Assembly: GCA_045638685.1 (NCBI GenBank)
Contig: JAZUBT010000007.1
Coordinates: 59,057-123,056, forward strand
DNA length: 64,000 nucleotides
Direction: 5' to 3'
Source of the DNA: Eubacteriales bacterium
Lineage (GTDB): Bacteria > Bacillota > Clostridia > Oscillospirales > CAG-272
In this document: in pieces, positions 1 to 64,000 of the stretch
How the letters are laid out: every line of letters starts with the position of its first letter
How positions within the stretch are numbered: position 1 is the stretch's first letter
Position numbers and translations under genes: made by a program
Notes under the pieces: model-generated
What the model saw: the letters and a program-made list of their open reading frames with translations, nothing else
Told to the model about the DNA's origin: nothing
Database searches by the model: none

Positions 1-1
1 C

Positions 2-52
2 TACACTTCTCAGATGGTTAGAACCATTAAGTACTTCGCAGAGCTTAACTAA
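2..52 (+). CDS. 3' end of an unidentified CDS entering from the left edge
   Basis: Frame 2 is open from the window edge (...YTSQMVRTIKYFAELN) with TAA at 50-52. A terminator hairpin follows about 20 nt later. Confidence 0.3.
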   Translation, partial: YTSQMVRTIKYFAELN

Positions 53-71
53 TTTAAGTTAATAAACAAAA

Positions 72-98
72 GGAGCTGAATTTTTCGGCTCCTTTTTA
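72..98 (+). terminator. Rho-independent terminator
   Basis: GGAGCTG/CGGCTCC stem (one G-U pair), loop AATTTTT, then a T-run at 93-97. Confidence 0.6.
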
Positions 99-227
99 TT
101 TTTATGTGATTTAATGGGAATTTTATTCAATAGCGCTTGAATTATTCCAATAAATAGGATATTAAAAATGCAAGATTTTCTGTAAGCTTCAGTGAAATCT
201 TGCATTTTTATCATATTTTACTGTTTA

Positions 228-1916
228 TCAGTCCTCGCCGGAAATTACGTAAGCGTAAACGGGCTGTCCGCCGTTAACAAGTGTTATCTCCGCATACGGG
301 TTAACCTTCTCGCTTATTATCTCAACAGCCTTTTCAGCTTCCGAGGCAGTTACGTCCTCCCCGTAGTAAACGGTAATTATGCTGTTCTTTTTAACAGCCT
401 CGGCAACCAGCGCAAGACATTCGTCTCTCGTATCGGTTACGTATTTTACCTTGTTTTCAACAAGTCCGAGCATCTGACCTGTCTTTATATGCTTACCGTC
501 AAACGTGGAATCGTGCGCCGCGTAGGTTATCGACGTCGTTCTGGTTTCTGCTATCTTTTCTTCCATAGCCGCTCTGTTTTCCTCAACCGAAAGGTCCTCG
601 GAGAAGGCAAACATTGCTGATACGCCCTGCGGAACGGAGACGGTCTTAATAACCTCTACCCTCTTATCGGTGGTAAGGTCTGCCGCTGCCTTAGCAACAA
701 GATAAATATTACTGTTATTCGGAAGAACGAATACAGTTTCAGCGGGCGTTGCCGCTATCGCTTTAAGCATATCTTCGGTGCTTGGGTTCATGGTCTGACC
801 GCCCGTTACGAGCTTATCAACGCCAAGGTCGGTAAATACCTCCTTAATTCCGTCGCCGGAGCAAACGCTGACAAATCCGTAAGGCTTTTCTGCGGGAACG
901 GATACAAATTCGTCCTTTTCCTCCGCCTTTTCCTCTTTAGCAATAAGTCCGGAGTGCTGATTTTTCATGTTTTCGATTTTAACGGTATAGAACGAACCGT
1001 ATTTTACAGCCTCGGAAAGAACACGTCCCGGATCGTCGGTATGAACGTGAATTTTTATAATATCGGAGTCCTCAACGAAAACTACGCTGTCTCCCGCATT
1101 AATTACAAATTCATGAAGTGCTTCAACCGTTCCCTCTCCCTCGTATTCCTTGCTCTTGGTAACTATGCACTCGGTACAGTAGGGGAAGGTTATGTTCTCG
1201 GTATCAAACTGCGAAAAATCAGCCTGTGAGGTTTCGCTGGCTTCAGAGGTGTTTTTTGCTTCAACAGGCTCGTTTTTAAGAGCTGCAAGCATTCCTCCGA
1301 GAACTGCTACGAAACCGCTTCCGCCTGCGTCAACAACGTTTGCCTGCTTTAATACGGGAAGCATATCGGGGGTTTTCGCAAGCATTTCGCGAGCCGCAGT
1401 AAGCATACCGCCGAAAAGCTCTACCATATCGTCGGTCGCGCCACCCTCTGCGCTAACCATCTCGGTGGCCTTTTCCGCGCTCGCTCTCATAACTGTAAGT
1501 ATAGTTCCCTCTTTAGGAGCCATAACAGCTTTATAAGCAAGCTCTACGCCACGCGTAAACGCAGCTGCTACTTTAACCGTATCGGCGCTTTCTGTTTCCT
1601 TAAGCTCCTTTCCTACGCCTTTAAAAAACGAGGAAAGAATAACTCCGGAGTTTCCTCTCGCTGCGCGAAGGAAGGTCTTTGCAACCTTATCCGAAACCTC
1701 GGCAAGATTTCCCTTGAAGCCTGCAAGCTCTCCGTTTCTCGCGGGAAGCATTGTAAGGCTCATATTTATTCCCGTGTCTCCGTCAGGAACAGGGAAAACG
1801 TTAAGATTATTTATTTCGTCTCTTTCGTTATCAAGCGCGTTTGACGCGGAGGTTACCATATCGCGATAAAGCTCTCCGTCAATAATCTTAGCGGTATTTA
1901 CATTATCTTTTATCAT
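228..1916 (-). CDS. yloV: DAK2 domain fusion protein (YloV family)
   Basis: 562 aa. The N-terminus has the Dak2-type motif FPVPDGDTGINM, and the C-terminal half is YloV-like. It sits downstream of a DegV gene. Confidence 0.85.
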   Translation of the reverse strand: MIKDNVNTAKIIDGELYRDMVTSASNALDNERDEINNLNVFPVPDGDTGINMSLTMLPARNGELAGFKGNLAEVSDKVAKTFLRAARGNSGVILSSFFKGVGKELKETESADTVKVAAAFTRGVELAYKAVMAPKEGTILTVMRASAEKATEMVSAEGGATDDMVELFGGMLTAAREMLAKTPDMLPVLKQANVVDAGGSGFVAVLGGMLAALKNEPVEAKNTSEASETSQADFSQFDTENITFPYCTECIVTKSKEYEGEGTVEALHEFVINAGDSVVFVEDSDIIKIHVHTDDPGRVLSEAVKYGSFYTVKIENMKNQHSGLIAKEEKAEEKDEFVSVPAEKPYGFVSVCSGDGIKEVFTDLGVDKLVTGGQTMNPSTEDMLKAIAATPAETVFVLPNNSNIYLVAKAAADLTTDKRVEVIKTVSVPQGVSAMFAFSEDLSVEENRAAMEEKIAETRTTSITYAAHDSTFDGKHIKTGQMLGLVENKVKYVTDTRDECLALVAEAVKKNSIITVYYGEDVTASEAEKAVEIISEKVNPYAEITLVNGGQPVYAYVISGED

Positions 1917-1980
1917 TGGATTTTATCCTTTTCAATTTATTTTAATGAAACGCTATACTGAATTTCAGTCTTTAAATTAC

Positions 1981-2877
1981 TTATTTCTTCTCTCTGTCAG
2001 CGCCTCTTTCGTTGTTACCGACTACGAAAACCGCAATTGTTCTGTAACCCGCGTGCGCTCCTATAACCGGACCGATATAGTTCACTATAAATTCCTTCTC
2101 CGGAAGCTCGTCCTTTATCATATCTACAAGCATATCTACGTCGTCCTCACAGTCGGCGTGGCTTATAAATATAGGCGTTTCGTTTGTATCAGCCGCCTCG
2201 GATACTATCATATCCTTAAGCTTTTTTATAGCGGGGGTACGTCCACGCATCTTATCATAGGGAGCAAGCTTTCCCTCGGGAGAAACGTAAAGCATAGGCT
2301 TTATCTGGAGCATAGAGCCGAAAAACGCTGCCGCAGAGGAAATTCTGCCACCTCTCTTAAGCTGACCGAGATCGTCAACGGTGAACTCGTGGCATATATT
2401 TTTCTTTAACTCCTCCGCATAGCTTACAAGCTCGTCAAACTCCATTCCGTTAAGTCTCTTTTTAGCAAGGAGATATACGAGAAGTCCCTGTCCGCAGGAA
2501 GCGCCGAGCGAATCAACAACCGCTATCTTACGCTCCGGATATTCCTCAGAAAGCTCCTCGGCGACTATTTTGGCGTTTTGGCAGATGCTGGAAAGCGCCG
2601 ATGAGAAGGAGATATAAACAACGTCCTTTCCCTCGTCAAGAGCAGGCTTAAACGCGTCCTCTATTTCGTAAGGGTTAAGCGCAGAGGTGGAAACGGTAGC
2701 TCCCGCCTTAAGGTCTGTGTAAAATTTCACAACCGGATATTCCGGATTATCGGGATAGCTTTTGTAGTTTTCTCCGTTTACCGAAAAGGTTATCGGAACA
2801 ACAGAGATATCAAGGTCCTTAACCTGTGCCGCGGTAAGATCGCAGCCGGAGTCTGTAATAATTACGTAATTTGCCAT
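1981..2877 (-). CDS. DegV family fatty-acid-binding protein
   Basis: 298 aa with the typical DegV start MANYVIITDSGCDLT and DegV length. Confidence 0.85.
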   Translation of the reverse strand: MANYVIITDSGCDLTAAQVKDLDISVVPITFSVNGENYKSYPDNPEYPVVKFYTDLKAGATVSTSALNPYEIEDAFKPALDEGKDVVYISFSSALSSICQNAKIVAEELSEEYPERKIAVVDSLGASCGQGLLVYLLAKKRLNGMEFDELVSYAEELKKNICHEFTVDDLGQLKRGGRISSAAAFFGSMLQIKPMLYVSPEGKLAPYDKMRGRTPAIKKLKDMIVSEAADTNETPIFISHADCEDDVDMLVDMIKDELPEKEFIVNYIGPVIGAHAGYRTIAVFVVGNNERGADREKK

Positions 2878-3065
2878 ATTTTTCAGTTCCTTTTCTTTTA
2901 TTTACTTTTTAAGTATAGACAAATGGGAAAAAATATGTTATTATTATTTTACCATATATTTTTTATAAAATCAATGCTTTCTGCATAATTAATACCGCTT
3001 TTGCGGAAAAAGTTACAAAATAAATAAAAATATTTTTTCTTTTTTAAGAAAGGACGTGGCCGAAA

Positions 3066-3572
3066 ATGAATAAATATATTGAATGCGGAGCTATCGCTAA
3101 TACTCACGGAATAGCCGGAGCCGTTAAAGCTCTTTCCTGGTGCGATTCCCCCGAGGTCCTCGCCTCTCTCCCCTCGGTATTTACCGAGCAGCTGGGAGTT
3201 TACGTCGAGCTTACCGTAGAAAGCGCCTCCGTTTACAAGGACACGGTTATCTTTACGTTTGCCGGAATAGACTCTATTGATAAAGCTGTAAGACTTAAGG
3301 GGAAAACGCTTTACGCTTTAAGAGATGACTTTCAGCTTGAGGACGGAGAATATTTTATAGCCGACCTTATCGGTCTTGAGGTTATTGACGCCGAAAGCGG
3401 CGTGGTTTACGGAAAAATCGAGGGGGTAAACACAAACGCCTCGCAAATGCTTTATGAGGTAAGAACCGAATCGGGAATAAAGCTGCTTCCCGCTGTTGAC
3501 GCTTTTATAAAGGAGATCGTTTACGAAAAATGCGTTTACGTTAATAATATCCCCGGACTTCTTGACGATTAA
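3066..3572 (+). CDS. rimM: 16S rRNA processing protein RimM
   Basis: 168 aa with RimM-like N-terminal beta-barrel and PRC-barrel layout, immediately upstream of trmD (conserved rimM-trmD synteny). Confidence 0.85.
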   Translation: MNKYIECGAIANTHGIAGAVKALSWCDSPEVLASLPSVFTEQLGVYVELTVESASVYKDTVIFTFAGIDSIDKAVRLKGKTLYALRDDFQLEDGEYFIADLIGLEVIDAESGVVYGKIEGVNTNASQMLYEVRTESGIKLLPAVDAFIKEIVYEKCVYVNNIPGLLDD

Positions 3573-3638
3573 TTTCCGATACGGCGCCGTTTAAGTTCTA
3601 TAACGAGCGCAGTCTCACCACGAAAGGACAAACTGAAA

Positions 3639-4316
3639 ATGAGATTTGATATAATGACGCTTTTCCCCGAAATGATTGAAAACGTACTAAGCGAAAGCAT
3701 TATCGGACGCGCAAGAAATAAAAACATTATCTCTGTCCACGCGCACAATATAAGGGATTATTCCGAGGACAAGCACCGCCGCGTTGACGACACTCCTTGC
3801 GGCGGCGGAAAGGGTATGCTTATGGCTGTGCCGCCGATAGACGCCTGCCACAGCGCCGTTCTTGCAAAGGCTCCGAATCTTAAAACGAAAACCGTTTATA
3901 TGTCTCCGCAGGGACGCGTTTTAACTCAGAGTGTCGCACGAGAGCTTGCGACCTACGACAGACTTATAATTCTCTGCGGTCATTACGAGGGTGTTGACCG
4001 TCGCGCCGTCGAGCTTCTCTGCGACGACGAAATCTCCATAGGAGATTACGTCTTGACAGGCGGCGAGCTTCCCGCCTGTGTGCTTGTAGATACCGTCTCG
4101 CGTATGATTGAGGGCGTTCTGTCAGACGAGGAATGCTATTCAAGGGAAAGCTTTATGAACGGTATGCTTGAATATCCGCAATATACAAGACCTATCGAAT
4201 ATAAAGGAATGACGGTTCCCGACGTTCTTCTTTCGGGAGATCACAAAAAAATCGAGCAGTGGCGTAAGGAAGCCGCTCTTGAATTAACCAAAAAGAACCG
4301 TCCCGACCTTCTTTAA
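3639..4316 (+). CDS. trmD: tRNA (guanine37-N1)-methyltransferase TrmD
   Basis: 225 aa. MRFDIMTLFPEM start, HYEGVDRR and GDYVLTGGELPA motifs. SD AAAGGA lies upstream. Confidence 0.95.
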   Translation: MRFDIMTLFPEMIENVLSESIIGRARNKNIISVHAHNIRDYSEDKHRRVDDTPCGGGKGMLMAVPPIDACHSAVLAKAPNLKTKTVYMSPQGRVLTQSVARELATYDRLIILCGHYEGVDRRAVELLCDDEISIGDYVLTGGELPACVLVDTVSRMIEGVLSDEECYSRESFMNGMLEYPQYTRPIEYKGMTVPDVLLSGDHKKIEQWRKEAALELTKKNRPDLL

Positions 4317-4421
4317 AGTCGCGGCATATCAGCTTTTAAAACATGCCGACCGACAGCAATATAAAAAGGCTTTACAGCGCCTTTTGACTGTAAAAAAATA
4401 ATATAAAAAACGGAAACCGTT

Positions 4422-5003
4422 ATGGAAAAACTTAAAATTCCCTACCCGATTATTGTTGAGGGTAAATACGATAAAATCAAGCTTTCCTCAATTACCGATG
4501 CCGATATATTCACAACCGACGGCTTTGGTATATTTACAAACGAGGAAAAGGTTACTCTTTTCAGAGCCCTTGCCGAAAAGCGCGGAAAAATTATAATTTT
4601 AACCGACAGCGACGGCGGCGGCACTATGATAAGAAGCCATTTAAAATCTCTTTTCCCCGCCGAAAAGCTTATAAATCTCTATATTCCGTCCGTTAAAGGA
4701 AAGGAAAAGCGCAAAAAAGCGCCGGGAAAGGAAGGCACTCTCGGTGTCGAGGGAACGGATACGAAAATTATTTTAGATATCCTTAAGCCCTTTGCCGATG
4801 TTGAGTTCACGCCTAAAGGCAATATCAGTAAAGCGGTAATGTACGAGTACGGGCTGACGGGCAGCGAAAACGCCTCTCTCCTCAGAGAAAAGCTTGCCGT
4901 ATCACTTGGCTTTCCCCCGAAAATCTCGCCAAACGCTCTCCTATCCGCACTCAACGTGCTCTACACTGCCGAGGAGCTTAAAAAGCTTTGCGAAAATCTA
5001 TAA
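4422..5003 (+). CDS. Toprim-domain protein (RNase M5-like / DUF4093-type)
   Basis: 193 aa. Toprim signature IIVEGKYDK ... IIILTDSDGGG, resembling RnmV-type proteins. Confidence 0.6.
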   Translation: MEKLKIPYPIIVEGKYDKIKLSSITDADIFTTDGFGIFTNEEKVTLFRALAEKRGKIIILTDSDGGGTMIRSHLKSLFPAEKLINLYIPSVKGKEKRKKAPGKEGTLGVEGTDTKIILDILKPFADVEFTPKGNISKAVMYEYGLTGSENASLLREKLAVSLGFPPKISPNALLSALNVLYTAEELKKLCENL

Positions 5004-5033
5004 GCCCCCGTGTTGTTTTCATAAAAAGTAAAA

Positions 5034-5060
5034 AGAGCTGAATTTTTCAGCTCTTTTTTT
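5034..5060. terminator. Bidirectional terminator between convergent genes
   Basis: AGAGCTG/CAGCTCT stem flanked by an A-run and a T-run. Confidence 0.6.
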
Positions 5061-5880
5061 ATTTTCTTTTTTCTCTTTTCCGTGTAAAAGCCCTGCCGAT
5101 ACCGATTATTAGAAACGCTCCGAGTGTAAAAAGGATTATATATCCGATAACATAGACAAAATGTGGCAGCCTTCCGCCGAAAAGGTTATTAAAAACGGGA
5201 TATACGAAATCGCTTTCGGGCGCAAGGTAAAACATATCGAATTTCGTTCCGTCCCCGTATATTCTGTTTAAAAACAGAGCCATTACGACAAGCACGCAAA
5301 AGATTTTATATGCGTTAAATGCGGTTTTTAAATTGTAGGAAACGGTACCGGATACAAGTATCATTACGGCCAAGATAAACATTATGCCGTGGTGCACCAT
5401 TGTCTGGACGCTTACACCGATTATAGGACTGAAAACGCTATTAGTTCCAACGAAAAGAACGACTATGGCTCCGATAAGGCTATACGTTCCGAGAAACGCC
5501 GTAAATGCCTTAAAAGGCTCCTTTTTGTTAAATTTATAAAGAGCAAAGGCGATAAAGGTAAGATAAATAGGCGTTGAACAGAATTGAAAGGGAAAGATAT
5601 ACCACGGATACGACCACGTATCGTTAGCGGGCCTATAAGACATTACAATCTGCTTATAGATTTCAAAAACGAGCATTATTATTCCCGACCAAAGCATACT
5701 GTGAGCGATAAATTTTTCGGTAATTCTTTTTCTAAAGAAAATTGCTACGAGAGAGAGCGAGAGTATTATACAGATAGAGACCGTATGAAAAACGCCGTAA
5801 GCGCGCGGCATTTCAGCTCTTATTCCGAAAAACGCAACTATTTTTTCAAACGCATTAACGGTTTCACTTAAATAATACAT
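5059..5880 (-). CDS. Polytopic membrane protein (YwaF/TMEM164-like)
   Basis: About 7 hydrophobic helices and a PFQFCS motif reminiscent of the YwaF family. Start chosen at MYYLSE (5880) because GGAGGG lies 6 nt upstream. The listed ORF extends to 5904. Confidence 0.5.
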   Translation of the reverse strand: MYYLSETVNAFEKIVAFFGIRAEMPRAYGVFHTVSICIILSLSLVAIFFRKRITEKFIAHSMLWSGIIMLVFEIYKQIVMSYRPANDTWSYPWYIFPFQFCSTPIYLTFIAFALYKFNKKEPFKAFTAFLGTYSLIGAIVVLFVGTNSVFSPIIGVSVQTMVHHGIMFILAVMILVSGTVSYNLKTAFNAYKIFCVLVVMALFLNRIYGDGTKFDMFYLAPESDFVYPVFNNLFGGRLPHFVYVIGYIILFTLGAFLIIGIGRAFTRKREKRK

Positions 5881-6133
5881 TTTCTCCCTCCTTTTTACTG
5901 GCAAATCATAATTTCATTTATATTATTACTTATTTTAGCATATAAAAAACTTTTTTTCAAGTAATAAATATGAATTTTAGCAAAAGAAAAGCATTTACGC
6001 GCCAAAAACGTCTTTTTAATGTTTTTTCGAAAAAATCCTACCGTCAAAACAGAGACAAAGGCTACCGCGACGAATTCCATAACAATTCATTGGAATAAAT
6101 ATAAAAAAGCACTGCGTAAAGGCAGTGCTTTTA

Positions 6134-6154
6134 ATGGCGGAGAGAGAGGGATTC
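6134..6154 (-). repeat. 21-nt duplicate of the tRNA-Ser 3' end (att-like scar / tRNA fragment)
   Basis: TGGCGGAGAGAGAGGGATTCG is identical to 6327-6347, the 3' end of the intact tRNA-Ser. Similarity stops inside the T-loop. Confidence 0.7.
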
Positions 6155-6326
6155 GTTCTTGAATTTTTCAAAATATTTCGTGCTCAGGCTTAGGTTATAT
6201 TTTGAAAAATTCTTCGGTCACCGCTCTAAAACGCTCCACCGGAGCCTTTTCTCGCTGCGTTCGAATCCCTTTTATTATATCCCACCCAAACAAAAAGCAC
6301 CCTCTTTCGAGGATGCTTTCTGTTTT

Positions 6327-6418
6327 TGGCGGAGAGAGAGGGATTCGAACCCTCGGTCGGGTATTAGCCGACACACGATTTCCAGTCGTGCGCCTTAGAC
6401 CAGCTCAGCCATCTCTCC
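6327..6418 (-). tRNA. tRNA-Ser (anticodon GGA), CCA encoded
   Basis: The reverse complement folds as a cloverleaf. Acceptor GGAGAGA/TCTCTCC, anticodon loop CTGGAAA, long variable arm GTCGG..CCGAC, T arm GAGGG-TTCGAAT-CCCTC, and 3' GCCA. Confidence 0.95.
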
Positions 6419-6432
6419 AAGTGAGCCTAATT

Positions 6433-6461
6433 ATTATATCATATATAAATCGGTTTGTCAA
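6433..6461 (-). promoter_or_regulatory. Sigma-A type promoter for tRNA-Ser
   Basis: Minus strand TTGACA, 17 nt spacer, TATAAT. The -10 element ends about 14 nt upstream of the mature tRNA 5' end. Confidence 0.7.
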
Positions 6462-6633
6462 GGGGTAATTTGAATTTTTTTCTTTTTTTAGCGAGCTGTC
6501 CGGAGTATTGCTTTTTTAAGGCTTTATTTCCCTACAAAACAATGAGACCGATAGCGGAAACCGTTACTGCAAGAGTGCACTCCGCCGCAAAACGTACGAA
6601 AGGTCATTCCTACTAGCCGGAGCGCCTCTCACA

Positions 6634-6797
6634 CAAAACAAAAAGGTCATACCCGCATAAGGATATGACCTTTAGCCGATCCGCCTATGACAGGTGGATC
6701 GAATAAAATAAATACCGACGCTCGGTTTAACAGCAACGTAAGCATCTACCATAAGATTGGCAGGTCATGCCACTGTTATTCCGTACGGTATCAAAGT
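6634..6797 (-). ncRNA. Candidate ~160-nt structured small RNA (class not recognised)
   Basis: Bounded by a TTTACA-17-TATAAT promoter (6804-6832, minus). The other boundary is a perfect 10-bp terminator stem AAAGGTCATA/TATGACCTTT followed by TTTTTGTTTTG (6634-6673). Internal helices are ATACCG/CGGTAT and GGCA/TGCC. There is no plausible ORF. Confidence 0.45.
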
Positions 6798-7197
6798 GTC
6801 ATTATTATACAACAAACACTTTATTTTGTAAATATACAAAACAACCTATTTTTCACCCTCATTTTTGGTCATTTTTTCGGTATTTTGACAAATCTTCCTT
6901 TTGGGGTTTAATCGAGCGACCGATATTTTATTCGACACTTTGACATTGTTTACAACTTAGACATATAATTTAAAAGGAACGTAAATTTATATTGCCGAGG
7001 AAATAAACATTCAAATGTTTTTTATTGGCATTTTAATTAAACGCTCCAAAAATCTTAGCTAAAATCTCTCATCAAGCTGCGTCCGATATTAAAACTGCGT
7101 TTTTTAGATACCACCTCACCGCTTAATGACGCTTATCTGTCTTTTTTCGGCTTATTTACGCATACGTATCGGGGCTTTTGACGAAAGAAAGCTTTAA

Positions 7198-7491
7198 ATG
7201 AAAGAACGGAGATATATTATAATGTATAATAAAACCAACACGCACCGCGGTAGGCGCTCCTCTATCGGTAACAGTGCTTGCTATAATAACGCGCCGTATA
7301 GGCGCGGCTCGGAATGTGAACCGGCAGTCCCCGTAAGCGATAGACCCTCCCTCGCTATGGTTTATTCGGTTTCACAGACCTGGCGTTATATCAGCGACGG
7401 CTGCGAGGGCTTTGACAGAGGCACCATTTTTGACGAGCTTCACAAGCCATTTTTCGGAGACAAATGTAAATGCGGAGGGGGATGCAAATGA
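7198..7491 (+). CDS. cotJA: Spore coat-associated protein CotJA
   Basis: SLAMVYSVSQTWRYI and GTIFDELHKPFFG match the CotJA signature. It is the first gene of a cotJABC triplet. CATACGTA at 7161-7168 resembles a mother-cell sigma -10 element. The start could be an internal Met. Confidence 0.8.
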   Translation: MKERRYIIMYNKTNTHRGRRSSIGNSACYNNAPYRRGSECEPAVPVSDRPSLAMVYSVSQTWRYISDGCEGFDRGTIFDELHKPFFGDKCKCGGGCK

Positions 7492-7751
7492 CAGACTGTA
7501 AAAACCGTAGTAAATTAATGAAGGAAATACAAATCGCGTCCTTTGCGGTTGTTGAAACAAATTTATATCTTGACACCCACCCGTTTGACGAAATAGCGCT
7601 CGCCGCTCTTGAAAAGTACAGCGAAATGCGTAAAACGGCGATAAAGGAATACGAGGCCCTTTACGGCCCGATATTTCCCTTTAACGTTTCCGGAGACGCC
7701 GACTGCTTTAAATGGGTAAAAGAGCCGTTTCCGTGGGAAAAGGAGGACTAA
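7482..7751 (+). CDS. cotJB: Spore coat protein CotJB
   Basis: EIQIASFAVVETNLYLDTHP...YEALYGPI is typical of CotJB. Start placed after GGAGGGGG. It overlaps the cotJA 3' end. Confidence 0.85.
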   Translation: MQMTDCKNRSKLMKEIQIASFAVVETNLYLDTHPFDEIALAALEKYSEMRKTAIKEYEALYGPIFPFNVSGDADCFKWVKEPFPWEKED

Positions 7752-7754
7752 GAC

Positions 7755-8552
7755 ATGTGGATCTATCAGAAAAACCTTCAATACCCTGTAAATATTAAAA
7801 ATCCCAATCCCGCACTTGCAAAGGTAATAATCTCCCAGCTCGGCGGCCCTGACGGTGAGGTCGGAGCCTCTCTCCGCTACCTCTCGCAGCGCTTCGGTAT
7901 GCCCTACCGCGAGGTAACGGGTATTTTAACCGACGTTGGAACGGAAGAGCTTGCGCACGTTGAAATCGTATCCACAATTCTCTATCAGCTTACCAGAAAT
8001 CTGTCGGTATGCGAGATAAAGGAAAGCGGCTTTGACACCTACTTCGTTGACCACACCGCGGGTATTTATCCTCAGGCGGCTTCGGGTATGTCTTACACTA
8101 CCGCGTTTATGCAGAGCAAGGGCGATATAATAACCGACTTAAACGAGGATCTTGCCGCGGAACAAAAGGCGCGCACAACCTACGACAACATTCTTCGTCT
8201 TACCGACGATCCCGACGTTCGCGAGCCTATTAAATTCCTTCGCGCCCGTGAGATAGTTCACTATCAGCGCTTTGCCGAGGCTCTCGGTATCGCGACCGAA
8301 AGAGCTGAATGTAAAAATAACTTCTATATCACCAACCCGTCGTTTGACGTAGGCTGCAAGCCGAACTGCACCGCAGGTCAGGGCGCGTCCTCGCAAAAGC
8401 GCGGCTGCGATACCGATATACTCCTTTCGGCTAACGTCTCCTCTCGTTCAGCTTCTGATACGGGCCGCAGAGAGTACGCTGATACAAGCCGCAGAGACTT
8501 CGCCGATAAAAACGATTTAAGATTTTTAAGAGACTGTCATAGACCGTTTTAA
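7755..8552 (+). CDS. cotJC: Spore coat protein CotJC (manganese-catalase family) with a C-terminal extension
   Basis: The MWIYQKNLQYPV...SLRYLSQRF...EELAHVE ferritin-like core covers about 190 aa. A low-complexity tail of about 70 aa follows. Confidence 0.9.
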   Translation: MWIYQKNLQYPVNIKNPNPALAKVIISQLGGPDGEVGASLRYLSQRFGMPYREVTGILTDVGTEELAHVEIVSTILYQLTRNLSVCEIKESGFDTYFVDHTAGIYPQAASGMSYTTAFMQSKGDIITDLNEDLAAEQKARTTYDNILRLTDDPDVREPIKFLRAREIVHYQRFAEALGIATERAECKNNFYITNPSFDVGCKPNCTAGQGASSQKRGCDTDILLSANVSSRSASDTGRREYADTSRRDFADKNDLRFLRDCHRPF

Positions 8553-8625
8553 AGGTTAATAGGGTTTAATAATAACCTGAAATGCACGTTTAAATAAGTA
8601 CGGGTAAAATCAGTCGTAAACTAAA

Positions 8626-8668
8626 AGCGGATATGCTCTTTTGGGCATGTCCGCTAAATTTTATTTTA
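8626..8668 (+). terminator. Terminator after cotJC
   Basis: 11-bp stem AGCGGATATGC/GCATGTCCGCT followed by a T-rich tract. Confidence 0.55.
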
Positions 8669-8752
8669 ATATTAATCGCTACAGAAAGCCTATTTTTACC
8701 GCAATATATTACTATATGCGTCTATTACCGCGTTGCAAACAATACGCAGAAA

Positions 8753-9817
8753 CTATATTCTGCGTATATTTTTCGCAAGCTCCCTTAAATTTTCGTCGGA
8801 AAGAAACCTTTTTACTCCGTCAAAGTCTCTTATCGGCTCCCCTTTTCCGTCCTGAGCGCTATCAAGAAGCACCGTTTCCGCAAGACCTTCAAAAACAAGT
8901 GTTCTTAGATGCGAAAGAAGTGTTTTTTCTATCCAATAAAGGAATTTAGTCTTTGAAAAGCGCTTCTCCTCTTTTTTTAAGCGCAGATACATAGGAAATC
9001 CGTCCGAAGCATCGTGCCATGTATCGGCAAAAATAAAATCATACCGACCGTCCTTAAGCTTCTTTTCAACGTATTCAAACGCATCGGCACTGATAATATT
9101 AACCTTGTTTTTATTATTAAACTGCGGAAAAATATGCTTTTTGAAAAGCTCTATAACCGTTTCGTCCTTTTCAATAACGGTAATCTCGCTTACGGCTTCC
9201 TTTTCAGACGCCATGTACGTAAAATAACCGAGCCCGAGTCCAAGCGTAAGCACCTTTCCGCCAACGGCAGAAATCGGCTCCTTCATAGTTTCTATCTCGT
9301 TAGGCTTAACCGCCATCCACTCTCTTCCGCTTTGTAAAACGGCGGGAAAACGGTATTCGGCGTCAAAAAATCCGAGACGGGGAATTTCGGTAAGGTCGTC
9401 CTTTAGTATAATATCTCCGCATACAAATCCTTCATATGGCTTATAGCTGAGGGTTGTAAGCTCCCAATCGCCCATTTTAACGTCTGGAAGCTTAATGTTA
9501 CTCAAATACGCGTTATCCTGATATTCCGAGACGAGGGCCTTCTTTACCGACGGTATAAAATATCTTTCCTCAAACGCTCTGTCGTCTCGGCTTTCTTCGG
9601 TATTAAAACCGCACGCGGCGCTTAAAATACTGACGAATGCCGTCTCCTCCGAAACATTGCATTCCTCTACTATTTCTCTGACAAGCGAGGGCGTTACGAG
9701 AGTCGGACAGTTATTCAGATACTCCGCGTAAATATCAAGAATTTTAAAGTTGCCGCTACTGATATTAATGAGCTTTTTTAGTTTTTCTTTATCGGATTTA
9801 TTAAGGACTATATTCAT
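8753..9817 (-). CDS. Class I SAM-dependent methyltransferase-like protein (spermidine-synthase-like fold), function unknown
   Basis: 354 aa. Gly-rich loop VLTLGLGLGYF and acidic motifs VIEKD and FADTWHD in the C-terminal half. The N-terminal ~170 aa are unassigned. Confidence 0.5.
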   Translation of the reverse strand: MNIVLNKSDKEKLKKLINISSGNFKILDIYAEYLNNCPTLVTPSLVREIVEECNVSEETAFVSILSAACGFNTEESRDDRAFEERYFIPSVKKALVSEYQDNAYLSNIKLPDVKMGDWELTTLSYKPYEGFVCGDIILKDDLTEIPRLGFFDAEYRFPAVLQSGREWMAVKPNEIETMKEPISAVGGKVLTLGLGLGYFTYMASEKEAVSEITVIEKDETVIELFKKHIFPQFNNKNKVNIISADAFEYVEKKLKDGRYDFIFADTWHDASDGFPMYLRLKKEEKRFSKTKFLYWIEKTLLSHLRTLVFEGLAETVLLDSAQDGKGEPIRDFDGVKRFLSDENLRELAKNIRRI

Positions 9818-9858
9818 TTTATTTGCACCTTATAACTTAATATCTGTCATTTATTGCT

Positions 9859-10650
9859 TTATTTTGTCATTTTTCTACCTAATTCTGAAAAGCCGTTTTC
9901 AAGCCAAAGTATCTCTCCTCCACCGCTGCGTTCGTTCAAAAGCCCTTCCTTAAAGATAAGATTTTTAAGTCGTTTAGCCGCCCCTATGGCTCCGTCGTAA
10001 AAGCACGGTCTATATCCTAACGCCTTTTCTATCGCTTTTTTGGCAAACGGAAAATGCGTACACCCGAGAACAACCGCCGAAAATTTTAGTTTTCTGTACT
10101 GCGAAAACTCCGATTTAAGATAAGAAACGAGCGCGGGGCTGTCCTCCATTCCCGCTTCAACAAAGGATACTATTTTCTGAGTGGGCAAACAGACTATCCT
10201 GCTTTTCTCCGATGCAAGTGCCACAAGTCTTTTAAAGCGTTCCGTTTTCTCGGTTGCCTCGGTTGATAAAACAAGAATGTTTTTCCCCGAAAAATGACGT
10301 GCGGCGGGCATAACCGCAGGTTCAAGTCCTATAATAAGTGTATCGGGGTATCTTTTTCTTAGCGTGGTAACGGCGGCGGCGGTAGCGGTATTACAGGCAA
10401 TAACGATAGCTTTACAGGGGTAAAGAAGGAGTTTTTTTACTGCGTTTTCGGTAAGGTGTATTATATCGCTCTCACTTTTCGTGCCGTACGGCGCGTTTTG
10501 AGTATCTGACAAATAGAGATAATTTTCTTTTGGAAGCAGTTTTTTTATCTCTTTTAAAACGCTTATACCTCCGACTCCGGAATCGATAATTCCTATCGGC
10601 AGACTTTTTTTATCCAAAATTTCACCCCTTGACGTAGTAAGCTTTCTCAT
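9859..10650 (-). CDS. murI: Glutamate racemase MurI
   Basis: IGIIDSGVGGISV, ACNTATA and GCTHFP motifs, including the two catalytic Cys. Confidence 0.93.
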   Translation of the reverse strand: MRKLTTSRGEILDKKSLPIGIIDSGVGGISVLKEIKKLLPKENYLYLSDTQNAPYGTKSESDIIHLTENAVKKLLLYPCKAIVIACNTATAAAVTTLRKRYPDTLIIGLEPAVMPAARHFSGKNILVLSTEATEKTERFKRLVALASEKSRIVCLPTQKIVSFVEAGMEDSPALVSYLKSEFSQYRKLKFSAVVLGCTHFPFAKKAIEKALGYRPCFYDGAIGAAKRLKNLIFKEGLLNERSGGGEILWLENGFSELGRKMTK

Positions 10651-10933
10651 AATATTTTATTATGAAGGGGTGTTAAATATATCTTTATCGGACGCATACG
10701 CGCTTTTTATTTTAAGTATAACGCTTTTTTTCTTAAATTGCAATATTTTTCACAAAATACTGTTGACTAAATTTTCCGAAAGTATTAAAATTTATATAGT
10801 GTGTATAGGCTTTTGCCTTTTTTACTGGCCGGCGCCGCGACTTAAATTCTTCTTGGTCAGGGGCTGTAAGAAAAGCAAAGCGGAAAAATAAGCATTTTAA
10901 TATAAAGCTACTACGTTTGAAAGGATATAGGCT

Positions 10934-11497
10934 ATGAATATTAATAAAATCGAGGAAAACAAAAAGCTTTCCGAAAAAAAGCTTTCCAGAGAGGAGATAT
11001 TTACGGGTAATATAGTCCACCTCATAAAGGATACGGTAGAGCTTCCGAACGGAAAAACCTCAACCAGAGAGGTAATACTTCATAACGGCGCGGTTTGTGT
11101 CGTACCGATAACCGACGACGGAGAAATTGTAATGGAGCGTCAGTTCCGTTACCCGTTTAATGATGTTATATGGGAAATTCCTGCGGGAAAGCTTGATAAG
11201 GGCGAGACAGATCCGCTCCTTGCCGCAAAGCGTGAGCTTCTTGAAGAAACGGGCTACACCGCAAAGGAATTTAAATTTATAGGCGAGTACTACCCCTCTC
11301 CCGCAATTCTCGGAGAGAGAATTTATATGTACGTCGCAACCGGTCTTAGCCTCGGAGAGCGCAGCCTTGACGAGGACGAGTTTCTTGACGTTATAAAAAT
11401 CCCATTTGACGAGGTTATCGAAATGATAAAGCGTAATGAAATTCCCGACGGCAAAACGCAGGCGGCAGTGCTTAAAGCGATGGTTTTTAACGGGTAG
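10934..11497 (+). CDS. NUDIX hydrolase (ADP-ribose pyrophosphatase type)
   Basis: Nudix box GKLDKGETDPLLAAKRELLEETG. 187 aa, NudF-like. Confidence 0.85.
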   Translation: MNINKIEENKKLSEKKLSREEIFTGNIVHLIKDTVELPNGKTSTREVILHNGAVCVVPITDDGEIVMERQFRYPFNDVIWEIPAGKLDKGETDPLLAAKRELLEETGYTAKEFKFIGEYYPSPAILGERIYMYVATGLSLGERSLDEDEFLDVIKIPFDEVIEMIKRNEIPDGKTQAAVLKAMVFNG

Positions 11498-11640
11498 CAC
11501 CCGGTGGCAAATGGCAACGGTTTAATTTGAGCAAACATAGCCAGCGTCGGCAGGTAAGCACCTGCGGGCAAATGGCGACGGTTTTATTTGAGCAAACATA
11601 GCCGGCATCGCTAAAACCAAGGCTTTGGCGGGTAGCACTC
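11492..11640. repeat. Tandem ~61-bp intergenic repeat (2 units plus a partial third)
   Basis: Core GGCAAATGGCrACGGTTTwATTTGAGCAAACATAGCC at 11506-11549 and 11567-11610 (40/44 identical). A GGTAGCAC leader recurs at 11493, 11553 (as GGTAAGCAC) and 11631. Confidence 0.8.
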
Positions 11641-11752
11641 ACGGACGTATAAGGTTAAATATTTTCGCTCGGTCAAAAGTGTCGGGCGTAGCCGTAAATG
11701 AAGTTTTTGCATTATTGTTTGCAATAATTAGCTTTCTTTCAAAAAGCGGGAA

Positions 11753-11790
11753 GAAAAAAGCCGAGATAAAAATCTCGGCTTTTTCTTTTT
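11753..11790. terminator. Bidirectional terminator
   Basis: AGCCGAGAT/ATCTCGGCT stem flanked by an A-run and a T-run, between the nudix and suf genes. Confidence 0.7.
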
Positions 11791-11825
11791 TCGCTACGAT
11801 AAAAATTCTTACGTTTTTTGTGGGA

Positions 11826-12743
11826 TTATTTAAGAAATCCGTCGATAATAACGTTTTCCGCCTCATCGGGAGTAAGACCGAGAGTCTGAAGCTTTAAAAG
11901 CTGATCTCCGTTTATTCTACCGATAGCCGCCTCGTGTACTATCTGCGCGTCTCTGTGATTTGCCGCAATCTCAGGAATTGAACGGATATTGGAGTTATCC
12001 ATAATAATAGAATCACACTGAATATGCGCGCGACAAGAGTTATTTCCTACCGCAATAGGGTTAAACACCTGCTTTGAGTCGTCCTTACCAACGGAACGCG
12101 AGATTATCTGCGCCGAAGAGTCCTCTCCGTCAAGATTTATCTCCATATCCGACTGCGCAAACTGACTGCCGTGCGTCATAAGTCTCTCGGTAACCGTAAG
12201 CTTTGAATTTTTACCAAGATACGCGTTCATTTTTCTTACCGTAGAATCAACGCCCTTTATCTGTACCATTTCCATCTCGCAAACGGCATTTTCTCCAAGC
12301 GTTACCTCGGTGGCGGGGTTCATTATTCGCTCTCCCTTTCCGTCGCCCTCTCCGTAATGCTTTTCAACGTAACGGAGACGCGCGTTCTTTTCAATAAAGA
12401 ACCTATGGATTCCGTCATGCCTTGAATCCTTGTCTCCACTATTATGGATTCCGCAGCCCGCGACGATAAGAACGTCGGCGTCCTCGCCTACGTAGAAATC
12501 GTTATATACCATATCGTCTATTCCGGTTTCAGTTATAATTACCGGCATGTGAACCGACTCGTTCTTTGTTCCGGGCTTTATTCTTATGTCAATTCCAGCT
12601 TTATCCTCTTTTGTGATTATCTCTATATTTTCCGTGCTTCTTCTACCGCCGCTACCACCGTTTTTGCGTATGTTATACGCGCCGGCGGGTATTTCGTGAA
12701 GTCCCGCGACCTGCGAAAGAAGCTCTTTATCTATCTTTTCCAT
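11826..12743 (-). CDS. sufB: SufB/SufD-family Fe-S assembly scaffold (short clostridial type)
   Basis: 305 aa with beta-helix-like repeats and the C-terminal motif HEAAIGRINGDQLLKLQTLGL typical of the SufB/SufD family. It lies downstream of a SufC-like ATPase. Confidence 0.8.
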   Translation of the reverse strand: MEKIDKELLSQVAGLHEIPAGAYNIRKNGGSGGRRSTENIEIITKEDKAGIDIRIKPGTKNESVHMPVIITETGIDDMVYNDFYVGEDADVLIVAGCGIHNSGDKDSRHDGIHRFFIEKNARLRYVEKHYGEGDGKGERIMNPATEVTLGENAVCEMEMVQIKGVDSTVRKMNAYLGKNSKLTVTERLMTHGSQFAQSDMEINLDGEDSSAQIISRSVGKDDSKQVFNPIAVGNNSCRAHIQCDSIIMDNSNIRSIPEIAANHRDAQIVHEAAIGRINGDQLLKLQTLGLTPDEAENVIIDGFLK

Positions 12744-12838
12744 TTCAGTCTCCGTTCTACCGCTTTATTACTACGTTAATTCTTTTTTGGCTCCGTTTAC
12801 AGACGTTTCGGTAATTGCCTTTCAACAATATTACCTAA

Positions 12839-13567
12839 TCAGTCAGCCTGCTTTTTGGCGGCGCAGCAGGGCGAAAATTCGCACATAAGCTTCGGAAGCA
12901 TCTCCTTGCCGCTTCCTTGACTCTTGACCTTACCGTCGGCAATAACAACCATTTCGTCGGCAAGAGACATTATTCTCTCCTGATGAGAAATGATAACCGT
13001 CGTACCGCTCGCCTCTTTTTGCATTTTCTTAAAGGTTTCAACAAGCATTGAAAAGCTCCAGAGGTCTATTCCGGCTTCAGGCTCATCAAAAATCGCAAGG
13101 TCAGGCTTTCTTACCATAAGAGTCGCGATTTCAATACGCTTCATTTCTCCACCCGAAAGAGATGCATCAAGCTCTCTTTTTACGTATTCCGCGGAACAAA
13201 GTCCCACGCGACTGAGATACGCGCAGCTTTCCTTTTCACTTAAAGGCTTACCGGCCGCAAGAGAAAGCATCTTACTTACCGTAAGACCTTTAAATCTCGG
13301 CGGCTGCTGGAACGCATATCCTATACCGAGCTTCGCTCTCTCGGTTACCGACATGTCGGTTATATCCGTTCCGTTATATATTATTTTTCCCGACGTAGGC
13401 TTTTCAAGTCCCATAATAAGTCTTGCAAGCGTTGATTTTCCGCCGCCGTTAGGTCCCGTTATAACAACGAATTTCCCGTCGGCAACGGTAAGACTTACGT
13501 CATTAATAATTTCAAGAGTTTTGTCTCCGTCCTTTACCGTAAAGCAAAGGTTTTTAATTTCCAGCAT
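12839..13567 (-). CDS. sufC: SufC-like ABC ATPase
   Basis: Walker A GPNGGGKST, signature LSGGEMKR, Walker B AIFDEPEAGID. Paired with the SufB/D gene. Confidence 0.85.
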   Translation of the reverse strand: MLEIKNLCFTVKDGDKTLEIINDVSLTVADGKFVVITGPNGGGKSTLARLIMGLEKPTSGKIIYNGTDITDMSVTERAKLGIGYAFQQPPRFKGLTVSKMLSLAAGKPLSEKESCAYLSRVGLCSAEYVKRELDASLSGGEMKRIEIATLMVRKPDLAIFDEPEAGIDLWSFSMLVETFKKMQKEASGTTVIISHQERIMSLADEMVVIADGKVKSQGSGKEMLPKLMCEFSPCCAAKKQAD

Positions 13568-13846
13568 TTTTCCTGTCCTTCCAAAAAAACATTAGTTTTA
13601 TATATTTCTAATATATGATACCCCATTTTTAATTACTTGTCAATACGGTTTATTAAAAGTTTTACATTTCTTCAAAACTTTACTGTATTTTATAATATAA
13701 TTTTGTTGTATAATGTATAAGGTTATTTTTATATTTTTTAAAACAAATAAACTCCGCGCTGTTTTTCTGCATGCAGCGTTTATACCCCAGTCAGAGGCTA
13801 CATAAAAAATAAATTGCCGTATTTTACGGCGGAAGTGGAGAAAAAT

Positions 13847-15118
13847 ATGGACGTCATTGCAAAACCGTTTGGTTATCTCTTAAAATTTTGTTATGATATA
13901 ACAAATAGCTACGCGCTCGCTCTCCTTATTTTCACATTTCTTTTTAAGCTTATTCTTCTGCCGCTGAGCATCAAACAACAAAAGGCGTCGCAGAGTCAGG
14001 CAAGAATAAGACCTAAGGAAATGGCGATAAGAAAGCGTTACGTCGGCAGAACCGACCAAAGCGCGAGAATGGAGCTTTCAAACGACCTTATGAAGCTCTA
14101 TCAGGAGGAAAAGGTTTCCGCCGCGGGTGGCTGCCTGCCTCTTCTTATCCAAATTCCGATAATCTATATCCTTTATCAGATTATCACAAAGCCGCTTCAG
14201 TATATCTGTATGGCTTCCGTAACCGCTATCGGAGACTTAAGGACTAAAATATTTGAGCTTTTCGGCACGGGAACCTTAAACGCGGCAAACACCTCGGAAA
14301 AAATACTTAAGCACTTTACCGACGCGGGAGGCGACTTAAATAAATTCGGTATATCCGAAATTGAGATGCTGAGTGTTATGGAGAAAAACGGCTCGCAGTT
14401 TTCGGCTATTCTTGAGGGACACGGTCTTTCGGCAATGACTTATCCCGACTTCACTATTTTCAGAGGCGCTATAAACCTCGCCGAGCTTCCTACGTTTACA
14501 AGCATTATAATTTTAATCCCTCTTTTCGCCGCGCTTTTCCAATTCTTAGGCTCCTTTGTAATGAAGATATTTGGTCCTAAAATGGATATGTCAGCCCCCG
14601 GTGCGGAGCAGACGCAGAAAACAATGCTCTATATGAACATTATTTTCCCCTTAATGACCTTCTTTATGGCGCTTTCATTCCCCGCAATTCTCGGTCTTTA
14701 CTGGATATATCAGAGCATTTTCGGAGCGATTACTCAGATAGCTCTTTACAAGTTATATCCGATTCCCGTATTCACCCCGGAGCAGATTGCCGAGGTTGAG
14801 TACGAAATGAACAAGAATTACGTTAAGCCTACCGTAAAATCCACCGTCCGGTCTCTGCATAACATTGACGACGAGGTGCGCGAGGTAGAATACGCCGATA
14901 AAACCGACAGTGATACCGTCGATAACAGCGAAAGCAGCGTAAACACCGATACACCGGCACCAAAAGAGACTCTTCCGCCACGCAGAAGATATGATAAAAA
15001 CGGAAATAAAATCCGCTCTCTCCACTTTATCGATGAGGACGAGGACGAGATAACGGGTAGCGTATCCCCCGAAAACGGCGACGCACCCGAAACCGAAAAG
15101 GAAAACGGCGCAGAATAA
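13847..15118 (+). CDS. yidC: YidC/Oxa1 membrane insertase with a long acidic C-terminal tail
   Basis: LLIFTFLFKLILLPLSIKQQKA, GCLPLLIQIPI and LGLYWIYQS motifs. Start moved to ATG 13847 (GGAG 7 nt upstream). The tail from about aa 315 is non-membrane. Confidence 0.9.
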   Translation: MDVIAKPFGYLLKFCYDITNSYALALLIFTFLFKLILLPLSIKQQKASQSQARIRPKEMAIRKRYVGRTDQSARMELSNDLMKLYQEEKVSAAGGCLPLLIQIPIIYILYQIITKPLQYICMASVTAIGDLRTKIFELFGTGTLNAANTSEKILKHFTDAGGDLNKFGISEIEMLSVMEKNGSQFSAILEGHGLSAMTYPDFTIFRGAINLAELPTFTSIIILIPLFAALFQFLGSFVMKIFGPKMDMSAPGAEQTQKTMLYMNIIFPLMTFFMALSFPAILGLYWIYQSIFGAITQIALYKLYPIPVFTPEQIAEVEYEMNKNYVKPTVKSTVRSLHNIDDEVREVEYADKTDSDTVDNSESSVNTDTPAPKETLPPRRRYDKNGNKIRSLHFIDEDEDEITGSVSPENGDAPETEKENGAE

Positions 15119-15205
15119 AAGGCTACGGAGCAAAAGCTCTTTGACTTTCCCTATTTTGACATTTATAAAACAACAGCACCCCAAAAACGAAAGGATTTCT
15201 TAAAT

Positions 15206-16759
15206 ATGAAGTTAAAAACGGGACTTATTTTCGTTTTATCCGTCCTTCTTCTTTGCGTAACGCTCACCGCCTGCAAAAAGGACGAGGAAACACCCGAACC
15301 GGATGACGGCGGAGACGATTATTCCGGCTCCATCGCTCCCGAGGACGGAAACCAAAATCCGGGCGGAGAGGAAACCGAGGAACCGGTTGACGAGGGTGAT
15401 CCGAACGCAACGTATGAAATTTTTACTGCGGAAGACTTAAAAACAAAGCTCAAAATGAAGGGCACCTACGTTCTTAAGGCTGATATTGACCTTGGCGGCG
15501 CGGAGTGGAAACCTGTCGGAAGCAAGGCGCACCCGTTTGCGGGTACCTTTAACGGCGGCGGTTTTAAAATTTCAAACTTCAAGGTAACCGAAAAGCCTGC
15601 CGTCAGTGAGGGCGACGTTTCTCTTGCCTTAAAGTACGCATACGGTGGGTTTTTCGGAGTAACGGAAAATGCGACTGTTAAGGACGTAACCTTTGACGGT
15701 ATTACCGTTAATATCTCTTTAACCGAGGAAAATACGTTTATATACGCCGGAACGGTTGTCGGATACGCAAAAAACACCGTGCTTAACGGTATTACGGTAA
15801 CAAACACCGTGATTTCCGCACGAAGCGTAGAACATATAACTTACGTCGGTGGACTGACCGGCTCGATGTGGACCTCCTCGGCAAATAACTGCTCTGTCAA
15901 TGCGACGTTAAACGCAAAGGAGTCTCTTAATGACGCTTATTGCGGCGGAATTACGGGAGAATTAAGAGAAGAAAGTGCTCTTACGAGATGCTCCTCCGGC
16001 GGCTTGGTTTCATCGGTAGCAAAATACGGAAAATCATACGCAGGCGGTCTTATCGGATACTGCTCGTCAAGTAAAGTTTCAAAATGCGTAGCCGCTTCCG
16101 CGGTCAACGCAACAGTCAGCTCCCACTCCCCTGAAACGGGCAAAAAGGGCTCTGCCTACGCAGGCGGCTTTGCCGCAATTGTTACCGCACCAACGTTTAA
16201 TAACAGATCGGAGTTTTCCGAGTCCTATACAACCGACACCTGTACCGTTACCGCTACGGGAAACAAAAACGCCGCTTACGCAGGCGGATTTGCAGCTTAC
16301 TCGGCATTCGGAATATATACCTACTGTTACAGCCGTTCAAACGTAACGGGCGAAAGCACGGCAGACGCCGTATATGCAGCCGGACTTATCGCAAATTTAA
16401 TTAACTACGAGGACGACAAAAATGAAAAAGCCACCCCGTACCCATACGATACCCGTATAGAGGAATGCTTTTCAACAGGAAACGTAAACGTTAAAATATC
16501 TACTATGGCTTATTTTATCGGAACGCTTATCTACACCGACTCGTCGGTTAAGGACAATTTTATACTTGAAAGCAGCTACTACCAGAATATGAATTTCTAC
16601 ATTAATAACACCATCGATAACGCTAACGATAAAATTCAGAAAGACGGCAGCGCGATTACCTCGGCCACATACGGGAACCTCCACGTTCTTAATTGGAGCA
16701 CCGACGTCTGGGAAATAAAGCCCGGCGACAGCTTCCCGACACTAAAGCCCGCGACGTAA
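15206..16759 (+). CDS. Secreted lipoprotein with GLUG-type repeats
   Basis: Signal peptide with lipobox LTAC. Repeated Y(A/V/C)GG(L/F/I)xG motifs (YVGGLTG, YCGGITG, YAGGLIGY, YAGGFAA twice). Confidence 0.65.
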   Translation: MKLKTGLIFVLSVLLLCVTLTACKKDEETPEPDDGGDDYSGSIAPEDGNQNPGGEETEEPVDEGDPNATYEIFTAEDLKTKLKMKGTYVLKADIDLGGAEWKPVGSKAHPFAGTFNGGGFKISNFKVTEKPAVSEGDVSLALKYAYGGFFGVTENATVKDVTFDGITVNISLTEENTFIYAGTVVGYAKNTVLNGITVTNTVISARSVEHITYVGGLTGSMWTSSANNCSVNATLNAKESLNDAYCGGITGELREESALTRCSSGGLVSSVAKYGKSYAGGLIGYCSSSKVSKCVAASAVNATVSSHSPETGKKGSAYAGGFAAIVTAPTFNNRSEFSESYTTDTCTVTATGNKNAAYAGGFAAYSAFGIYTYCYSRSNVTGESTADAVYAAGLIANLINYEDDKNEKATPYPYDTRIEECFSTGNVNVKISTMAYFIGTLIYTDSSVKDNFILESSYYQNMNFYINNTIDNANDKIQKDGSAITSATYGNLHVLNWSTDVWEIKPGDSFPTLKPAT

Positions 16760-16805
16760 AAAACACGGCTAAAGCAATAAAAATCCGCGCTTTCCGCGGT
16801 AATAA

Positions 16806-16838
16806 AAACCCCACCGCATAACGGTGGGGTTTTCATTT
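16806..16838. terminator. Bidirectional terminator
   Basis: CCCCACCG/CGGTGGGG stem with an A-run upstream and a T-run downstream. Confidence 0.75.
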
Positions 16839-16846
16839 TGTCTTAT

Positions 16847-17821
16847 TTAATTACCGTTTGCCGCCCGAAGCTCCGCTATTTTTGCCTTAAGCGCCAGATA
16901 CGCTTCCTTCCCGTCGTAAATATCCTTAACCGTTTCCTCCATAGGACATATTCCGTCGCCACTGCGGTTAACTATGTATTCGACAAGCTTATTGTATCTC
17001 ACAGACACGCCGTGTTCATTAAACCATTCTACCGCCGCGCGGCTCATCGTAACTCCGTAGCAGCCTTTAACACCGCCGAGAGTCATTACCATAGCCGCCG
17101 CTTTTCCAATTATTTTATCAACGATATAACCGCCTTCAAGAAGTCCATCCTCGTAAAGCTTTATAACGGGCGCTATCCCTCTCGCGTTAACCGTATTTTC
17201 TATTACGTTTTCCCTTATAAGAACACAGGACGCGCTTTCCTCAAGTATCAAATTAACTGCCGAGGAGACGGCGTCTCTGTGCCTCCTTCTCGGATAATTC
17301 AGCACCGTAATGAATATAGCGGGAACGACTATAAGCTGAACGATAATTCCCGGCATTCCCGTTATTAAAGAGGCTATAACCGTTGCCGCCTTAAGCGAAC
17401 CGTCAAAGCGCAAAAGTAAGCTCATTGACAGTCCGTATATCGCTCTGCCCACTACCATTGCAGAAAGCATCGCGGGGTACATTCCAAGCTTATATTTACG
17501 GAGTGGGGTTTTATAATAAAGAAGTCCGGTTATAAGTCCGTAAGCTGTAAGCTCGATCGACATAAGCACTCCCGTCGGGTATAGTTCTGGCATTCCCGTT
17601 AAAACTCCGTTTATATACGGAAGCGTAAAGCCAAGTATTCCCGCGTATTTCCAGCCCGCAAGAAACCCGCAGAGAAATACCGGTATATGCATAGGAAGAA
17701 GAACGTTTCCTTTAATTCCGAGACCGTGAGCAAGGACGTAAGGTAGAATTAGTCCGAGCGCAAGCATTAGTCCCGAAATAACAAGCTTTTTACTATAATC
17801 TTTTATATTGTTTTCTCTCAT
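16847..17821 (-). CDS. ECF-transporter S component fused to a DUF1893 (TM1506-like) domain
   Basis: The N-terminal ~185 aa have 5-6 TM helices with PMHIPVFLCGFLAGW...ELTAYG (ECF_trnsprt-type). The C-terminal ~130 aa carry DKIIGKAAAMVM...NRSGDGICPMEE, which I recall as the DUF1893 signature. Confidence 0.65.
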   Translation of the reverse strand: MRENNIKDYSKKLVISGLMLALGLILPYVLAHGLGIKGNVLLPMHIPVFLCGFLAGWKYAGILGFTLPYINGVLTGMPELYPTGVLMSIELTAYGLITGLLYYKTPLRKYKLGMYPAMLSAMVVGRAIYGLSMSLLLRFDGSLKAATVIASLITGMPGIIVQLIVVPAIFITVLNYPRRRHRDAVSSAVNLILEESASCVLIRENVIENTVNARGIAPVIKLYEDGLLEGGYIVDKIIGKAAAMVMTLGGVKGCYGVTMSRAAVEWFNEHGVSVRYNKLVEYIVNRSGDGICPMEETVKDIYDGKEAYLALKAKIAELRAANGN

Positions 17822-17950
17822 TTTTCGTTTATCTGTTTTGTAAGCAAAGTGTTTTAGTTGAATATTAGTAGAGGGACGGCCTTGTCCTGTGGGCTCGACT
17901 TACGCTCAAAATGACACGTAAAACAAATTGAATTTACAATTTTGGCAGTC

Positions 17951-20413
17951 TTAAAGTAATTCTTCCGCGTACCTTACCGCTTCCATAGCGTCTGCCGCGT
18001 ACTTATCTGCGCCCATTTCTCTTGCGTATTCCTCGGTGAGCACGGCGCCGCCCACCATTACCTTACAGTCGGGAGCCTTTTCCCTCAAAAGCTTAACCGT
18101 TTTCGTCATTTCGGGAACCGTGGTAGTCATAAGCGCGCTAAGTCCGACGAGACGCGCTCCTTCTGATAAAGCCGCGCCGACAACCGTTTCGGGGGAAATG
18201 TCCTTGCCGAGATCAATTACATCGTAGTCGTAATTCTCAAGCAGAACCTTAACTATATTTTTACCTATATCGTGAACATCACCCTTAACGGTGGCTATTA
18301 CTATTTTATATTTCTTTTCTCTCTGCTCGCCGCTCTCGGAAAGCTTATTTTTAATTACCTCGAACGCCGCCTTTGCCGCCTCTGCGCTCATAAGAAGCTC
18401 GGGCAAAAAGGCTTTTTTGCTTTCAAAGGCTCTGCCTATCTCGTCAAGCGCCGGAACTATACAGAGGTTAATAACCGTAAGCGGAGATTTTACGGTGAGA
18501 AGCGTTTCGGAAAGCTCGCTCGCTTCCTCCTTAAGTCCCTTAACAACCGCTCTTTTAAGTCTCTCTTCTACCGTTAGTTCTATCGGTTTTTCTGCTACCT
18601 CTGTTTTGTTTTTGACCGTAGCAGCTTCGGTATAAGCCATGTATTTTTCAAACCTCTCGTCCTTATTCGTAAGCGCGAGGTAAGAATAGTATGCATCAAG
18701 CATTTCCCCCGAATAAGGGTTCATTATCGCGGCATTAAGTCCTGCTGAAAGTGCCATTGTAAAGAAGGTTGAATTGATTATATTTCTGCTTGGAAGTCCA
18801 AACGATACGTTAGAAACGCCGAGACTCGTTTTAATTCCAAGCTCGGATAGCTTCTTTACTGCTTCGAGCGTAACAAGAGCCGACGCAGGAGATGCGCTTA
18901 CCGTCATCGCAAGCGGATCAACGACTATATCCTTTTTCTCTATGCCATATTTTTCTGCTTCTTTAATAATTTTCTTCGCAATCCGCACTCGACCAGCGGC
19001 TGTATCCGGAATGCCGTTTTCGTCAAGCGTAAGCGCGATAAGAGTACCGCCGTATCTTGCGACTAACGGAAAAACCGCGTCCATGCTTTCCTTTTTGCCG
19101 TTTACCGAGTTAACAAGCGGCTTACCGTTATAAATACGCATAGCACCTTCCATAGCGGCAGCATCCGCCGTGTCTATCTGAAGCGGAAGGCTTGTAACTG
19201 CGGAAAGCTCCTTTACGGCGCGCATTAGCGTCGCTTTTTCGTCAATTTCGGGAAGGCCTACGTTTACGTCGAGAATATCGGCACCTGCCTCCTCCTCTTT
19301 TATTCCCTCGTTTAAAATGTAGTTAAAATCACCCTCGCGGAGAGCCTTTTTAAATGCGGACTTTCCCGTAGGATTTATGCGCTCACCGATAAGCACGGGG
19401 CTATCTCCAATAACAACTCTGTGCGTATAAGAGGAAACCGCCGTTACATTTTTCTTTTCGGGGTAGCTGTACGGAAGCCCTTCCGTCTTTTCCCTCGTCT
19501 TTTTTATGTATGTCGGAGCGGTTCCGCAGCAGCCGCCGAGAACCGTCGCTCCGAGGCTGCACATTTTAACCATAATGTCCGAGAAGGCTTCCGCGTCAAC
19601 GTCAAAGCGCGTTTCTCCGTCCTTTATGCTCGGAAGTCCCGCGTTTGGGTTTACAATTACAGGCAGAGACGAGCACTCAATAAGCTCCTTTGCGATAGGG
19701 AGCATTTTTTCAGGGCCAAGACTGCAGTTTATACCGAGAGCGTCAACCCGCAGTCCCTCAAGCATCGTAACCATTGCGGCGGGAGACGCACCTGTAATAA
19801 GCTTCCCGCCTTCGTCATACGCATTGGTTACAAACACGGGAAGCGCGGAGTTTTCCTTTGCGGCGATAACCGCCGCCTTTGTTTCGTAGCAGTCGTTCAA
19901 CGTTTCAATAAGTATAAGGTCCGCTCCATATTTAACTCCAAGCCTTACCGTTTCAGCAAAGAGAGATACGGCGTCCTCGAATTTAAAATCACCGATAGGC
20001 TCAAGGAGCTTTCCCGACGGTCCTATATCGAGAGCAACGTATTTTCCCATACTCTTGCCCGAAGCCTCGTAGTACCGTTTTATCGCTTTTTTTGCGTTGC
20101 TTATTGCCGAGGAAATAACATTTTCAAGACAGAATTTGTCATTACCGAGACTGTATTTCAGATAATTTGCTCCAAACGTGTTGGTTTTCAGAATATCGGC
20201 TCCGCTGCAAAGATACTCGTAATGCAGGTCGGTTATTATCTCCGGGTGAGTAATATTCCACTTTTCGGGAAGCTCTCCCTTTTGAAGTCCCTTCGACTGA
20301 AGAAGGGTGCCGTAGCCTCCGTCAAAATAAAGTCTCTCTACCTTAAGCCTTGAAAGTATATCCATCTTTTTACCCTTTTCATTAGATTTTCCGAGCAAAC
20401 CCGCTTCTGTCAA
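17951..20413 (-). CDS. metH: Cobalamin-dependent methionine synthase MetH, short form without the AdoMet reactivation domain
   Basis: Homocysteine-binding, pterin-binding and B12-binding modules are present (GDVHDIGKN DxHxxG motif). Length is 804-820 aa. The likely true start is the MDILSRL Met at 20365. Confidence 0.93.
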   Translation of the reverse strand: MTEAGLLGKSNEKGKKMDILSRLKVERLYFDGGYGTLLQSKGLQKGELPEKWNITHPEIITDLHYEYLCSGADILKTNTFGANYLKYSLGNDKFCLENVISSAISNAKKAIKRYYEASGKSMGKYVALDIGPSGKLLEPIGDFKFEDAVSLFAETVRLGVKYGADLILIETLNDCYETKAAVIAAKENSALPVFVTNAYDEGGKLITGASPAAMVTMLEGLRVDALGINCSLGPEKMLPIAKELIECSSLPVIVNPNAGLPSIKDGETRFDVDAEAFSDIMVKMCSLGATVLGGCCGTAPTYIKKTREKTEGLPYSYPEKKNVTAVSSYTHRVVIGDSPVLIGERINPTGKSAFKKALREGDFNYILNEGIKEEEAGADILDVNVGLPEIDEKATLMRAVKELSAVTSLPLQIDTADAAAMEGAMRIYNGKPLVNSVNGKKESMDAVFPLVARYGGTLIALTLDENGIPDTAAGRVRIAKKIIKEAEKYGIEKKDIVVDPLAMTVSASPASALVTLEAVKKLSELGIKTSLGVSNVSFGLPSRNIINSTFFTMALSAGLNAAIMNPYSGEMLDAYYSYLALTNKDERFEKYMAYTEAATVKNKTEVAEKPIELTVEERLKRAVVKGLKEEASELSETLLTVKSPLTVINLCIVPALDEIGRAFESKKAFLPELLMSAEAAKAAFEVIKNKLSESGEQREKKYKIVIATVKGDVHDIGKNIVKVLLENYDYDVIDLGKDISPETVVGAALSEGARLVGLSALMTTTVPEMTKTVKLLREKAPDCKVMVGGAVLTEEYAREMGADKYAADAMEAVRYAEELL

Positions 20414-20442
20414 ATTGCTCGGGAATATTTTATGTATTTTTC

Positions 20443-21342
20443 TTATTTTTTCGGTATGATTTCCGAAAGGTTGCTTTGAATAGCTGCCGCGACCTCGGGT
20501 TTGTTCATCGAATAAACGTGAACTGCGTTTATACCGTTTGCAAGTAGGTCTATTATCTGATCGGTAGAATAAGCGATTCCCGCCTGCATCATAGCGCGCG
20601 GATTTGTACCAAAGTGATCGACAAGCGCCTTGAAGCGCTGCGGCATATGTGAGCCGGACAGCTTTATGGCTCTTTCCACCTGCTTTGCGTTGGTTATAGG
20701 CATAATGCCTGCGACAACGGGAACGGTAATTCCCGCCTCGCGTATTTTATACATAAAGTTATAAAATAGGTTATTGTCAAAAAACATCTGTGTTGTTAAA
20801 AACTCACAGCCTGCGTCAATTTTTTCTTTAAGATATTTAATATCTTCCTTTTGACACGCGCTTTCCGGATGCACCTCGGGGTAACACGCGCCACCTATAC
20901 AGAAATCCTCCCCGCTCTCTTTAAGCTCGCGGACAAGCTCTGCGGCGTGACTGTAATGCCATTCGCTTTTGTCGTCGTTTTTCATGCTCTCAGGAATATC
21001 TCCGCGAAGCGCAAGAACGTTTTTGATGCCGGCAGACGCCATATCCGTTATCCTTTCACGTACCGTTTCTCTTGACGAGGAAACACAGGTAAGATGCGCG
21101 ATAACAGGAACCTCGTATCTCTCCTCGATGTCCCTTGCAATATCAAGCGTATATTTGCTTGTGCCACCGCCCGCGCCGTAGGTTACGCTCATAAAATCGG
21201 GTTTAAGCACCGCAATATGCTCGGCAGCGTCCTTTACCGTTTCGTACGTGTCGCTCGTTTTCGGCGGAAACACCTCGAACGAGAGTGTCGGAGACTGTTT
21301 TTTAAAAAGCTCGGAGATTTTCATTTTCGGTTTTCCTTTCAT
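20443..21342 (-). CDS. metF: Methylenetetrahydrofolate reductase MetF
   Basis: SFEVFPPKT, VTYGAGGGT and ALRGD motifs. The likely start is MKISELF (21324), preceded by AAAGGAAAA. A TTGATT-17-TGnTATAAT promoter lies at about 21361-21389. Confidence 0.92.
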   Translation of the reverse strand: MKGKPKMKISELFKKQSPTLSFEVFPPKTSDTYETVKDAAEHIAVLKPDFMSVTYGAGGGTSKYTLDIARDIEERYEVPVIAHLTCVSSSRETVRERITDMASAGIKNVLALRGDIPESMKNDDKSEWHYSHAAELVRELKESGEDFCIGGACYPEVHPESACQKEDIKYLKEKIDAGCEFLTTQMFFDNNLFYNFMYKIREAGITVPVVAGIMPITNAKQVERAIKLSGSHMPQRFKALVDHFGTNPRAMMQAGIAYSTDQIIDLLANGINAVHVYSMNKPEVAAAIQSNLSEIIPKK

Positions 21343-21527
21343 AAAAAAGGCTTTTTTCTAATTATATCATATTTTACGCTGAAAATCAATTCTTTAAGGA
21401 GATTTTATATGCTTTTTTGCAAAAAGACGGTTATTTTCTTTTTACAAATAAAAACGGGAGGTTAATAACCTCCCCTACAAATTTTGCGAAAAGAAAATCC
21501 GAAGATCGATAACCTCACCTTTACGTT

Positions 21528-21698
21528 TTAGCGCTCCTCTTTCTTTACAAGAACGTATTTGGGATTTCTGATGAGTACGCCTTCTTTAGTAATCAGAATT
21601 TCCACATCTTTATCAAGGTTAAAAAGCTTTCTTATTTCTTTAGGGATACAAATTCTCCCCATACAGTCTATCTCTTTTCTAACACCAATGTTTTCCAT
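21528..21698 (-). CDS. AbrB/SpoVT-domain DNA-binding protein (56 aa, below the ORF-track cut-off)
   Basis: Translation is MENIGVRKEIDCMGRICIPKEIRKLFNLDKDVEILITKEGVLIRNPKYVLVKKEER. GRIxIPKEIR is the swapped-hairpin AbrB motif. SD GAGG lies 8 nt upstream. Confidence 0.7.
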   Translation of the reverse strand: MENIGVRKEIDCMGRICIPKEIRKLFNLDKDVEILITKEGVLIRNPKYVLVKKEER

Positions 21699-21959
21699 TT
21701 TTTAACCTCGTTTTCTTAAAATAAAAAATGCGACAACCGAAGCTGCCGCACAAAACACAAACTCCGATTCGTCGCTCAACAAACCCTACGCAAACGGTAC
21801 TTTGATACCCTTATACACAGTTGGAATTTGTATTTTTCCTAGTCTTTCTGTATATAAGGACAAAATGGGCATAGTTATCCCTTGTTCAAAATAAACGCGT
21901 TTGCTAATATTTAGTTTGTTGAGCATTGATATTATAACACAAAAGAAAACCTTTGTCAA
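21699..21959 (-). promoter_or_regulatory. Promoter plus ~225-nt structured leader with an intrinsic terminator upstream of the AbrB-like gene
   Basis: TTGACA-17-TATAAT at 21931-21959. An 11-bp long-range helix pairs 21914-21924 with 21774-21784. There is a 12-bp inner helix CCTTATATACAG/CTGTGTATAAGG. The terminator GCGGCAGC-UUCG-GUUGUCGC plus U-run lies at 21717-21749. Confidence 0.6.
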
Positions 21960-22425
21960 GATAAAAAATTCGTGTCTTTTCGTGGTTTTTCGACTTTTTG
22001 CAGCATAGAGGCCGTACCCTTACTATCTTTTCAGAAAATTTTATCCCGCGATTCGAAAAGCACCCACCTCGGAGAAAAACCGCCGTGCTCCACCCCGCGA
22101 TTTGAATGTAACCTTTGGGTTCATTCAAAAAATCAGCCGTGCTTTTTGGCTGATTTAGCGGATAGCAAGGCTTAAAATTTCCACCTTTACGGAAAAACAA
22201 AGGCTACGTTTTTCAAAATTCGCTACGACGAAATTTTGAAAAAATGCCGCCGTGGGGTTGGCGGCATTAGTACGCAGCAAGGCCGGGCTTTTCCACCCAC
22301 GCTCTTTTTTCTTTTGGTGCCTTTTCTTTTTTCTTCGGAGAAACAAGAAAAGACACGAAAAAATAAATCGAAATCTCAAAATTCCTCCTGATTTAAATTA
22401 AAAGCCTGTAAAAAGCACCGGAAAT

Positions 22426-23418
22426 TTATCCGATGCCTTTTTCCGCAAGGTAGCTTTCGTACGCCTTCTTTAAATTCTCCGCAATGCTTATACGCAGAGC
22501 CTTCGGGTATATAACCTCTATATCGCTGCAAAGCCCGAGCGCAAAGGATTTAAACGCCTCCGCCTCGCAGTAAACCTGCATTTCTACCTTACCTCTGAAA
22601 TCCCTTATCGCCTCGGCGCTTTCTCCAAAGCTTTCATATACTCTTTCAAGGGCGTTCTGCCCTGCGATAAATACTATTCTCTCCTTTTTATCAAAATACG
22701 GTCTTTCCGCTTCAACCTTGTTATAAGGAAGATAGCCGTCGTAGGAGATGAGTGCGCTTTTTCCTACTATGTCGGTTACCGTAAGGTCGTACATTTTGTC
22801 AATCGGGAAATACATATATCTTCCGCTGTCTCCTATCGCGCCGAGCAGCTTAAAGCCGCCTCCGGTGCTTATAACCGTTTCGGGATTTACAAGGTACTCG
22901 ATAACCTGACCGCGCTCGTCTCTTTTAAGTCTAATCTTTCCGTTCTTTTGATAAATAATAACCGAAAAGCTAAGCATTTTTCTTTCCTTTATTGCTCCGA
23001 GCACTACCGAAAGCTTTTCCCTGCACGAGCTATGGTTAACCGTGCTTCTGCCCGCAAAAATCACCTTTTGATACACACCGAAATCGCCAACCTGCGCTGT
23101 CAGCTTTTTAAGTATTTCCGCGCCCTCGCTTTTGGGCACGTTAGGGTTTATTGCTATACTTTCGGCAAGCATTTCCTTTTCTCTTTCGGTAAAAATACGC
23201 TCGGCGCGCCAAAAACGCTTGTCCGTTTCCGAAATATCGGCAAGACCGTAGCTCATAAGCAAGAGAAGGTTGCGTTTAACCGTTTTTCTGTCAACCTCCC
23301 AGTTAAACTCCGTTTTAAGAAGCCTCGTTATCTCGCTTACGCTGATACCGTCTCCCCTATCTCCGTATTTTTTCAGGATCTCAAGTATAAACCACTGCGT
23401 TCTTCTTTTGTCGGACAT
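22426..23418 (-). CDS. WYL-domain transcriptional regulator (wHTH-WYL-WCX architecture)
   Basis: 330 aa. N-terminal wHTH (ISVSEITRLLKTEFNWEVDRKTVKRNL), a central WYL-like segment (LSFSVIIYQKNG...FKLLGAIGDSGRYMYFPIDKMYDL), and a C-terminal tail with IEVIYPKALR. Confidence 0.7.
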   Translation of the reverse strand: MSDKRRTQWFILEILKKYGDRGDGISVSEITRLLKTEFNWEVDRKTVKRNLLLLMSYGLADISETDKRFWRAERIFTEREKEMLAESIAINPNVPKSEGAEILKKLTAQVGDFGVYQKVIFAGRSTVNHSSCREKLSVVLGAIKERKMLSFSVIIYQKNGKIRLKRDERGQVIEYLVNPETVISTGGGFKLLGAIGDSGRYMYFPIDKMYDLTVTDIVGKSALISYDGYLPYNKVEAERPYFDKKERIVFIAGQNALERVYESFGESAEAIRDFRGKVEMQVYCEAEAFKSFALGLCSDIEVIYPKALRISIAENLKKAYESYLAEKGIG

Positions 23419-23649
23419 TTCTTTTCCCTCCGTTTTTTCACTGTGTTTTTCCTTTTACACTCATATTATATCACAGCAACTGTACTATAAATGGGATAGT
23501 TTCACTCAATTGATTTTAAAGGCAACGGCGGTAGAGCCCTCCCGCCGTTTATCGCACAGTAAAGCATTCTATGCACCATTTTTTTGCTTTAATTTACGGG
23601 TGTATTACGTTTAAACCTTATTTTTCCTTACTTTTTATTTTAAAAATTA

Positions 23650-23678
23650 TTGAAATATTCATAATATTTTTATATAAT
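23650..23678 (+). promoter_or_regulatory. Sigma-A type promoter of the ABC pair
   Basis: TTGAAA, 17 nt spacer, TATAAT. SD AAAGGAGG at 23702-23709, TTG start at 23719. Confidence 0.6.
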
Positions 23679-23718
23679 AAAGGTATAACGAAAATAACAT
23701 CAAAGGAGGTAAGTAATT

Positions 23719-26037
23719 TTGTCATTACTTCAGTTAAAAGACATTGGAAAGATTTACGTTTCAGAGGGTAACGTTTCGGTTGGTATCAGAGGCGTAAATC
23801 TAAGCTTTGACAAGGGTGAGTTCGTCGCCATAACCGGTGCCTCCGGTTCGGGTAAATCTACCCTTCTTAATGTCATAAGCGGTATGGACACATATGAGGA
23901 AGGCGAGCTGTTTATTGAAAACGAGCCCACCTCGCACTTTATGCAACCCGATTGGGAGGAATACAGAAAGAAATACATATCCTTTATATTTCAAGAGTAC
24001 AACATAATTGAAAGCTACACGGTGCTTCAGAACGTTGAGCTTTCCCTTATGCACATTGAAAACAAGAAAGAGCGCCGCGCACGGGCAATAGAGCTCCTTA
24101 ACCGCGTCGGAATGGGCTCTCATCTTAAGCATAAGGGCAGTAAGCTCTCCGGCGGACAAAAGCAGCGTACCGTTATCGCCCGCGCGCTTGCCAAGGACAG
24201 CCCTATTATCCTTGCTGACGAGCCGACGGGTAACCTTGACTCGGCAACCTCTGCGGAGATTATCGAGCTTATGAAGGAAATCGCGAGAGATAAGCTTCTT
24301 ATCGTGGTAACCCATAACTTTGAGCAGGTTGAGGACTACGCTACCCGTCATATAAGAGTTTACGACGGAGCCATTGAGTCAGATCAGGCTCTCCGTCCCG
24401 CTGAAAAGGTTACGGAGCCGTCCGAGGAGGCAGCCCCGAGAAAGAATAAACGCAAGAAGATGTCCGATTTTAAAAACGGACTTACTCTCGGAGGCGCTAT
24501 CTTCAAGGCAACGCCGAAGCTTTCCTTCTTTATGTGCCTGCTTATGCTTGTGGGTACACTCGGTATCTTCTTGTCTATTGCCACCTTCGGTAACTTTACC
24601 GATATGTTTAAGCCCTCGTATATGTTTAATAACATTGAAGGACGCGTTGTTCTCGTTAAACGGACGGGCGATGTTATAAAGAAAAGTGAGCTTGAAGATA
24701 TCAAAACGAAATACGGCGCAAAGAGCTACATTCATTTCGATTCTCTGCTTGACAAAAATATGTCAAACGACTGGCGCGGCGGAATCAGCTACGAAAAGCC
24801 AAACGGAAGCAAGCCGCGAATCGAAGCAAACTACGTTTTCGGTGAGAATATTACTCCCTCTGTCGGACGTCTTCCCGAAAAGGAAAACGAGCTTCTTCTC
24901 TCTCTTCCTATAAGCTATCAGACATTGTTCGGAAAAACCGAGCTTATAATAACCGAGGTAGAAATCGGCGATATGGAATATAAGGTAGTCGGTGTTCACT
25001 ACTACGCCGACAACAACCTTACTCCAAAGGCGCTTCTTTCCGAAAGCGGCTTTAAGTTTATGTCGGTTTACAACAAGTCCTTTAGCTCCGACAATACGGC
25101 ATATAGCGATCTCAATATGTATTTCAACGCTTACTTCTGGGATACAAGCGATAACAAAGAAACGCAGCAGTCTTATAACAGCAACGACGAATACATTTAC
25201 AAAGAATCTATAACGATTTCCTTTGACGAAAGCATTGTCCCGAACGGTAAAATAGCTATTTGCGACTCGTCCTATCTTGATTGGAAAGAGGCCGCCGGCG
25301 TTGACGTGTCGGAAATAACCCAAATCTTACGCTTTAACTACAATTACAGCACTTACACCGGATATGAGCCCAAATCCGAGAGTTTTAAAAAGACTATTTC
25401 CGAGGATAAGCTGGTATTTAACGAAACGAATACCGTTACGGGCGCGAGAATTATTTTCAGCCCCGCGGCTCTTATCGAGATTATGGAGGAATATTTAAGC
25501 GTTTCCTACGCTCAGGCGTCCGTTTTCTTTGAAAATGACGCAGAGGCTGCCGCCGCTGCGGAAAAGCTCAACGCCGAAGGATACCTTGCGGTTCCCGCAA
25601 ACACCACCTACGAGCCCGATCCGATGAGCATGATTTCAAGCACCTTGAACTGTATTTTCACGCTTATTATCTTCGTATTTATCACCGTGTTCCTTGCGTT
25701 CTTTATTAACCTTTGCTCGTCGAGAACCTTAAGTGCGTTCAAGAGCGATATGGCGATAATGCGTTCTATGGGTATAACGGTAAGCGTTATAAAGGCGGGA
25801 ATGTACGTAAGAATGTTCGTTTCCCTTATCCCCGCATTTATTTTACTTGCCGTATGTCCTTACTTTATTTACACCTCTCCCACAATAAACGGCTTTTTCA
25901 CCTATCTTTACCCCTATCAGTACGTTATCATAGCCGTATGTATGATTTTACTTACATATATGGTAACGCGTAAGCAGGTCAAAAAGCTGTTTAAGGAAAG
26001 CGTTAAAAAATCCCTGAAAGGAGGTAACGCAGAATGA
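23719..26037 (+). CDS. MacB-type ABC protein: N-terminal ATPase fused to an FtsX-type permease (ectodomain ~330 aa)
   Basis: Walker [29 protein letters not shown]. Then TM1, a large ectodomain and three C-terminal TMs (FtsX domain). Confidence 0.85.
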
Positions 26038-29000
26038 TTAGCATTAGATCGTTACACAAGTATTTTAATAAAAACAAGCAGAATGAAATTCACGTTATAA
26101 ACGACATCAGTCTCGACCTCCCCGAGCAGGGCATGGTAGCTCTTTTCGGTAGAAGCGGCTGCGGTAAAACGACGCTTTTAAACGCTATCGGAGGACTTGA
26201 CAAGACGCAAAGCGGCTCTATACTTATCGACGGAAAGGACGCAAGAAAAAAGCCCGACGTAATACGAAACCAATACATCGGCTACATCTTCCAGAACTAC
26301 AACCTAAACAATCAGCAGTCCTGCTTTGAGAACGTTGCCAACGCTCTTTATCTCTGCGGAATTACCGACAAGGCGCTTATCGAGGAAAGAGTTATGGCGG
26401 CGCTCGCGTGCGTCGGCATGGATAAGTATAAATCCCGTACTCCCGACACACTTTCGGGCGGTCAGATGCAGCGTATCGCTATTGCAAGAGCAATAGTTAA
26501 AAACCCGAAAATAATTCTCGCTGACGAGCCTACCGGTAACCTTGACGAGGCAAACACCATTCAGGTAATGGATCTTCTTAAAAAGATTGCGGAAAACCAT
26601 CTCGTTATTCTCGTTACCCACGAGGCAAACCTCGTTGATTACTACTGCGACAAGGTTATAGAGCTTTCGGACGGCAAGATATTATCGACGAGAGACAACT
26701 ACGGCGCAAACGGCTTTGCCGCGAGAAGCAAAAACGACATATACCTCGGTGAATATGAGAAAGCCGAGACAAACGCGGGCGGCGTAAACGTAGAATATTA
26801 CGGACAGACGCCGAGCGCTCCCGTAAGGCTCCGCATTGTTAACCACGGCGGCAAAATCTATTTAAGTGTTGACAGCGAAAGCGTACAGATACTCGACAGC
26901 GGAAGCGAGGTTAAGCTCCGCGAGGGCGTTTACACCGAGGTTGCGCGCACCGAGGAAAACAAGGCGAATATTGATATGTCTAAGCTGCCCCCGATAACCG
27001 GCTCGCATTTCGGACGTCTCTTTAACTTCCGCAGCTCCTTTAAGAGCGGATACAACGCAAATTTCAAAAAGAACAAGAAAAGCACGAAAGCGCTCCGCGC
27101 TTGTATGTTCCTGTTCTCTCTCGTTCTCATATTTATGTCGGCAAGCTTCGGAACCGCATTCAAGACCATTGACGACGTGAAATTGCAGTACAACCAAAAT
27201 ATGTTCTACGTTTACACAAACTCTGCCGATATTTCGAATAAGCTTAACGAGGCGGTAGGACAGCACGGAATAGACAATATTCAGCTTTACCCCGGCGTTC
27301 CCTACGGAAACGGTAGCTTTATAGTGTCCCCCGGCAGATTTGAGAGCTTTGCAACCGACGAGGCATCTTTTAAAGCCTACGCAGACGTTCTCGATATTAA
27401 ATTCGCCGGAGCTCCGACCGTTATCGCAGGAAAAGCCGATAATCTTTCGGACAGCGAGGTTGTTATAACGAGCGTTCTTGCCGACAGACTTATTGAGGCC
27501 TCTACGGTTGGATACGTTAAAAGCTACGCCGATCTTTTAGGACTCTACGCAAAGATTAACGCTTATAACGTTAATCAGAACGGTGTAAGAATAGTCGGCG
27601 TTATACAGTCCGAGGAAAGCGCGGTTTACCGTTCCTCCGTAAAGAGCGCAAACGACGTTCTAAACAGTATGGGAATTAACATTAAAATTAACAAATACAG
27701 CACTCTTACATTAAATAGCGGCGAGACCTACCTTATACTTTCTGACGAAGGCAACACCGTCGGCTTCCCGAACAAGGACGAAACTGTTAAAATAAACGGA
27801 AAAGACTTTAAGGTAAAGGACGTTATTTCGTATTATCATAACTACGATGAATATTTGTTCTCTATAGGAAGCCCGCTTGTCAAGCTTAATAACCCGGATA
27901 AGCCGGAACAACAGTATATAGAACGTATAGGGTTTGACGAATATTTCAGAAGCCTTGTTCAAGCCGAGTTTTATCCCGAACACCCGAATATCCAAAACTA
28001 CCAGAACTGGGAATACACAAATAAATTAGATGAGTACGCTAAAAACTACGTAAAGGATAACTTCTTTTCAGAGCACCCGAACATTAATGAATACCAGTGG
28101 AGTAATAATCCCGAAGAGAAAGCTATATATATTGAATTCATCACAAAGGTAGCTGAATACAAGAAAAATGAGAATATAATACAAGCAGTAAAAGCTGACT
28201 ATCTTTCGCAGTATCCCTATGATACTAACGTTGATAACCATCAATTATATTGTGAATACCAAGCTAGGGTTGAAGAGTACATCAGTGAGCACCTTGTTGA
28301 ATATTACGAGGAGATCTACAAGCATTTAGACGGATACGTAAAGCACAACCATATAATAAGACCCGATATTAACTCTTGGATTTACATTGAAAAGGGATTT
28401 GAAGAGCTGAAATTCAACAACATCTGGGACACCGATTATTTCTATATTTTAATGTTTAAAGAGAAAAACGGCAGATATCCTACCTATCAGGAATTCTACT
28501 ACACAGACAGAAACGAGCTGGCAAACGAATTCAAGCATGACTTTAACGAGCTTCACAGTCAGTACAGTAACGAATTCTATCAGGCAAATCCCGACGCGTA
28601 TAGCTATCGAAACAGTTACCTGCTTTGCGAAGCCGACTACGTTTCTCTTTCAACCATGCTTGGAGAAACGCACGAAAGTCTTTTAAACAGTGATGGCAGT
28701 TTCGGAGGCATAATAGGTGGCGGTATCATTATCGGCGGCGGAAAATACGAAAGCTCGGACATCGCCGTAAATTCCGGATTGCCGTACTATACCGCAATTC
28801 ATTCTACCGACCATGCGGCAACCGAGGCATTTCTTAAACAATTTGAGGGAACACAGGTTGCCGATCCCGAATACCAGAAGGCGATATACACGCCCGACGG
28901 TATGTTTGAAGACTTTATGTCTGACTTTAAAGCCGACGTTGTTTCAAAAATTATAGTTCTTACCGTATTCCTTGCTATAATGAGCCTCTGTATGTACTTC

Positions 29001-29333
29001 ATTATGCGTTCCTCTCTTATGGCAAGAATCAAGGAGATTGGAATATACCGCGCTATCGGTGTTTCCAAGAAAAACCTTACCTTCCGTTTCTTCGTCGAGG
29101 CGCTCGTGCTTACCACGTTTACGGTATTTATAGGATACGTAATATCAAGCGGAATACTCTTTGGTCTTTCGGCATCGGTTTCACTTCTTGACTCTATTCT
29201 CTACTACCCCGTATGGCTTGCCGGAGTGATACTCGCGGTTCTTTACGCCGTATGTCTTATCTGCGGTCTTATCCCGATATTCAACCTCCTGCGCAAGACT
29301 CCGAGCGAAATACTTTCGAAGTACGATATATAG
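26034..29333 (+). CDS. Second MacB-type ATPase-FtsX fusion with a ~590-aa ectodomain
   Basis: [30 protein letters not shown]1 is around aa 352-378, and three FtsX-domain TMs occupy the last ~130 aa. ATGA overlap with the upstream gene. Confidence 0.85.
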   Translation: MISIRSLHKYFNKNKQNEIHVINDISLDLPEQGMVALFGRSGCGKTTLLNAIGGLDKTQSGSILIDGKDARKKPDVIRNQYIGYIFQNYNLNNQQSCFENVANALYLCGITDKALIEERVMAALACVGMDKYKSRTPDTLSGGQMQRIAIARAIVKNPKIILADEPTGNLDEANTIQVMDLLKKIAENHLVILVTHEANLVDYYCDKVIELSDGKILSTRDNYGANGFAARSKNDIYLGEYEKAETNAGGVNVEYYGQTPSAPVRLRIVNHGGKIYLSVDSESVQILDSGSEVKLREGVYTEVARTEENKANIDMSKLPPITGSHFGRLFNFRSSFKSGYNANFKKNKKSTKALRACMFLFSLVLIFMSASFGTAFKTIDDVKLQYNQNMFYVYTNSADISNKLNEAVGQHGIDNIQLYPGVPYGNGSFIVSPGRFESFATDEASFKAYADVLDIKFAGAPTVIAGKADNLSDSEVVITSVLADRLIEASTVGYVKSYADLLGLYAKINAYNVNQNGVRIVGVIQSEESAVYRSSVKSANDVLNSMGINIKINKYSTLTLNSGETYLILSDEGNTVGFPNKDETVKINGKDFKVKDVISYYHNYDEYLFSIGSPLVKLNNPDKPEQQYIERIGFDEYFRSLVQAEFYPEHPNIQNYQNWEYTNKLDEYAKNYVKDNFFSEHPNINEYQWSNNPEEKAIYIEFITKVAEYKKNENIIQAVKADYLSQYPYDTNVDNHQLYCEYQARVEEYISEHLVEYYEEIYKHLDGYVKHNHIIRPDINSWIYIEKGFEELKFNNIWDTDYFYILMFKEKNGRYPTYQEFYYTDRNELANEFKHDFNELHSQYSNEFYQANPDAYSYRNSYLLCEADYVSLSTMLGETHESLLNSDGSFGGIIGGGIIIGGGKYESSDIAVNSGLPYYTAIHSTDHAATEAFLKQFEGTQVADPEYQKAIYTPDGMFEDFMSDFKADVVSKIIVLTVFLAIMSLCMYFIMRSSLMARIKEIGIYRAIGVSKKNLTFRFFVEALVLTTFTVFIGYVISSGILFGLSASVSLLDSILYYPVWLAGVILAVLYAVCLICGLIPIFNLLRKTPSEILSKYDI

Positions 29334-29417
29334 TGTCGGGGAGCCTTAGGTGGCATATAGCCGTGATATAATGCACAGCAAAAACAAAACTGTTTCGCGA
29401 AACTAAAACCAAATCGT

Positions 29418-29470
29418 AGCGGGAGGGCAAGCATCTTTTGAAAAAAGATTCCCCTCCCCTACAAATTTAA
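29418..29470 (+). terminator. Terminator after the ABC pair
   Basis: Long hairpin GGGAGGG...CCCCTCCC with inner ATCTTTT/AAAAGAT pairing, followed by a T/A-rich tract. Confidence 0.5.
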
Positions 29471-29512
29471 AATTATAAAAACTTGCCGATAAATGGCGGA
29501 ACGGAGACAAAA

Positions 29513-30616
29513 ATGCATACAAACAATATAGCTGAATTTTTAAATTCCAAGGGGATTCCCTCGTCTGACGTAATTATCTACAAGAACCATAAGGAAATCT
29601 ACCGCTACTTCTGCGGATACAAGGACTCGGCTAAAACAAAGCCGATAACGGGAGATGAGCTTTATTATATCTGCTCGGGAACAAAGGTTATAACCAGCAC
29701 AGCGGCTCTGCGTCTTGTTGAAAGAGGTATTATAGGACTTGACGATCCGGTATCTAAATACATTCCCGAATATGCTACTCTTACCTACAAATCAGCGGAT
29801 GGAGTAAAGCCCTGCGAGAAGGTTATGACGGTGCGCCACCTCTTTGCTATGCGCGGCGGCCTTAATTACAACATCAGATCCGAGCCGATACTGGCGCTTC
29901 GCAGGGAAACAGGTAACAAGGCCGACACTCTTTCGCTTGTAAAAAGCTTTATTAAGGCTCCCCTTGAATACGAGCCGGGAGAGGGATTTCAGTACAGTCT
30001 TTGCCACGACGTTCTCGGCGCTATCGTAGAAATTGCATCAGGAAAAAAATTCGGGGAATACTTAAGAAGTGAGATTTTCGAGCCTCTCGGAATGAATGAC
30101 ACCGGCTTTTTCCCCACCGAGGAGCAGAAAAAGCGCTTTGCCGCGCAGTACCGCTACGAAAACGAAAGCTATGTTGAAACTCCCGTTGGCTGCGCATACT
30201 GTTTAAGCGAAAACTATGAAAGCGGCGGAGCGGGACTTTTCTCCTCTGTAAACGACTACATTAAATTCGCAGATGCCTTGGCGTGTAACGGAACCGCTGC
30301 TAATGGCTATCAGGTTTTAAAACCGGAAACCATAGCTCTTATGCGCGAAAATCAGCAGCGCGAGGATACTCCGCCTATTAAAGTAGGCTATAAATATGCG
30401 CTCGGCGTACGTTCAATGTATAACAAGGCCGAGGCAAACTCCGATGGGGATACCGAGCAGGAGTTCGGTTGGGACGGAGCGGCAGGCGCTTACGTTGCGA
30501 TTGACCCGAAAAACGGTCTTTCAATCTTTTACGCTGAGCACGTCTTCGGACACCGCCGGGCTTACTCCGACATACATCCCGTTTTAAGAGACAGTATGTA
30601 CTATCTTGACAAATAA
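29513..30616 (+). CDS. Serine hydrolase of the beta-lactamase/transpeptidase-like (class C/esterase) family
   Basis: SxxK motif (CSGTK), length about 367 aa, and a YSL motif consistent with the YxN-type position. Start after GGAGACAAAA. Confidence 0.7.
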   Translation: MHTNNIAEFLNSKGIPSSDVIIYKNHKEIYRYFCGYKDSAKTKPITGDELYYICSGTKVITSTAALRLVERGIIGLDDPVSKYIPEYATLTYKSADGVKPCEKVMTVRHLFAMRGGLNYNIRSEPILALRRETGNKADTLSLVKSFIKAPLEYEPGEGFQYSLCHDVLGAIVEIASGKKFGEYLRSEIFEPLGMNDTGFFPTEEQKKRFAAQYRYENESYVETPVGCAYCLSENYESGGAGLFSSVNDYIKFADALACNGTAANGYQVLKPETIALMRENQQREDTPPIKVGYKYALGVRSMYNKAEANSDGDTEQEFGWDGAAGAYVAIDPKNGLSIFYAEHVFGHRRAYSDIHPVLRDSMYYLDK

Positions 30617-30625
30617 GGACAAAAA

Positions 30626-31414
30626 GTGAAAGCTTATAATTTTTTTATTGACATTGACGACACTCTTATTCCGAAGGGATTAAGCTTTGTCCCCGAAAGA
30701 AATCTTTTCGCGATAAAAGAGGCAAAGGCTCTTGGACACAAATTTTTTGTCAACACAGGGCGTCCATTCTGCGATATACCGAAGGAATTTTTTGATACAA
30801 AATATTTTGACGGTATATGCAGCGGCGGAGATTACGTACAATATGAGGGAAAGCCGATATACTCCTGCTTTTTACCTAAGGAGAATGCTAAATCGCTTTT
30901 TAAGGCTCTTATGAGCATGGATAAAAAAATTGATTTTAATATCGGCGGACTTCGTAACAGATATTATATTGGCGAAAAACAGCCTCATTACTCAGATAAA
31001 ATTTACCGTTCGATTAACCTTATACACGAGCTTGATACGGTTTTTGACGGAGACGAACTGCAAAAATACTATCTCTGCCAAAGCGGTGAGCCGGATAGCG
31101 AGGTAAGGCGTGAAATTGAAAGGTATTTCGGCGTTATAACTCACCCGACCTATACTGAGGGCTTTCTTCACGGACACGACAAGGCGTTTTTAATGAGGAA
31201 AACCGAGCAGGCGCTTGGGCTTCCGCACGAAAACACTGTTGCCATCGGCGACTCGCTGAACGACGTTCAAATGCTCCTTTACGCGCCTACCTCATACGCC
31301 ATGGGTAACGCGCCCGACGAGGTAAAAAGAATTTGTACGCATATTGCCCCTGACTGTGATAAAAACGGGGTTGCGAGCATCCTCGCTCACTATATACACA
31401 GCCAAAACATATAG
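30626..31414 (+). CDS. Cof-type HAD-IIB phosphatase
   Basis: DIDDT (DxDxT), NTGRP and GDSLNDVQM motifs. GTG start. Confidence 0.8.
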   Translation: MKAYNFFIDIDDTLIPKGLSFVPERNLFAIKEAKALGHKFFVNTGRPFCDIPKEFFDTKYFDGICSGGDYVQYEGKPIYSCFLPKENAKSLFKALMSMDKKIDFNIGGLRNRYYIGEKQPHYSDKIYRSINLIHELDTVFDGDELQKYYLCQSGEPDSEVRREIERYFGVITHPTYTEGFLHGHDKAFLMRKTEQALGLPHENTVAIGDSLNDVQMLLYAPTSYAMGNAPDEVKRICTHIAPDCDKNGVASILAHYIHSQNI

Positions 31415-31454
31415 CATTACACTACTGTTCCCCCTTACAGAAAGGCATAACACG

Positions 31455-32243
31455 TTGAAAAAATTTAATTTCTTTATCGATATAGACGGTACGCTCATTA
31501 ACCACGGGGAAGGGAAAATTTCCGACGCTGTAATTTCAGCAATACTTAAGGCAAAGGAGAGCGGCTCGCGTTTTTTCATTAATACCGCCCGTCCGTACTG
31601 GCTTGTACCTAAAGAAATTTTCCCCGACGAGATTTTCGACGGCATCTGCTCCGGCTGCGGAACGTTTATCACCTACCGCGGAAAGGTTATCTACCAAAAC
31701 TTTCTCTCCGATGAGACGGTGAAGCAGACTGTCAAGGCGCTTGAAAAAGCCTTTCCTCCCGAATTTTCAATGCTTATCGAATGCAACGATACGAACTACT
31801 ATTATGGCGTCGAAATCCCGTGGTATCTTAACGCGGGTTTTAAAAAGCTTACGAATGCCGACCACATAGGAGCGCAGCGGAAGGCTCTTAAAGTGCAGAA
31901 GCTTTCTTTTAATATGCTCTCGGGAAATTTCAGCTACGAGATGTTTGATGATGTAAAGGATAAATTTGACGTTATGATACATCCGACGTATTCCGAAATT
32001 GTACCAAAGGGCTTTAGCAAGGGCGCAGCTCTGCAAATAACCGAGCGAGAAATAGGCATTGAACACGGTACATCCGTAGCTATCGGAGACTCTCTTAACG
32101 ATGCGGAAATGTTCAGATGCGCCGATATATCGATCGCAATGGGTAACGCCCAGGATAACGTAAAAGCACTCTGCGACTACGTAACAGATACTTGCGAAAG
32201 CGACGGTGTTGCAAGAGCGATTGAAATGCTTACGTCAAAATAA
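31455..32243 (+). CDS. Cof-type HAD-IIB phosphatase (paralog)
   Basis: DIDGT, NTARP and GDSLNDAEM motifs. Start set at in-frame TTG 31455 (KKFNFFIDIDGT), aligned with the upstream paralog. Confidence 0.75.
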   Translation: MKKFNFFIDIDGTLINHGEGKISDAVISAILKAKESGSRFFINTARPYWLVPKEIFPDEIFDGICSGCGTFITYRGKVIYQNFLSDETVKQTVKALEKAFPPEFSMLIECNDTNYYYGVEIPWYLNAGFKKLTNADHIGAQRKALKVQKLSFNMLSGNFSYEMFDDVKDKFDVMIHPTYSEIVPKGFSKGAALQITEREIGIEHGTSVAIGDSLNDAEMFRCADISIAMGNAQDNVKALCDYVTDTCESDGVARAIEMLTSK

Positions 32244-32375
32244 CATTTCAAATTAAAAATTAGATTCATTCCTTACCCTTTTCCCTCTGTTTTAATTATT
32301 TTGCTTTCTGAAAAGGCTGATAAGAAAAACGGGGAATATAAAGCAATAAAATACAAAACAAAAGGACGATAACAT

Positions 32376-33056
32376 ATGAAAGACGAGTGTCTGATCTGCG
32401 GTGCGCCGTTGAAATATTTAGAAAATGACAAGCTGATGGAGTGTGCCGTCTGCCACAAAAAAGAAAACAGCAAGACCGTATGCGATAACGGACACTATGT
32501 ATGCAATGATTGCCATACACAAGGAATGGATGCCATTATCGGATTATGTATTGCTGAAAGCTCAAAGAATCCCATAAATATTATTCAAAAAATGATGGCT
32601 CTCCCGTTCTGCCATATGCACGGCCCCGAACATCATGTAATGGTTGGTTCGGCTCTGCTCACCGCATACAAGAATGCAGGCGGTGATATAGACCTTCAAA
32701 AAGCCCTATCCGAGATGCAATCTCGTGGCAAGAAGGTTCCCGGCGGGGCTTGTGGATTTTGGGGAGCTTGCGGTGCCGGCGTTAGTGCCGGAATGTTTAT
32801 ATCTATCTTAACGGGCTCAACACCTCTTGCAAATGAGGAATGGGGCTTATCCAACAGAATGACCGCCTCCGCCCTTGGTGCAATCGGCGATGTCGGCGGC
32901 CCCCGTTGCTGTAAGCGTGATTCATATCTTTCCATAATTAAAGCCGTTGAATTTGCAAAGAAACACCTCGGTGTAGAAATGGAAATCGAAGATATTAAAT
33001 GTATCCACTCGGCACAGAATAATCAATGTATCGGCGAAAGATGTCCCTTTAAATAA
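32376..33056 (+). CDS. Cys-rich putative metal-binding protein (zinc-ribbon N-terminus; DUF5714-like by recollection)
   Basis: 226 aa with 16 Cys. CxxC...CxxC...CxxxxxxCxxC at the N-terminus, then ACGFWGACGAG and PRCC motifs. Confidence 0.5.
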   Translation: MKDECLICGAPLKYLENDKLMECAVCHKKENSKTVCDNGHYVCNDCHTQGMDAIIGLCIAESSKNPINIIQKMMALPFCHMHGPEHHVMVGSALLTAYKNAGGDIDLQKALSEMQSRGKKVPGGACGFWGACGAGVSAGMFISILTGSTPLANEEWGLSNRMTASALGAIGDVGGPRCCKRDSYLSIIKAVEFAKKHLGVEMEIEDIKCIHSAQNNQCIGERCPFK

Positions 33057-33108
33057 AAAAGAGGGTGCTGTTCTTTCTTGAAATCTCTCTTTCCCTCACT
33101 CTTTTTAA

Positions 33109-33210
33109 GACTGCATCGTGGGTTTGGCGCTACTCTCTACACGGAAAAAAAGAACAAGCCAACCTTTGGCTATCCTGTTCTTTTTTTGGTGCCGGCAGTG
33201 GGACGGTTGA
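33109..33210 (-). repeat. Copy 1 of the tRNA-Leu 3'-end + terminator unit
   Basis: 102 bp, near-identical to 33352-33453 (one mismatch noted by eye). Contains TGGTGCCGGCAGTGGGAC, the last 18 nt of tRNA-Leu. Confidence 0.85.
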
Positions 33211-33351
33211 ATAAAAGAGCGCCATTTTTCTTACACAGCTCGGCGCTCTTTCCCCTTTTCCCTTGTCAGCTTTGCCGCCAATTTGCTTTCGCAAACACGG
33301 GAAAAGTAAATGCAGTCCTCTTATCTCTTTCTTATTTCGATACACTTTTCG

Positions 33352-33453
33352 GACTGCATCGTGGGTTCGGCGCTACTCTCTACACGGAAAAAAAGAACAA
33401 GCCAACCTTTGGCTATCCTGTTCTTTTTTTGGTGCCGGCAGTGGGACGGTTGA
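33352..33453 (-). repeat. Copy 2 of the tRNA-Leu 3'-end + terminator unit
   Basis: Same 102-bp unit, 243 bp downstream of copy 1. Confidence 0.85.
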
Positions 33454-33589
33454 ACAAGGCTTGCAAGGGCAAGCCTGCAAGTTTACTTCGTAAACGTTGC
33501 CCACCGGAACGCCTTGCGTTCGTGCCTTCTGCGTTACCCTCTACACGGAAAAAAGAACAAGCCAACCTTTGGTTGGCTTGTTCTTTTTT

Positions 33590-33675
33590 TGGTGCCGGCA
33601 GTGGGACTTGAACCCACACGGTGTTGCCACCAACGGATTTTGAGTCCGTCACGTCTGCCATTCCATCATGCCGGC
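33590..33675 (-). tRNA. tRNA-Leu (anticodon CAA), CCA encoded
   Basis: The reverse complement is GCCGGCA...ACGGA-CTCAAAA-TCCGT...GTGGG-TTCAAGT-CCCAC-TGCCGGC-A-CCA, with a long variable arm. Confidence 0.95.
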
Positions 33676-33780
33676 TTGGATTTTCCTTGTATATTATATC
33701 ATAATGCTACTGAAAAATCAAGTGTTTTGAAAAAATTAATAAAACTAAGGCTGAACAATTTTATTCAGCCTTATCTTATT

Positions 33781-34611
33781 TTATTCCTTTATATCTGCGA
33801 TAGCTTTTTCTTTCTCTCCGGCCACCGTTTCCTCTGCCCCATCATTTTCCTCGGTGCTATCTGCCTTATCTTCCTTTGTCAAGCTTTTAACTCCAAAAAA
33901 CTTTACTATATTCTCAAAAAATGATATAATCTGATTTTGGAATTTGATAAGGAAAAATACTCCGATAAATGAAATCGCAACGAGAATAACAAAGAGAAGC
34001 CAGTTGCCCTGGAATATTATGTCTCCAAGCAGGGTAAGAACAAGCGTCGGTATCGCGGGGCCGATAAGCACCGCACAAAAGTAATTTCTCGCTCTAACCT
34101 TTGCGTTTACAGCCGCGTACGGAATAAATCCGTTAGGTATCGCGGGAAGTATGCACGCCATAACAACCATATATGTAGGACTTCTTCCGTCCTTTAAAAA
34201 CTTCACCGTTCTTGACGAATCCTCAAACGGCACTATTTTATCAACAGATTTCTTAATTTTTCTGTATAAAAGGAATATTGCCATGTTATACATCACGTCT
34301 CCGATATGACAGACAATAAAGCCTTTCCACGTTCCGAGAACTATTCCCGCTGCAATATGTATCGGCGCACTTGGGATAACTATTGATATGTCCTGAACAA
34401 TCTGCAGAATAAGTATAATGAGTGCTCCCCACTGATTGTCATATTTCTGTACTTCTGTTACTATTTTCTGCTGATTTCCGCTGCAAAGTGCGGACCAAAG
34501 GCTTCCGTCAATTCTTTGGAAAATAAAGAAAATCGGAATAAATGCTATACCGAGTAACGCCATAAGCAGTAATACCCTTACTGCAAACGTTTTAAAATCA
34601 ATTTTTTTCAA
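33781..34611 (-). CDS. TVP38/TMEM64 (DedA-superfamily) membrane protein
   Basis: 276 aa, multiple TM helices, a SNARE-assoc-like core and an acidic C-terminal tail. Confidence 0.55.
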   Translation of the reverse strand: MKKIDFKTFAVRVLLLMALLGIAFIPIFFIFQRIDGSLWSALCSGNQQKIVTEVQKYDNQWGALIILILQIVQDISIVIPSAPIHIAAGIVLGTWKGFIVCHIGDVMYNMAIFLLYRKIKKSVDKIVPFEDSSRTVKFLKDGRSPTYMVVMACILPAIPNGFIPYAAVNAKVRARNYFCAVLIGPAIPTLVLTLLGDIIFQGNWLLFVILVAISFIGVFFLIKFQNQIISFFENIVKFFGVKSLTKEDKADSTEENDGAEETVAGEKEKAIADIKE

Positions 34612-34804
34612 GATATTATTCCCTGTTATTATTTATATTAAATGTTTAGTTGTAAACACAAAAATTCTATATTAATATTAACATACAATTATATAAAAGT
34701 CAATAGGAAAAATTTTCTTATAAAAAAATTAACAATTACAGTAAAAAACAGGCGGAAATGCTACCTGTTTTCAGATAACGCTTCCGCCTTATTTTACTGT
34801 TTTT

Positions 34805-36037
34805 TTAATAAAGTCTGCGCTTATTTTTGACTACCTTTACAACCGCAAATGCAGCTATCGCTGCCGCTATAACTCCGCACGCAATATATATTCCGTAACC
34901 TGAGTTTCCCTTTATTTTAAGCTCCTCCCAGAGACTGTTCATAAGGGAAAGCGTGCCCTCGTTAAGGTTATGGTAATACTCAACGTCGTAATCCCCTTCA
35001 TATCCGTCTTTAATGAAATCGGGCGCGATGTACTCCATGGCCTTTTCGTGAACGCTGTTCATCGTCTCGATATATTTCGGATCCTCGTTTACAAGCTTGT
35101 TAGGTGTTGAGTAATACACAAACTCAGAGTTTTCTCTTCCTATTTCCTTTTCAAGCATAAAGTTTATATACATTTCCGCTAATTCCTTGTTTTTGCTGTC
35201 CTTAGGAATACACATAGCGTCAACGAATATATTTGTTCCCTCTTTCGGTATGCTGAACGCAAGGCTGTCGTTATCCTCATACATTGAAAGGAAATCACCC
35301 GCATAGTAAGGCGCGATATAAGCCGAGCCGTTCTTCATTTTATTGAAAATTTCGTCCATAACGTAGCTTTGTACGAGCGGCTTCTGAGCTTTAAGCTCCT
35401 CAAGGCAGGCTCTCCATTTCGCTTCGTCGGTATCGTTTACCGAAATTCCGTTCTTATACTGAACGGTTCCGAAAGCATCGCGAGGATTATTGAACTGAAG
35501 TATCTTTCCCTCGTACTTTTCATTCCAGAGAATATCCCAGCTCTCGGCGTCTGCTGCGTCAACGTACTCGGTGTTATATATAATTCCAACAAATCCGTAA
35601 AAATACGGAACCGAATAAACGTTATTCGGATCGGGATCGTAGAAAGGCGTTTTAAACGAGTCGTAAATATACTGATAGTTCGGTATATTAGCCATGTTAA
35701 GCGGTGTGAGCATTTCCTCTTTTATCATTCGTTCTATCATATACTCTGACGGAACGACGACGTCGTAGGAAACAGCTCCGCTTTTAAGCTTATTATACAT
35801 ACTTTCGTTTGAATCAAAGGTAGTATAGTTTACCTTTACGTTAAGTCCCTTTTCCTTGCAGTATTCCTCAAATTTTGCGTTAACGTCAAGGCTGCCCTCC
35901 GAACCGTCGGAGATATATTCACCCCAGTTATAAACGTTAAGTACGGTTGCATCTCCGTCTCCACCGCAGGAAACCATAATACACGCTCCTGTAAGCAGAA
36001 GTACTGCCAGAGCCAAAGTTAATATAGTTTTTTTCAA
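34805..36037 (-). CDS. potD: Spermidine/putrescine ABC transporter substrate-binding lipoprotein PotD with an extra C-terminal TM helix
   Basis: Signal peptide and lipobox (VSC). PotD-like core (VYNWGEYI...). The C-terminus GIYIACGVIAAAIAAFAVVKVVKNKRR is hydrophobic. Last gene of the pot operon. Confidence 0.85.
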   Translation of the reverse strand: MKKTILTLALAVLLLTGACIMVSCGGDGDATVLNVYNWGEYISDGSEGSLDVNAKFEEYCKEKGLNVKVNYTTFDSNESMYNKLKSGAVSYDVVVPSEYMIERMIKEEMLTPLNMANIPNYQYIYDSFKTPFYDPDPNNVYSVPYFYGFVGIIYNTEYVDAADAESWDILWNEKYEGKILQFNNPRDAFGTVQYKNGISVNDTDEAKWRACLEELKAQKPLVQSYVMDEIFNKMKNGSAYIAPYYAGDFLSMYEDNDSLAFSIPKEGTNIFVDAMCIPKDSKNKELAEMYINFMLEKEIGRENSEFVYYSTPNKLVNEDPKYIETMNSVHEKAMEYIAPDFIKDGYEGDYDVEYYHNLNEGTLSLMNSLWEELKIKGNSGYGIYIACGVIAAAIAAFAVVKVVKNKRRLY

Positions 36038-36038
36038 T

Positions 36039-36863
36039 CTAAACGTTCTCCTTTACTTTTTTTGAAGTTTTACGTTCTCCCTCGTGCTTTTCTCCTCTCA
36101 GGTTGGTAATGAGCATAAGCACAAGTATCGCAACCATAACAAGGGTTGAAAGCGCGTACATATCGGGCGTTACCTCTTTTTTCGTCATTGAATAAATGAG
36201 AAGCGGCAGGGTTACAAAATCACTGCCCGAGGTGAAAAAGCTGATAACGAAGTCGTCAAGCGAAAGCGTAAACGCCATCATCATTCCGGTAATAATTCCG
36301 GGAAGAATCGCGTGAATTTCCACCTTAAAAAACGCCTGAAGCGGAGTACAACCAAGGTCAAGCGCCGCCTCGGGAAGATGCTTATCCATCTGACGGAGCT
36401 TCGGGAGCACCGAAAGAATTACGTAAGGCAGGTTAAAGGTTGTATGCGCTATAAGCATAGTCCAGAAGGACAGATACTCGGAAAGTCCGAGAAGGCTTCC
36501 AACAAAAACGAAAAGAAGCATCATCGAAATACCGGTAACTATATCCGGATTCATCATAGGAATATTGGTTGCCGACATAACCGAGGTTTTAAGATATTTA
36601 TTTTTCATTTTGTTTATGCCGACCGCTGCCATCGTTCCTATAACCGTGGCGATTATAGCAGAGGTTGCCGCCAAAATGAGCGTATTACGCAGCGCTGTAA
36701 ATGTCTCTGCCGAGGAAAACAGCTCCACGTACCATCTGAGCGAAAATCCCGTAAAAACGCCCGTGCTTTTTGATTTATTAAAGGAATAAAGCACCAAAAC
36801 CAGCATCGGAATATAAAGCACTCCTAAAACGAGTATCATAAAGACTCTTGAAAGCGTTTTCAT
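36039..36863 (-). CDS. potC: Spermidine/putrescine ABC permease PotC
   Basis: 6-TM BPD-type permease with an EAA-like loop (EAALDLGCTPLQAFFKV). Confidence 0.85.
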   Translation of the reverse strand: MKTLSRVFMILVLGVLYIPMLVLVLYSFNKSKSTGVFTGFSLRWYVELFSSAETFTALRNTLILAATSAIIATVIGTMAAVGINKMKNKYLKTSVMSATNIPMMNPDIVTGISMMLLFVFVGSLLGLSEYLSFWTMLIAHTTFNLPYVILSVLPKLRQMDKHLPEAALDLGCTPLQAFFKVEIHAILPGIITGMMMAFTLSLDDFVISFFTSGSDFVTLPLLIYSMTKKEVTPDMYALSTLVMVAILVLMLITNLRGEKHEGERKTSKKVKENV

Positions 36864-37738
36864 ACGATAATACCTCCGTCCTCGTCGCTGTCTGAAAACT
36901 TATTCATAATCGCGACGGAAATTAATATCAGTATCATCATAACGAGAGATATTGCCGCTCCGACGTTATACGTGCTTTTATTCTGGAACTGCATTTCTAT
37001 CGTATCTCCGAGCAGGAATATCGTTCCTCCTCCGAGCTTTTGAGAAATGTAGAAGGTGCTTATCGAAGGCACGAACACCATTGTAATACCCGATACTATA
37101 CCGGGAACCGAAAGCGGAAGCGTTACCCTGAGATGCGCTCCTATTCTATGACAGCCGAGGTCATAAGCCGCCTCGATAAGTCTGTCGTCCTGCTTTGCCA
37201 TTACCGAGTATATCGGAAGCACCATATACGGAAGGAAGTCGTAAACCATACCGAATATAACAGCTCCGCTCGTTCCGATTATATGAAGCTCGCCAAGACC
37301 TATATTCTTAAGTACGGTATTTAAAAACCCACCGTCGTCAAGTATCGCCATTAAGGAGTAGGTTCTTATGAGAAGATTCATCCACATAGGAATCATAAGA
37401 AGCATAAGCAGAAGCGTCTGTCTCTTTTTAGGCGCTCTCGATATTGCAAACGCAAGGGGATAACCTATAAGCAAGCAGATAACCGTAGCGATAAGCGAAA
37501 AGCTTATAGAAAGCACGAAGGTTTGCGTATGGGAGCTGAGCGCCTGTATATTATTCAGAGTAAAGTTTCCGCTGCTGTCGGTAAATGCGTAATAGCAGAC
37601 GAATATAAGCGGAGCTATTATGAACAGTACCGACCAGACTATATGGGGAGAAGCCTCCACACCGGAGAAAAACGGCTTAAACCGTTTTATCGCCTTCTTT
37701 TCGGGAGGAGTTTCTACTACTTCGTTATTCATTTTCAT
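36860..37738 (-). CDS. potB: Spermidine/putrescine ABC permease PotB
   Basis: BPD-type permease with [20 protein letters not shown]. 4-bp overlap with potC. Confidence 0.85.
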
Positions 37739-38858
37739 CGGTCTCCTCCTCTTCTATATCCGAAAGACGGTCAAGCTCGTCAGAGAAGGAGGAATAATCT
37801 CCGAACATATCCGAATATTCCGACTTCTTCATTACGTGGATAGCGTCGGGCTCTATGTACAGCCCTATATTCTCGCCGGGCGCAACATAGTCTGTGGACT
37901 GTATCATCCACTTAAAGCCGCCGATATCAACGATTATTTCGTAGTAAACGCCCTTGAAGGTAACCGCCGTTACCTCTCCTTTAAGCATTCCCTTTTCTAC
38001 CGATACAACGTCAACGTCCTCAGGTCTTACGACAATATCGACCGGCTCGTTCTTTTCAAAGCCCTTGTCAAGACATTTAAAGGTATGTCCCGCAAATCTC
38101 GCCTTATAATCGGCAAGCATAATTCCGTCAAGAATATTACTTTCGCCAATAAAATCGGCAACAAACGCGTTTACCGGCTCGTTATATATATCGGTAGGCG
38201 AGCCTATCTGCTGAATTTTACCGTTTGCCATAACGACAACGGTATCCGACATAGACAGCGCCTCCTCCTGATCGTGAGTAACGAATATAAACGTTATTCC
38301 CGTCATATGCTGAATATTTTTCAGCTCGTTTTGCATATCCTTACGCAGCTTTAAATCAAGCGCTCCGAGCGGCTCGTCAAGAAGAAGAACCTTGGGGCGG
38401 TTAACCAGCGCTCTCGCTATTGCGACTCGCTGCTGCTGTCCACCGGAAAGCTTTTCCGAGTTTCTTCTCTCAAATCCGCTTAAATTGACCATTTTAAGCG
38501 CTTCCTTAACTCTATCCGTTATCTCTCTTTCGGGAAGCTTTTTAAGTCTTAATCCGAAAGCAACGTTTTCAAAAACGTTCAGGTGAGGAAACAAAGCGTA
38601 TTTTTGGAATACAGTATTAAGCTCTCTTTTGTATGGGGGAAGATCGTTTATTCTCTCTCCGTCAAAAAAGACGTCTCCCGAATCTGGGTTTTCAAAGCCT
38701 GCTATTATTCTAAGTGTGGTTGTTTTGCCGCAGCCTGATGGGCCGAGCAAGGTGATAAACTCGTTGTCGTGAATATCAAGACTGATTTCACTTAGCACCT
38801 GTTCACCGTTAAATTCCTTTGAAATAGCCTTAAGCTCAATGATTTTGTTTTTGTTCAT
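37725..38858 (-). CDS. potA: Spermidine/putrescine ABC ATPase PotA
   Basis: [28 protein letters not shown] and a C-terminal TOBE-like domain. SD AAAGGAG. Confidence 0.92.
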
Positions 38859-39146
38859 TTCAAAAACTCCTTTAAAAATAAAAAGATAAAATGGAGACAG
38901 CGCATTTATACGCGCCGTTTTTGCTACACGAAAAAAACACCCGGAAAGCCTTTCGGTTACCGTCTCCGCTTAAAGCTCGGATATTCGGCATTATACCGAA
39001 GGTGAAAAACAAATCGTGCAGCCGCATACAGCACTGCTGCATACTAAGGAATTAAGGGTAAATCCTTACCGTACCTCCTTGATATAAAATAACCCTTATA
39101 AAATAAAAGTTATATCAATTATAGCAGAAAAGATTTTTTTATGCAA
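38859..39146 (-). promoter_or_regulatory. potABCD promoter and ~250-nt structured leader with an internal terminator
   Basis: TTGCAT-17-TATAAT at 39118-39146. Helices TAAGGGT/ACCCTTA and AAGGA/TCCTT. A hairpin plus U7 lies at 38931-38958, about 70 nt before the potA ATG. Confidence 0.5.
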
Positions 39147-39333
39147 TACTTTTTTAAAATAATTTATATTTAAAATTAAAATTGTACACATTGATTTTAA
39201 AACCGGCTAAATTCACGTTTTGTATAGTAAAAGTATATAAATTCCGACCTCGTTTGTTAACACTTTATATTTTTTAACGTAACACTTAATTTATCAAAAG
39301 CCGTCGCTGTATTTCCACGGAAATATTCAGAGC

Positions 39334-39801
39334 CTACACACCGGTTTCTTTTAATTTTCTAAGCCAGAAATTTACCGTTTTTTTATACAGTGTCGCAAGT
39401 GCTCCGCCGAGAGCCGCCGCCGTCGCTATTCCGCCTGCCGAGAGCAGCACCTCAATAAGATTAGACATATACGTTTGGTAATCGTTTTCAAGCAGTCCTC
39501 TCATTGAATAATATATAAGCGAACCAGGAACCAGCGGTATTATCCCCGGAAGCATTATTACCGTTACCGGTATCTTTTTTACCCTTGCCATTATCTCGGA
39601 ATAAAGGCAGGTTACTCCCGCCGAAAGAAAATAAACGAGAAATATGTTCTCGCTTTTTTGAAGCAGAATATACTCTGCTGTATAGGTTAGCGCTCCTCCG
39701 ATCGAGGAGATAAAAACCACCGCGTTTTTTGCTCTGTCAAGTATCGCAAACGCCGAAACAGAAACAAGCGTCAAAATAAATTTAAATAAATATTCACCCA
39801 T
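39334..39801 (-). CDS. Threonine/serine exporter family protein, C-terminal-type half (ThrE_2/DUF3815)
   Basis: 155 aa, 5 TM helices, paired with the upstream DUF1212-type gene. Confidence 0.7.
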   Translation of the reverse strand: MGEYLFKFILTLVSVSAFAILDRAKNAVVFISSIGGALTYTAEYILLQKSENIFLVYFLSAGVTCLYSEIMARVKKIPVTVIMLPGIIPLVPGSLIYYSMRGLLENDYQTYMSNLIEVLLSAGGIATAAALGGALATLYKKTVNFWLRKLKETGV

Positions 39802-39840
39802 ATCTTGTTATTAATTAAGTTATATAAGTTTTTTTATGCT

Positions 39841-40596
39841 TTATAAGAGTAATGACGGAAGGGCAAATCCTACGGCTATCGCAAGTGCGGTCAGCACCGA
39901 TTCCGCAAAACGCATTATGCCGGAAAGAAGATCTCCGCCTATAAAATCTCTTGCGGCGCTTACAAGAGAGATACCGGGAACAAGCAGCATTATATTCCCT
40001 ATCGCGACTGTATCGTAGTTTCTCGCTAACCCAATTTTAACCGTACTGAGGCAGGCGGCTCCCGCCACAAACGAGGTTATACATATAAAAAGAAGTCTGT
40101 TTCCTATTCTGCCACCCGCTTTACTGTTCATCAGCTGAACGGTATTTGCGCATAGCGCCGAGGAAAGTGCCTCGGGAAGCCCTCCGCCGAAAAACAGCGC
40201 AAAGCAAAACGCGACCGTCATTGAAAGCAAGTAAAGCTTTACACTTTTCGTCTCTGTCCTTTGATTTGCGATTAAAAATTCTGCCTCCGCACGGTCAAGG
40301 TCTATTTTACCCTCGCATATTTTTCTTGAAAGGGCGTTTAGTCTTTCAAACCTTGTAAAATCAGCTGCTCCACCCTTAACCCTCCTCGATTTAGTGTAGC
40401 TTTCTCCGCCCGGTGCGTCATACGTCAGCAGTATAAAAGAAATAAGCGCAAGAACCTCGCAGGATTTTGCTCCGAGAGCTAACGCTATTCTTTCCGCGCT
40501 CTCCTCTGCTCTCTTTACCTCTGCTCCGCTTTCAAGAAGCGAAACCGCGATATTAATCGCAAGCTCCGCTTTTCTTTCAATTATATTTAAACTCAT
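39841..40596 (-). CDS. Threonine/serine exporter family protein, N-terminal-type half (ThrE/DUF1212)
   Basis: 251 aa with a soluble N-terminal region followed by TM helices. This is the typical two-gene ThrE arrangement. Confidence 0.7.
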   Translation of the reverse strand: MSLNIIERKAELAINIAVSLLESGAEVKRAEESAERIALALGAKSCEVLALISFILLTYDAPGGESYTKSRRVKGGAADFTRFERLNALSRKICEGKIDLDRAEAEFLIANQRTETKSVKLYLLSMTVAFCFALFFGGGLPEALSSALCANTVQLMNSKAGGRIGNRLLFICITSFVAGAACLSTVKIGLARNYDTVAIGNIMLLVPGISLVSAARDFIGGDLLSGIMRFAESVLTALAIAVGFALPSLLL

Positions 40597-40783
40597 TTTA
40601 TTTACCGCCCTTTTTCGCTTATTCTTATTATATCTAAAGGGCGTTTTTTTATTTACTTAAAAATTACAGTTAAATAAAATGGAAAAATAATTGTCAATGA
40701 ATGTGTAGCAGCAAAACTATCGCTCGTTTTACGGTAATAATTTTATTACAAAGCCGTTTTTTGTGCAATTTTATGTTTATACA

Positions 40784-40801
40784 GGTTAGCAGTGGCTAAC
40801 C
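40784..40801. promoter_or_regulatory. Palindromic operator candidate 1 (GGTTAGC-N4-GCTAACC)
   Basis: Perfect 7-4-7 inverted repeat about 57 bp upstream of the feoA -35 element. Confidence 0.45.
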
Positions 40802-40857
40802 AAGTTATAAAAAATAAACAAAATAGAAATTTTTGTCTAAATTTTTATGGGAAAATA

Positions 40858-40910
40858 TTGACAAACACGCAAAAAAGTAGTATAATGTATTACGGTTAGC
40901 GACGGCTAAC
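40858..40910 (+). promoter_or_regulatory. feoAB promoter with overlapping operator candidate 2
   Basis: TTGACA (40858-63), 17 nt spacer, TATAAT (40881-86). GGTTAGC-GACG-GCTAAC at 40894-40910 covers the predicted +1. Confidence 0.55.
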
Positions 40911-41005
40911 TGATATAAGACATCTTATAACCTTTAAGCTTTTTAATACCGTAAGCCTGTACGGTAAAATTGCCTTAAAAACCAACACGAAAGGAATATT
41001 AAAGC

Positions 41006-41233
41006 ATGACACTTGATAAGCTTACGCTTGGCAAAAACGCTATAATCACCTCGGTGGGCGGCGAAGGAATACTTCGTTTAAGGCTGCTTGATATGGGACT
41101 TACGCCCAAAACCGCCGTTAAAATTGTCAAAGTAGCGCCTATGGGAGATCCCATAGAGCTTTACGTCCGCGGGTATTCTCTTACAATACGTCTTGACGAC
41201 GCGCAAAAGATAACTGTTGAACCCGAGGAATAA
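41006..41233 (+). CDS. feoA: Ferrous iron transport protein FeoA
   Basis: 75 aa SH3-like FeoA (LRLRLLDMGLTPKTAVKIVKVAPMGDPIEL). Confidence 0.9.
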   Translation: MTLDKLTLGKNAIITSVGGEGILRLRLLDMGLTPKTAVKIVKVAPMGDPIELYVRGYSLTIRLDDAQKITVEPEE

Positions 41234-41301
41234 AATCGGCTGAGCTTTTTAAATAAACCTATTTTCAAATAAACATCTACGTAAACGGAACGGAGAATTT
41301 T

Positions 41302-43314
41302 ATGAACTTATCATTTGCCCTTATCGGCAACCAGAACTGCGGTAAAACCACTCTGTTTAACCAATTAACCGGCTCAAATCAGCACGTCGGAAACTTTCCC
41401 GGCGTAACGGTTGAACAAAAGCTCGGTGCTCTGCGCTCTAACAAGGAAATCTCTATCGTTGACCTTCCGGGAATATACTCGATGCGTCCTTATACGAGTG
41501 AGGAAACGGTTACGAGAGACTTCCTTTTAAAAAACCGCCCAAGCGGTATTATCAACATTATTGACGCAACGAACATAGAAAGAAATTTATACCTGACGCT
41601 TCAGCTTTTAGAGCTTAAAATCCCCACCGTCATAGCTCTTAATATGATGGACGAGGTAAGAGGTAACGGCGGCTCGATAGACATTGGCGGTCTTTCAAGG
41701 CTTCTCGGAGTTCCCTGTGTTGCTATATCAGCGTCAAAAAACGAGGGTATAGACGACCTTGTTTCCGAAATTATGAAGCTTAGCGTCGGCAAAACGCTCC
41801 CGAAGGTCATAGACTTCTGCGACGACGGCGCTGTTCACCGCTGTATACACGCCGCGGTTCATCTTATTGACGACCACGCAAGGCGCGCAGAGATTCCCTC
41901 GCGTTTCGCCGCTACTAAGCTTATTGAGGGAGACGAGCCAATAATTGAGCTGCTTAAGTTCAACGAAAACGAGCTTAAGCTTATGGAGCACTCCATAACC
42001 GAAATGGAAAGCGAAACAGGACTTGACAGAAATGCGGCGCTTGCAGACATGAGATACGCCTTTATTGAGCAGATTTGCAATAAAACCGTAGTAAAATGCA
42101 AGGAGAGTAAGGAAAGGCGCCGCTCGGTAAAAATCGACTCGGTGCTTACCAACAAGTATCTTGCAATACCGCTTTTCCTTGCAATAATGCTAACCATCTT
42201 CTGGCTTTCCTTCTCCGTTATCGGCGCACTTCTGTCAGACATTCTGACACTCGGAATTGATGCTTTAACAACACTTGCCTCAAACGGACTTGACGCGCTG
42301 AGTATAAATCCGACTGTTAAAAGCTTGATTATTGACGGCGTGTTTGCCGGTGTCGGCTCCGTGCTCAGCTTTTTACCTACGATTGTCGTTCTCTTTTTCT
42401 TCCTTTCAATTCTTGAGGACACGGGATATATGGCAAGAGTAGCCTTCGTTATGGATAAGCTACTGCGTAAAATCGGTCTTTCGGGACGCTCCTTCGTGCC
42501 TATGCTTATAGGCTTTGGTTGCAGCGTTCCGGCAATAATGGCTACGAGAACGCTCTCCTCGGAGCGCGACAGAAAAATGACTATTTTACTGACGCCTTTT
42601 ATGAGCTGTTCCGCTAAAATTCCCGTTTACGCTATGTTCGCGAAGGCGTTTTTCCCGAAAACCGCTCCGCTTGCAATGATTGCGCTTTACGTTACCGGCA
42701 TTGTGGTAGGAATACTCGTGGCGCTTATCTTTAACGTTACCGCATTCAAAGGCAATCCGGTTCCGTTTGTTATGGAGCTTCCCAACTACCGTTTCCCCTC
42801 CGCAAAAACCGTCTTTCGCTTAATGTACGACAAGGCCAAGGACTTTGTTCAGAAGGCGTTTACCATAATTTTAGTAGCAACGGTTATAATCTGGTTTTTA
42901 CAGACCTTTGATTTCAGACTGTACATAGTAGAAAACTCCTCTGACAGCATGCTGGCTTCTATCGGACGCTTTATCGCTCCTATATTTGCGCCCCTCGGTC
43001 TTTCCGATTGGAGACTCACCACCTCTCTTATTACCGGACTTTCCGCTAAGGAAACGGTAATAAGCACCCTTGCCGTTCTTAACGGAACCTCGGCCGAGGC
43101 GCTCCCCTCCGTTTTAACGGCTCTCATAACACCCGCGCAGGCAATAAGCTTTTTAATATTCACCCTTCTCTATACCCCTTGTATTGCGGCGATAGCGGCT
43201 ATGAAACGCGAGCTTAACTCCGGCACAAAAGCTCTCGGCGTAGTTATTATGCAATGCGGTATCGCGTGGCTTTTCGCCGCTCTCGTTTATCAGCTTTGCC
43301 TTATTATAGGTTAA
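41302..43314 (+). CDS. feoB: Ferrous iron transporter FeoB
   Basis: N-terminal G-domain GNQNCGKTTLFN and DLPG, followed by a polytopic gate domain. 670 aa. Confidence 0.95.
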   Translation: MNLSFALIGNQNCGKTTLFNQLTGSNQHVGNFPGVTVEQKLGALRSNKEISIVDLPGIYSMRPYTSEETVTRDFLLKNRPSGIINIIDATNIERNLYLTLQLLELKIPTVIALNMMDEVRGNGGSIDIGGLSRLLGVPCVAISASKNEGIDDLVSEIMKLSVGKTLPKVIDFCDDGAVHRCIHAAVHLIDDHARRAEIPSRFAATKLIEGDEPIIELLKFNENELKLMEHSITEMESETGLDRNAALADMRYAFIEQICNKTVVKCKESKERRRSVKIDSVLTNKYLAIPLFLAIMLTIFWLSFSVIGALLSDILTLGIDALTTLASNGLDALSINPTVKSLIIDGVFAGVGSVLSFLPTIVVLFFFLSILEDTGYMARVAFVMDKLLRKIGLSGRSFVPMLIGFGCSVPAIMATRTLSSERDRKMTILLTPFMSCSAKIPVYAMFAKAFFPKTAPLAMIALYVTGIVVGILVALIFNVTAFKGNPVPFVMELPNYRFPSAKTVFRLMYDKAKDFVQKAFTIILVATVIIWFLQTFDFRLYIVENSSDSMLASIGRFIAPIFAPLGLSDWRLTTSLITGLSAKETVISTLAVLNGTSAEALPSVLTALITPAQAISFLIFTLLYTPCIAAIAAMKRELNSGTKALGVVIMQCGIAWLFAALVYQLCLIIG

Positions 43315-43377
43315 ATTTAAAGCTGTGTCTTAGTAAGTACATACCTAAAACAGCACGTTTATTTATGGAGTAAACAA

Positions 43378-43545
43378 ATGAATATATACGATTTTTTAGT
43401 CATCGGTGCCATCGCCATTTGGTTTACAGTTTCACTAATTATAACTGTAAGGAAAAGAAAAAAGGGCGGGTGCTGCGGCTCCTGCTCCGGCTGTAACGGT
43501 TGCCGAGACGCTTGCGGTAAACGTGAGGACGGGGTTAAGTCTTAA
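43378..43545 (+). CDS. FeoB-associated Cys-rich small membrane protein (55 aa, below the ORF-track cut-off)
   Basis: MNIYDFLVIGAIAIWFTVSLIITVRKRKKGGCCGSCSGCNGCRDACGKREDGVKS. One TM helix plus a Cys cluster, immediately after feoB. Confidence 0.7.
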   Translation: MNIYDFLVIGAIAIWFTVSLIITVRKRKKGGCCGSCSGCNGCRDACGKREDGVKS

Positions 43546-43594
43546 AAGGGCTACCGCTCAACCGCTTACGTTTCTTTTGCATAATTTATATAAT

Positions 43595-43630
43595 AAAAAA
43601 TCCCCCCGCGATTGCGGAGGGATTTTTGTT
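43595..43630. terminator. Bidirectional terminator
   Basis: TCCCCCCGC/GCGGAGGGA stem flanked by an A-run and a T-run. Confidence 0.7.
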
Positions 43631-43637
43631 TCTTATT

Positions 43638-44075
43638 TTACTTATTAAAGATGTCCTTTGCGTTGGTATTCAGAAGCGGAATAAGAACGCAGTTATCTCT
43701 TACGTACTCGGATTTCTGCACGTCCTTGATTATACCGGAAAGCGTTCCGCTTTCCTCAACAGCGTCGGCTATCTCCTTATCAGAGGAAAACTCAAGAATG
43801 ATTACCGTAGTCGCGGCGTTTGCGATCTTATCAAGTGCGCTTGCTTCGTCGTCAAGCTTCTTCTGTAAGAAGTGCACCTCGCAAGATATATTACCCTTTT
43901 CAAGCTCTGCGGTAATAGTCTTTGCGGTATCGTTCTCCTCGCTTTCAAGCTCTATGTAGCCCTCGCTTTTGAAGTTGGATTTAATTTTACCGTAAGAAGA
44001 GCAGGATGCCAGAGTCATAACGAGCATTACTCCTACAAGCATAAGTGTCAAAAGCTTAAAAATTTTGTTTTTCAT
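43638..44075 (-). CDS. Small lipoprotein of unknown function
   Basis: Signal peptide with lipobox LASC. 145 aa, acidic mature part. Confidence 0.6.
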   Translation of the reverse strand: MKNKIFKLLTLMLVGVMLVMTLASCSSYGKIKSNFKSEGYIELESEENDTAKTITAELEKGNISCEVHFLQKKLDDEASALDKIANAATTVIILEFSSDKEIADAVEESGTLSGIIKDVQKSEYVRDNCVLIPLLNTNAKDIFNK

Positions 44076-44188
44076 ACCAATTCTCCTTTCAAGTATTTTT
44101 AGGTTTTATCCTACTTATATTATATCAAACAGAAAAATATTTGTCAATAGATTTTAACGAGATTTAACTTGGAATAAAAGGAAATTTA

Positions 44189-45598
44189 TCACTCAAAAAA
44201 TGCTGCCGCCTTTTTGTTTATCGGTACCCCTATGCCTTTTCTGTAACACTCGGAGACCGCTGCTCTCGCTTTCTCGCTTCCCTTTTCCGCTGCCTCGTAG
44301 TAGTAAAGAAATGCCGTGCGTCGATCCTTTTCTACGCCTCTGCCCTTTTCGTAGCACTGCGCTATGGCGTAGAACGTCTCGGCGCTTGCCTCGGCTCCGT
44401 CCTTGCGCTCTCTTGCCGCCGCCATAAGCCATCTGAAGGCTTCAACGTAATTTCTCTGCTTTTGCAGATAAAGGGCGTAATAATACTGCGCCTCGGCTAT
44501 ATCCGCCTTAGCCGCCTTTAAAAAGTATTCCGCCGAAAGCTTTTCGTTCTGAGGGGTTCCCTTACCCACCCTGTAAAGCTTGGCTATTTCAAGATACGCC
44601 TGAACGTTTCCGTCGTTTGCCGCCTCCTGAAAATACTCAGCGGCCTTCTGCTCGTCCTTTGCAAGCATATCTCCGTTAAGGTATCTGTACGCAAGATTCA
44701 TGTAGGCTCGTCTGTCTCCGCTTTCAAGAGCCTTTTTATACATCGTTGACGCCTCTACCCTGTCTATTTTTATGCCGTCTCCCTTATCGGTCATTACCGC
44801 CAGACGGTACTGTGCGTCGGGATAACCGTACTGCGCCGCTATCGAAAGATAGGTTGCCGCTTTATAGGAGTTTTTTGCAAAGCCTTCTCCGTCAGCAAGC
44901 ATACAGCCAAGTGTATAGATAGAATGTATGCTGCCGAGATCAGCCGCCGTCTTATAATACGAAATGGCAGTGGAATAGGACTCGTATCCGTTTCTCGCCT
45001 TTTCAAGCGCGACGTCTCCAAGGAAGTCAAGCGCGGGACAGTATTCGTTAGACGCAGCGTAGCTGATGCTTTTCATCGCGTTTGTAAGCTGCTCCTTTGA
45101 CGCTCCGCCGCTCTGCAAAACCCGAAGTCCGGAATTAAAGTAGTACGCCCCCTGCTCATCGGTAAGGCCCTTAGCTGTGGAAAGAGCCTGACGCGCGGCG
45201 TTTGAGGCTTTAAACTCCTGTTCCCATACTCTTATAACGACTACGGTTCCTATTTTTTCAAGCAGCATACCGAGATACACGCTTATTTCGGGAGTTTCTT
45301 CTGCAATATATACAACGAGAGGGTTTCTTTTGAATATCGTGCGCTCTATAACCACGTCGATAACCCTATCTGACAGTGAATTTTCAGAAAGCACTAAAAC
45401 GGAAGCCGAGGACTTGTTTACCTTATCGGCTATCTCCGTAAGCCCGTTTTCATCTGTTTCAAGCCTTGCGTTCAGCCAGAAACGGTACCCCGCCTCTTCA
45501 AGGCTGTCAAGAACCATCTCCGCCTCTGCCGCGTCTCGGTAATTGAATGCCACGTAGGCGTAAGGCTTTACACCGTCGTATAATTTCCGTCTTTTCAT
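44189..45598 (-). CDS. TIR-like domain protein fused to ~7 Sel1-like (SLR/TPR) repeats
   Basis: The N-terminal ~135 aa carry YAYVAFNYRD...LEEAGYRFWLNARLE...SSASVLVLSENSLSDRVIDVVIERTI (TIR beta-alpha pattern). The C-terminal ~280 aa are repeats of the A..YY.kAA..G...A...LG..Y..G.G type. Confidence 0.6.
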   Translation of the reverse strand: MKRRKLYDGVKPYAYVAFNYRDAAEAEMVLDSLEEAGYRFWLNARLETDENGLTEIADKVNKSSASVLVLSENSLSDRVIDVVIERTIFKRNPLVVYIAEETPEISVYLGMLLEKIGTVVVIRVWEQEFKASNAARQALSTAKGLTDEQGAYYFNSGLRVLQSGGASKEQLTNAMKSISYAASNEYCPALDFLGDVALEKARNGYESYSTAISYYKTAADLGSIHSIYTLGCMLADGEGFAKNSYKAATYLSIAAQYGYPDAQYRLAVMTDKGDGIKIDRVEASTMYKKALESGDRRAYMNLAYRYLNGDMLAKDEQKAAEYFQEAANDGNVQAYLEIAKLYRVGKGTPQNEKLSAEYFLKAAKADIAEAQYYYALYLQKQRNYVEAFRWLMAAARERKDGAEASAETFYAIAQCYEKGRGVEKDRRTAFLYYYEAAEKGSEKARAAVSECYRKGIGVPINKKAAAFFE

Positions 45599-45690
45599 TG
45601 ACTTTTATATCCTTTCCGGGAAAGAAATACGTCCCATTCAGTAATTACAAAAATTTGTGTTTTCAGCGGTTTTCCGCGACGTTTCGGATC

Positions 45691-46701
45691 TTATTTTACG
45701 TCGTCGGTAAAGATAGACGCTTCTGCCTGCTCCTCGCTCTCCGCTTCCTCTGCCGTTTTGTTTGCCGCTTCATAAGGATCAACCATAATCTCCTTAATTT
45801 TCGGCCACGCGGCGTAGCTTGCGATATAAGCACAGTAGCCGTATAAAACTATCATGGGAAGCATTATTCCGAGAGGCATAATCACAATAAGGAAATAATA
45901 ATCAAGAAGCAGGAGAAATACTATTCCGAAAAACGCAAGGAGATTTCTTTTAATACCGAGCGCCGAAAATATAAACGCGTTTTTGATTATTTTGGGAAGC
46001 GAAAGATCGAAGGTTATTATAAGGTTATAGATGTAAAATCTCATAACGAAATAAACCGCTCCGAGGAATATAGCGGCAAAGAACATCATAGAACCGACGT
46101 ATGCGCCCATATTAAAATAGAAAAACGCGACGTCATAAACCACGAGCAGCATCATAAAGAGGTCGATAATACCCATTATAATTCCCTGCCTAAGATTGCG
46201 CTTTATAGCGTACCAGAAATCGTGCCATACGAAAACCGGATCACCCTTAACGAGATTTCTTAAAATGTAGGTCGTGCCTATGTTGGTAAGACCGAAGGTA
46301 AGAATAAGAAGCGCGCCTATCGCATACATAATCATAGTCGGCGCGGTAGTCGCTGACAGAACTCCCTGCGCTCCGTGTATGCCGTAAAGCGCTGCCGATA
46401 CGGGATCGGCGCTCTCCTGCATTGCTCCGAAAAGCACAGAATATATCGATGACGCGGGAGACGGAACCGTCTCGTTAAAAAATCCCGAAAAGCCGAGACC
46501 AAGGAAAAATATCGGAAAATTTCCAACCAAAAAGAGAAGGTTTACAGATATTATAGTGCTTATATGCCACCACGAAAGCTTAAAAAAGTTTCGAAAGGTT
46601 CTCGGAAGCTTGTCGTTTTTTGACACACCCTTTCCGGCAAGGGGGTTCTTATGAAAAAGGTCGTAAAGGGTAGGCCCTTTTTTACCGCTGTGATTTGCCA
46701 T
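45691..46701 (-). CDS. YesL/DUF624-like polytopic membrane protein
   Basis: 336 aa. WWHISTIISVNLLFLVGNFPIFFLGLG resembles the start of the DUF624 family. Acidic C-terminal tail. Confidence 0.5.
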   Translation of the reverse strand: MANHSGKKGPTLYDLFHKNPLAGKGVSKNDKLPRTFRNFFKLSWWHISTIISVNLLFLVGNFPIFFLGLGFSGFFNETVPSPASSIYSVLFGAMQESADPVSAALYGIHGAQGVLSATTAPTMIMYAIGALLILTFGLTNIGTTYILRNLVKGDPVFVWHDFWYAIKRNLRQGIIMGIIDLFMMLLVVYDVAFFYFNMGAYVGSMMFFAAIFLGAVYFVMRFYIYNLIITFDLSLPKIIKNAFIFSALGIKRNLLAFFGIVFLLLLDYYFLIVIMPLGIMLPMIVLYGYCAYIASYAAWPKIKEIMVDPYEAANKTAEEAESEEQAEASIFTDDVK

Positions 46702-46716
46702 TACGTTTTCCTTTCA

Positions 46717-47508
46717 TTAAAGCTCAGCCGAAAGCTCTTCGGCGCGTTTTGTACAGGCTCTCATAGCCCTTGAAATCATTTCGGAAAGCCCCTCGCCGTA
46801 AAAGACCTCCATGGCCTTTTCGGTAGTACCGTTTGGGGACGTAACCATTTTTACAAGCTCTCCCGGTGTTTTGTCCGAGCTTATTACCATGTCGGCAGAG
46901 CCCTTTACCGTCTCGCATATCATTTTAAGGAGCACATCGCTGTCAAGCCCCTCTGCCCTTGCCTCGTTGTAAATACAGTCAATGATGTAATAGATATACG
47001 CGGGTGCGCTTGAGGTTGCCGCTATAACGGTGTTCATTTTATCCTCGGGCAGCTCAAACGCGCTTCCCGATGCCATAAACATCTCCTTAACCTCATTAAA
47101 CGCCTCATCACTGACGAGGTGATTTCTCGAAAGCGCCGTAACGCCCTTTCCGATAAGAAGCGGTGTGTTAGGCATTGTTCTTATAACGGGAACGTCTCTG
47201 CCGAGCCCTTTACAGATAGACGCACAGCTAACGCCCGCGGCTATCGAAATAAAGGTTTTACCGCTAAGGTCTGTGCCGCTCCTACGGATTTCCTCGGTAA
47301 GCTCCGCAAAATTCTGAGGCTTTACCGATAAAACTATATAATCAGCGGACTCTACCGCCTTTTCCACACTCTCGGCTATTTTGACGCTACTGCCAAACTT
47401 AGCGTACTGAGACGGGAATTTATCGTAAACGGTTATATCGCCGCTCTTCATTCCGCCGATTATCGCGTAAGCCATATTTCCTGCGCCAATAAACGAATAT
47501 TTTTTCAT
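46717..47508 (-). CDS. proC: Pyrroline-5-carboxylate reductase ProC
   Basis: FIGAGNMA Rossmann start and the C-terminal SPNGTTEKA motif. Confidence 0.92.
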   Translation of the reverse strand: MKKYSFIGAGNMAYAIIGGMKSGDITVYDKFPSQYAKFGSSVKIAESVEKAVESADYIVLSVKPQNFAELTEEIRRSGTDLSGKTFISIAAGVSCASICKGLGRDVPVIRTMPNTPLLIGKGVTALSRNHLVSDEAFNEVKEMFMASGSAFELPEDKMNTVIAATSSAPAYIYYIIDCIYNEARAEGLDSDVLLKMICETVKGSADMVISSDKTPGELVKMVTSPNGTTEKAMEVFYGEGLSEMISRAMRACTKRAEELSAEL

Positions 47509-47678
47509 TTTACAAAACCCTTATCTATGTTCTATATAAATACTATCATATCACTTATTTATAAATTTTTCAACAATTTAGAAAAATATTTTAAAATTTT
47601 ACAATTTAATAACTTTATTTAAAAAGCTGTCCCTTATAATATCATTTGAAGCAGGACAGGAGAAACGGAGGAAACGGT

Positions 47679-48320
47679 ATGAATTTAGAGAGATTTTTCT
47701 TAGCAAATCCGAAATTTGAAACGAAGCGGCTGATTTTAAGAAAGCTTAGCCCGTCAGACGCAGAGGATATGTACGCTTATGCCTGCCGCCCCGAAACGTC
47801 GAAATACCTGCTTTGGGAACCGCACCCGTCCCCGCTCTACACCGCTGATCTCATTCGATTTTTGCAAAAGGAATATCAGTTAGGGAAATACGGCGACTTT
47901 GCTATAATATTTAAGGATAACCGTAAAATGATAGGAACCGTAGGGTTTACATCATACGACGAAAAGCACTCGGTAGCAGAGCTTGGATACGTTATAAACC
48001 CCGATTACTGGCATAGGGGTATCGCTACCGAGGCATTAAAAGCGATTTTAAGCATCGCGTTTCACGAGCTTCGGGTACAGCGCGCCGAGGCAAAATATAT
48101 GCCAGAAAACGTTTATTCACGAAGCGTTATGGAAAAGTGCGGCATGACCTACGAGGGAATGGCGCGAAGCAAGATGCTTGTCAAGGGAGTGCGTCGGGAT
48201 ATTGCCTGCTGCTCTATTTTAAGGGCGGAATATTTTGAAATTTACGGCGAAAAGCCGTACACGGATATATGCAAAACAAGAGGTATTCGCCGATTTTTTG
48301 ATTTTGGGAATAAAAATTAA
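47679..48320 (+). CDS. GNAT family N-acetyltransferase (RimJ/RimL-like)
   Basis: TKRLILRKLSPSDAEDMY... and WHRGIATEALKAIL motifs. Start after GGAGGAAACGGT. Confidence 0.8.
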   Translation: MNLERFFLANPKFETKRLILRKLSPSDAEDMYAYACRPETSKYLLWEPHPSPLYTADLIRFLQKEYQLGKYGDFAIIFKDNRKMIGTVGFTSYDEKHSVAELGYVINPDYWHRGIATEALKAILSIAFHELRVQRAEAKYMPENVYSRSVMEKCGMTYEGMARSKMLVKGVRRDIACCSILRAEYFEIYGEKPYTDICKTRGIRRFFDFGNKN

Positions 48321-48397
48321 CAAATTAACGTTGAATAGAAGTTAAAAAAAATATACAATAGTAGTGTTATAATTAATAATACTCGGAGGAAATTAAA

Positions 48398-48721
48398 ATG
48401 TTTTCATTCTTTTTGGAAGGTGAAGCCGCAGCACAGGGCGGAGGAAGTATAACTATGACTATAATTATGTTAGTCGGTCTTCTCGCTCTTATGTATTTCT
48501 TTATGATACGTCCGCAGAAAAAGCAGGAAAAGCAGATTAACGAAATGCGCGAGAACCTTCAGGTTGGCGATGAAATAACCACCATTGGCGGTATAATAGG
48601 CAGAATAGTCTCTATAAAAGACGAGACCGTGCTTATCGAAACCGGCAGAGACAAGGTTAAAATTAGATTTTTACGTTCCGCTATCAGAAGCGTTGACGTA
48701 AAGGCGGAGGACGCCGAATAA
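48398..48721 (+). CDS. yajC: Preprotein translocase subunit YajC
   Basis: One TM helix plus MIRPQKKQEKQ and GDEITTIGGIIGRIV motifs. Confidence 0.9.
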   Translation: MFSFFLEGEAAAQGGGSITMTIIMLVGLLALMYFFMIRPQKKQEKQINEMRENLQVGDEITTIGGIIGRIVSIKDETVLIETGRDKVKIRFLRSAIRSVDVKAEDAE

Positions 48722-48793
48722 AAAGGCTTAGGCTATCATATTTTTTTACTTTCTGTCATAAGATTTATTAAAATGAAAAAGGAGTAAAAATTT

Positions 48794-49207
48794 ATGAAGC
48801 CTTTGTTTTTTAGCACCCTTAGAGGACTTACCGTATTTGCAATAAGCGCCGCGTCTCTTCTGCTTATACTGTGCTTTATTGCGCTGCGACTTGAAGATCC
48901 GGCAAGTCTTATCCTTGTTTTTTCAAACGTCGCGCTCATTTTAAGCGCTTTTCTCGGTGGACGCTTTTCGGTAAGCTCCGAAAACGGACGCTTTCTTAGC
49001 GGACTTACCGCGGGACTTAGCGGAATGCTTATAATCCTTTTGGTTTCGCTTATTACATCTTCCTTTGACGGCGGCTCGTTCTTACGCATGGCTCTTACCG
49101 TTTTGCTTTTCATTTTGGGAGCGCTCAGTAAAAGCGGCGGAGAAAAGCCACGCGCATCGGCAAGGAAAAGAAAAAATATAGCAAGACGGTACGGCGCCTA
49201 CAAATAA
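48794..49207 (+). CDS. Small 4-TM membrane protein (TIGR04086-like by recollection)
   Basis: 137 aa, 4 hydrophobic helices, basic C-terminus. It sits between yajC and the scfB-like gene. Confidence 0.55.
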   Translation: MKPLFFSTLRGLTVFAISAASLLLILCFIALRLEDPASLILVFSNVALILSAFLGGRFSVSSENGRFLSGLTAGLSGMLIILLVSLITSSFDGGSFLRMALTVLLFILGALSKSGGEKPRASARKRKNIARRYGAYK

Positions 49208-49392
49208 CCTTAAACGGTAAAACAGCCGCTCTGTTAAGCAAGGACGGATTTACGTAAAAAAAGCTAACGTATGCGCTTTTTAACGGCACACGCCTACTTC
49301 CTTAAGCGGCGCCGTATTTTAAACACAATTAAAAATAGACATAAAAAAAGCAAAAAGCAGTGTTAATGCCTTTTTGCGAAAGGACTTTAAAA

Positions 49393-50031
49393 ATGATTTA
49401 CAGATTTAAATTTTACGGACATTATTTTGCGCTTGATACGGAGAGCGCGACGGTACATAAGCTTACCGAGCTCCAATTCGATATGCTTACCTATCTCTCC
49501 TTCCCTTTTGAGGACGTTTTTCCCTCAACTTTAAGATATGACCTTGCCAAATATGAGTCATCAGAGCTTAAAGAGGCCTATTTTGACTTTAAAAAATTAA
49601 GCGATGACGGAGTTTTTATGTCAGCCTCTCCGCTTACGCTTCCCGCTGAGCCGAAGGCTTCAAAAAATGCGGAGAAAACCGTAAAATACGATGCTAAAAA
49701 ATTCGTTTTTGCAAGCGAGGTAATAAGAAGCGCCGACGAGGGCTGCTCTGTTCTTTCCGCCGAGGAGGACGCGACTCTTCCCGTTAAAGAAATCGACTAC
49801 GACATTCTCTTTTCGGAATACGAAAGGGTTGCAAAGGAGATTATAAAGCGCAAATCGGGACGCGTACCGGGTGATGCTTTTGAGTTCTTACCCTTTGATT
49901 TAAGCTTCAAGGCAGACGAGAAGGGTTACTACCACATTGTAACCGAAGGGGTATCCGAGCTTTTTGAAGGCGAGGCGGAGACGGTAGCGAAAAAATGTGC
50001 CGAGCTTGCTATCGCGATATTTTTAGAGTAA
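49393..50031 (+). CDS. SCIFF-maturase-like protein lacking radical-SAM and SPASM cysteine motifs
   Basis: The N-terminus MIYRFKFYGHYFALDTESATVHKL...KKLSDDGVFMS resembles the N-terminal peptide-binding region of ScfB/CteB. Only 2 Cys in 212 aa and no CxxxCxxC. Start after AAAGGA. Confidence 0.5.
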   Translation: MIYRFKFYGHYFALDTESATVHKLTELQFDMLTYLSFPFEDVFPSTLRYDLAKYESSELKEAYFDFKKLSDDGVFMSASPLTLPAEPKASKNAEKTVKYDAKKFVFASEVIRSADEGCSVLSAEEDATLPVKEIDYDILFSEYERVAKEIIKRKSGRVPGDAFEFLPFDLSFKADEKGYYHIVTEGVSELFEGEAETVAKKCAELAIAIFLE

Positions 50032-50148
50032 ATTCAATTAATAAACAATCCCTCCGTGTAACGGGGGGATTTTTCTTTTCTTTACATAGCCAAATATTAC
50101 TGCCTACAACTAAAAAGCGCAAAGTAACCGTGCGTCTCTGCGCTACGG

Positions 50149-51294
50149 TCAAAAAATTTGTTTAGAGGCCTTCTTGTTGTTTATTAAATCCTTTGCTATC
50201 ATTTCCGCTGCGCCGGGATAGTCAAACGTCTTTGCTTTTTCCTCCATTTTTTCTCTCACGGTTCTGTCGGAAAGTACCGTTTCCGCAAGCTCTGAAAGCC
50301 TGTAAAGCTCGTCGGTGCCCTCGCAAAGCGTGTACGCGGCCCCCGCGTCGGAAAACGCTTTTGCGTTTTTATATTGGTGGTTATCGGTTACGTTTGGAGA
50401 CGGTATCAGAATTGACGCTCTGCCGGCTGAGGCAATTTCAGAAAGTGTCATAGCTCCGCTGCGACTTATAACAAGATCTGCGCCTACAAGCCATTTCGGC
50501 ATATCGTAAATATACTCTTTTACACAGATGTTTTTACACTCCGTAAGACCGCGCTCGGAAAACGCCCTGTAAAAATCGGCGTACCCTCCCTTTCCGGCGG
50601 CGTGCAGGTGAAAAACGTCCTTCCGCTTTGAGGTAAAGCGCTCCATTAAATTTAATATTTCTCTGTTTACCGTCTCTGCGCCGAGACTTCCTCCAAAGCT
50701 GAGAAGAACGTATCTGTAACGTCCCGTAATCATAAGCTCTTCCCTTATGCTTTTTCTATCACCCACCGTTTTTCTCATAGGGTTTCCGCTTCTTATTATT
50801 TTATCTCCGCCTCCGAGAAGCTCTCCGCACTCCTTAAAATTGACGAAAATCCTATCCGCTTTGTTTTTCAGCATTTTTACCGCCATTCCCGGAATGGCGT
50901 TAGACTCGTGAAGCACGGTATATATCCCCATACGCGACGCCGCATTTATAACGGGATAACAGATGTAACCGCCCGTTCCCACCACCGCTTCGGGACGGAA
51001 TTTTTCTATCATCTCTCTCGCTTTTCCCGTTGCCTTAAACGCCTTTATAGCAGCCTTAACGTTATCAAAGCTAAGGCTTCTTTTTATTCCCGAGACGTCT
51101 ATGTGCCAAAGCGGATACAGAGCCTCCGCGCAAAGACGGTTTTCAAGTCCCTTTTTAGTACCGATAAACAGTATTTCGCTGTTTTTTTCAAGCTCACAAA
51201 CGGCATCCGCTACCGCTATCGCAGGATTAATGTGCCCGGCGGTTCCTCCTCCGGCAAATATAACTCTCAATATTCTCCCCTCTTTTCTATACAA
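50149..51294 (-). CDS. murG: UDP-N-acetylglucosamine:lipid I GlcNAc transferase MurG
   Basis: GGGTAGHINPAIA start and a GT28 layout. Confidence 0.93.
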   Translation of the reverse strand: MYRKEGRILRVIFAGGGTAGHINPAIAVADAVCELEKNSEILFIGTKKGLENRLCAEALYPLWHIDVSGIKRSLSFDNVKAAIKAFKATGKAREMIEKFRPEAVVGTGGYICYPVINAASRMGIYTVLHESNAIPGMAVKMLKNKADRIFVNFKECGELLGGGDKIIRSGNPMRKTVGDRKSIREELMITGRYRYVLLSFGGSLGAETVNREILNLMERFTSKRKDVFHLHAAGKGGYADFYRAFSERGLTECKNICVKEYIYDMPKWLVGADLVISRSGAMTLSEIASAGRASILIPSPNVTDNHQYKNAKAFSDAGAAYTLCEGTDELYRLSELAETVLSDRTVREKMEEKAKTFDYPGAAEMIAKDLINNKKASKQIF

Positions 51295-51381
51295 ACAGAC
51301 CGACCGTATAAGCCTTTAACAGCGGGCTATTTTCTTTTAGTACAACCTTACGTTAATTTTTTCTGTTTTTACCGTCTCTTT

Positions 51382-52572
51382 CTATACGCCGTCTCCCGTA
51401 TGCTTTGAGGCTGAAAGAAGTATCCCCATTTCACACAGTAAAACAACGAGTGCGCTACCTCCGTAGCTGAAAAACGGAAGCGTAACTCCCGTATTCGGGA
51501 TAGTTCCCGTTACGACGCCTATATTTAAAAACGCCTGAAGTCCAACGTGAACGGTAATTCCAACGGCAGTAAGCATTCCGAAAATACTGTCAGCCTCCGC
51601 GGCGATTTTAAGCCCTCTTTTGACAAACGCGACAAATAACAGAATAACTAATGCCGCGCCTATAAGCCCCAGCTCCTCGCACACTATTGAAAAAATGAAG
51701 TCGTTATGCGCTGCGGAAACGTAAAGCTGCTTTTGAAGACCTTTCCCAAGCCCTCTGCCAAAAATACCGCCCGAGCCTATCGCGATTAGTCCCTGAGTTG
51801 TCTGCCACGTTTCGTCTCTTACAGAGAAATTTTCGGGATGAAGCCATATGTCTATTCGTTCACTTGCGTAATCAGTACCGAACAAAACGGCAAAAACAGC
51901 CGTAAACATTACTCCTCCCGCAAGAGCAAACCACCTTATCATTGCCCCACCGCCAAAAACAACGGCGGCACCTATCATAAAGGTTATAAGCGTACCCGAA
52001 AAATGATTTTCGAGCATTATAAGAATACAAACGAAGGCGACTATCATTACCGGAAGAAAGGTTCCGTAAAAAGAGGATTTCCAGAAAAGCTTTTTATTTG
52101 ATATTTTACCGATTTTTTTACCGCTTACTCCGTTTTTTCTTATGTAAGGCTGCACCTTTTCCATATAAAGCGCGAGAAGAAGCACAAGCATAGGCTTCAT
52201 AAGCTCTGACGGCTGAAAGCTGAAAAAACCAAGGTTCAACCAACGTTTAATACCCGCGCCGGAAAACAGTACCAAAACAAGACACAAAAGCGCAACCAGA
52301 AAACCAATGGGAGTCGTATAATTTTTATGAAAGCTTAGCGGAAGCCCAGCGCACACCGCCATTCCGAAAACGCCGATAATTACCCAAAAAATCTGCCGTT
52401 TAACGAAATAGTATCCGTCTCCGTAGTTACTTTTAGCATACGGTGCGCTCGCCGAAAAAACCATAACAGAGCCAAAAATGAGTAATAGAAAAATTATAAG
52501 CGCCATGGTTTTATCCATGCCAAAAAAAGCCTTTCCTACGCTAACTCGTTCTTTTTTCATAGATAATATCAC
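51382..52572 (-). CDS. ftsW: SEDS-family lipid II polymerase FtsW/SpoVE
   Basis: 10-TM SEDS pattern with HNDFIFS and PFFSYGGSA motifs, in the dcw cluster. Confidence 0.9.
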   Translation of the reverse strand: MILSMKKERVSVGKAFFGMDKTMALIIFLLLIFGSVMVFSASAPYAKSNYGDGYYFVKRQIFWVIIGVFGMAVCAGLPLSFHKNYTTPIGFLVALLCLVLVLFSGAGIKRWLNLGFFSFQPSELMKPMLVLLLALYMEKVQPYIRKNGVSGKKIGKISNKKLFWKSSFYGTFLPVMIVAFVCILIMLENHFSGTLITFMIGAAVVFGGGAMIRWFALAGGVMFTAVFAVLFGTDYASERIDIWLHPENFSVRDETWQTTQGLIAIGSGGIFGRGLGKGLQKQLYVSAAHNDFIFSIVCEELGLIGAALVILLFVAFVKRGLKIAAEADSIFGMLTAVGITVHVGLQAFLNIGVVTGTIPNTGVTLPFFSYGGSALVVLLCEMGILLSASKHTGDGV

Positions 52573-52645
52573 TTTCCCTTTCCGTCATTAAACAGCAAAT
52601 AAAGCAATTATTCACCTTTATTTAATCATAAATGACATTTTTATG

Positions 52646-53638
52646 TTATGATAAATAAAAAGCCAAAAATGAAGCAACCGCTGTAATTATAACGGAAAAA
52701 AGCGTTATTTTCCCTTCGCTAAGCCCCTTCTTTTCAAAGTGATGATGCAGCGGAGCCATAAGAAACACCCTTTTCCCCGTCAGCTTAAAGAATACAACCT
52801 GAATGATTACCGAAGCTGCCTCCAAAAGATAAATAATGCCAACTAAAAATAAAACCAGCGGGTTTTCGAGTGTAAGCGCCATTCCACTTATAATTGCTCC
52901 GAGGAAAAGTGAACCGGTGTCTCCCATAAAAACCTTTGCCGGATGCAGGTTGTAAACCAAAAAGCCGAGCGTCCCTCCAAAAATCGCAGAGGAAAGCGCC
53001 GTGCCGCCAAAATCCCCTATAATCATAGTGTACGCAGCAAAGAACACGGCGACGGCACCGCTCACACTTGCGCAGAGTCCGTCTATTCCGTCGGTAAGGT
53101 TGACCGCGTTACAAAACCCGGTTAAAAAGAGTACCGCAAAAAGATACCAGAAAATTTTAAGGTCATAGCTTACTCCGAAAAAAGGCAGATAAATCGTGGT
53201 GTTTACCGCGGAAAGTCGCAAAAGAGCAAAAATATATAAAAGCGCCGCGCTAAGCTGCAAAATATACTTTTCCCTCGCGGTAAGTCCCTCGTTTTTCTGT
53301 TTTTTCAGCTTTTGAATATCGTCGGTTATACCTATAATTCCGTTAACGACGCCGTATAAAACGGTTAAAAGCATTCCGTAAAAAGCGGTTAATTCTATAT
53401 AATCATTAAAAAACAGAAAAAGCAGTAAGAGGAGCGAGGACAGTGTGATAAATACAAGAAAAGCTATCCCGCCCATCGTGGGAGTTCCCTCTTTGTCCTT
53501 GTGCCACCGAGGTCCTATATCAAGTATTTTCTGTCCCATTTTTCTGCTTTTCAGCACGGGAATAAGAAAACGAAGTGTCAGCGCCGTGCCTACGAATGAA
53601 AGAATTAACGGCAAAAGAGTTATTATATATTTTTCCAC
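52646..53638 (-). CDS. mraY: Phospho-N-acetylmuramoyl-pentapeptide transferase MraY
   Basis: KxGTPTMGG, NAVNLTDGIDGL and HHHFE motifs. Confidence 0.95.
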   Translation of the reverse strand: MEKYIITLLPLILSFVGTALTLRFLIPVLKSRKMGQKILDIGPRWHKDKEGTPTMGGIAFLVFITLSSLLLLLFLFFNDYIELTAFYGMLLTVLYGVVNGIIGITDDIQKLKKQKNEGLTAREKYILQLSAALLYIFALLRLSAVNTTIYLPFFGVSYDLKIFWYLFAVLFLTGFCNAVNLTDGIDGLCASVSGAVAVFFAAYTMIIGDFGGTALSSAIFGGTLGFLVYNLHPAKVFMGDTGSLFLGAIISGMALTLENPLVLFLVGIIYLLEAASVIIQVVFFKLTGKRVFLMAPLHHHFEKKGLSEGKITLFSVIITAVASFLAFYLS

Positions 53639-53832
53639 CCTTTTCTCCTTTCTTTACAGTCCTTTTTATTGGACGTAGCATAGTCCTATTATATGTTTAT
53701 TTCTTCTTTTTATTATTTATATTTAAAACGGTCAGATGCTTATTAAACTTTTCCTTAGTCGGGGGCGAGAAATTTTTAGATACCCGAAAAAGCTTCTTAG
53801 GTCGGAGCTAAAGGCAACCAATAGCTTTTCCT

Positions 53833-55299
53833 TTAGAGATTACTTTTCAGATATTCACGAAGGCGCTCAAGCCTCATTCCGCGGCTTCCCTTTATCAGCA
53901 AAGCAGAGCCCTTTGGAAGTCTTTTTTTAACCGCAAGCGCTACCGCTTCTATATCCCCTACGTCGGAAAAAGAAATTACGTTCTCCGCTTTCATTCCTCC
54001 GTTTTTTGCGCCGTCTGCAATAAAGGAAGCCTCCGCGCCAACGGTTATCAAAAGCTCCGTACAGCAGTCTGAAATCTTTTCTCCAAGCTTTTTATGCTCC
54101 TTTTCACTCGCGTCCCCAAGCTCAAGCATGCTTCCCGCCACAACGCCCCTGATATTCGCGTTCTTTTCGTCGGCAAGTATTTTAAAAGCATCAAGAGAGG
54201 CGCAAAAGGATTCGGGAGATGCGTTATAGCAGTCGAAAAAACATATTATACCATCGATAATTTCAAGCTTTTGCCTGTCCCCGCAGGACGAAAATTTTGC
54301 AAGACCGCTACGAACCTCCGCTTCGGTGGAGCCAAAAATATCTCCTACCGCCACAGCAAAAGCCGCGTCGAGCGCGCCGTGTTTTCCCGTTATCGGTACG
54401 AAAAGCCCTTTGTAAATCAAGCTATCTTGTTTTTTTATATCAAAAAAAGTGCCGTTTGCAGAGAAAGAAAGATTATATACGTAATAGTCAGCGCTTTCGT
54501 TTTTTTCGGAAACGGTAAGGATTTTTATTTCGGCAGCAGACCGCTCTGATGCTGACAGCCATTCAGTCCGGCATTTTATACGGTCGGTAAGGAGTGGCTC
54601 GTCTCCGTTAATTACAAGAGTGCCGCCTCTTTTCATTCCGCTTATAATTTTAAGCTTTTCCGCGGCTATATTTTCTCTTGAACTAAAAAATTCTATATGC
54701 GCGCTTCCTATATTTGTTATAACGGAAACGGTAGGAGCAGAAATCTCCGAAAGCTCTTTCATTTCACCAAAGTTGCTTATTCCAAGTTCAAATACGGCAT
54801 TTTTTGACTTATTTCCCGAAATAATGCTAAGAGGAAGCCCGAGGTGATTGTTTTTATTTCCCTCGGTTTTATAGATTTCCATTCCTTCGGAAAGCACGGA
54901 ATATATAAGCTCCTTTACCGTCGTTTTGCCAACGCTTCCCGTTACCGCTATAACGTTTTCAAGATACTTTTGCCGGTAATATTTTGCCGCCGACTTTAGC
55001 GCCCTATATATATCCTCTACTAAAATAAAGGAAATTCCACCCGTTAGTATCCTTTCAACAAGACCGTAAAGACCGCCGTAGGCAACCGGATGTTTTTCAC
55101 TCAAAATAACGGTAGCGCCCTTTTCAATCGCTTCGTCAATAAAACTGTTTCCATCGCTGTTTTTCCCTTTAATTGCAACAAAACAGCTTCCTTTTTTTAC
55201 CCCCTTACTACTGATAACTAAAGCTCCGGTTTCAGTATCTTTTTTTCCGCAAAGAAGCCTTCCGCCCGTTACGTCTAAAAGCTCCGATACAGTCATCAT
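53833..55299 (-). CDS. murF: UDP-MurNAc-tripeptide:D-Ala-D-Ala ligase MurF
   Basis: GSVGKTT P-loop and Mur ligase domains. Follows murE. Confidence 0.9.
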   Translation of the reverse strand: MMTVSELLDVTGGRLLCGKKDTETGALVISSKGVKKGSCFVAIKGKNSDGNSFIDEAIEKGATVILSEKHPVAYGGLYGLVERILTGGISFILVEDIYRALKSAAKYYRQKYLENVIAVTGSVGKTTVKELIYSVLSEGMEIYKTEGNKNNHLGLPLSIISGNKSKNAVFELGISNFGEMKELSEISAPTVSVITNIGSAHIEFFSSRENIAAEKLKIISGMKRGGTLVINGDEPLLTDRIKCRTEWLSASERSAAEIKILTVSEKNESADYYVYNLSFSANGTFFDIKKQDSLIYKGLFVPITGKHGALDAAFAVAVGDIFGSTEAEVRSGLAKFSSCGDRQKLEIIDGIICFFDCYNASPESFCASLDAFKILADEKNANIRGVVAGSMLELGDASEKEHKKLGEKISDCCTELLITVGAEASFIADGAKNGGMKAENVISFSDVGDIEAVALAVKKRLPKGSALLIKGSRGMRLERLREYLKSNL

Positions 55300-55303
55300 A
55301 ACC

Positions 55304-56779
55304 TTAGCTCCTTTTCCTCTTGCTTACTGCCTCGTAAACAATTTCACGCTCCGAAAACGGACGCGCGCCGCTACCATCTATTTCATACTCCTCATGTCCC
55401 TTTCCGCAAAGCAGTATTATATCTCCCTTACCTGCATTTTCGATAGCAAAGTTTATTGCCTCTTTTCTGTCGGGAATTACTTTACAAGGACATTCTTTGT
55501 CAAATCCCGTCATTATATCGCTTATTATTGCTTCGGCTTTTTCGCTGCGACTGTTATCCGAGGTAATAATAACAAAATCGGAAAGCCTTGAAGCGATTGC
55601 GCCCATAAGAGATCGTTTGGATTTATCTCTGTCTCCACCACAGCCAAAAAGCGTAACCGTTCTCTGCCCGTTTTTCTTAAATTTATTAACGGTTAATATA
55701 AGCTTTTGAAGCGCATCGGGAGTATGAGCAAAATCAATAAAAACCGAGTAGTCCGTATCTAACGGCAGCTTTTCCATTCTTCCTTTAACTCCGTGGAGCA
55801 AATATATACCGCTGACTATTTCTTTAAGGGAAAGCCCAAGCTCTTTAAGCACGGCGGCGGTAAGCAGCGCGTTACTTACAGTAAATTCACCCGGAATGTC
55901 CGATTTTATATGCGCCCTTCCGCCTTTAAAATTAAAATCAAAGCTTACGCCGCTTATACCGTTAAGGGTAATATTATCGGCAAAAAAATCCGCATTCCTA
56001 TTTCTTATCGAAGCACTCTTCTTTTCTCCGACTGCGTTCTCATACATTTCCGTTACGTATGTATCGTCTATGCAGAAAATATTTTTTTCGCATTTTTTAG
56101 AGAGCAGCGACTTTGCTTTACAGTACTCTGCCATATTACCGTGGAAATCAAGATGCTCAGGTGTAAGATTAGTTACCGCGCCGAGAAAAAAGTCCATTCC
56201 GTCAAGCTTTCCAAGGCTAAGCGCGTGGCTTGACGCCTCCATAACCGCATATTCCGCGCCCTTGTCTGCGTATCTACCCATAAGAGGATAAAGCTTTTCG
56301 GGATCGGGCGTGGTCATTGTATCAAGCGAGGTTTTTTCTCCGTTAAAATATCCACCAAGCGTACCGATAAGCGCGCAGCTTCTTCCTGCCGCGTTTAGCG
56401 CCGTGTATATCATAGTGCTGACCGTGGTTTTACCATTTGTACCGGTTACAGCTATTATTTTCAGCCTTTTATCCGGCTTACCCGCTGCGTTTCTCCATAT
56501 TCTTCCGTACACGCTTCTAGGATTTTGAACGCGAATCATTAGCGCTTTTTCAGCTTTATAGCGACATTTATCGCTGCACACTATTACCTCCGCGCCTCTT
56601 TTTTCCGCTTCTTTTATGTAGCTATGGCCGTCGCTTTTACAGCCTTTAAGACAGATAAAAAGACTTTTTGGGATAACCTCTCTGCTATCGGTTATTATAT
56701 CGGTTACGTATATATCATCACTAATATATCTTTCAGCGGTAAAATTTGTTTCTTCAAGTAGCTCGGTAAGCTTATACAT
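55304..56779 (-). CDS. murE: UDP-MurNAc-L-Ala-D-Glu:diamino acid ligase MurE
   Basis: GTNGKTT P-loop, Mur ligase middle and C-terminal domains, in dcw context. Confidence 0.92.
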   Translation of the reverse strand: MYKLTELLEETNFTAERYISDDIYVTDIITDSREVIPKSLFICLKGCKSDGHSYIKEAEKRGAEVIVCSDKCRYKAEKALMIRVQNPRSVYGRIWRNAAGKPDKRLKIIAVTGTNGKTTVSTMIYTALNAAGRSCALIGTLGGYFNGEKTSLDTMTTPDPEKLYPLMGRYADKGAEYAVMEASSHALSLGKLDGMDFFLGAVTNLTPEHLDFHGNMAEYCKAKSLLSKKCEKNIFCIDDTYVTEMYENAVGEKKSASIRNRNADFFADNITLNGISGVSFDFNFKGGRAHIKSDIPGEFTVSNALLTAAVLKELGLSLKEIVSGIYLLHGVKGRMEKLPLDTDYSVFIDFAHTPDALQKLILTVNKFKKNGQRTVTLFGCGGDRDKSKRSLMGAIASRLSDFVIITSDNSRSEKAEAIISDIMTGFDKECPCKVIPDRKEAINFAIENAGKGDIILLCGKGHEEYEIDGSGARPFSEREIVYEAVSKRKRS

Positions 56780-56887
56780 TAATCATATTCCTTTCTTTAT
56801 GTTATAATAGAGCTTTTCGCCGTTTTAGCGTAATCTTTTTGATTTTACAATCCTTTAACGTTAAAAAACTGTTTTTCATAAAACGCA

Positions 56888-59134
56888 CTAATCCTCACCG
56901 TCAAGGTAACGCAGCGTTATTTCAACGGCAGAGCCCTTTGTTATATCACACTCCTTTGGAGACTGCGCTACCACCGTTGCGCCGACGCCCCTTTCGTAAT
57001 CGGTTACTCCGACAATGCGGATATTAAATCCGCTGTCAATAAGCTTTTTTACCGCCTCGGTAGCAGTCATTCCGACAACGTCCGGAACCCTTGCCACGCC
57101 GCTTTCCTTTCCATCGGTATATAGAAAAACCCTGCCGCCTTCCTTACTTATTTTTACGTTTTTTGCCGGCATTTGGGCTTTTACCGTTTCTCCGTCTCCT
57201 ATAATTTCCACCTTAAGACCGAGCTTTTCAATTTCCGCTTTTGCCGCCTTTACCGTTTTACCGAGATAGTCTCCTACGCTTACGTTTCTTTTCCTATCCT
57301 CCTCCTCGGTAAAGCTCGGCTCATACCCAAGGTACGGAAGCGCGCCGCTAAGAAATCCGGAAACGTACGGAGCGGCAACGGTGCTACCGTAATAAATATG
57401 ACTTTTGGGCTCGTCAACCACTATTATTACCGCGATTTCGGGTGAATCGGACGGCGCGTAAGCGACACAGGATCCAACGTACAGATTTTGGTCTTTTATA
57501 TCACGCTTCTGAGACGTTCCCGTTTTTGCGGCTATTTTATATCCGGCAACACCGGCGTTTTTGGCGCCGCCGTCTCCCGAAACACCCTTTTCAAGTATAT
57601 CGCTTATAGTCTCGCAAACCTCGCTTGACAGCACCTTTTTCTTTTTATCCGCTGTCCTTGAGTAAACTATGTCTCCGTTTTTATCCCTTATTTCGCTGAC
57701 TATGTACGGAGTTACAACGTTTCCGCCGTTAGCAACCGCCGAAACAGCGGTAAGCTGCTGAATAGCAGTTGTTTTAAAGGTCTGACCGAAGGAGTAAACC
57801 GCAAGCTCAACGGTATTAAAGTCCTCGGGCTTATGAAAGATGCCGAGCGCCTCGCCCGGAAGGTCAATTCCCGTTTTCCCCGTATAACCGAAATTAATAA
57901 AGTACTCCATAAAGCGCTTGTTGCCTATTCTCGCGGCAAGCGTCATCATAGTAGGGTTGCACGACTTTTGCAGAGCCTCGGCAAAGTTCAGGCTACCATG
58001 CCCCTGTCTTTTATGGCATTTTATCGGTGAGCCGTAGCCCTGAACTTTTAGCGCTCCTGCGCAGTGAAATCCCTCGCTTACCTTTGAAATTCCCGTTTCG
58101 AGTGCCACAGAGGTTGTCAGTATTTTAAAGGTTGAACCGGGCTCGTAAAGAGTGGAAACGGATTTATTATTCCACATTCCGTAAAGAAGGTCGTTATACG
58201 CCGCGCGATATTCCGCTGTGCCCGACGTAAGACCAAGCGCGGAGAGCTTTCCCGCTGACTCAAAATCAAGTGTATATGGCGAGTTTAAATCAAAGGTTGG
58301 ATAGGTTGCCATAGCTAAAACTGCACCGGTTTCGGGATCCATAACGACACCCGTAACCCTATTATTCGCCTTTGAATCGTTATAGGTTGCCTTTAGCTCC
58401 GCTTCGAGAAGCGACTGAAGTGTAACGTCTATCGTTGTTACCACAGAGCATCCGTCAACTGCTTCAACGTATGCGTCATAGGAGTTTGGAAGCGTCTCAC
58501 CGGCGGCATTTTTAGAGGTTACGTAATAACCGTCGGTTCCCGTAAGATAGCTATCGTAATACGACTCTATTCCGCTAAGCCCACTATCAGTTCCCATAAA
58601 GCCTACAACGTGCGCGGCAAGAGTGCCGAGCGGATAATATCTTGACGTATCCGCCTCTGTATGAACCACGCCGGTAAGCCCTTTTTCAAGCGCGAAGGCA
58701 ATTACCTTATCCTTTTCCTCTGCACCCACCTTCTTTTTTACCGTTCTGTCTCGGGTTTTGTTGTTTTTCGCTCCCGCAAGCACCGTTTCATAAGATACTC
58801 CGAGTATATCGGAAAGACCTCTGGCAACCGTTTCTGCCGTCCCATCGTCTTTTATATCTCTCGGAGAAATAAACACTCTCCAAGAGGTAACGTTCGTGGC
58901 AATCTCCACCATATTTCTGTCATAAATCTTGCCGCGCTCGGCTTTCAGCGGCGTTTTTGACTGAATATTATCCTCCGCTTTTTGTCTGTACTCATCAAAT
59001 TTTATAATCTGGAGCACGAAAAGCCTGCCGACAAGCACCGCAAAGCAGGTTACAAAAAAGAGAAGGAGCACAGCGCAGCGCCCCTTAAGTCTATGCCTAC
59101 TTATCCTGTACTCTCCGTTCATATCATTCTCCAT
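56888..59134 (-). CDS. Class B penicillin-binding protein (SpoVD/PBP2B type) with two C-terminal PASTA domains
   Basis: N-terminal TM helix, STFK, SCN and KTGT transpeptidase motifs, and two PASTA-like repeats at the C-terminus. Confidence 0.92.
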   Translation of the reverse strand: MENDMNGEYRISRHRLKGRCAVLLLFFVTCFAVLVGRLFVLQIIKFDEYRQKAEDNIQSKTPLKAERGKIYDRNMVEIATNVTSWRVFISPRDIKDDGTAETVARGLSDILGVSYETVLAGAKNNKTRDRTVKKKVGAEEKDKVIAFALEKGLTGVVHTEADTSRYYPLGTLAAHVVGFMGTDSGLSGIESYYDSYLTGTDGYYVTSKNAAGETLPNSYDAYVEAVDGCSVVTTIDVTLQSLLEAELKATYNDSKANNRVTGVVMDPETGAVLAMATYPTFDLNSPYTLDFESAGKLSALGLTSGTAEYRAAYNDLLYGMWNNKSVSTLYEPGSTFKILTTSVALETGISKVSEGFHCAGALKVQGYGSPIKCHKRQGHGSLNFAEALQKSCNPTMMTLAARIGNKRFMEYFINFGYTGKTGIDLPGEALGIFHKPEDFNTVELAVYSFGQTFKTTAIQQLTAVSAVANGGNVVTPYIVSEIRDKNGDIVYSRTADKKKKVLSSEVCETISDILEKGVSGDGGAKNAGVAGYKIAAKTGTSQKRDIKDQNLYVGSCVAYAPSDSPEIAVIIVVDEPKSHIYYGSTVAAPYVSGFLSGALPYLGYEPSFTEEEDRKRNVSVGDYLGKTVKAAKAEIEKLGLKVEIIGDGETVKAQMPAKNVKISKEGGRVFLYTDGKESGVARVPDVVGMTATEAVKKLIDSGFNIRIVGVTDYERGVGATVVAQSPKECDITKGSAVEITLRYLDGED

Positions 59135-59590
59135 TCAGCTATAAAAAACAAGACGTGTTTTCCGTGCTTTCACTCCGCAAAACAACACGGCGTTAAAAAA
59201 TAAACTGTTTAGCCTTCGGGAAATACCCTTTGTGAAATACTCATTGCTTGCAACAGCTATGCATTAGAGCTAATCTCACGCTCACACTTTAATGCTTTTT
59301 ACGGCGTTTTATTTCTTTAAAATTTTATTCCTTAAAGCTTCGGTTTATTACAGTTAAATAAAAACAATACCCCTAAACCGCATAATGCGTATGTCTTTTT
59401 AACACTGAATACACCACTGTATAATTTTAGTAATAAAATCACGGTTATATGATTAAATAACTAAGGCTTTTTAATGAATAAATTTAACTAAAAATTTTTT
59501 AGGAAATTTTTAAGCCCTCCTCTATAAGGAAGGCCTGTTTAGCTTACCTGAAAGAGCACACCTGCTCGCCACCGATTATAGCTGTGCAAT

Positions 59591-59630
59591 AAAAAAGCCG
59601 ATATGGATTTATTTCCATATCGGCTTTTTA
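59591..59630. terminator. Bidirectional terminator downstream of nadE
   Basis: AGCCGATATGGA/TCCATATCGGCT stem flanked by A6 and T5. Confidence 0.75.
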
Positions 59631-59662
59631 ACTATCCTTTAGCACCTAAGACGGCTGCTTTT

Positions 59663-61555
59663 TTAAACCGTCCAGAGGTTTGGACTGACGTCGCTCGCCA
59701 TTTTAAGATCGCCTCTCGGAGAGAGACAGACAGAGCCTATCTTCGGTCCGTCGGGCAGACACGAGCGCTTAAACTGCTGCGTCATAAATCTTCTGCAGAA
59801 CATTTTAAGCCATTTTTCTATTGTATCGCTGTCATATATTCCGTTAAAGACGTACTCGGCGAGAAGCTTTATCTTTTCGGGAGTAAATCCAAAGCGGAAG
59901 AAGTAGTAGAGGAAGAAGTCGTGAAGCTCGTAAGGGCCAACTATATCCTCAGTTACCTGCGCAATGCTGCCGTTGTCCTTCGGCGGAATAAGCTCGGGGC
60001 TTACCGGAGTATCAAGTATATCGTAAAGAGCCTCGGCAAGCTTTTTGTCCTCGGTATTATCGGCGTAGTGTCTTACAAGGTGGCGAACAAGCGTTTTCGG
60101 AACACCGCCGTTCACTCCGTACATCGACATATGGTCTCCGTTATAGGTTGCAAAGCCGAGCGCAAGCTCAGAAAGGTCTCCCGTTCCTATAACTATACCG
60201 CCGCTCTTGTTGGCAATATCCATAAGCACCTGAGTACGCTCTCTTGCCTGACTGTTCTCGTAGGTTACGTCATAAACGTCAGGATCCTGACCTATATCTA
60301 TAAAATGCTGAGAAACAGCCTTAGCTATATTTACCTCCATAAAGGTAACCCCCAGCTGCTCGCACATTTTTTCCGCGTTTGACTTAGTGCGTTTTGTAGT
60401 ACCGAAGCACGGCATTGTTACTGCGGTTATATCGGTTCTCGGACGTTTAAGCGCGTCCATTGCCAGAGTCATAACCAGCAGAGCAAGGCAGGAGTCAAGT
60501 CCGCCTGAGATACCGACTACGATATTTTTACATCCAATATGCGAAACTCTCTTTTTAAGGGCGGTCGCCTGCATTTTCAGTATATTTTCGCATCTTTCCG
60601 CTCTTTCTGCCTCGTTTTCGGGGACAAAAGGAGTTTTTGAAAAACTCCTTGTAAGAGTGGTTTTCTCCTGCTTTTGGGAAAAATACACAGCTTTAAAGCT
60701 TTTATCGGTTTTAAAGGTGTTCTGACGGATACGATCGTGGATAAGGCGCTGAACGTCTATCTCGGTAACGGTAAGCGTAGGTTTAAAGGGTACGCTTTCC
60801 GCAAGAAGCTTTCCGTTTTCGCAAATAAGCGAATGACCGGAATAAACGGCGTCGGTGCTTGATTCACCGTCAGAGCTGTTCGCATAGAGGTAAGCACATA
60901 CAAATCTTGCCGACTCTGTCTTAAGGATTTCTCTCCTTCTTTCCGCCTTTCCGACCGTTTCAGCCGACGCGGAGAGGTTTACTATAACAGTGGCTCCGCT
61001 CTGAGTCAGTCTGCCCGACGGCGGGAAAGGAGCTAAAATATCCTCACATATCTCCGCGCCAACGGTAAACTCCTCGTTTTCCTTGCATTTAAACACCATA
61101 TCGGTTCCAAACGGCACAGTCTCACCAAGAACGTTTACGTCGGTTATCTCGCGCTCACCCTCGGAAAAATATCTCGTTTCGTAATGCTCCGCATAGTTCG
61201 GGATATAAGTTTTCGGCACTATACCGATAATATGTCCCCCTGAAACCGCCGCCGCGCAGTTATAAAGCCTGCCGTCATGCGCAAAGGGAAAACCGACGAA
61301 GATAAGCATATCGTCGCCGAGGGTTGCTTTTTTTATCATATCGAGCGCTTTGAGCGATCCGTCAAGAAGAACTCTTTGTCTGAAGAGGTCTCCGCAGCTA
61401 TAAGAGGAAACGGAAAGCTCGGGGAAAGTAAGCAGCTTAACACCGAGCTCCTTTGCTTTTTTGTATTCCTTAATTATTTCCGCGGCGTTTCCCTTACAGT
61501 CCGCAACGCTGAGCGCAGGGGAAGCTGTCGCTACCTTTATAAATCCGCTAAACAC
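59663..61555 (-). CDS. nadE: Glutamine-dependent NAD+ synthetase NadE (CN-hydrolase + synthetase domains)
   Basis: 630 aa. The N-terminal nitrilase-like domain has the catalytic segment EICED. The C-terminal domain has the SGGLDS PP-loop. Confidence 0.92.
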   Translation of the reverse strand: MFSGFIKVATASPALSVADCKGNAAEIIKEYKKAKELGVKLLTFPELSVSSYSCGDLFRQRVLLDGSLKALDMIKKATLGDDMLIFVGFPFAHDGRLYNCAAAVSGGHIIGIVPKTYIPNYAEHYETRYFSEGEREITDVNVLGETVPFGTDMVFKCKENEEFTVGAEICEDILAPFPPSGRLTQSGATVIVNLSASAETVGKAERRREILKTESARFVCAYLYANSSDGESSTDAVYSGHSLICENGKLLAESVPFKPTLTVTEIDVQRLIHDRIRQNTFKTDKSFKAVYFSQKQEKTTLTRSFSKTPFVPENEAERAERCENILKMQATALKKRVSHIGCKNIVVGISGGLDSCLALLVMTLAMDALKRPRTDITAVTMPCFGTTKRTKSNAEKMCEQLGVTFMEVNIAKAVSQHFIDIGQDPDVYDVTYENSQARERTQVLMDIANKSGGIVIGTGDLSELALGFATYNGDHMSMYGVNGGVPKTLVRHLVRHYADNTEDKKLAEALYDILDTPVSPELIPPKDNGSIAQVTEDIVGPYELHDFFLYYFFRFGFTPEKIKLLAEYVFNGIYDSDTIEKWLKMFCRRFMTQQFKRSCLPDGPKIGSVCLSPRGDLKMASDVSPNLWTV

Positions 61556-61668
61556 TTTTTTCGCTTCCTTTCTTTTTTAAAGGATTTCACCGCTCCACAG
61601 CGGTAAATTTTATTTGAAGCTTTAACTACCGTATGTCTTAAATAATTTTTATGTAACCGGCTTTATGA

Positions 61669-62685
61669 TTACTCATCATAGCCGTTTGGATTATTTTTCT
61701 GCCAGTTCCAGCTGTCTCTGCACATATCTACAAGGGTGTTTTCAGCGGTCCAGCCGAGAACCTCTCTCGATTTGGTGGCATCGGAGTAGCACTCCGCTAT
61801 ATCACCGGGGCGGCGCTCGGCAATTCTGTACGGCACCTTAACACCGTTTGCCTCCTCAAACGCCTTAACCATATCAAGAACGCTATATCCTACGCTGGTT
61901 CCGAGGTTAAAGACCTCGGTTCCTTTATGCCCTACTGCATACTCAATAGCCGCTACGTGTCCCTTTGCAAGGTCAACTACGTGAATGTAGTCGCGCACAC
62001 CCGTTCCGTCGTGAGTACCGTAGTCGTTTCCGTAAACGGAAAGCTGCTTAAGTCTGCCAACCGCTACCTGAGTTATGTACGGCATAAGGTTGTTCGGTAT
62101 TCCGCTCGGAGATTCGCCGATAAGACCGCTTTTATGCGCTCCTACGGGGTTAAAATATCTGAGAAGCACTACCGAAAGCTCCGGATTTGCCTTTGCCGCA
62201 TCGGCGAGAATTACCTCATTCATATATTTAGTCCAACCATAAGGGTTGGTGCATCTTCCCGCTACCGCCGTTTCCTTAATCGGAACTGTATCGGGCGCGC
62301 CGTAAACGGTAGCCGAGGAGCTGAAAATAATGTTATTTACGTTATATTTCTTCATAACGTCAAGAAGCGCAAGGGTGGAATCTATGTTGTTTCTGTAATA
62401 TTCCACGGGAATACTGCAGGACTCTCCTACCGCCTTAAGTCCGGCGAAGTGTATAACTGCGTCAAGGCTTTCCTTTGCGAACATTTCGTCGAGCGAGATT
62501 CTGTCGCAGCAGTCTATTTTATAAAACGCAGGACGCACTCCGCTTATCTTTTCTATTCTGTCAAGAACCTTTTCGCTGCTGTTTCTTAAATTGTCGGCTA
62601 TAACCACCTCGTATCCGAGTGATATAAGCTCAACTGCCGTGTGAGAGCCTATGTATCCTGCTCCTCCGGTAAGTAAAATTTTCAT
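61669..62685 (-). CDS. galE: UDP-glucose 4-epimerase GalE
   Basis: GGAGYIGSH Rossmann motif, YGWTK (YxxxK), 338 aa. Confidence 0.93.
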
Positions 62686-62729
62686 TTATTATGCCTCCCT
62701 TAAATATATTTTTATTTATTTTTTCGTTG

Positions 62730-63110
62730 CTACCCGTGGTGCTCCGCGGTAAACATTCCGGTAAGACGGGCGTAAAGAGAGCCGTCCTTTTCCTTAAAGC
62801 CTATAACCTTTGCCGCCTTATCGTAAAACTCTCCGCGCTTTTCAAAAAACGCTTCGCTTACTCCGTGCAAATCAAGAAAATTAAGCACTGCGCGTCCGAG
62901 TATCATAGCAAGAGGGAGATTTTCTTCGTTCTTAATCTTTAAGTCGGAAATATATCCCTTTCCGTCTTTAACGTAAAACACCGATGCTCCAACGGTCTGC
63001 CCGTCCTCGTACGCTCCGTACGCAAATTTCGTTTTATCATACGGAATCCCGCACTGAAGACAGATTTTTTCCTGCTCTGCAGGATCTGTCATTGGTATTA
63101 TTTTTAACAT
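62730..63110 (-). CDS. Small conserved hypothetical protein (possibly acetyltransferase-like fold)
   Basis: 126 aa from MLKIIPMTD (GGAGAGGAAA SD). I recognise no diagnostic motif. Confidence 0.5.
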   Translation of the reverse strand: MLKIIPMTDPAEQEKICLQCGIPYDKTKFAYGAYEDGQTVGASVFYVKDGKGYISDLKIKNEENLPLAMILGRAVLNFLDLHGVSEAFFEKRGEFYDKAAKVIGFKEKDGSLYARLTGMFTAEHHG

Positions 63111-63164
63111 TTTCCTCTCCACTGCGCTGTCCAAATGGGACAGCTGCGCAAATTTTTCCTTGTA

Positions 63165-63899
63165 TTATCTCTTTCTAAGTCCGCAGGACGTTTTAAGATA
63201 GTCAATCTGCTCCTTTGAGAGCTTTCTCCACGTTCCGGGCTTTAAATTTCCGAGACTTATGCTTCCAATAGCGATTCGCTTAAGCTTTAAAACGGTAAGC
63301 CCCACCTTTTCGCACATCTTTCTTATCTGTCTGTTTCTGCCCTCGAAAAGCTCAAGTCGCAGCACCGTCTGCTCCTCGTTCATTGAAACCACTTCGTTTC
63401 TTACGGGGCGAATTGTATATCCGTCTATCTCCATCGGAGATGAAAGTTTTTTTCTTTGCAGCAGCGTTACCTGCCCTTTTAACGTTACGTTATAATATTT
63501 CGGAATTTCGTGGCGCGGGTGCGTAAGTCTGTTGGCAAGCTCTCCGTCGTTGGTTAGAAGAAGCAGTCCCTCGCTTTCAAGGTCAAGCCTACCGACAGGA
63601 TAAACGCGCGCTCCGACGTCCTCGGTAAGCTCCTTTACCGTCGGACGGCCGCGCTCGTCGCTCATAGTGGTAACGTATCCAACCGGTTTATGAAGCATTA
63701 TATACGTATTATGCGTTCTTTCCTTTTTGACTGCTTTGCCTTTGTATTCAACAGTATCGGTAAGCGGGTTTATTTTTTTGCCTATCTCGGCAACCTCGCC
63801 GTTTACCTTTATCTCGCCTCTTTTTATCGCTTCCTCTGCCTGTCTCCTTGACATTATTCCCGCATCGGCAATATATTTATGTATTCTTATTTCTTCCAT
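63165..63899 (-). CDS. Pseudouridine synthase, RsuA/RluB family, with N-terminal S4 domain
   Basis: IRIHKYIADAGIMSRRQAEEAI (S4 domain) and VGRLDLESEGLLLLTNDG (catalytic Asp motif). Confidence 0.9.
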   Translation of the reverse strand: MEEIRIHKYIADAGIMSRRQAEEAIKRGEIKVNGEVAEIGKKINPLTDTVEYKGKAVKKERTHNTYIMLHKPVGYVTTMSDERGRPTVKELTEDVGARVYPVGRLDLESEGLLLLTNDGELANRLTHPRHEIPKYYNVTLKGQVTLLQRKKLSSPMEIDGYTIRPVRNEVVSMNEEQTVLRLELFEGRNRQIRKMCEKVGLTVLKLKRIAIGSISLGNLKPGTWRKLSKEQIDYLKTSCGLRKR

Positions 63900-64000
63900 T
63901 TTTTAACCTTGATTTTATTACGTCTTTTTAGGTCAGTTTTGTCTTTTTGTCCTGAAAAAATCCGTTATTTTACTGAAAAACGAGTTCTTTTCGGCTTTAA

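Follow-up and report, generated by a model that had tools for sequence, protein, structure and literature searches.

Does the stretch ahead of a solitary AbrB-type gene in an uncultured Clostridia genome encode an RNA that controls the gene, and by which pairings would it do so? A sequence-only reading of the window (the whole 64,000-nucleotide stretch that was analysed) had described there a structured, promoter-driven leader acting at the RNA level, with an intrinsic terminator at its end. All of the features which it listed were found on the minus strand at the positions given, and the fold has a z-score of –5.7. The stretch in question encodes a genuine leader RNA of ~207 nt, conserved and folded, without a match to a catalogued family. 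It probably belongs to a family, uncatalogued until now, of leaders that attenuate transcription in cis (conditional terminators). The unit is framed by the following features.

21931–21959, minus strand: sigma-70 promoter (–35 TTGACA at 21959–21954, 17-nt spacer, TG-extended –10 TATAAT at 21936–21931)
21718–21924, minus strand: whole terminated leader RNA, ~207 nt (fold and family profile match)
21528–21709, minus strand: SD and 56-aa AbrB N-domain ORF, the putative regulated gene (SD GAGG at 21709–21706, ATG at 21698, stop at 21528–21530)
21456–21474, minus strand: terminator closing the unit of leader and AbrB-type gene (terminator search)
21389–21361: metF promoter, after the unit-closing terminator (promoter scan)

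The promoter had been called near-consensus. In the promoter scan it proved to be a perfect sigma-70 site, with 12/12 consensus matches and the TG extension. Transcription is predicted to start at or beside G21924, which is the first base of helix P1. The minimum free energy of the 209-nt RNA is –66.8 kcal/mol, compared with –44.4 ± 3.9 kcal/mol in shuffles (z = –5.7), and 0/200 shuffles were as good. The 5' domain folded alone gave z = –5.9. The nhmmer family profile matched 21924–21719 with E = 1e-45 and detected no second leader copy in the 64-kb window. The first ~150 nt of the RNA, which would start exactly at P1, fold into a long hinged rod composed of P1, P2, an optional P3, P4a and P4b.

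21914–21924, minus strand: P1 5' strand, GCUCAACAAAC (= GCTCAACAAAC) (inverted-repeat search, family covariation)
21913–21905, minus strand: A/U-rich internal loop on the 5' side, ahead of the P2 5' strand
21884–21904, minus strand: P2 5' strand, GCAAACG.GU..AUUUUGAAC, with small bulges (fold, helix list)
21867–21881, minus strand: P3, short side hairpin GGG-AUAACUAUG-CCC, hinge between P2 and P4 (fold)
21848–21859, minus strand: P4a 5' strand, CCUUAUAUACAG (inverted-repeat search, helix list)
21823–21839, minus strand: P4b, apical hairpin GGAA-AAAUACAAA-UUCC, which holds element b
21836–21823, minus strand: element b, AAAAUACAAAUUCC, conserved and complementary to linker c
21809–21820, minus strand: P4a 3' strand, CUGUGUAUAAGG (inverted-repeat search, helix list)
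21790–21808, minus strand: P2 3' strand (fold, helix list)
21774–21784, minus strand: P1 3' strand, GUUUGUUGAGC (inverted-repeat search, family covariation)

Two helices of this rod had been claimed from the letters. The 11-bp P1 was described as a perfect pairing over about 130 nt, and its arms (21924–21914 and 21784–21774) are indeed perfectly complementary, with 129 nt between them. The 12-bp inner helix is P4a, in which 21859–21848 pairs with 21820–21809 by 11 Watson–Crick pairs and one G-U pair.

Seven further copies, of which six are distinct in sequence, were found in metagenomes of gut or rumen Clostridia. The family is composed of 8 copies, 7 of them distinct (the window, L005/L006, L038a/L049, L045, L038b, L042, L050 and L051), and the distinct sequences (n = 7) all come from a narrow group of uncultured Clostridia. 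One contig, L038, carries at least two copies, 2.1 kb apart. All of the members share the same architecture, which is an own promoter beginning the RNA at P1, the rod and a 3' block. In each of the other members the promoter has a 17-nt spacer and ends 6–7 nt before the GC that opens P1. Over 10 anchored pairs in the 7 distinct members, P1 is 100% paired and 5/10 pairs are changed on both sides. When the partner was slid by 1–3 columns, pairing dropped to 27–55%. In four of five covariation measures 0/500 shuffles reached the observed value, and the remaining one, further pair types, was reached by 52/500; these shuffle controls overstate the significance because the members are related. The P4a pairing is kept in every other member despite a wholly different sequence, and a P2-equivalent helix appeared in all members with differing sequences in the helix comparison. 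In the homologues, P1 and the inner helices are preserved by compensatory changes, as the sequence-only reading would require. Fold z-scores of the five members tested ranged from –5.7 to –9.7. In 7/8 members the sense strand folds more stably than the antisense one, and G-U pairs number 36 versus 16.

The conservation is distributed unevenly over the RNA. P3 was found in most members and is missing from L050, which is an unbranched rod with no junction; L051 bears a different set of side hairpins. The internal loops of the rod showed no conservation among members in the helix comparison. The sole conserved sequence of the 5' rod is its apical loop. While the stem sequences drift, the 3' strand of the rod, measured between the ends of b and P1, keeps a constant length of 44–48 nt.

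The absence of a recognisable riboswitch class, noted earlier from the letters, was borne out by the database scans. With Rfam 15 at the gathering threshold, the window gave two tRNAs only and no leader family. A permissive scan of 21300–22500 returned noise, the best leader match being PhrS with 18.9 bits against a threshold of 37, and four other member loci had no match at E ≤ 1. Plasmid, phage and viral collections held no similar sequence, and no description of this leader RNA was found by full-text literature searches.

The 3' block is ~60 nt long, near-invariant, and can fold either as the terminator or as a longer antiterminator. Its parts in the window are given below.

21752–21775, minus strand: switch strand, the antiterminator 5' strand overlapping linker c
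21775–21760, minus strand: antiterminator 5' strand, GCGACGAAUCGGAGUU, also given as GCGAC.AAUCGGAG
21765–21752, minus strand: linker c, GGAGUUUGUGUUUU (complementarity scan)
21728–21751, minus strand: terminator hairpin, GUGCGGCAGC-UUCG-GUUGUCGCAU, 10 pairs (DNA GTGCGGCAGC-TTCG-GTTGTCGCAT)
21744–21730, minus strand: antiterminator 3' strand, made of the terminator loop and 3' arm
21718–21727, minus strand: terminator U tract, UUUUUAUUUU (DNA TTTTTATTTT) (terminator search)

A strong terminator had been proposed just upstream of the AbrB-type ORF, and it was located at 21751–21728, followed by the U tract. Its 10-bp stem, the UUCG loop and the U tract, which lie between promoter and ORF, are those of an intrinsic terminator, and the same arrangement occurs in L038a, L038b, L042 and L050. 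The terminator core 20-mer is identical in 5/7 distinct members, and the other two show one A/G difference. The two variable A-or-G positions of the terminator 5' arm sit opposite U in both folds. The alternative pairing GAGCGAC/GUCGC, which had been suggested as an antiterminator, forms the outer segment of a conserved antiterminator that extends further, GCGAC.AAUCGGAGUU with AGCUUCGGUUGUCGC. This antiterminator is the minimum free energy structure of the 3' block in 8/8 members (–20.9 to –23.9 kcal/mol versus –14.8 to –16.8 kcal/mol for the terminator); in the window the values are –21.9 and –14.8 kcal/mol, respectively.

Linker c has a second partner far upstream. Within the 5' domain of the window, the best duplex of c is formed with the P4b apex (14 bp, –16.3 kcal/mol, 0/500 shuffles as good). 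The P4 apex is the best 5'-domain partner of c in 8/8 members, with –15 to –19 kcal/mol and 0–3/500 shuffles as good. The resulting b:c helix of 14–15 bp is 99% paired across members. It shows two compensatory double changes (UAC/GUG in the window, CAAG/CUUG in L005) and five pairs with a single-side change that still pair; L038a and L045 each bear one C-U mismatch. The complementarity suggests that the apical loop, by pairing with the antiterminator 5' strand, acts as an anti-antiterminator.

The leader would most likely decide between termination and read-through into the small AbrB-type regulator gene. In the proposed mechanism, a four-element chain competes for pairing. The pairing a:b is the apical hairpin P4b. 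The pairing b:c would join the apical loop to the linker GGAGUUUGYGUUUU over 14–15 bp as a long-range pseudoknot, the putative anti-antiterminator. The pairing c':e, in which GCGAC.AAUCGGAGUU meets the terminator loop and 3' arm, is the antiterminator, and d:e is the terminator. In the OFF state, b would hold c, so that the antiterminator is blocked, the terminator forms and a ~207-nt RNA is released. In the ON state, b would be kept in P4b or otherwise occupied, the more stable antiterminator would form and the polymerase would read into the AbrB-like gene. Candidate inputs are a protein, an ion or a small molecule at the hinge or the apical hairpin, or another RNA. The start site, the termination and the read-through of the leader are all predictions of this model, and we infer from the pairings that b:c would be formed within one molecule and decide termination.

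The summed energies of the ON and OFF states differ only by 0.6–7.8 kcal/mol before any pseudoknot penalty, and such near-equal energies are as expected of a switch. The window copy is predicted to lean towards termination, because its a:b hairpin has only 4 bp. As for geometry, the rod must fold back if the apex of a hairpin is to pair with the 3' tail in a pseudoknot of 14–15 bp. A function as an RNA thermometer was rejected, since the computed ON/OFF balance is almost unchanged from 25 to 45 °C.

The full length of the 56-aa ORF behind the leader is covered by alignments to the DNA-binding N-terminal domains of SpoVT, AbrB and Abh (53–55-aa constructs), with E = 2e-4 to 7e-3. It shares this end-to-end alignment with them, but it is an N-domain only and lacks the C-terminal multimerisation domain of AbrB, SpoVT and Abh. 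Its score against TIGR01439 is 27.9 bits, just below the curated cut-off of 28.3, and that against Pfam PF04014 is 21 bits, below the curated cut-off of 24.7; many of its AbrB-like homologues have a precomputed PF04014 match. The protein family is rare, with 22 clusters in 5.8 billion proteins, 21 of which lie beyond the cluster of the window and have 65–82% identity. The earlier claim that the gene has no separate promoter agrees with the promoter scan, which detected no site between the terminator and the window ORF. The same was seen in the family: in 5/5 independent contexts an SD and an AUG stand on the same strand ~10–25 nt past the U tract, and none of the five has a promoter-like site in the interval from the U tract to the start codon. 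In L038a and L038b, the AUG right past the terminator meets a stop at once, and the real gene begins ~60–90 nt further.

The idea that the leader is specific to AbrB-type genes did not hold. Across members, the leader precedes genes for the AbrB-like protein, an XRE repressor, a BspA-type LRR lipoprotein of the surface and unknown proteins of 111 and 136 aa. All of the 15 more distant AbrB-like loci that were examined lack the RNA and have a divergent XRE gene of 79 aa in its place. Therefore, the leader is not general to AbrB-type genes, and its reading as a general AbrB leader was discarded. The module sits in a variable intergenic region. In the window, the neighbours of the leader unit are a WYL regulator and metF; elsewhere they are a methylase, an LRR protein and groEL. 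The syntenic WYL–metF loci of five related genome lineages contain neither the RNA nor the AbrB-like gene. A 10-bp direct repeat, CGTAAAGGTG, flanks the module and was dismissed as compatible with chance by our own estimate.

The proposed logic has relatives among known regulators. The SAM-I (S-box) and M-box Mg2+ riboswitches and the PyrR-dependent pyr attenuators are terminating leaders with anti-antiterminator logic. Like them, the present leader is structured and promoter-proximal, its terminator has a more stable antiterminator as competitor, the antiterminator 5' strand would be sequestered by a third pairing that decides the outcome, and a promoterless ORF follows directly. Unlike them, it has no Rfam match, its sensor rod varies in sequence and even in branching while the platform is near-invariant, and the genes behind it are mutually unrelated. 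Moreover, its putative anti-antiterminator is the apical loop paired over 14–15 bp with the 3' linker, not the P1 3' strand. In T-box systems, an antiterminator sequence is shared by many leaders in one genome. The present leader resembles them in its long rod-like 5' stem with a conserved element at the apex, in the shared conserved antiterminator sequence, in its copies before different genes and in the terminator/antiterminator choice. However, it has no specifier loop, no UGGN-bulged T-box sequence and no Stem I distal platform; its downstream genes are not those of aminoacyl-tRNA synthetases or amino acids, and the Rfam T-box model gave no match even at E ≤ 10. Antisense-RNA transcription attenuation is known from the Gram-positive plasmids pT181, pIP501, pAMbeta1 and pCF10 (prgQ/Anti-Q). 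There, as proposed here, an RNA element in a hairpin loop pairs with a leader segment and prevents the antiterminating fold, so that the terminator forms. In contrast to the plasmids, the loop and the segment complementary to it belong here to a single strand and a single transcript, and the loci are chromosomal. Two other RNA types were set aside. Type III toxin–antitoxin (ToxIN-like) RNA does not fit, because the leader has no tandem direct repeats and the downstream protein is a 56-aa DNA binder with an AbrB fold. A retron msr–msd would share a terminal helix with the leader, but none of the copies is flanked by a reverse transcriptase gene and no Rfam retron match was obtained.

Other explanations of the same evidence have to be weighed against an attenuation leader. 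A classical metabolite- or ion-binding riboswitch, in which the P2/P3/P4 junction or the internal loops form an aptamer that sets the terminator/antiterminator choice, would account for the multi-helix domain enclosed by P1 and the mutually exclusive folds behind it. P3, with its AU-rich 9-nt loop and U-rich 3' flank, recurs in 6/7 distinct members, and the constant rod length with a loop-to-tail contact resembles the compaction logic of the M-box and SAM-I riboswitches. Such a riboswitch nevertheless appears unlikely. Almost every conserved nucleotide is explained by the alternative pairings, beyond which neither the junction nor the bulges have any conserved base; the conserved bases fall in b, c and the terminator/antiterminator block. 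The junction and P3 are not universal (L050 is a rod), there is no evidence for a conserved ligand-binding aptamer, and the deviating side hairpins of L051 weigh in the same direction. In known riboswitch classes the sensor is more conserved than the expression platform, and here the order is reversed. The functional disparity of the downstream genes and the lack of an Rfam family also speak against it. An independent trans-acting sRNA gene is quite improbable. Its product would be the ~207-nt RNA, acting for example through pairing of the UUCC apical loop with SD regions, and read-through would be incidental. The own strong promoter and terminator, the conserved apical loop on top of a stable rod, the two or more copies on the L038 contig, the unrelated neighbourhoods and the absence of the module from the syntenic loci of close relatives would all suit an sRNA. 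A conserved antiterminator stronger than the terminator would be purposeless in a stand-alone RNA, however, and the co-oriented SD and AUG within ~25 nt with no intervening promoter-like site in 5/5 contexts would be unexplained. In the 64-kb window, only the leader's own sites match b or c, and no other site complementary to b exceeded chance. The fallback that had been offered from the letters, a stand-alone sRNA with leaky read-through, is less likely than an attenuation leader.

The pairing of b with c could also take place between molecules. Loop b of released leaders would then capture c on nascent transcripts of sibling or own type and cause termination, as a chromosomal, sense-encoded analogue of plasmid antisense attenuation. 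Elements b and c are the two elements most conserved among those that can be single-stranded, and they are common to all copies; an apical loop contains b, and in the antiterminator fold the 3' part of c, which is rich in U, is looped too, so a loop–loop start is possible, and one contig has two copies. Against this, intramolecular pairing is kinetically favoured, the constant 44–48-nt rod strand suits a cis geometry, and the window has a single copy, which make a trans mechanism very doubtful. Hardly credible is a group of readings which includes a palindromic repeat or a MITE-like element at the DNA level, a decayed copy of the divergent XRE gene seen beside other AbrB-like genes and a leader-peptide attenuator. 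Nested inverted repeats could in principle act in DNA, and repeated palindromic units abound between the genes of related genomes; yet stability and G-U pairs are biased to the sense strand, and in every copy the promoter and the terminator precisely frame the structure. A decayed XRE pseudogene on the opposite strand was discarded after tblastn with the XRE protein gave nothing in the window. The rod of the window includes an ORF of 28 aa that has an SD and would favour a leader peptide, but no internal ORF is conserved among members in start codon, frame or length, and this option was rejected as well. The sole recurrent "ORF" in the family, GUG-MRQLRLSHFLF, is a translation of the conserved terminator.

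A cis-acting conditional terminator remains our preferred reading. Beyond it, a wider proposal can be made, although it is unlikely to hold as a whole. The leader may be a portable RNA-only module for sensing, of a new kind, in which a rod of fixed length presents the conserved apical loop to its own antiterminator strand. Released leaders might also act in trans on their siblings through b and c, and the scattered AbrB-like, XRE and surface genes might be co-regulated by RNA abundance or by one effector, for example a new riboswitch ligand or an RNA-binding protein that only these gut Clostridia possess.

If the attenuation model is true, the locus represents an uncatalogued and unusually designed family of cis-regulatory RNA from uncultured Clostridia of rumen and gut. 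The conserved parts would be the expression platform and one apical loop, and the rest of the "sensor" would be a sequence-free rod of fixed length. By prediction, the outcome is decided along a chain of four elements whose helices compete. Since the pairings are explicit, they give clear mutational predictions and the switch is directly testable. For the same AbrB-like gene, control would lie with a divergent XRE repressor in most of the lineages and with the leader RNA in two, which resembles a natural exchange of one regulator, a protein, for another, an RNA. The model, if true, also indicates that organisms almost untouched by genetics possess a hidden regulon, made up of small DNA-binding proteins and of surface proteins.

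The leader RNA and the 56-aa AbrB-type ORF lie on the minus strand of the window, with the following elements.

21959-21954 (TTGACA) and 21936-21931 (TATAAT), minus strand: perfect, TG-extended sigma-70 promoter with a 17-nt spacer (promoter scan)
21924-21914, minus strand: 5' strand of helix P1, GCUCAACAAAC, beginning seven bases past the -10 box
21859-21848 with 21820-21809, minus strand: 12-bp inner helix inside P1 (inverted-repeat search)
21751-21728, minus strand: 10-bp hairpin with a UUCG loop followed by UUUUUAUUUU, fitting the intrinsic-terminator pattern
21709-21706 (SD, GAGG) and 21698 (ATG), minus strand: start of the 56-aa ORF, downstream of the terminator

The sequence-only reading had described a riboswitch-like leader, and its promoter, P1, inner helix, terminator and AbrB-type ORF were all recovered in every detail. 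In the inverted-repeat search, the P1 5' strand is perfectly paired with 21784-21774, 129 nt downstream. The minimum free energy of the leader RNA is -66.8 kcal/mol, against -44.4 ± 3.9 kcal/mol for shuffled sequences (z = -5.7), and the 5' domain folded alone gives z = -5.9. By profile and structure-sequence comparisons, the ORF appears to consist of an AbrB, SpoVT or Abh-type N-terminal domain alone. The promoter scan of the window found no promoter-like site between the terminator and this ORF.

Rfam 15 gave no match for the leader at gathering thresholds and noise alone at E ≤ 10; four other members had no match at E ≤ 1. No sequence similar to the RNA was found in phage, plasmid and viral collections, and a literature search returned nothing relevant. 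On the metagenome contig L005, a leader 73% identical to that of the window has the same fold shape (z = -7.7); its P1, P2 and P4 are rewritten through compensatory changes, and its linker and terminator are identical. When the terminator 20-mer was used to scan metagenome contigs, 17 hits were obtained, of which four are true homologues (L038a and its near-identical counterpart L049, plus L045 and L042). The other hits are chance matches in GC-rich DNA. A second copy, L038b, lies 2.1 kb off on the L038 contig. The conserved 3' block was also translated and used to query the protein database for ORFs miscalled over the RNA, which yielded two further members, L050 and L051. In total, the family has eight copies, seven of them distinct, and its sequence profile finds exactly one in the 64-kb window.

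All copies carry a promoter whose spacer measures 17 nt and which stops 6-7 nt short of the GC opening P1. A hinged rod makes up the 5' domain, running from P1 (10-16 bp across the family) through an A/U-rich 5'-side internal loop to P2, a hinge, P4a (8-14 bp) and the apical hairpin P4b. The hinge usually bears a short P3 hairpin; L050 has just a 13-nt bulge and L051 other side hairpins. Although the stem sequences are unrelated between members, the apical element and the P1 3' end are always 44-48 nt apart. Among five members folded individually, z-scores span -5.7 to -9.7. The anchored P1 pairs are 100% paired with five of ten changed on both sides, and slid registers drop to 27-55%. On four of five covariation measures none of 500 shuffles reached the observed value; on the remaining one, further pair types, 52 of 500 did. 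The sense strand is more stable than the antisense strand in seven of eight members and G-U pairs number 36 versus 16. The structure therefore operates at the RNA level, on the strand transcribed from the promoter. The leader is almost certainly a genuine conserved structured RNA. Stem turnover is, as judged from one pair of loci, very fast relative to the surroundings: the orthologous loci L051 and L050 (compared at 699-720 and 776-800), both situated behind groEL, have nearly identical flanks and almost wholly different RNA stems. A 1-nt difference in L051 puts a stop after codon 4 of the XRE ORF as called in L050.

P1 is followed by a nearly invariant block of roughly 60 nt (GCGAC.AAUCGGAGUUUGYGUUUUUUGUGCGGC(A/G)(A/G)CUUCGGUUGUCGCAYUUUUU). 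Folded alone, this block forms in every member a longer antiterminator rather than the terminator (-20.9 to -23.9 versus -14.8 to -16.8 kcal/mol in all members). The antiterminator pairs GCGAC with GUCGC and AAUCGGAGUU with AGCUUCGGUU, so that the GAGCGAC/GUCGC pairing noticed in the sequence-only reading is the outer part of a larger conserved helix. L038a lacks 2 nt of the linker but still pairs, with the register shifted (GCGACAAC with GUUGUCGC), and two variable positions (A or G) of the terminator 5' arm face U in both folds. These observations support the reality of both folds.

Within the rod, sequence is conserved only at the P4 apex, which reads AAAAAUGCAAAUUCC or, in the window copy, AAAAUACAAAUUCC. 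Its complementarity to the linker GGAGUUUGYGUUUUU extends over 14-15 bp, and this linker overlaps the antiterminator 5' strand. In all eight members the apex is the best partner of the linker in the whole 5' domain (-15 to -19 kcal/mol), and 0-3 of 500 shuffled linkers were as good. For the 14 pairs, pairing stands at 99% over the seven distinct sequences, with two compensatory double changes (UAC/GUG in the window and CAAG/CUUG in L005), five pairs kept despite a single-side change and one C-U mismatch in L038a and L045. A chain of competing helices is thereby predicted: P4b (a:b), apex with linker (b:c), antiterminator (c':e) and terminator (d:e), with b:c as a putative anti-antiterminator. 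P4b with the antiterminator would be the ON state, reading through into the downstream gene; b:c with the terminator would be the OFF state. The summed energies of the two states differ by 0.6-7.8 kcal/mol before a pseudoknot penalty and barely shift with temperature. The a:b hairpin is cut to 4 bp in the window and L005, and therefore these AbrB-linked copies should lean to termination. The apex-to-linker pairing is narrowly favoured as the deciding step.

An SD and AUG follow about 10-25 nt past the U tract on the same strand in all five independent contexts, in front of different genes.

Window and L005: AbrB-like gene
L038a, L045 and L049: BspA-type LRR lipoprotein
L038b: unknown 111-aa protein
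L042: unknown 136-aa protein
L050 and L051: XRE repressor, downstream of groEL

The terminated RNA could instead be a free-standing sRNA. However, the interval from U tract to start codon has no promoter-like site in any of the five contexts. Together with the co-oriented SD and AUG and the conserved antiterminator, this favours a conditional terminator, and the leader probably acts as one in cis. Stop codons come directly after the first AUG in L038a and L038b (minus strand 6353-6345, AUG-UGA-UAA, and 4210-4202, AUG-UAA-UAA, both with a strong SD), with the real gene beginning another 60-90 nt downstream; cassette exchange may have left these sites as relics, or they may be start-stop mini-ORFs.

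The riboswitch part of the sequence-only reading was not supported. Neither the junction nor the internal loops are conserved across members, the competing helices account for nearly all conserved bases, conservation is higher in the platform than in the sensor, and no common function links the regulated genes. The hinge or apical hairpin may be acted on by a ligand or protein. A leader peptide, an XRE pseudogene, a DNA palindrome, a thermometer, a type III toxin-antitoxin RNA, a retron and trans targets in the window were also argued against.

With 22 clusters among 5.8 billion in the protein database search, the AbrB-like protein is rare. At 15 loci of Eubacteriales and Oscillospiraceae metagenome-assembled genomes, its gene (about 58 aa) has no long leader and lies about 120 bp from a divergent 79-aa XRE-type gene (L001 2642-3177; L004 2643-3177; also L008-L021). 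The XRE gene is highly conserved (76-100% identity between loci), its product resembles restriction-modification "control proteins", and the spacer carries operator-like palindromes TGTCTTGACATAAGACA and TTGTCCTGTCATAAGACAA over and past the promoter. The pair looks like a two-gene regulatory module set among housekeeping genes. Of the AbrB-like homologues, only the closest one (82% identity), on metagenome contigs L005 and L006, is accompanied by the leader. Neither the leader nor the AbrB-like gene is present in five related genome lineages that share the WYL-regulator/metF neighbourhood, and therefore the unit occupies a variable intergenic region.

Upstream of the leader, the gene at 22426-23418 (minus strand) codes for a WYL/WCX-domain regulator of 330 aa (PADLOC WYL model, E = 2e-10). 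Its orthologues (78-90% identity) always have metF-metH and an ABC transporter pair as neighbours; nothing was seen that links the regulator functionally to the leader. The 465 nt between this gene and the promoter (21960-22425) are dense with hairpins, including an AT-rich inverted repeat with 29-nt arms (22306-22367) and two terminator-like hairpins (about 22240-22268 and 22126-22151), and portions are common to L005. A 25-nt inverted repeat pair (21969-21993 and 22335-22359) brackets 341 nt. Stacked terminators, or an insertion of repeat or MITE-like type, could account for this stretch. The 10-bp sequence CGTAAAGGTG (minus strand) occurs as a perfect direct repeat at 21516-21525 and 22182-22191, enclosing a 666-bp segment with promoter, leader and AbrB-like gene; the repeat is compatible with chance by estimate, and could alternatively be a cassette junction. 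Intergenic regions of related genomes hold tandem GC-rich, REP-like palindromic units of about 70-130 nt. They occupy the WYL-metF spacer, where the window carries the leader-plus-AbrB module, in L024 (4006-4331) and L026 (3997-4377), and lie upstream of the RNA in L050 (290-480) and L051.

What we infer of function in this family is drawn from comparative sequence analysis. The RNA represents a new structured leader family with a predicted terminator/antiterminator/anti-antiterminator mechanism of a known kind and an unusual design.

Follow-up and report, generated by a model that had tools for sequence, protein, structure and literature searches.

The window analysed here is a 64,000-nt stretch of contig JAZUBT010000007.1 (positions 59,057–123,056 of the forward strand); all coordinates are window positions. 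The locus comprises a gene for a regulator of the wHTH-WYL-WCX family and, divergent from it, two genes for ABC proteins, ABC1 and ABC2, that constitute a two-gene chromosomal operon (Table 1). All three open reading frames proved to have exactly the coordinates given in an initial annotation of this DNA. ABC1 starts with a TTG codon located 9 nt downstream of AAAGGAGG; a relative has ATG at this position. The hairpin that follows the regulator gene lies before metF and argues, as read from the sequence, against co-transcription of the regulator with metF-metH in this genome. The hairpin after ABC2 probably marks the end of the ABC operon, its role as a terminator being uncertain because it is not followed by a strong T-run.

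Table 1. Genes and sequence features of the locus (window coordinates).
Feature	Position	Strand	Description
Terminator-like hairpin after regulator gene	22239..22265	-	GCCGCC-8 nt-GGCGGC, then T6; read from sequence
Regulator, wHTH-WYL-WCX family	22426..23418	-	330 aa ORF, divergent to the ABC pair
Block with extended -10 and ~35 bp upstream	23455..23506	-	Extended -10 TGATATAAT (23465-23473); best-conserved stretch in five-genome alignment; candidate operator or autoregulation site
GC-rich 8-bp hairpin	23524..23549		Present; missing from, or not alignable in, each of the four relatives
Promoter of ABC operon	23650..23678	+	TTGAAA-17-TATAAT; 11/12 consensus match; kept in 4/5 relatives
ABC1	23719..26037	+	772 aa ORF
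Translational-coupling junction	26017..26037	+	Shine-Dalgarno AAAGGAGG at 26017-24, then ATGA overlap at 26034-37
ABC2	26034..29333	+	1099 aa ORF
ABC2 ectodomain	27159..28943	+	MacB/LolE-like Porter-Sabre core, extra beta elements and helical insert
ABC2 ectodomain insert	27933-28586	+	~220 aa, all-helical, tyrosine-rich; AlphaFold model
Hairpin after ABC2	29421..29458	+	GGGAGGG...CCCTCCC; read from sequence

Both ABC proteins contain a complete ATPase domain (NBD), as the initial annotation had proposed: Walker A, Q-loop, signature, Walker B, D-loop, and H-loop are all intact, and the motif positions are invariant in both proteins among 64–70 species. Matches to ABC_tran were clear (E 6e-33 for ABC1, 9e-35 for ABC2), and the two NBDs are closest to the MacB, LolD, and FtsE types. 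The best NCBIfam match of both was TIGR03608 (lactococcin-972-type bacteriocin ABC; 189 versus a cut-off of 255 bits), and all their NCBIfam scores were below the curated cut-offs. Hydropathy placed one plus three TM helices in each protein, separated by ectodomains of ~350 aa (ABC1) and ~595 aa (ABC2). In ABC1, the NBD (aa 1–225) and a short linker are followed by TM1 (~266–290), the ectodomain (~291–642), TM2–4 (~643–750), and a conserved tail. In ABC2, a conserved cytoplasmic insert of ~130 aa (221–352) separates the NBD (aa 1–220) from TM1 (353–375), after which come the ectodomain (376–970) and the FtsX-type TM2–4 (971–1085). The proposed layout of one TM helix, a large ectodomain and a three-TM FtsX domain thus stands for both proteins, but Pfam FtsX was detected by sequence only in ABC2 (E 3.6e-13); in ABC1 it was not detectable (E 2.5), and a PDB profile search gave no match.

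Structure prediction supports the assignment of both proteins to NBD-fused half-transporters of the type VII (MacB/LolCE/FtsX) fold. When the model of ABC1 (aa 255–772; pLDDT 86.7, pTM 0.80) was compared to the PDB with Foldseek, the top 30 matches were all type VII permeases, among them LolE (E 1.2e-6), LolC, Spr0694-5, BceB, YtrF, HrtB, YbbP, and MacB; TM-scores against these solved structures were low (0.2–0.38), while E-values and probabilities were good. For ABC2, the best PDB sequence match was MacB, covering only the NBD (E 6e-44). The model of its ectodomain (pLDDT 91.1, pTM 0.85) significantly matched only the MacB periplasmic domain 3ftj and LolE 5udf (E ~1e-3, ~180 residues), and its helical part had no match in the PDB or in BFVD, a viral structure library. 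By structure prediction and Foldseek, then, only the generic MacB/LolE Porter-Sabre core linked the ectodomains to any characterised family. The helical insert, 12.7% of which is Tyr, is the least conserved region of ABC2. Outside the ATPase domains, no sequence similarity between ABC1 and ABC2 was detectable; since these parts were also unrelated by profile comparison (hhalign probability 1.9%), the two proteins are not redundant copies.

Across uncultured Clostridia of the gut and rumen, the pair is conserved as a self-contained module. ABC1 and ABC2 were found adjacent in ~75 species, with ABC1 directly followed by ABC2 in ~78 of 82 loci, and there was no locus with one gene intact and its partner missing where the contig allows this to be judged. 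Homologues of ABC1 were 52–57% identical across 100% of its length, and conservation of the NBD and TMD was high across orders. The ATGA overlap noted initially is real, and a stop/start overlap occurred at all 76 ABC1–ABC2 junctions across species (65 ATGA, six GTGA, four TAATG, and one 8-nt overlap). Translation of the two genes is coupled, the junction Shine-Dalgarno AAAGGAGG lying inside the end of ABC1, where it is encoded in the conserved KGG tail. Of 1.84 billion cluster representatives, only 128 contained the ABC2 ectodomain, nearly always within the same architecture, and a plasmid search with the ABC1 ectodomain revealed no counterpart. Genes flanking the pair are unrelated housekeeping genes, and no neighbour family occurred in more than nine of ~80 loci. 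The lack of an adjacent adaptor, BceRS-like system, bacteriocin gene or hydrolase, first remarked for the window, extends across these loci: no conserved adaptor, bacteriocin gene, immunity gene, two-component system or secreted hydrolase was found next to the pair. In one species (L036), a histidine kinase gene is located 30 bp upstream of the pair. In the loci L083 and L076 the pair is tandemly duplicated (three and two pairs, respectively), a pattern equally compatible with a housekeeping machine and with an exporter or resistance family that diversifies its substrates.

The regulator had no Pfam WYL match, and its WCX score was below threshold (17 versus 23.9 bits). Its identity as a 330-aa wHTH-WYL-WCX-like protein was nonetheless borne out by the PADLOC WYL model (E 2e-10), end-to-end alignment with PF13280+PF25583 proteins (25–29% identity), and comparison of the family profile with solved WYL proteins and PafC (E ~1e-7). 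The WYL motif is degenerate (GFKLLG versus GRYYLIC in relatives). Only ~11 close homologues were found (78–100% identity), and all those examined reside in one syntenic block, metH-metF-REG / ABC1-ABC2-beta-lactamase-HAD. In the ~75 other pair-bearing species, BLAST and a WYL-family HMM found no regulator gene within 10 kb; in one more distant species (L069), metH directly adjoins the pair and the regulator gene is absent. The conserved unit is therefore the ABC pair and not a trio with the regulator, which is a lineage-specific neighbour. Co-conservation of the WYL gene with the pair fails outside the closest clade, and the initial description of the whole system as ligand-gated by the WYL protein is not supported: as the regulator accompanies the pair only in the closest relatives and in one syntenic block, WYL gating is a local feature at most. 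A homologue with 33% identity lies on a contig of only 2.1 kb, on which no ABC gene adjoins it. The nearest canonical relatives of the regulator adjoin GmrSD, AAA-M41 protease, and DNA-repair genes and not transporters.

Conservation of the 300-bp intergenic region (23419–23718) was judged from an alignment of five genomes, the window and its relatives. Of the two sigma-A-like promoters postulated there, the plus-strand one is real, and the minus-strand one, serving the regulator, has only an extended -10 (TGATATAAT) and a poor -35. The promoter blocks on both sides are conserved together across the five genomes, and the spacer between them is not. The GC-rich hairpin also described there exists, but its conservation was sought in the four relatives and not found.

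On balance, we somewhat favour the reading that the two half-transporters form an asymmetric heterodimeric mechanotransducer to which the regulator is a lineage-local addition. Heterodimer formation, already considered probable in the initial annotation, is strongly suggested because the genes are strictly adjacent and their stop and start codons overlap at every junction. ABC1 and ABC2 would assemble 1:1 into an obligate heterodimer, both ATP sites of which would be catalytically competent. The long TM1/TM2 stalk helices would relay ATP binding and hydrolysis from the cytoplasm and so shift two large, dissimilar extracytoplasmic domains, with no transmembrane channel being opened; by analogy, such mechanotransmission would most likely operate as in MacB, LolCDE, HrtBA, BceAB, and FtsEX. 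The most likely output would be extraction or expulsion of a molecule, most likely amphipathic or lipid-anchored, from the outer leaflet or cell surface, and the variable tyrosine-rich helical ectodomain of ABC2 may serve as a specificity or hand-over module. In the window's lineage only, the divergent regulator has come to lie upstream of the pair, where it probably acts as a local transcriptional regulator. Local regulators are most commonly arranged in this way, diverging from their target and sharing one intergenic region with it. It is nevertheless quite conceivable, if not our preference, that the WYL protein is unrelated to the pair it adjoins and regulates itself or other genes, its divergent position reflecting a chance gene order in one genus. 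Its restriction to one syntenic clade, the L069 arrangement and the association of its canonical relatives with defence and DNA-damage genes all point that way, whereas the divergent arrangement itself, the joint retention of both promoter blocks and the regulator's own terminator-like hairpin before metF point to a link with the pair.

Three further explanations concern the pair itself. It is unlikely to be a BceAB-, SalXY- or lactococcin-972-like resistance or immunity transporter, here WYL-induced, that removes or shields against an envelope-active antimicrobial peptide or bacteriocin. The TIGR03608 match, BceB and Spr0694-5 among the structural matches, the histidine kinase in L036, the tandem paralogous pairs in L083 and the ectodomain being the most variable part would suit such a role; however, the NCBIfam scores are sub-threshold, the permease has four TM helices and not 10, and the NBD is fused. 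The pair also resides among core housekeeping genes, with no bacteriocin, immunity gene or two-component system conserved nearby, no plasmid counterpart of the ABC1 ectodomain and high NBD/TMD conservation across orders. We regard as distinctly improbable an FtsEX-like role in which the pair regulates a cell-wall hydrolase or other extracellular enzyme encoded elsewhere, with the ABC2 helical ectodomain as a docking lever like the FtsX X-lobe with EnvC or PcsB. The type VII fold, a large helical insert with no enzymatic signature, the lack of evidence for a transport partner, and conservation and core-genome location befitting an envelope housekeeping role are set against the absence of an adjacent hydrolase or coiled-coil partner in all ~80 loci and a weak FtsX match (8tzk_C, E 0.12, versus 1e-6 for LolE/LolC); the protein of beta-lactamase fold encoded downstream lacks a signal peptide, and its conservation does not extend beyond the syntenic clade. 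Least probable in our estimation are two independent MacB-like transporters, merely co-transcribed, each protein pairing with itself. MacB and FtsX are indeed homodimers (PMC5985334), and both proteins here have the full catalytic motif set, but the strict adjacency and overlap in ~75 species, the near-confinement of the ABC2 ectodomain to this architecture and the lack of lone intact genes speak against it, as do the unrelated TMD and ectodomain sequences, expected of specialised partners like LolC/LolE.

Among known systems, MacB, the type VII macrolide and toxin exporter of E. coli, A. actinomycetemcomitans, and A. baumannii, has in common with both proteins the N-terminal NBD fusion, four TM helices and a large extracytoplasmic domain with a Porter-Sabre core between TM1 and TM2; it is the best NBD sequence match in the PDB and, as 3ftj, a structural match of the ABC2 ectodomain. 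MacB, however, is a homodimer working with the MacA adaptor and TolC, whereas here there are two unrelated half-transporters and no adaptor, the ectodomains are 1.7 to 3 times larger, ABC2 has its extra 130-aa cytoplasmic insert, and the NCBIfam MacB score is 175 against a cut-off of 966 bits. The peptide-resistance transporters BceAB and Spr0694-0695/YknYZ are Firmicutes systems of the same fold with a large extracellular domain and were among the structural matches. They differ in the 10 TM helices of BceB, its separate ATPase and cognate BceRS, and in the separate ATPases and MFP-like adaptor of Spr0694-5/YknYZ, none of which is present or conserved here. FtsEX has the type VII fold too and is a mechanotransducer with no transported substrate and with a helical lobe on its ectodomain, but FtsE and FtsX are not fused, the homodimer they form has a small ectodomain (~100–150 aa) and a dedicated hydrolase or activator partner, and the structural match was weak. 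The regulator has the wHTH-WYL-WCX order, length (~330 aa), and full-length alignability of WYL regulators such as PafBC, BrxR, CapW, and YafY-like proteins (PF13280 + PF25583); it differs in lacking a Pfam WYL match, in its degenerate motif, in having few close homologues and in adjoining an ABC operon instead of a defence or DNA-damage module. In LolCDE, which extracts lipoproteins in diderm bacteria, LolC and LolE can be recognised as paralogues and rely on LolD as a separate ATPase, whereas here the NBDs are fused, the TMD and ectodomain parts are dissimilar, no LolA-like partner was seen, and the hosts are Clostridia. LolCDE nevertheless resembles the arrangement proposed here in that two type VII permeases form an asymmetric heterodimer and their ectodomains have distinct roles, and LolE and LolC were the best structural matches of ABC1.

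The three ORFs lay exactly where the initial annotation had placed them, and its structural description was borne out: a regulator gene is transcribed divergently from ABC1 and ABC2 (hereafter, the pair), which encode ATPase domains (NBDs) fused to membrane domains (TMDs) and ectodomains. The coordinates of these and other features are listed in the table below. The ABC1 start codon is TTG, 9 nt 3' of AAAGGAGG; the same codon is ATG in one relative. The TGA of ABC1 and the ATG of ABC2 overlap as ATGA at 26034-26037. This overlap is preceded by AAAGGAGG at 26017-26024, within the last ABC1 codons, and the Shine-Dalgarno of ABC2 is encoded by a near-invariant KGG of the ABC1 tail. The minus-strand side of the region between the regulator gene and ABC1 carries an extended -10 element (TGATATAAT), and a terminator-like hairpin is located 3' of the regulator gene. 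Alignment of this intergenic region from five genomes yielded two conserved blocks, one at the ABC promoter and one at the promoter region of the regulator (23455-23506). The sequence between the blocks was unalignable among the five, and the GC-rich hairpin located there was present in this genome only. As it was not conserved and not followed by a T-run, a role as operator or terminator was rejected.

Features of the window, and copies of the R1 RNA in database loci compared with it (L031, L080, L047, L033)
Feature	Position	Strand	Description
56-aa ORF, 3' of the RNA	21528-21698	-	MENIGVRKEIDCMGRICIPKEIRKLF...
Candidate RNA	21718-21930	-	~210-213 nt; ends in intrinsic-terminator hairpin
RNA promoter	21931-21959	-	TTGACA-17-TATAAT; perfect sigma-70
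Regulator ORF	22426-23418	-	330 aa
GC-rich hairpin	23524-23549		8 bp; intergenic
ABC operon promoter	23650-23678	+	TTGAAA-17-TATAAT; strong
ABC1 ORF	23719-26037	+	772 aa
ABC2 ORF	26034-29333	+	1099 aa
ABC2 cytoplasmic segment, NBD to TM1	26694-27089	+	aa 221-352; ~130 aa; column conservation 0.64
Beta-lactamase-fold serine hydrolase and two Cof-type HAD hydrolases	29483-32243		after ABC2
R1 copy	L031:9045-9177	+	
R1 copy	L080:6186-6389	+	
R1 copy	L047:6349-6495	-	
R1 copy	L033:3225-3417	+	

We assessed the conservation of the pair via database relatives, which number in the thousands for each protein. ABC1-like proteins span ~740-800 aa, with 52-57% identity across the entire length, and ABC2-like proteins ~960-1010 aa. 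One genome of each species was scanned with the ABC1 sequence outside the NBD as query; relatives were detected in 141 species, and the pair is present in at least 141 species-level genomes. These 141 carriers are all Clostridia assembled from animal and human gut metagenomes, labelled as Oscillospiraceae, Eubacteriales, Lachnospiraceae, Christensenella or Ruminococcus. ORFs were called in the 80 loci returned by the scan and labelled by BLAST. ABC2 was found directly 3' of ABC1 wherever the contig permits (~78 of 82 loci), and every one of the 76 ABC1-ABC2 junctions had a stop/start overlap (65 ATGA, six GTGA, four TAATG and one overlap of 8 nt). The conserved unit is thus the ABC pair, always encoded together and translationally coupled. 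Some genomes labelled as Lachnospiraceae contained tandem ABC1-ABC2 pairs (three at L083:~4200-17100 and two in L076), indicating paralogous expansion of the module.

The catalytic motifs were invariant in both NBDs (64-70 species), and ABC_tran was canonical in both proteins (Pfam E-values 6e-33 and 9e-35). NCBIfam import-type ATPases with C-terminal regulatory domains aligned to ABC2 as far as residue ~292. The two NBDs were 40% identical to each other; profiles of the non-NBD parts had no similarity (hhalign probability 1.9%), and on this result a shared ancestry of the permease halves was rejected. Conservation followed a gradient from the NBD (0.83-0.88) through the TMD (~0.7) to the ectodomain (0.28-0.5), with the helical insert being the most variable. 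A phmmer search of 1.84 billion cluster representatives with the ABC2 ectodomain returned 128 proteins. Since nearly all of these had a length of 820-1016 aa and an ectodomain beginning around residue 380, the domain is restricted to this architecture.

Hydropathy gave a 1 + 3 layout of TM helices in both proteins, with a long hydrophilic stretch between them that forms an ectodomain of ~350 aa in ABC1 and ~595 aa in ABC2. Pfam and NCBIfam searches of both ectodomains returned nothing. The C-terminal permease of ABC2 was recognized as FtsX (PF02687, E-value 3.6e-13). The C-terminal part of ABC1 was not detectable as such by sequence (E-value 2.5), and a profile of its TMD and ectodomain had no significant match among PDB sequences. 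Residues 255-772 of ABC1 were therefore modelled, using 96 homologues from databases (pLDDT 86.7, pTM 0.80). In its order of elements (coupling helix, long TM1, beta-alpha-beta ectodomain, very long TM2 stalk, TM3 and TM4) the model followed the type VII plan, with the long stalk helices of TM1 and TM2 on either side of the ectodomain. In a Foldseek search against PDB, the top 30 matches were all type VII permeases, 22 of them at E-values of at most 1e-3, and included LolE (1.2e-6), LolC, the pneumococcal Spr0694-5 permease, BceB, YtrF, HrtB, YbbP and MacB. TM-scores were low (0.2-0.38), as expected with extra domains and flexible stalks, and there was no competing fold.

In the model of the ABC2 ectodomain (aa 376-970; pLDDT 91.1, pTM 0.85), the N-terminal part was beta-rich, the next ~220 residues formed an all-helical block, and a further beta-alpha-beta element followed. 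The model matched the MacB periplasmic domain (3ftj) and LolE (5udf) with probability 1.0 over ~180 residues. The Porter (and Sabre) feature was accordingly found in ABC2 through its ectodomain, and in ABC1 through the chain matched as a whole. Both proteins have the type VII ABC superfamily's features: four TM helices, an ectodomain between TM1 and TM2, and an FtsX-type permease. The segment that links the NBD of ABC2 to TM1 on the cytoplasmic side had no match in Pfam and could be a regulatory domain.

The search for a third partner combined clustering of all ORFs from the ~80 loci, a comparison of flanking genes by distance and strand, and Pfam annotation of 20 upstream neighbours. There was no conserved third gene family near the pair: the largest non-ABC cluster was present in nine of the ~80 loci, and the genes beside the pair differed in size, strand and distance across loci. 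Flanking genes examined were unrelated housekeeping genes, including those for a P-type ATPase, DNA ligase, PheT, NrdD, MetH, TrkA and rubrerythrin. No MacA/HlyD-type adaptor gene was found in the annotated neighbourhoods examined. The ABC1 ectodomain had no counterpart on plasmids; with this result and core genes on the flanks, an origin of the pair as a mobile element or immunity island was rejected. The serine hydrolase encoded 3' of ABC2 (PF00144, E-value 3e-63) possesses an SxxK motif and no signal peptide. Together with the HAD genes, its gene keeps this position in every close relative, but synteny does not extend to the wider family of the pair. Other lineages have other regulators next to the pair: a histidine kinase gene lies 30 bp upstream of the pair in one species only (L036:7607-9196), and genes for two HTH_3 proteins lie downstream at L002:13219-15008.

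The gap between the regulator gene and metF measures 1.08 kb in the window and only ~175-225 bp in relatives, and thus represents an insertion. On the minus strand it contains, in this order, the promoter, the candidate RNA with its terminator, and the 56-aa ORF listed in the table. The RNA folds far more stably than shuffled sequences (MFE -66.6 kcal/mol, z -5.4) and has no match in Rfam. Homologues were found on three other contigs (L043:15528-15756, L080:6186-6389 and L095:1297-1513), where a closing helix of 13 bp is preserved, with compensatory changes at six pairs and no pair disrupted. A covariance model built from this RNA (R1) detected more copies, some of them shorter. The short variant in L031 is attenuator-like (promoter, leader and terminator) and directly precedes an ABC1 start at 9228. 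The full-length RNA in L080 precedes a 128-aa multi-TM ORF, itself 49 bp upstream of ABC1; other copies have different downstream genes. As all loci searched with R1 were centred on ABC pairs, the proximity of RNA and pair is partly by construction. The RNA is a candidate attenuator- or riboswitch-like element of gut Clostridia and may represent a new cis-regulatory class. The product of the 56-aa ORF weakly matched MazE/AbrB-type SpoVT-AbrB domains (PF04014, E-value 3e-4, below threshold), and no toxin gene adjoins this ORF. A further ~270 bp at 22095-22363, with two terminator-like hairpins, was 77% identical to L084:877-1148, an intergenic stretch between two HAD-hydrolase genes of a related genome; it might represent an sRNA gene or else a small element of repeated or mobile type.

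The regulator had no WYL match in Pfam, and its WCX score was 17 bits, below the gathering score of 23.9. It was matched by the PADLOC WYL model (E-value 2e-10) and, in phmmer, by ~80 proteins of ~340 aa with PF13280 and PF25583 (25-29% identity over 95% of the length), with alignments colinear from the wHTH through the WCX domain. A joint profile of the family matched solved WYL proteins and PafC (E-value ~1e-7). The WYL motif is degenerate (GFKLLG vs GRYYLIC in relatives), and together with the family matches this makes the protein a probable divergent member of the wHTH-WYL-WCX family, in which an N-terminal wHTH is followed by a central, Sm-like WYL domain and a C-terminal WCX domain. The nearest canonical WYL relatives (25-29% identity) were encoded in operon-like arrays (L088:4260-8787, L091:1399-5137 and L092:3423-7041), with genes for GmrSD type IV restriction, a soluble AAA-Peptidase_M41 protein, UvrC and a Y-family polymerase as neighbours. 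Defence and DNA-damage genes are the usual context of WYL regulators.

Close homologues of the regulator formed only about 11 clusters at 78-100% identity, the next being at 33% (P0012, on a 2.1-kb contig with no ABC gene). Every placeable close homologue occupied one syntenic block, in which metH, metF and the regulator gene are followed by the divergent ABC1, ABC2, beta-lactamase-fold and HAD genes. In ~75 other species, BLAST and a WYL-family HMM found no regulator homologue within 10 kb of the pair; the HMM detected only an unrelated 537-aa WYL protein ~5 kb off, in L076. The proposal that the pair is WYL-gated thus holds for at most one genus-level lineage. The ABC family as such is not characterized by WYL control, and the link to WYL offers little insight of a general kind. 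Within that lineage, the regulator might be an unrelated neighbour of the ABC operon, as in the other species no homologue accompanies the pair; the divergent layout kept throughout the block and the two conserved promoter blocks make local control of the ABC operon plausible. Across the family, control of the pair seems to have arisen anew in each lineage.

The pair comprises two different fused type VII half-transporters, both with ATPase sites intact by motif and with no conserved partner. We infer that ABC1 and ABC2 would form a 1:1 asymmetric heterodimer. It would work by mechanotransmission, the mode established for MacB, LolCDE and relatives (PMC5985334). In this mode ATP drives movement of the ectodomains, and no substrate passes through the membrane. 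Independent homodimers of ABC1 and of ABC2 are the rival arrangement: an intact ATPase site in each chain is compatible with them, and the invariable coupling of the two genes favours the heterodimer. As output of such a heterodimer we prefer action at the outer leaflet on molecules that are amphipathic or lipid-anchored, since LolE/LolC, HrtB, BceB and Spr0694-5, the best structural relatives, all act in this way; the variable helical ectodomain of ABC2 might serve as a specificity or hand-over element. BceB being among these relatives, the pair could also be a peptide-resistance transporter, a reading to be weighed against the housekeeping genes around it. An FtsEX-like activator of a distant enzyme is a further rival; it would accord with the type VII fold, and no hydrolase partner adjoins the pair in the ~80 loci clustered. 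More speculatively, and with the odds against it when taken as a whole, the pair may constitute a distinct, undescribed type VII class: an obligate heterodimer of NBD-fused halves with unrelated membrane and surface parts, one bearing a fold-novel, tyrosine-rich helical ectodomain, with a conserved envelope function (e.g., on a surface lipid, lipoprotein or polymer) specific to a large clade of uncultured gut Clostridia, and not drug or peptide resistance.

The pair opens no long-standing question. In uncultured Clostridia of gut and rumen it is abundant and shows high conservation, so that its function probably matters to the envelope biology of these organisms, which lack genetics. The high-confidence models make it accessible to cryo-EM and heterologous expression.

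Among known type VII arrangements, MacB is a fused homodimer, FtsEX and HrtBA are unfused homodimers, LolCDE is an unfused heterodimer, and BceB and YbbP are internally duplicated permeases. Two mutually unrelated, NBD-fused halves in one heterodimer are absent from the list of arrangements in PMC5985334. Full-text literature searches returned no description of this ABC family or architecture, and nothing relevant on WYL-ABC pairs. The MacB pump is a homodimer that works with an adaptor of the MacA/HlyD type and, in diderms, TolC, whereas here there are two different subunits, which scored 175 and 151 bits, in the NBD only, against the NCBIfam MacB equivalog NF007826 (cut-off 966). BceAB modules combine a 10-TM permease with a separate ATPase and a BceRS-like two-component system; here, four TM helices are fused to the NBD, and a kinase adjoins the pair only in the species represented by L036. 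LolCDE has two paralogous permeases, a separate LolD and a diderm host with LolA/LolB, whereas the NBDs here are fused, paralogy of the permease halves is not detectable, and scores against the LolD equivalog fell below the cut-off. FtsEX consists of separate FtsE and FtsX, and its small ectodomain has a hydrolase or activator as binding partner; the architecture here is fused, the FtsE equivalog scored 160-174 bits (cut-off 265), and no such partner adjoins the pair in ~80 loci. Structurally, the pair belongs to the type VII superfamily and falls outside MacB pumps, BceAB modules, LolCDE and FtsEX.
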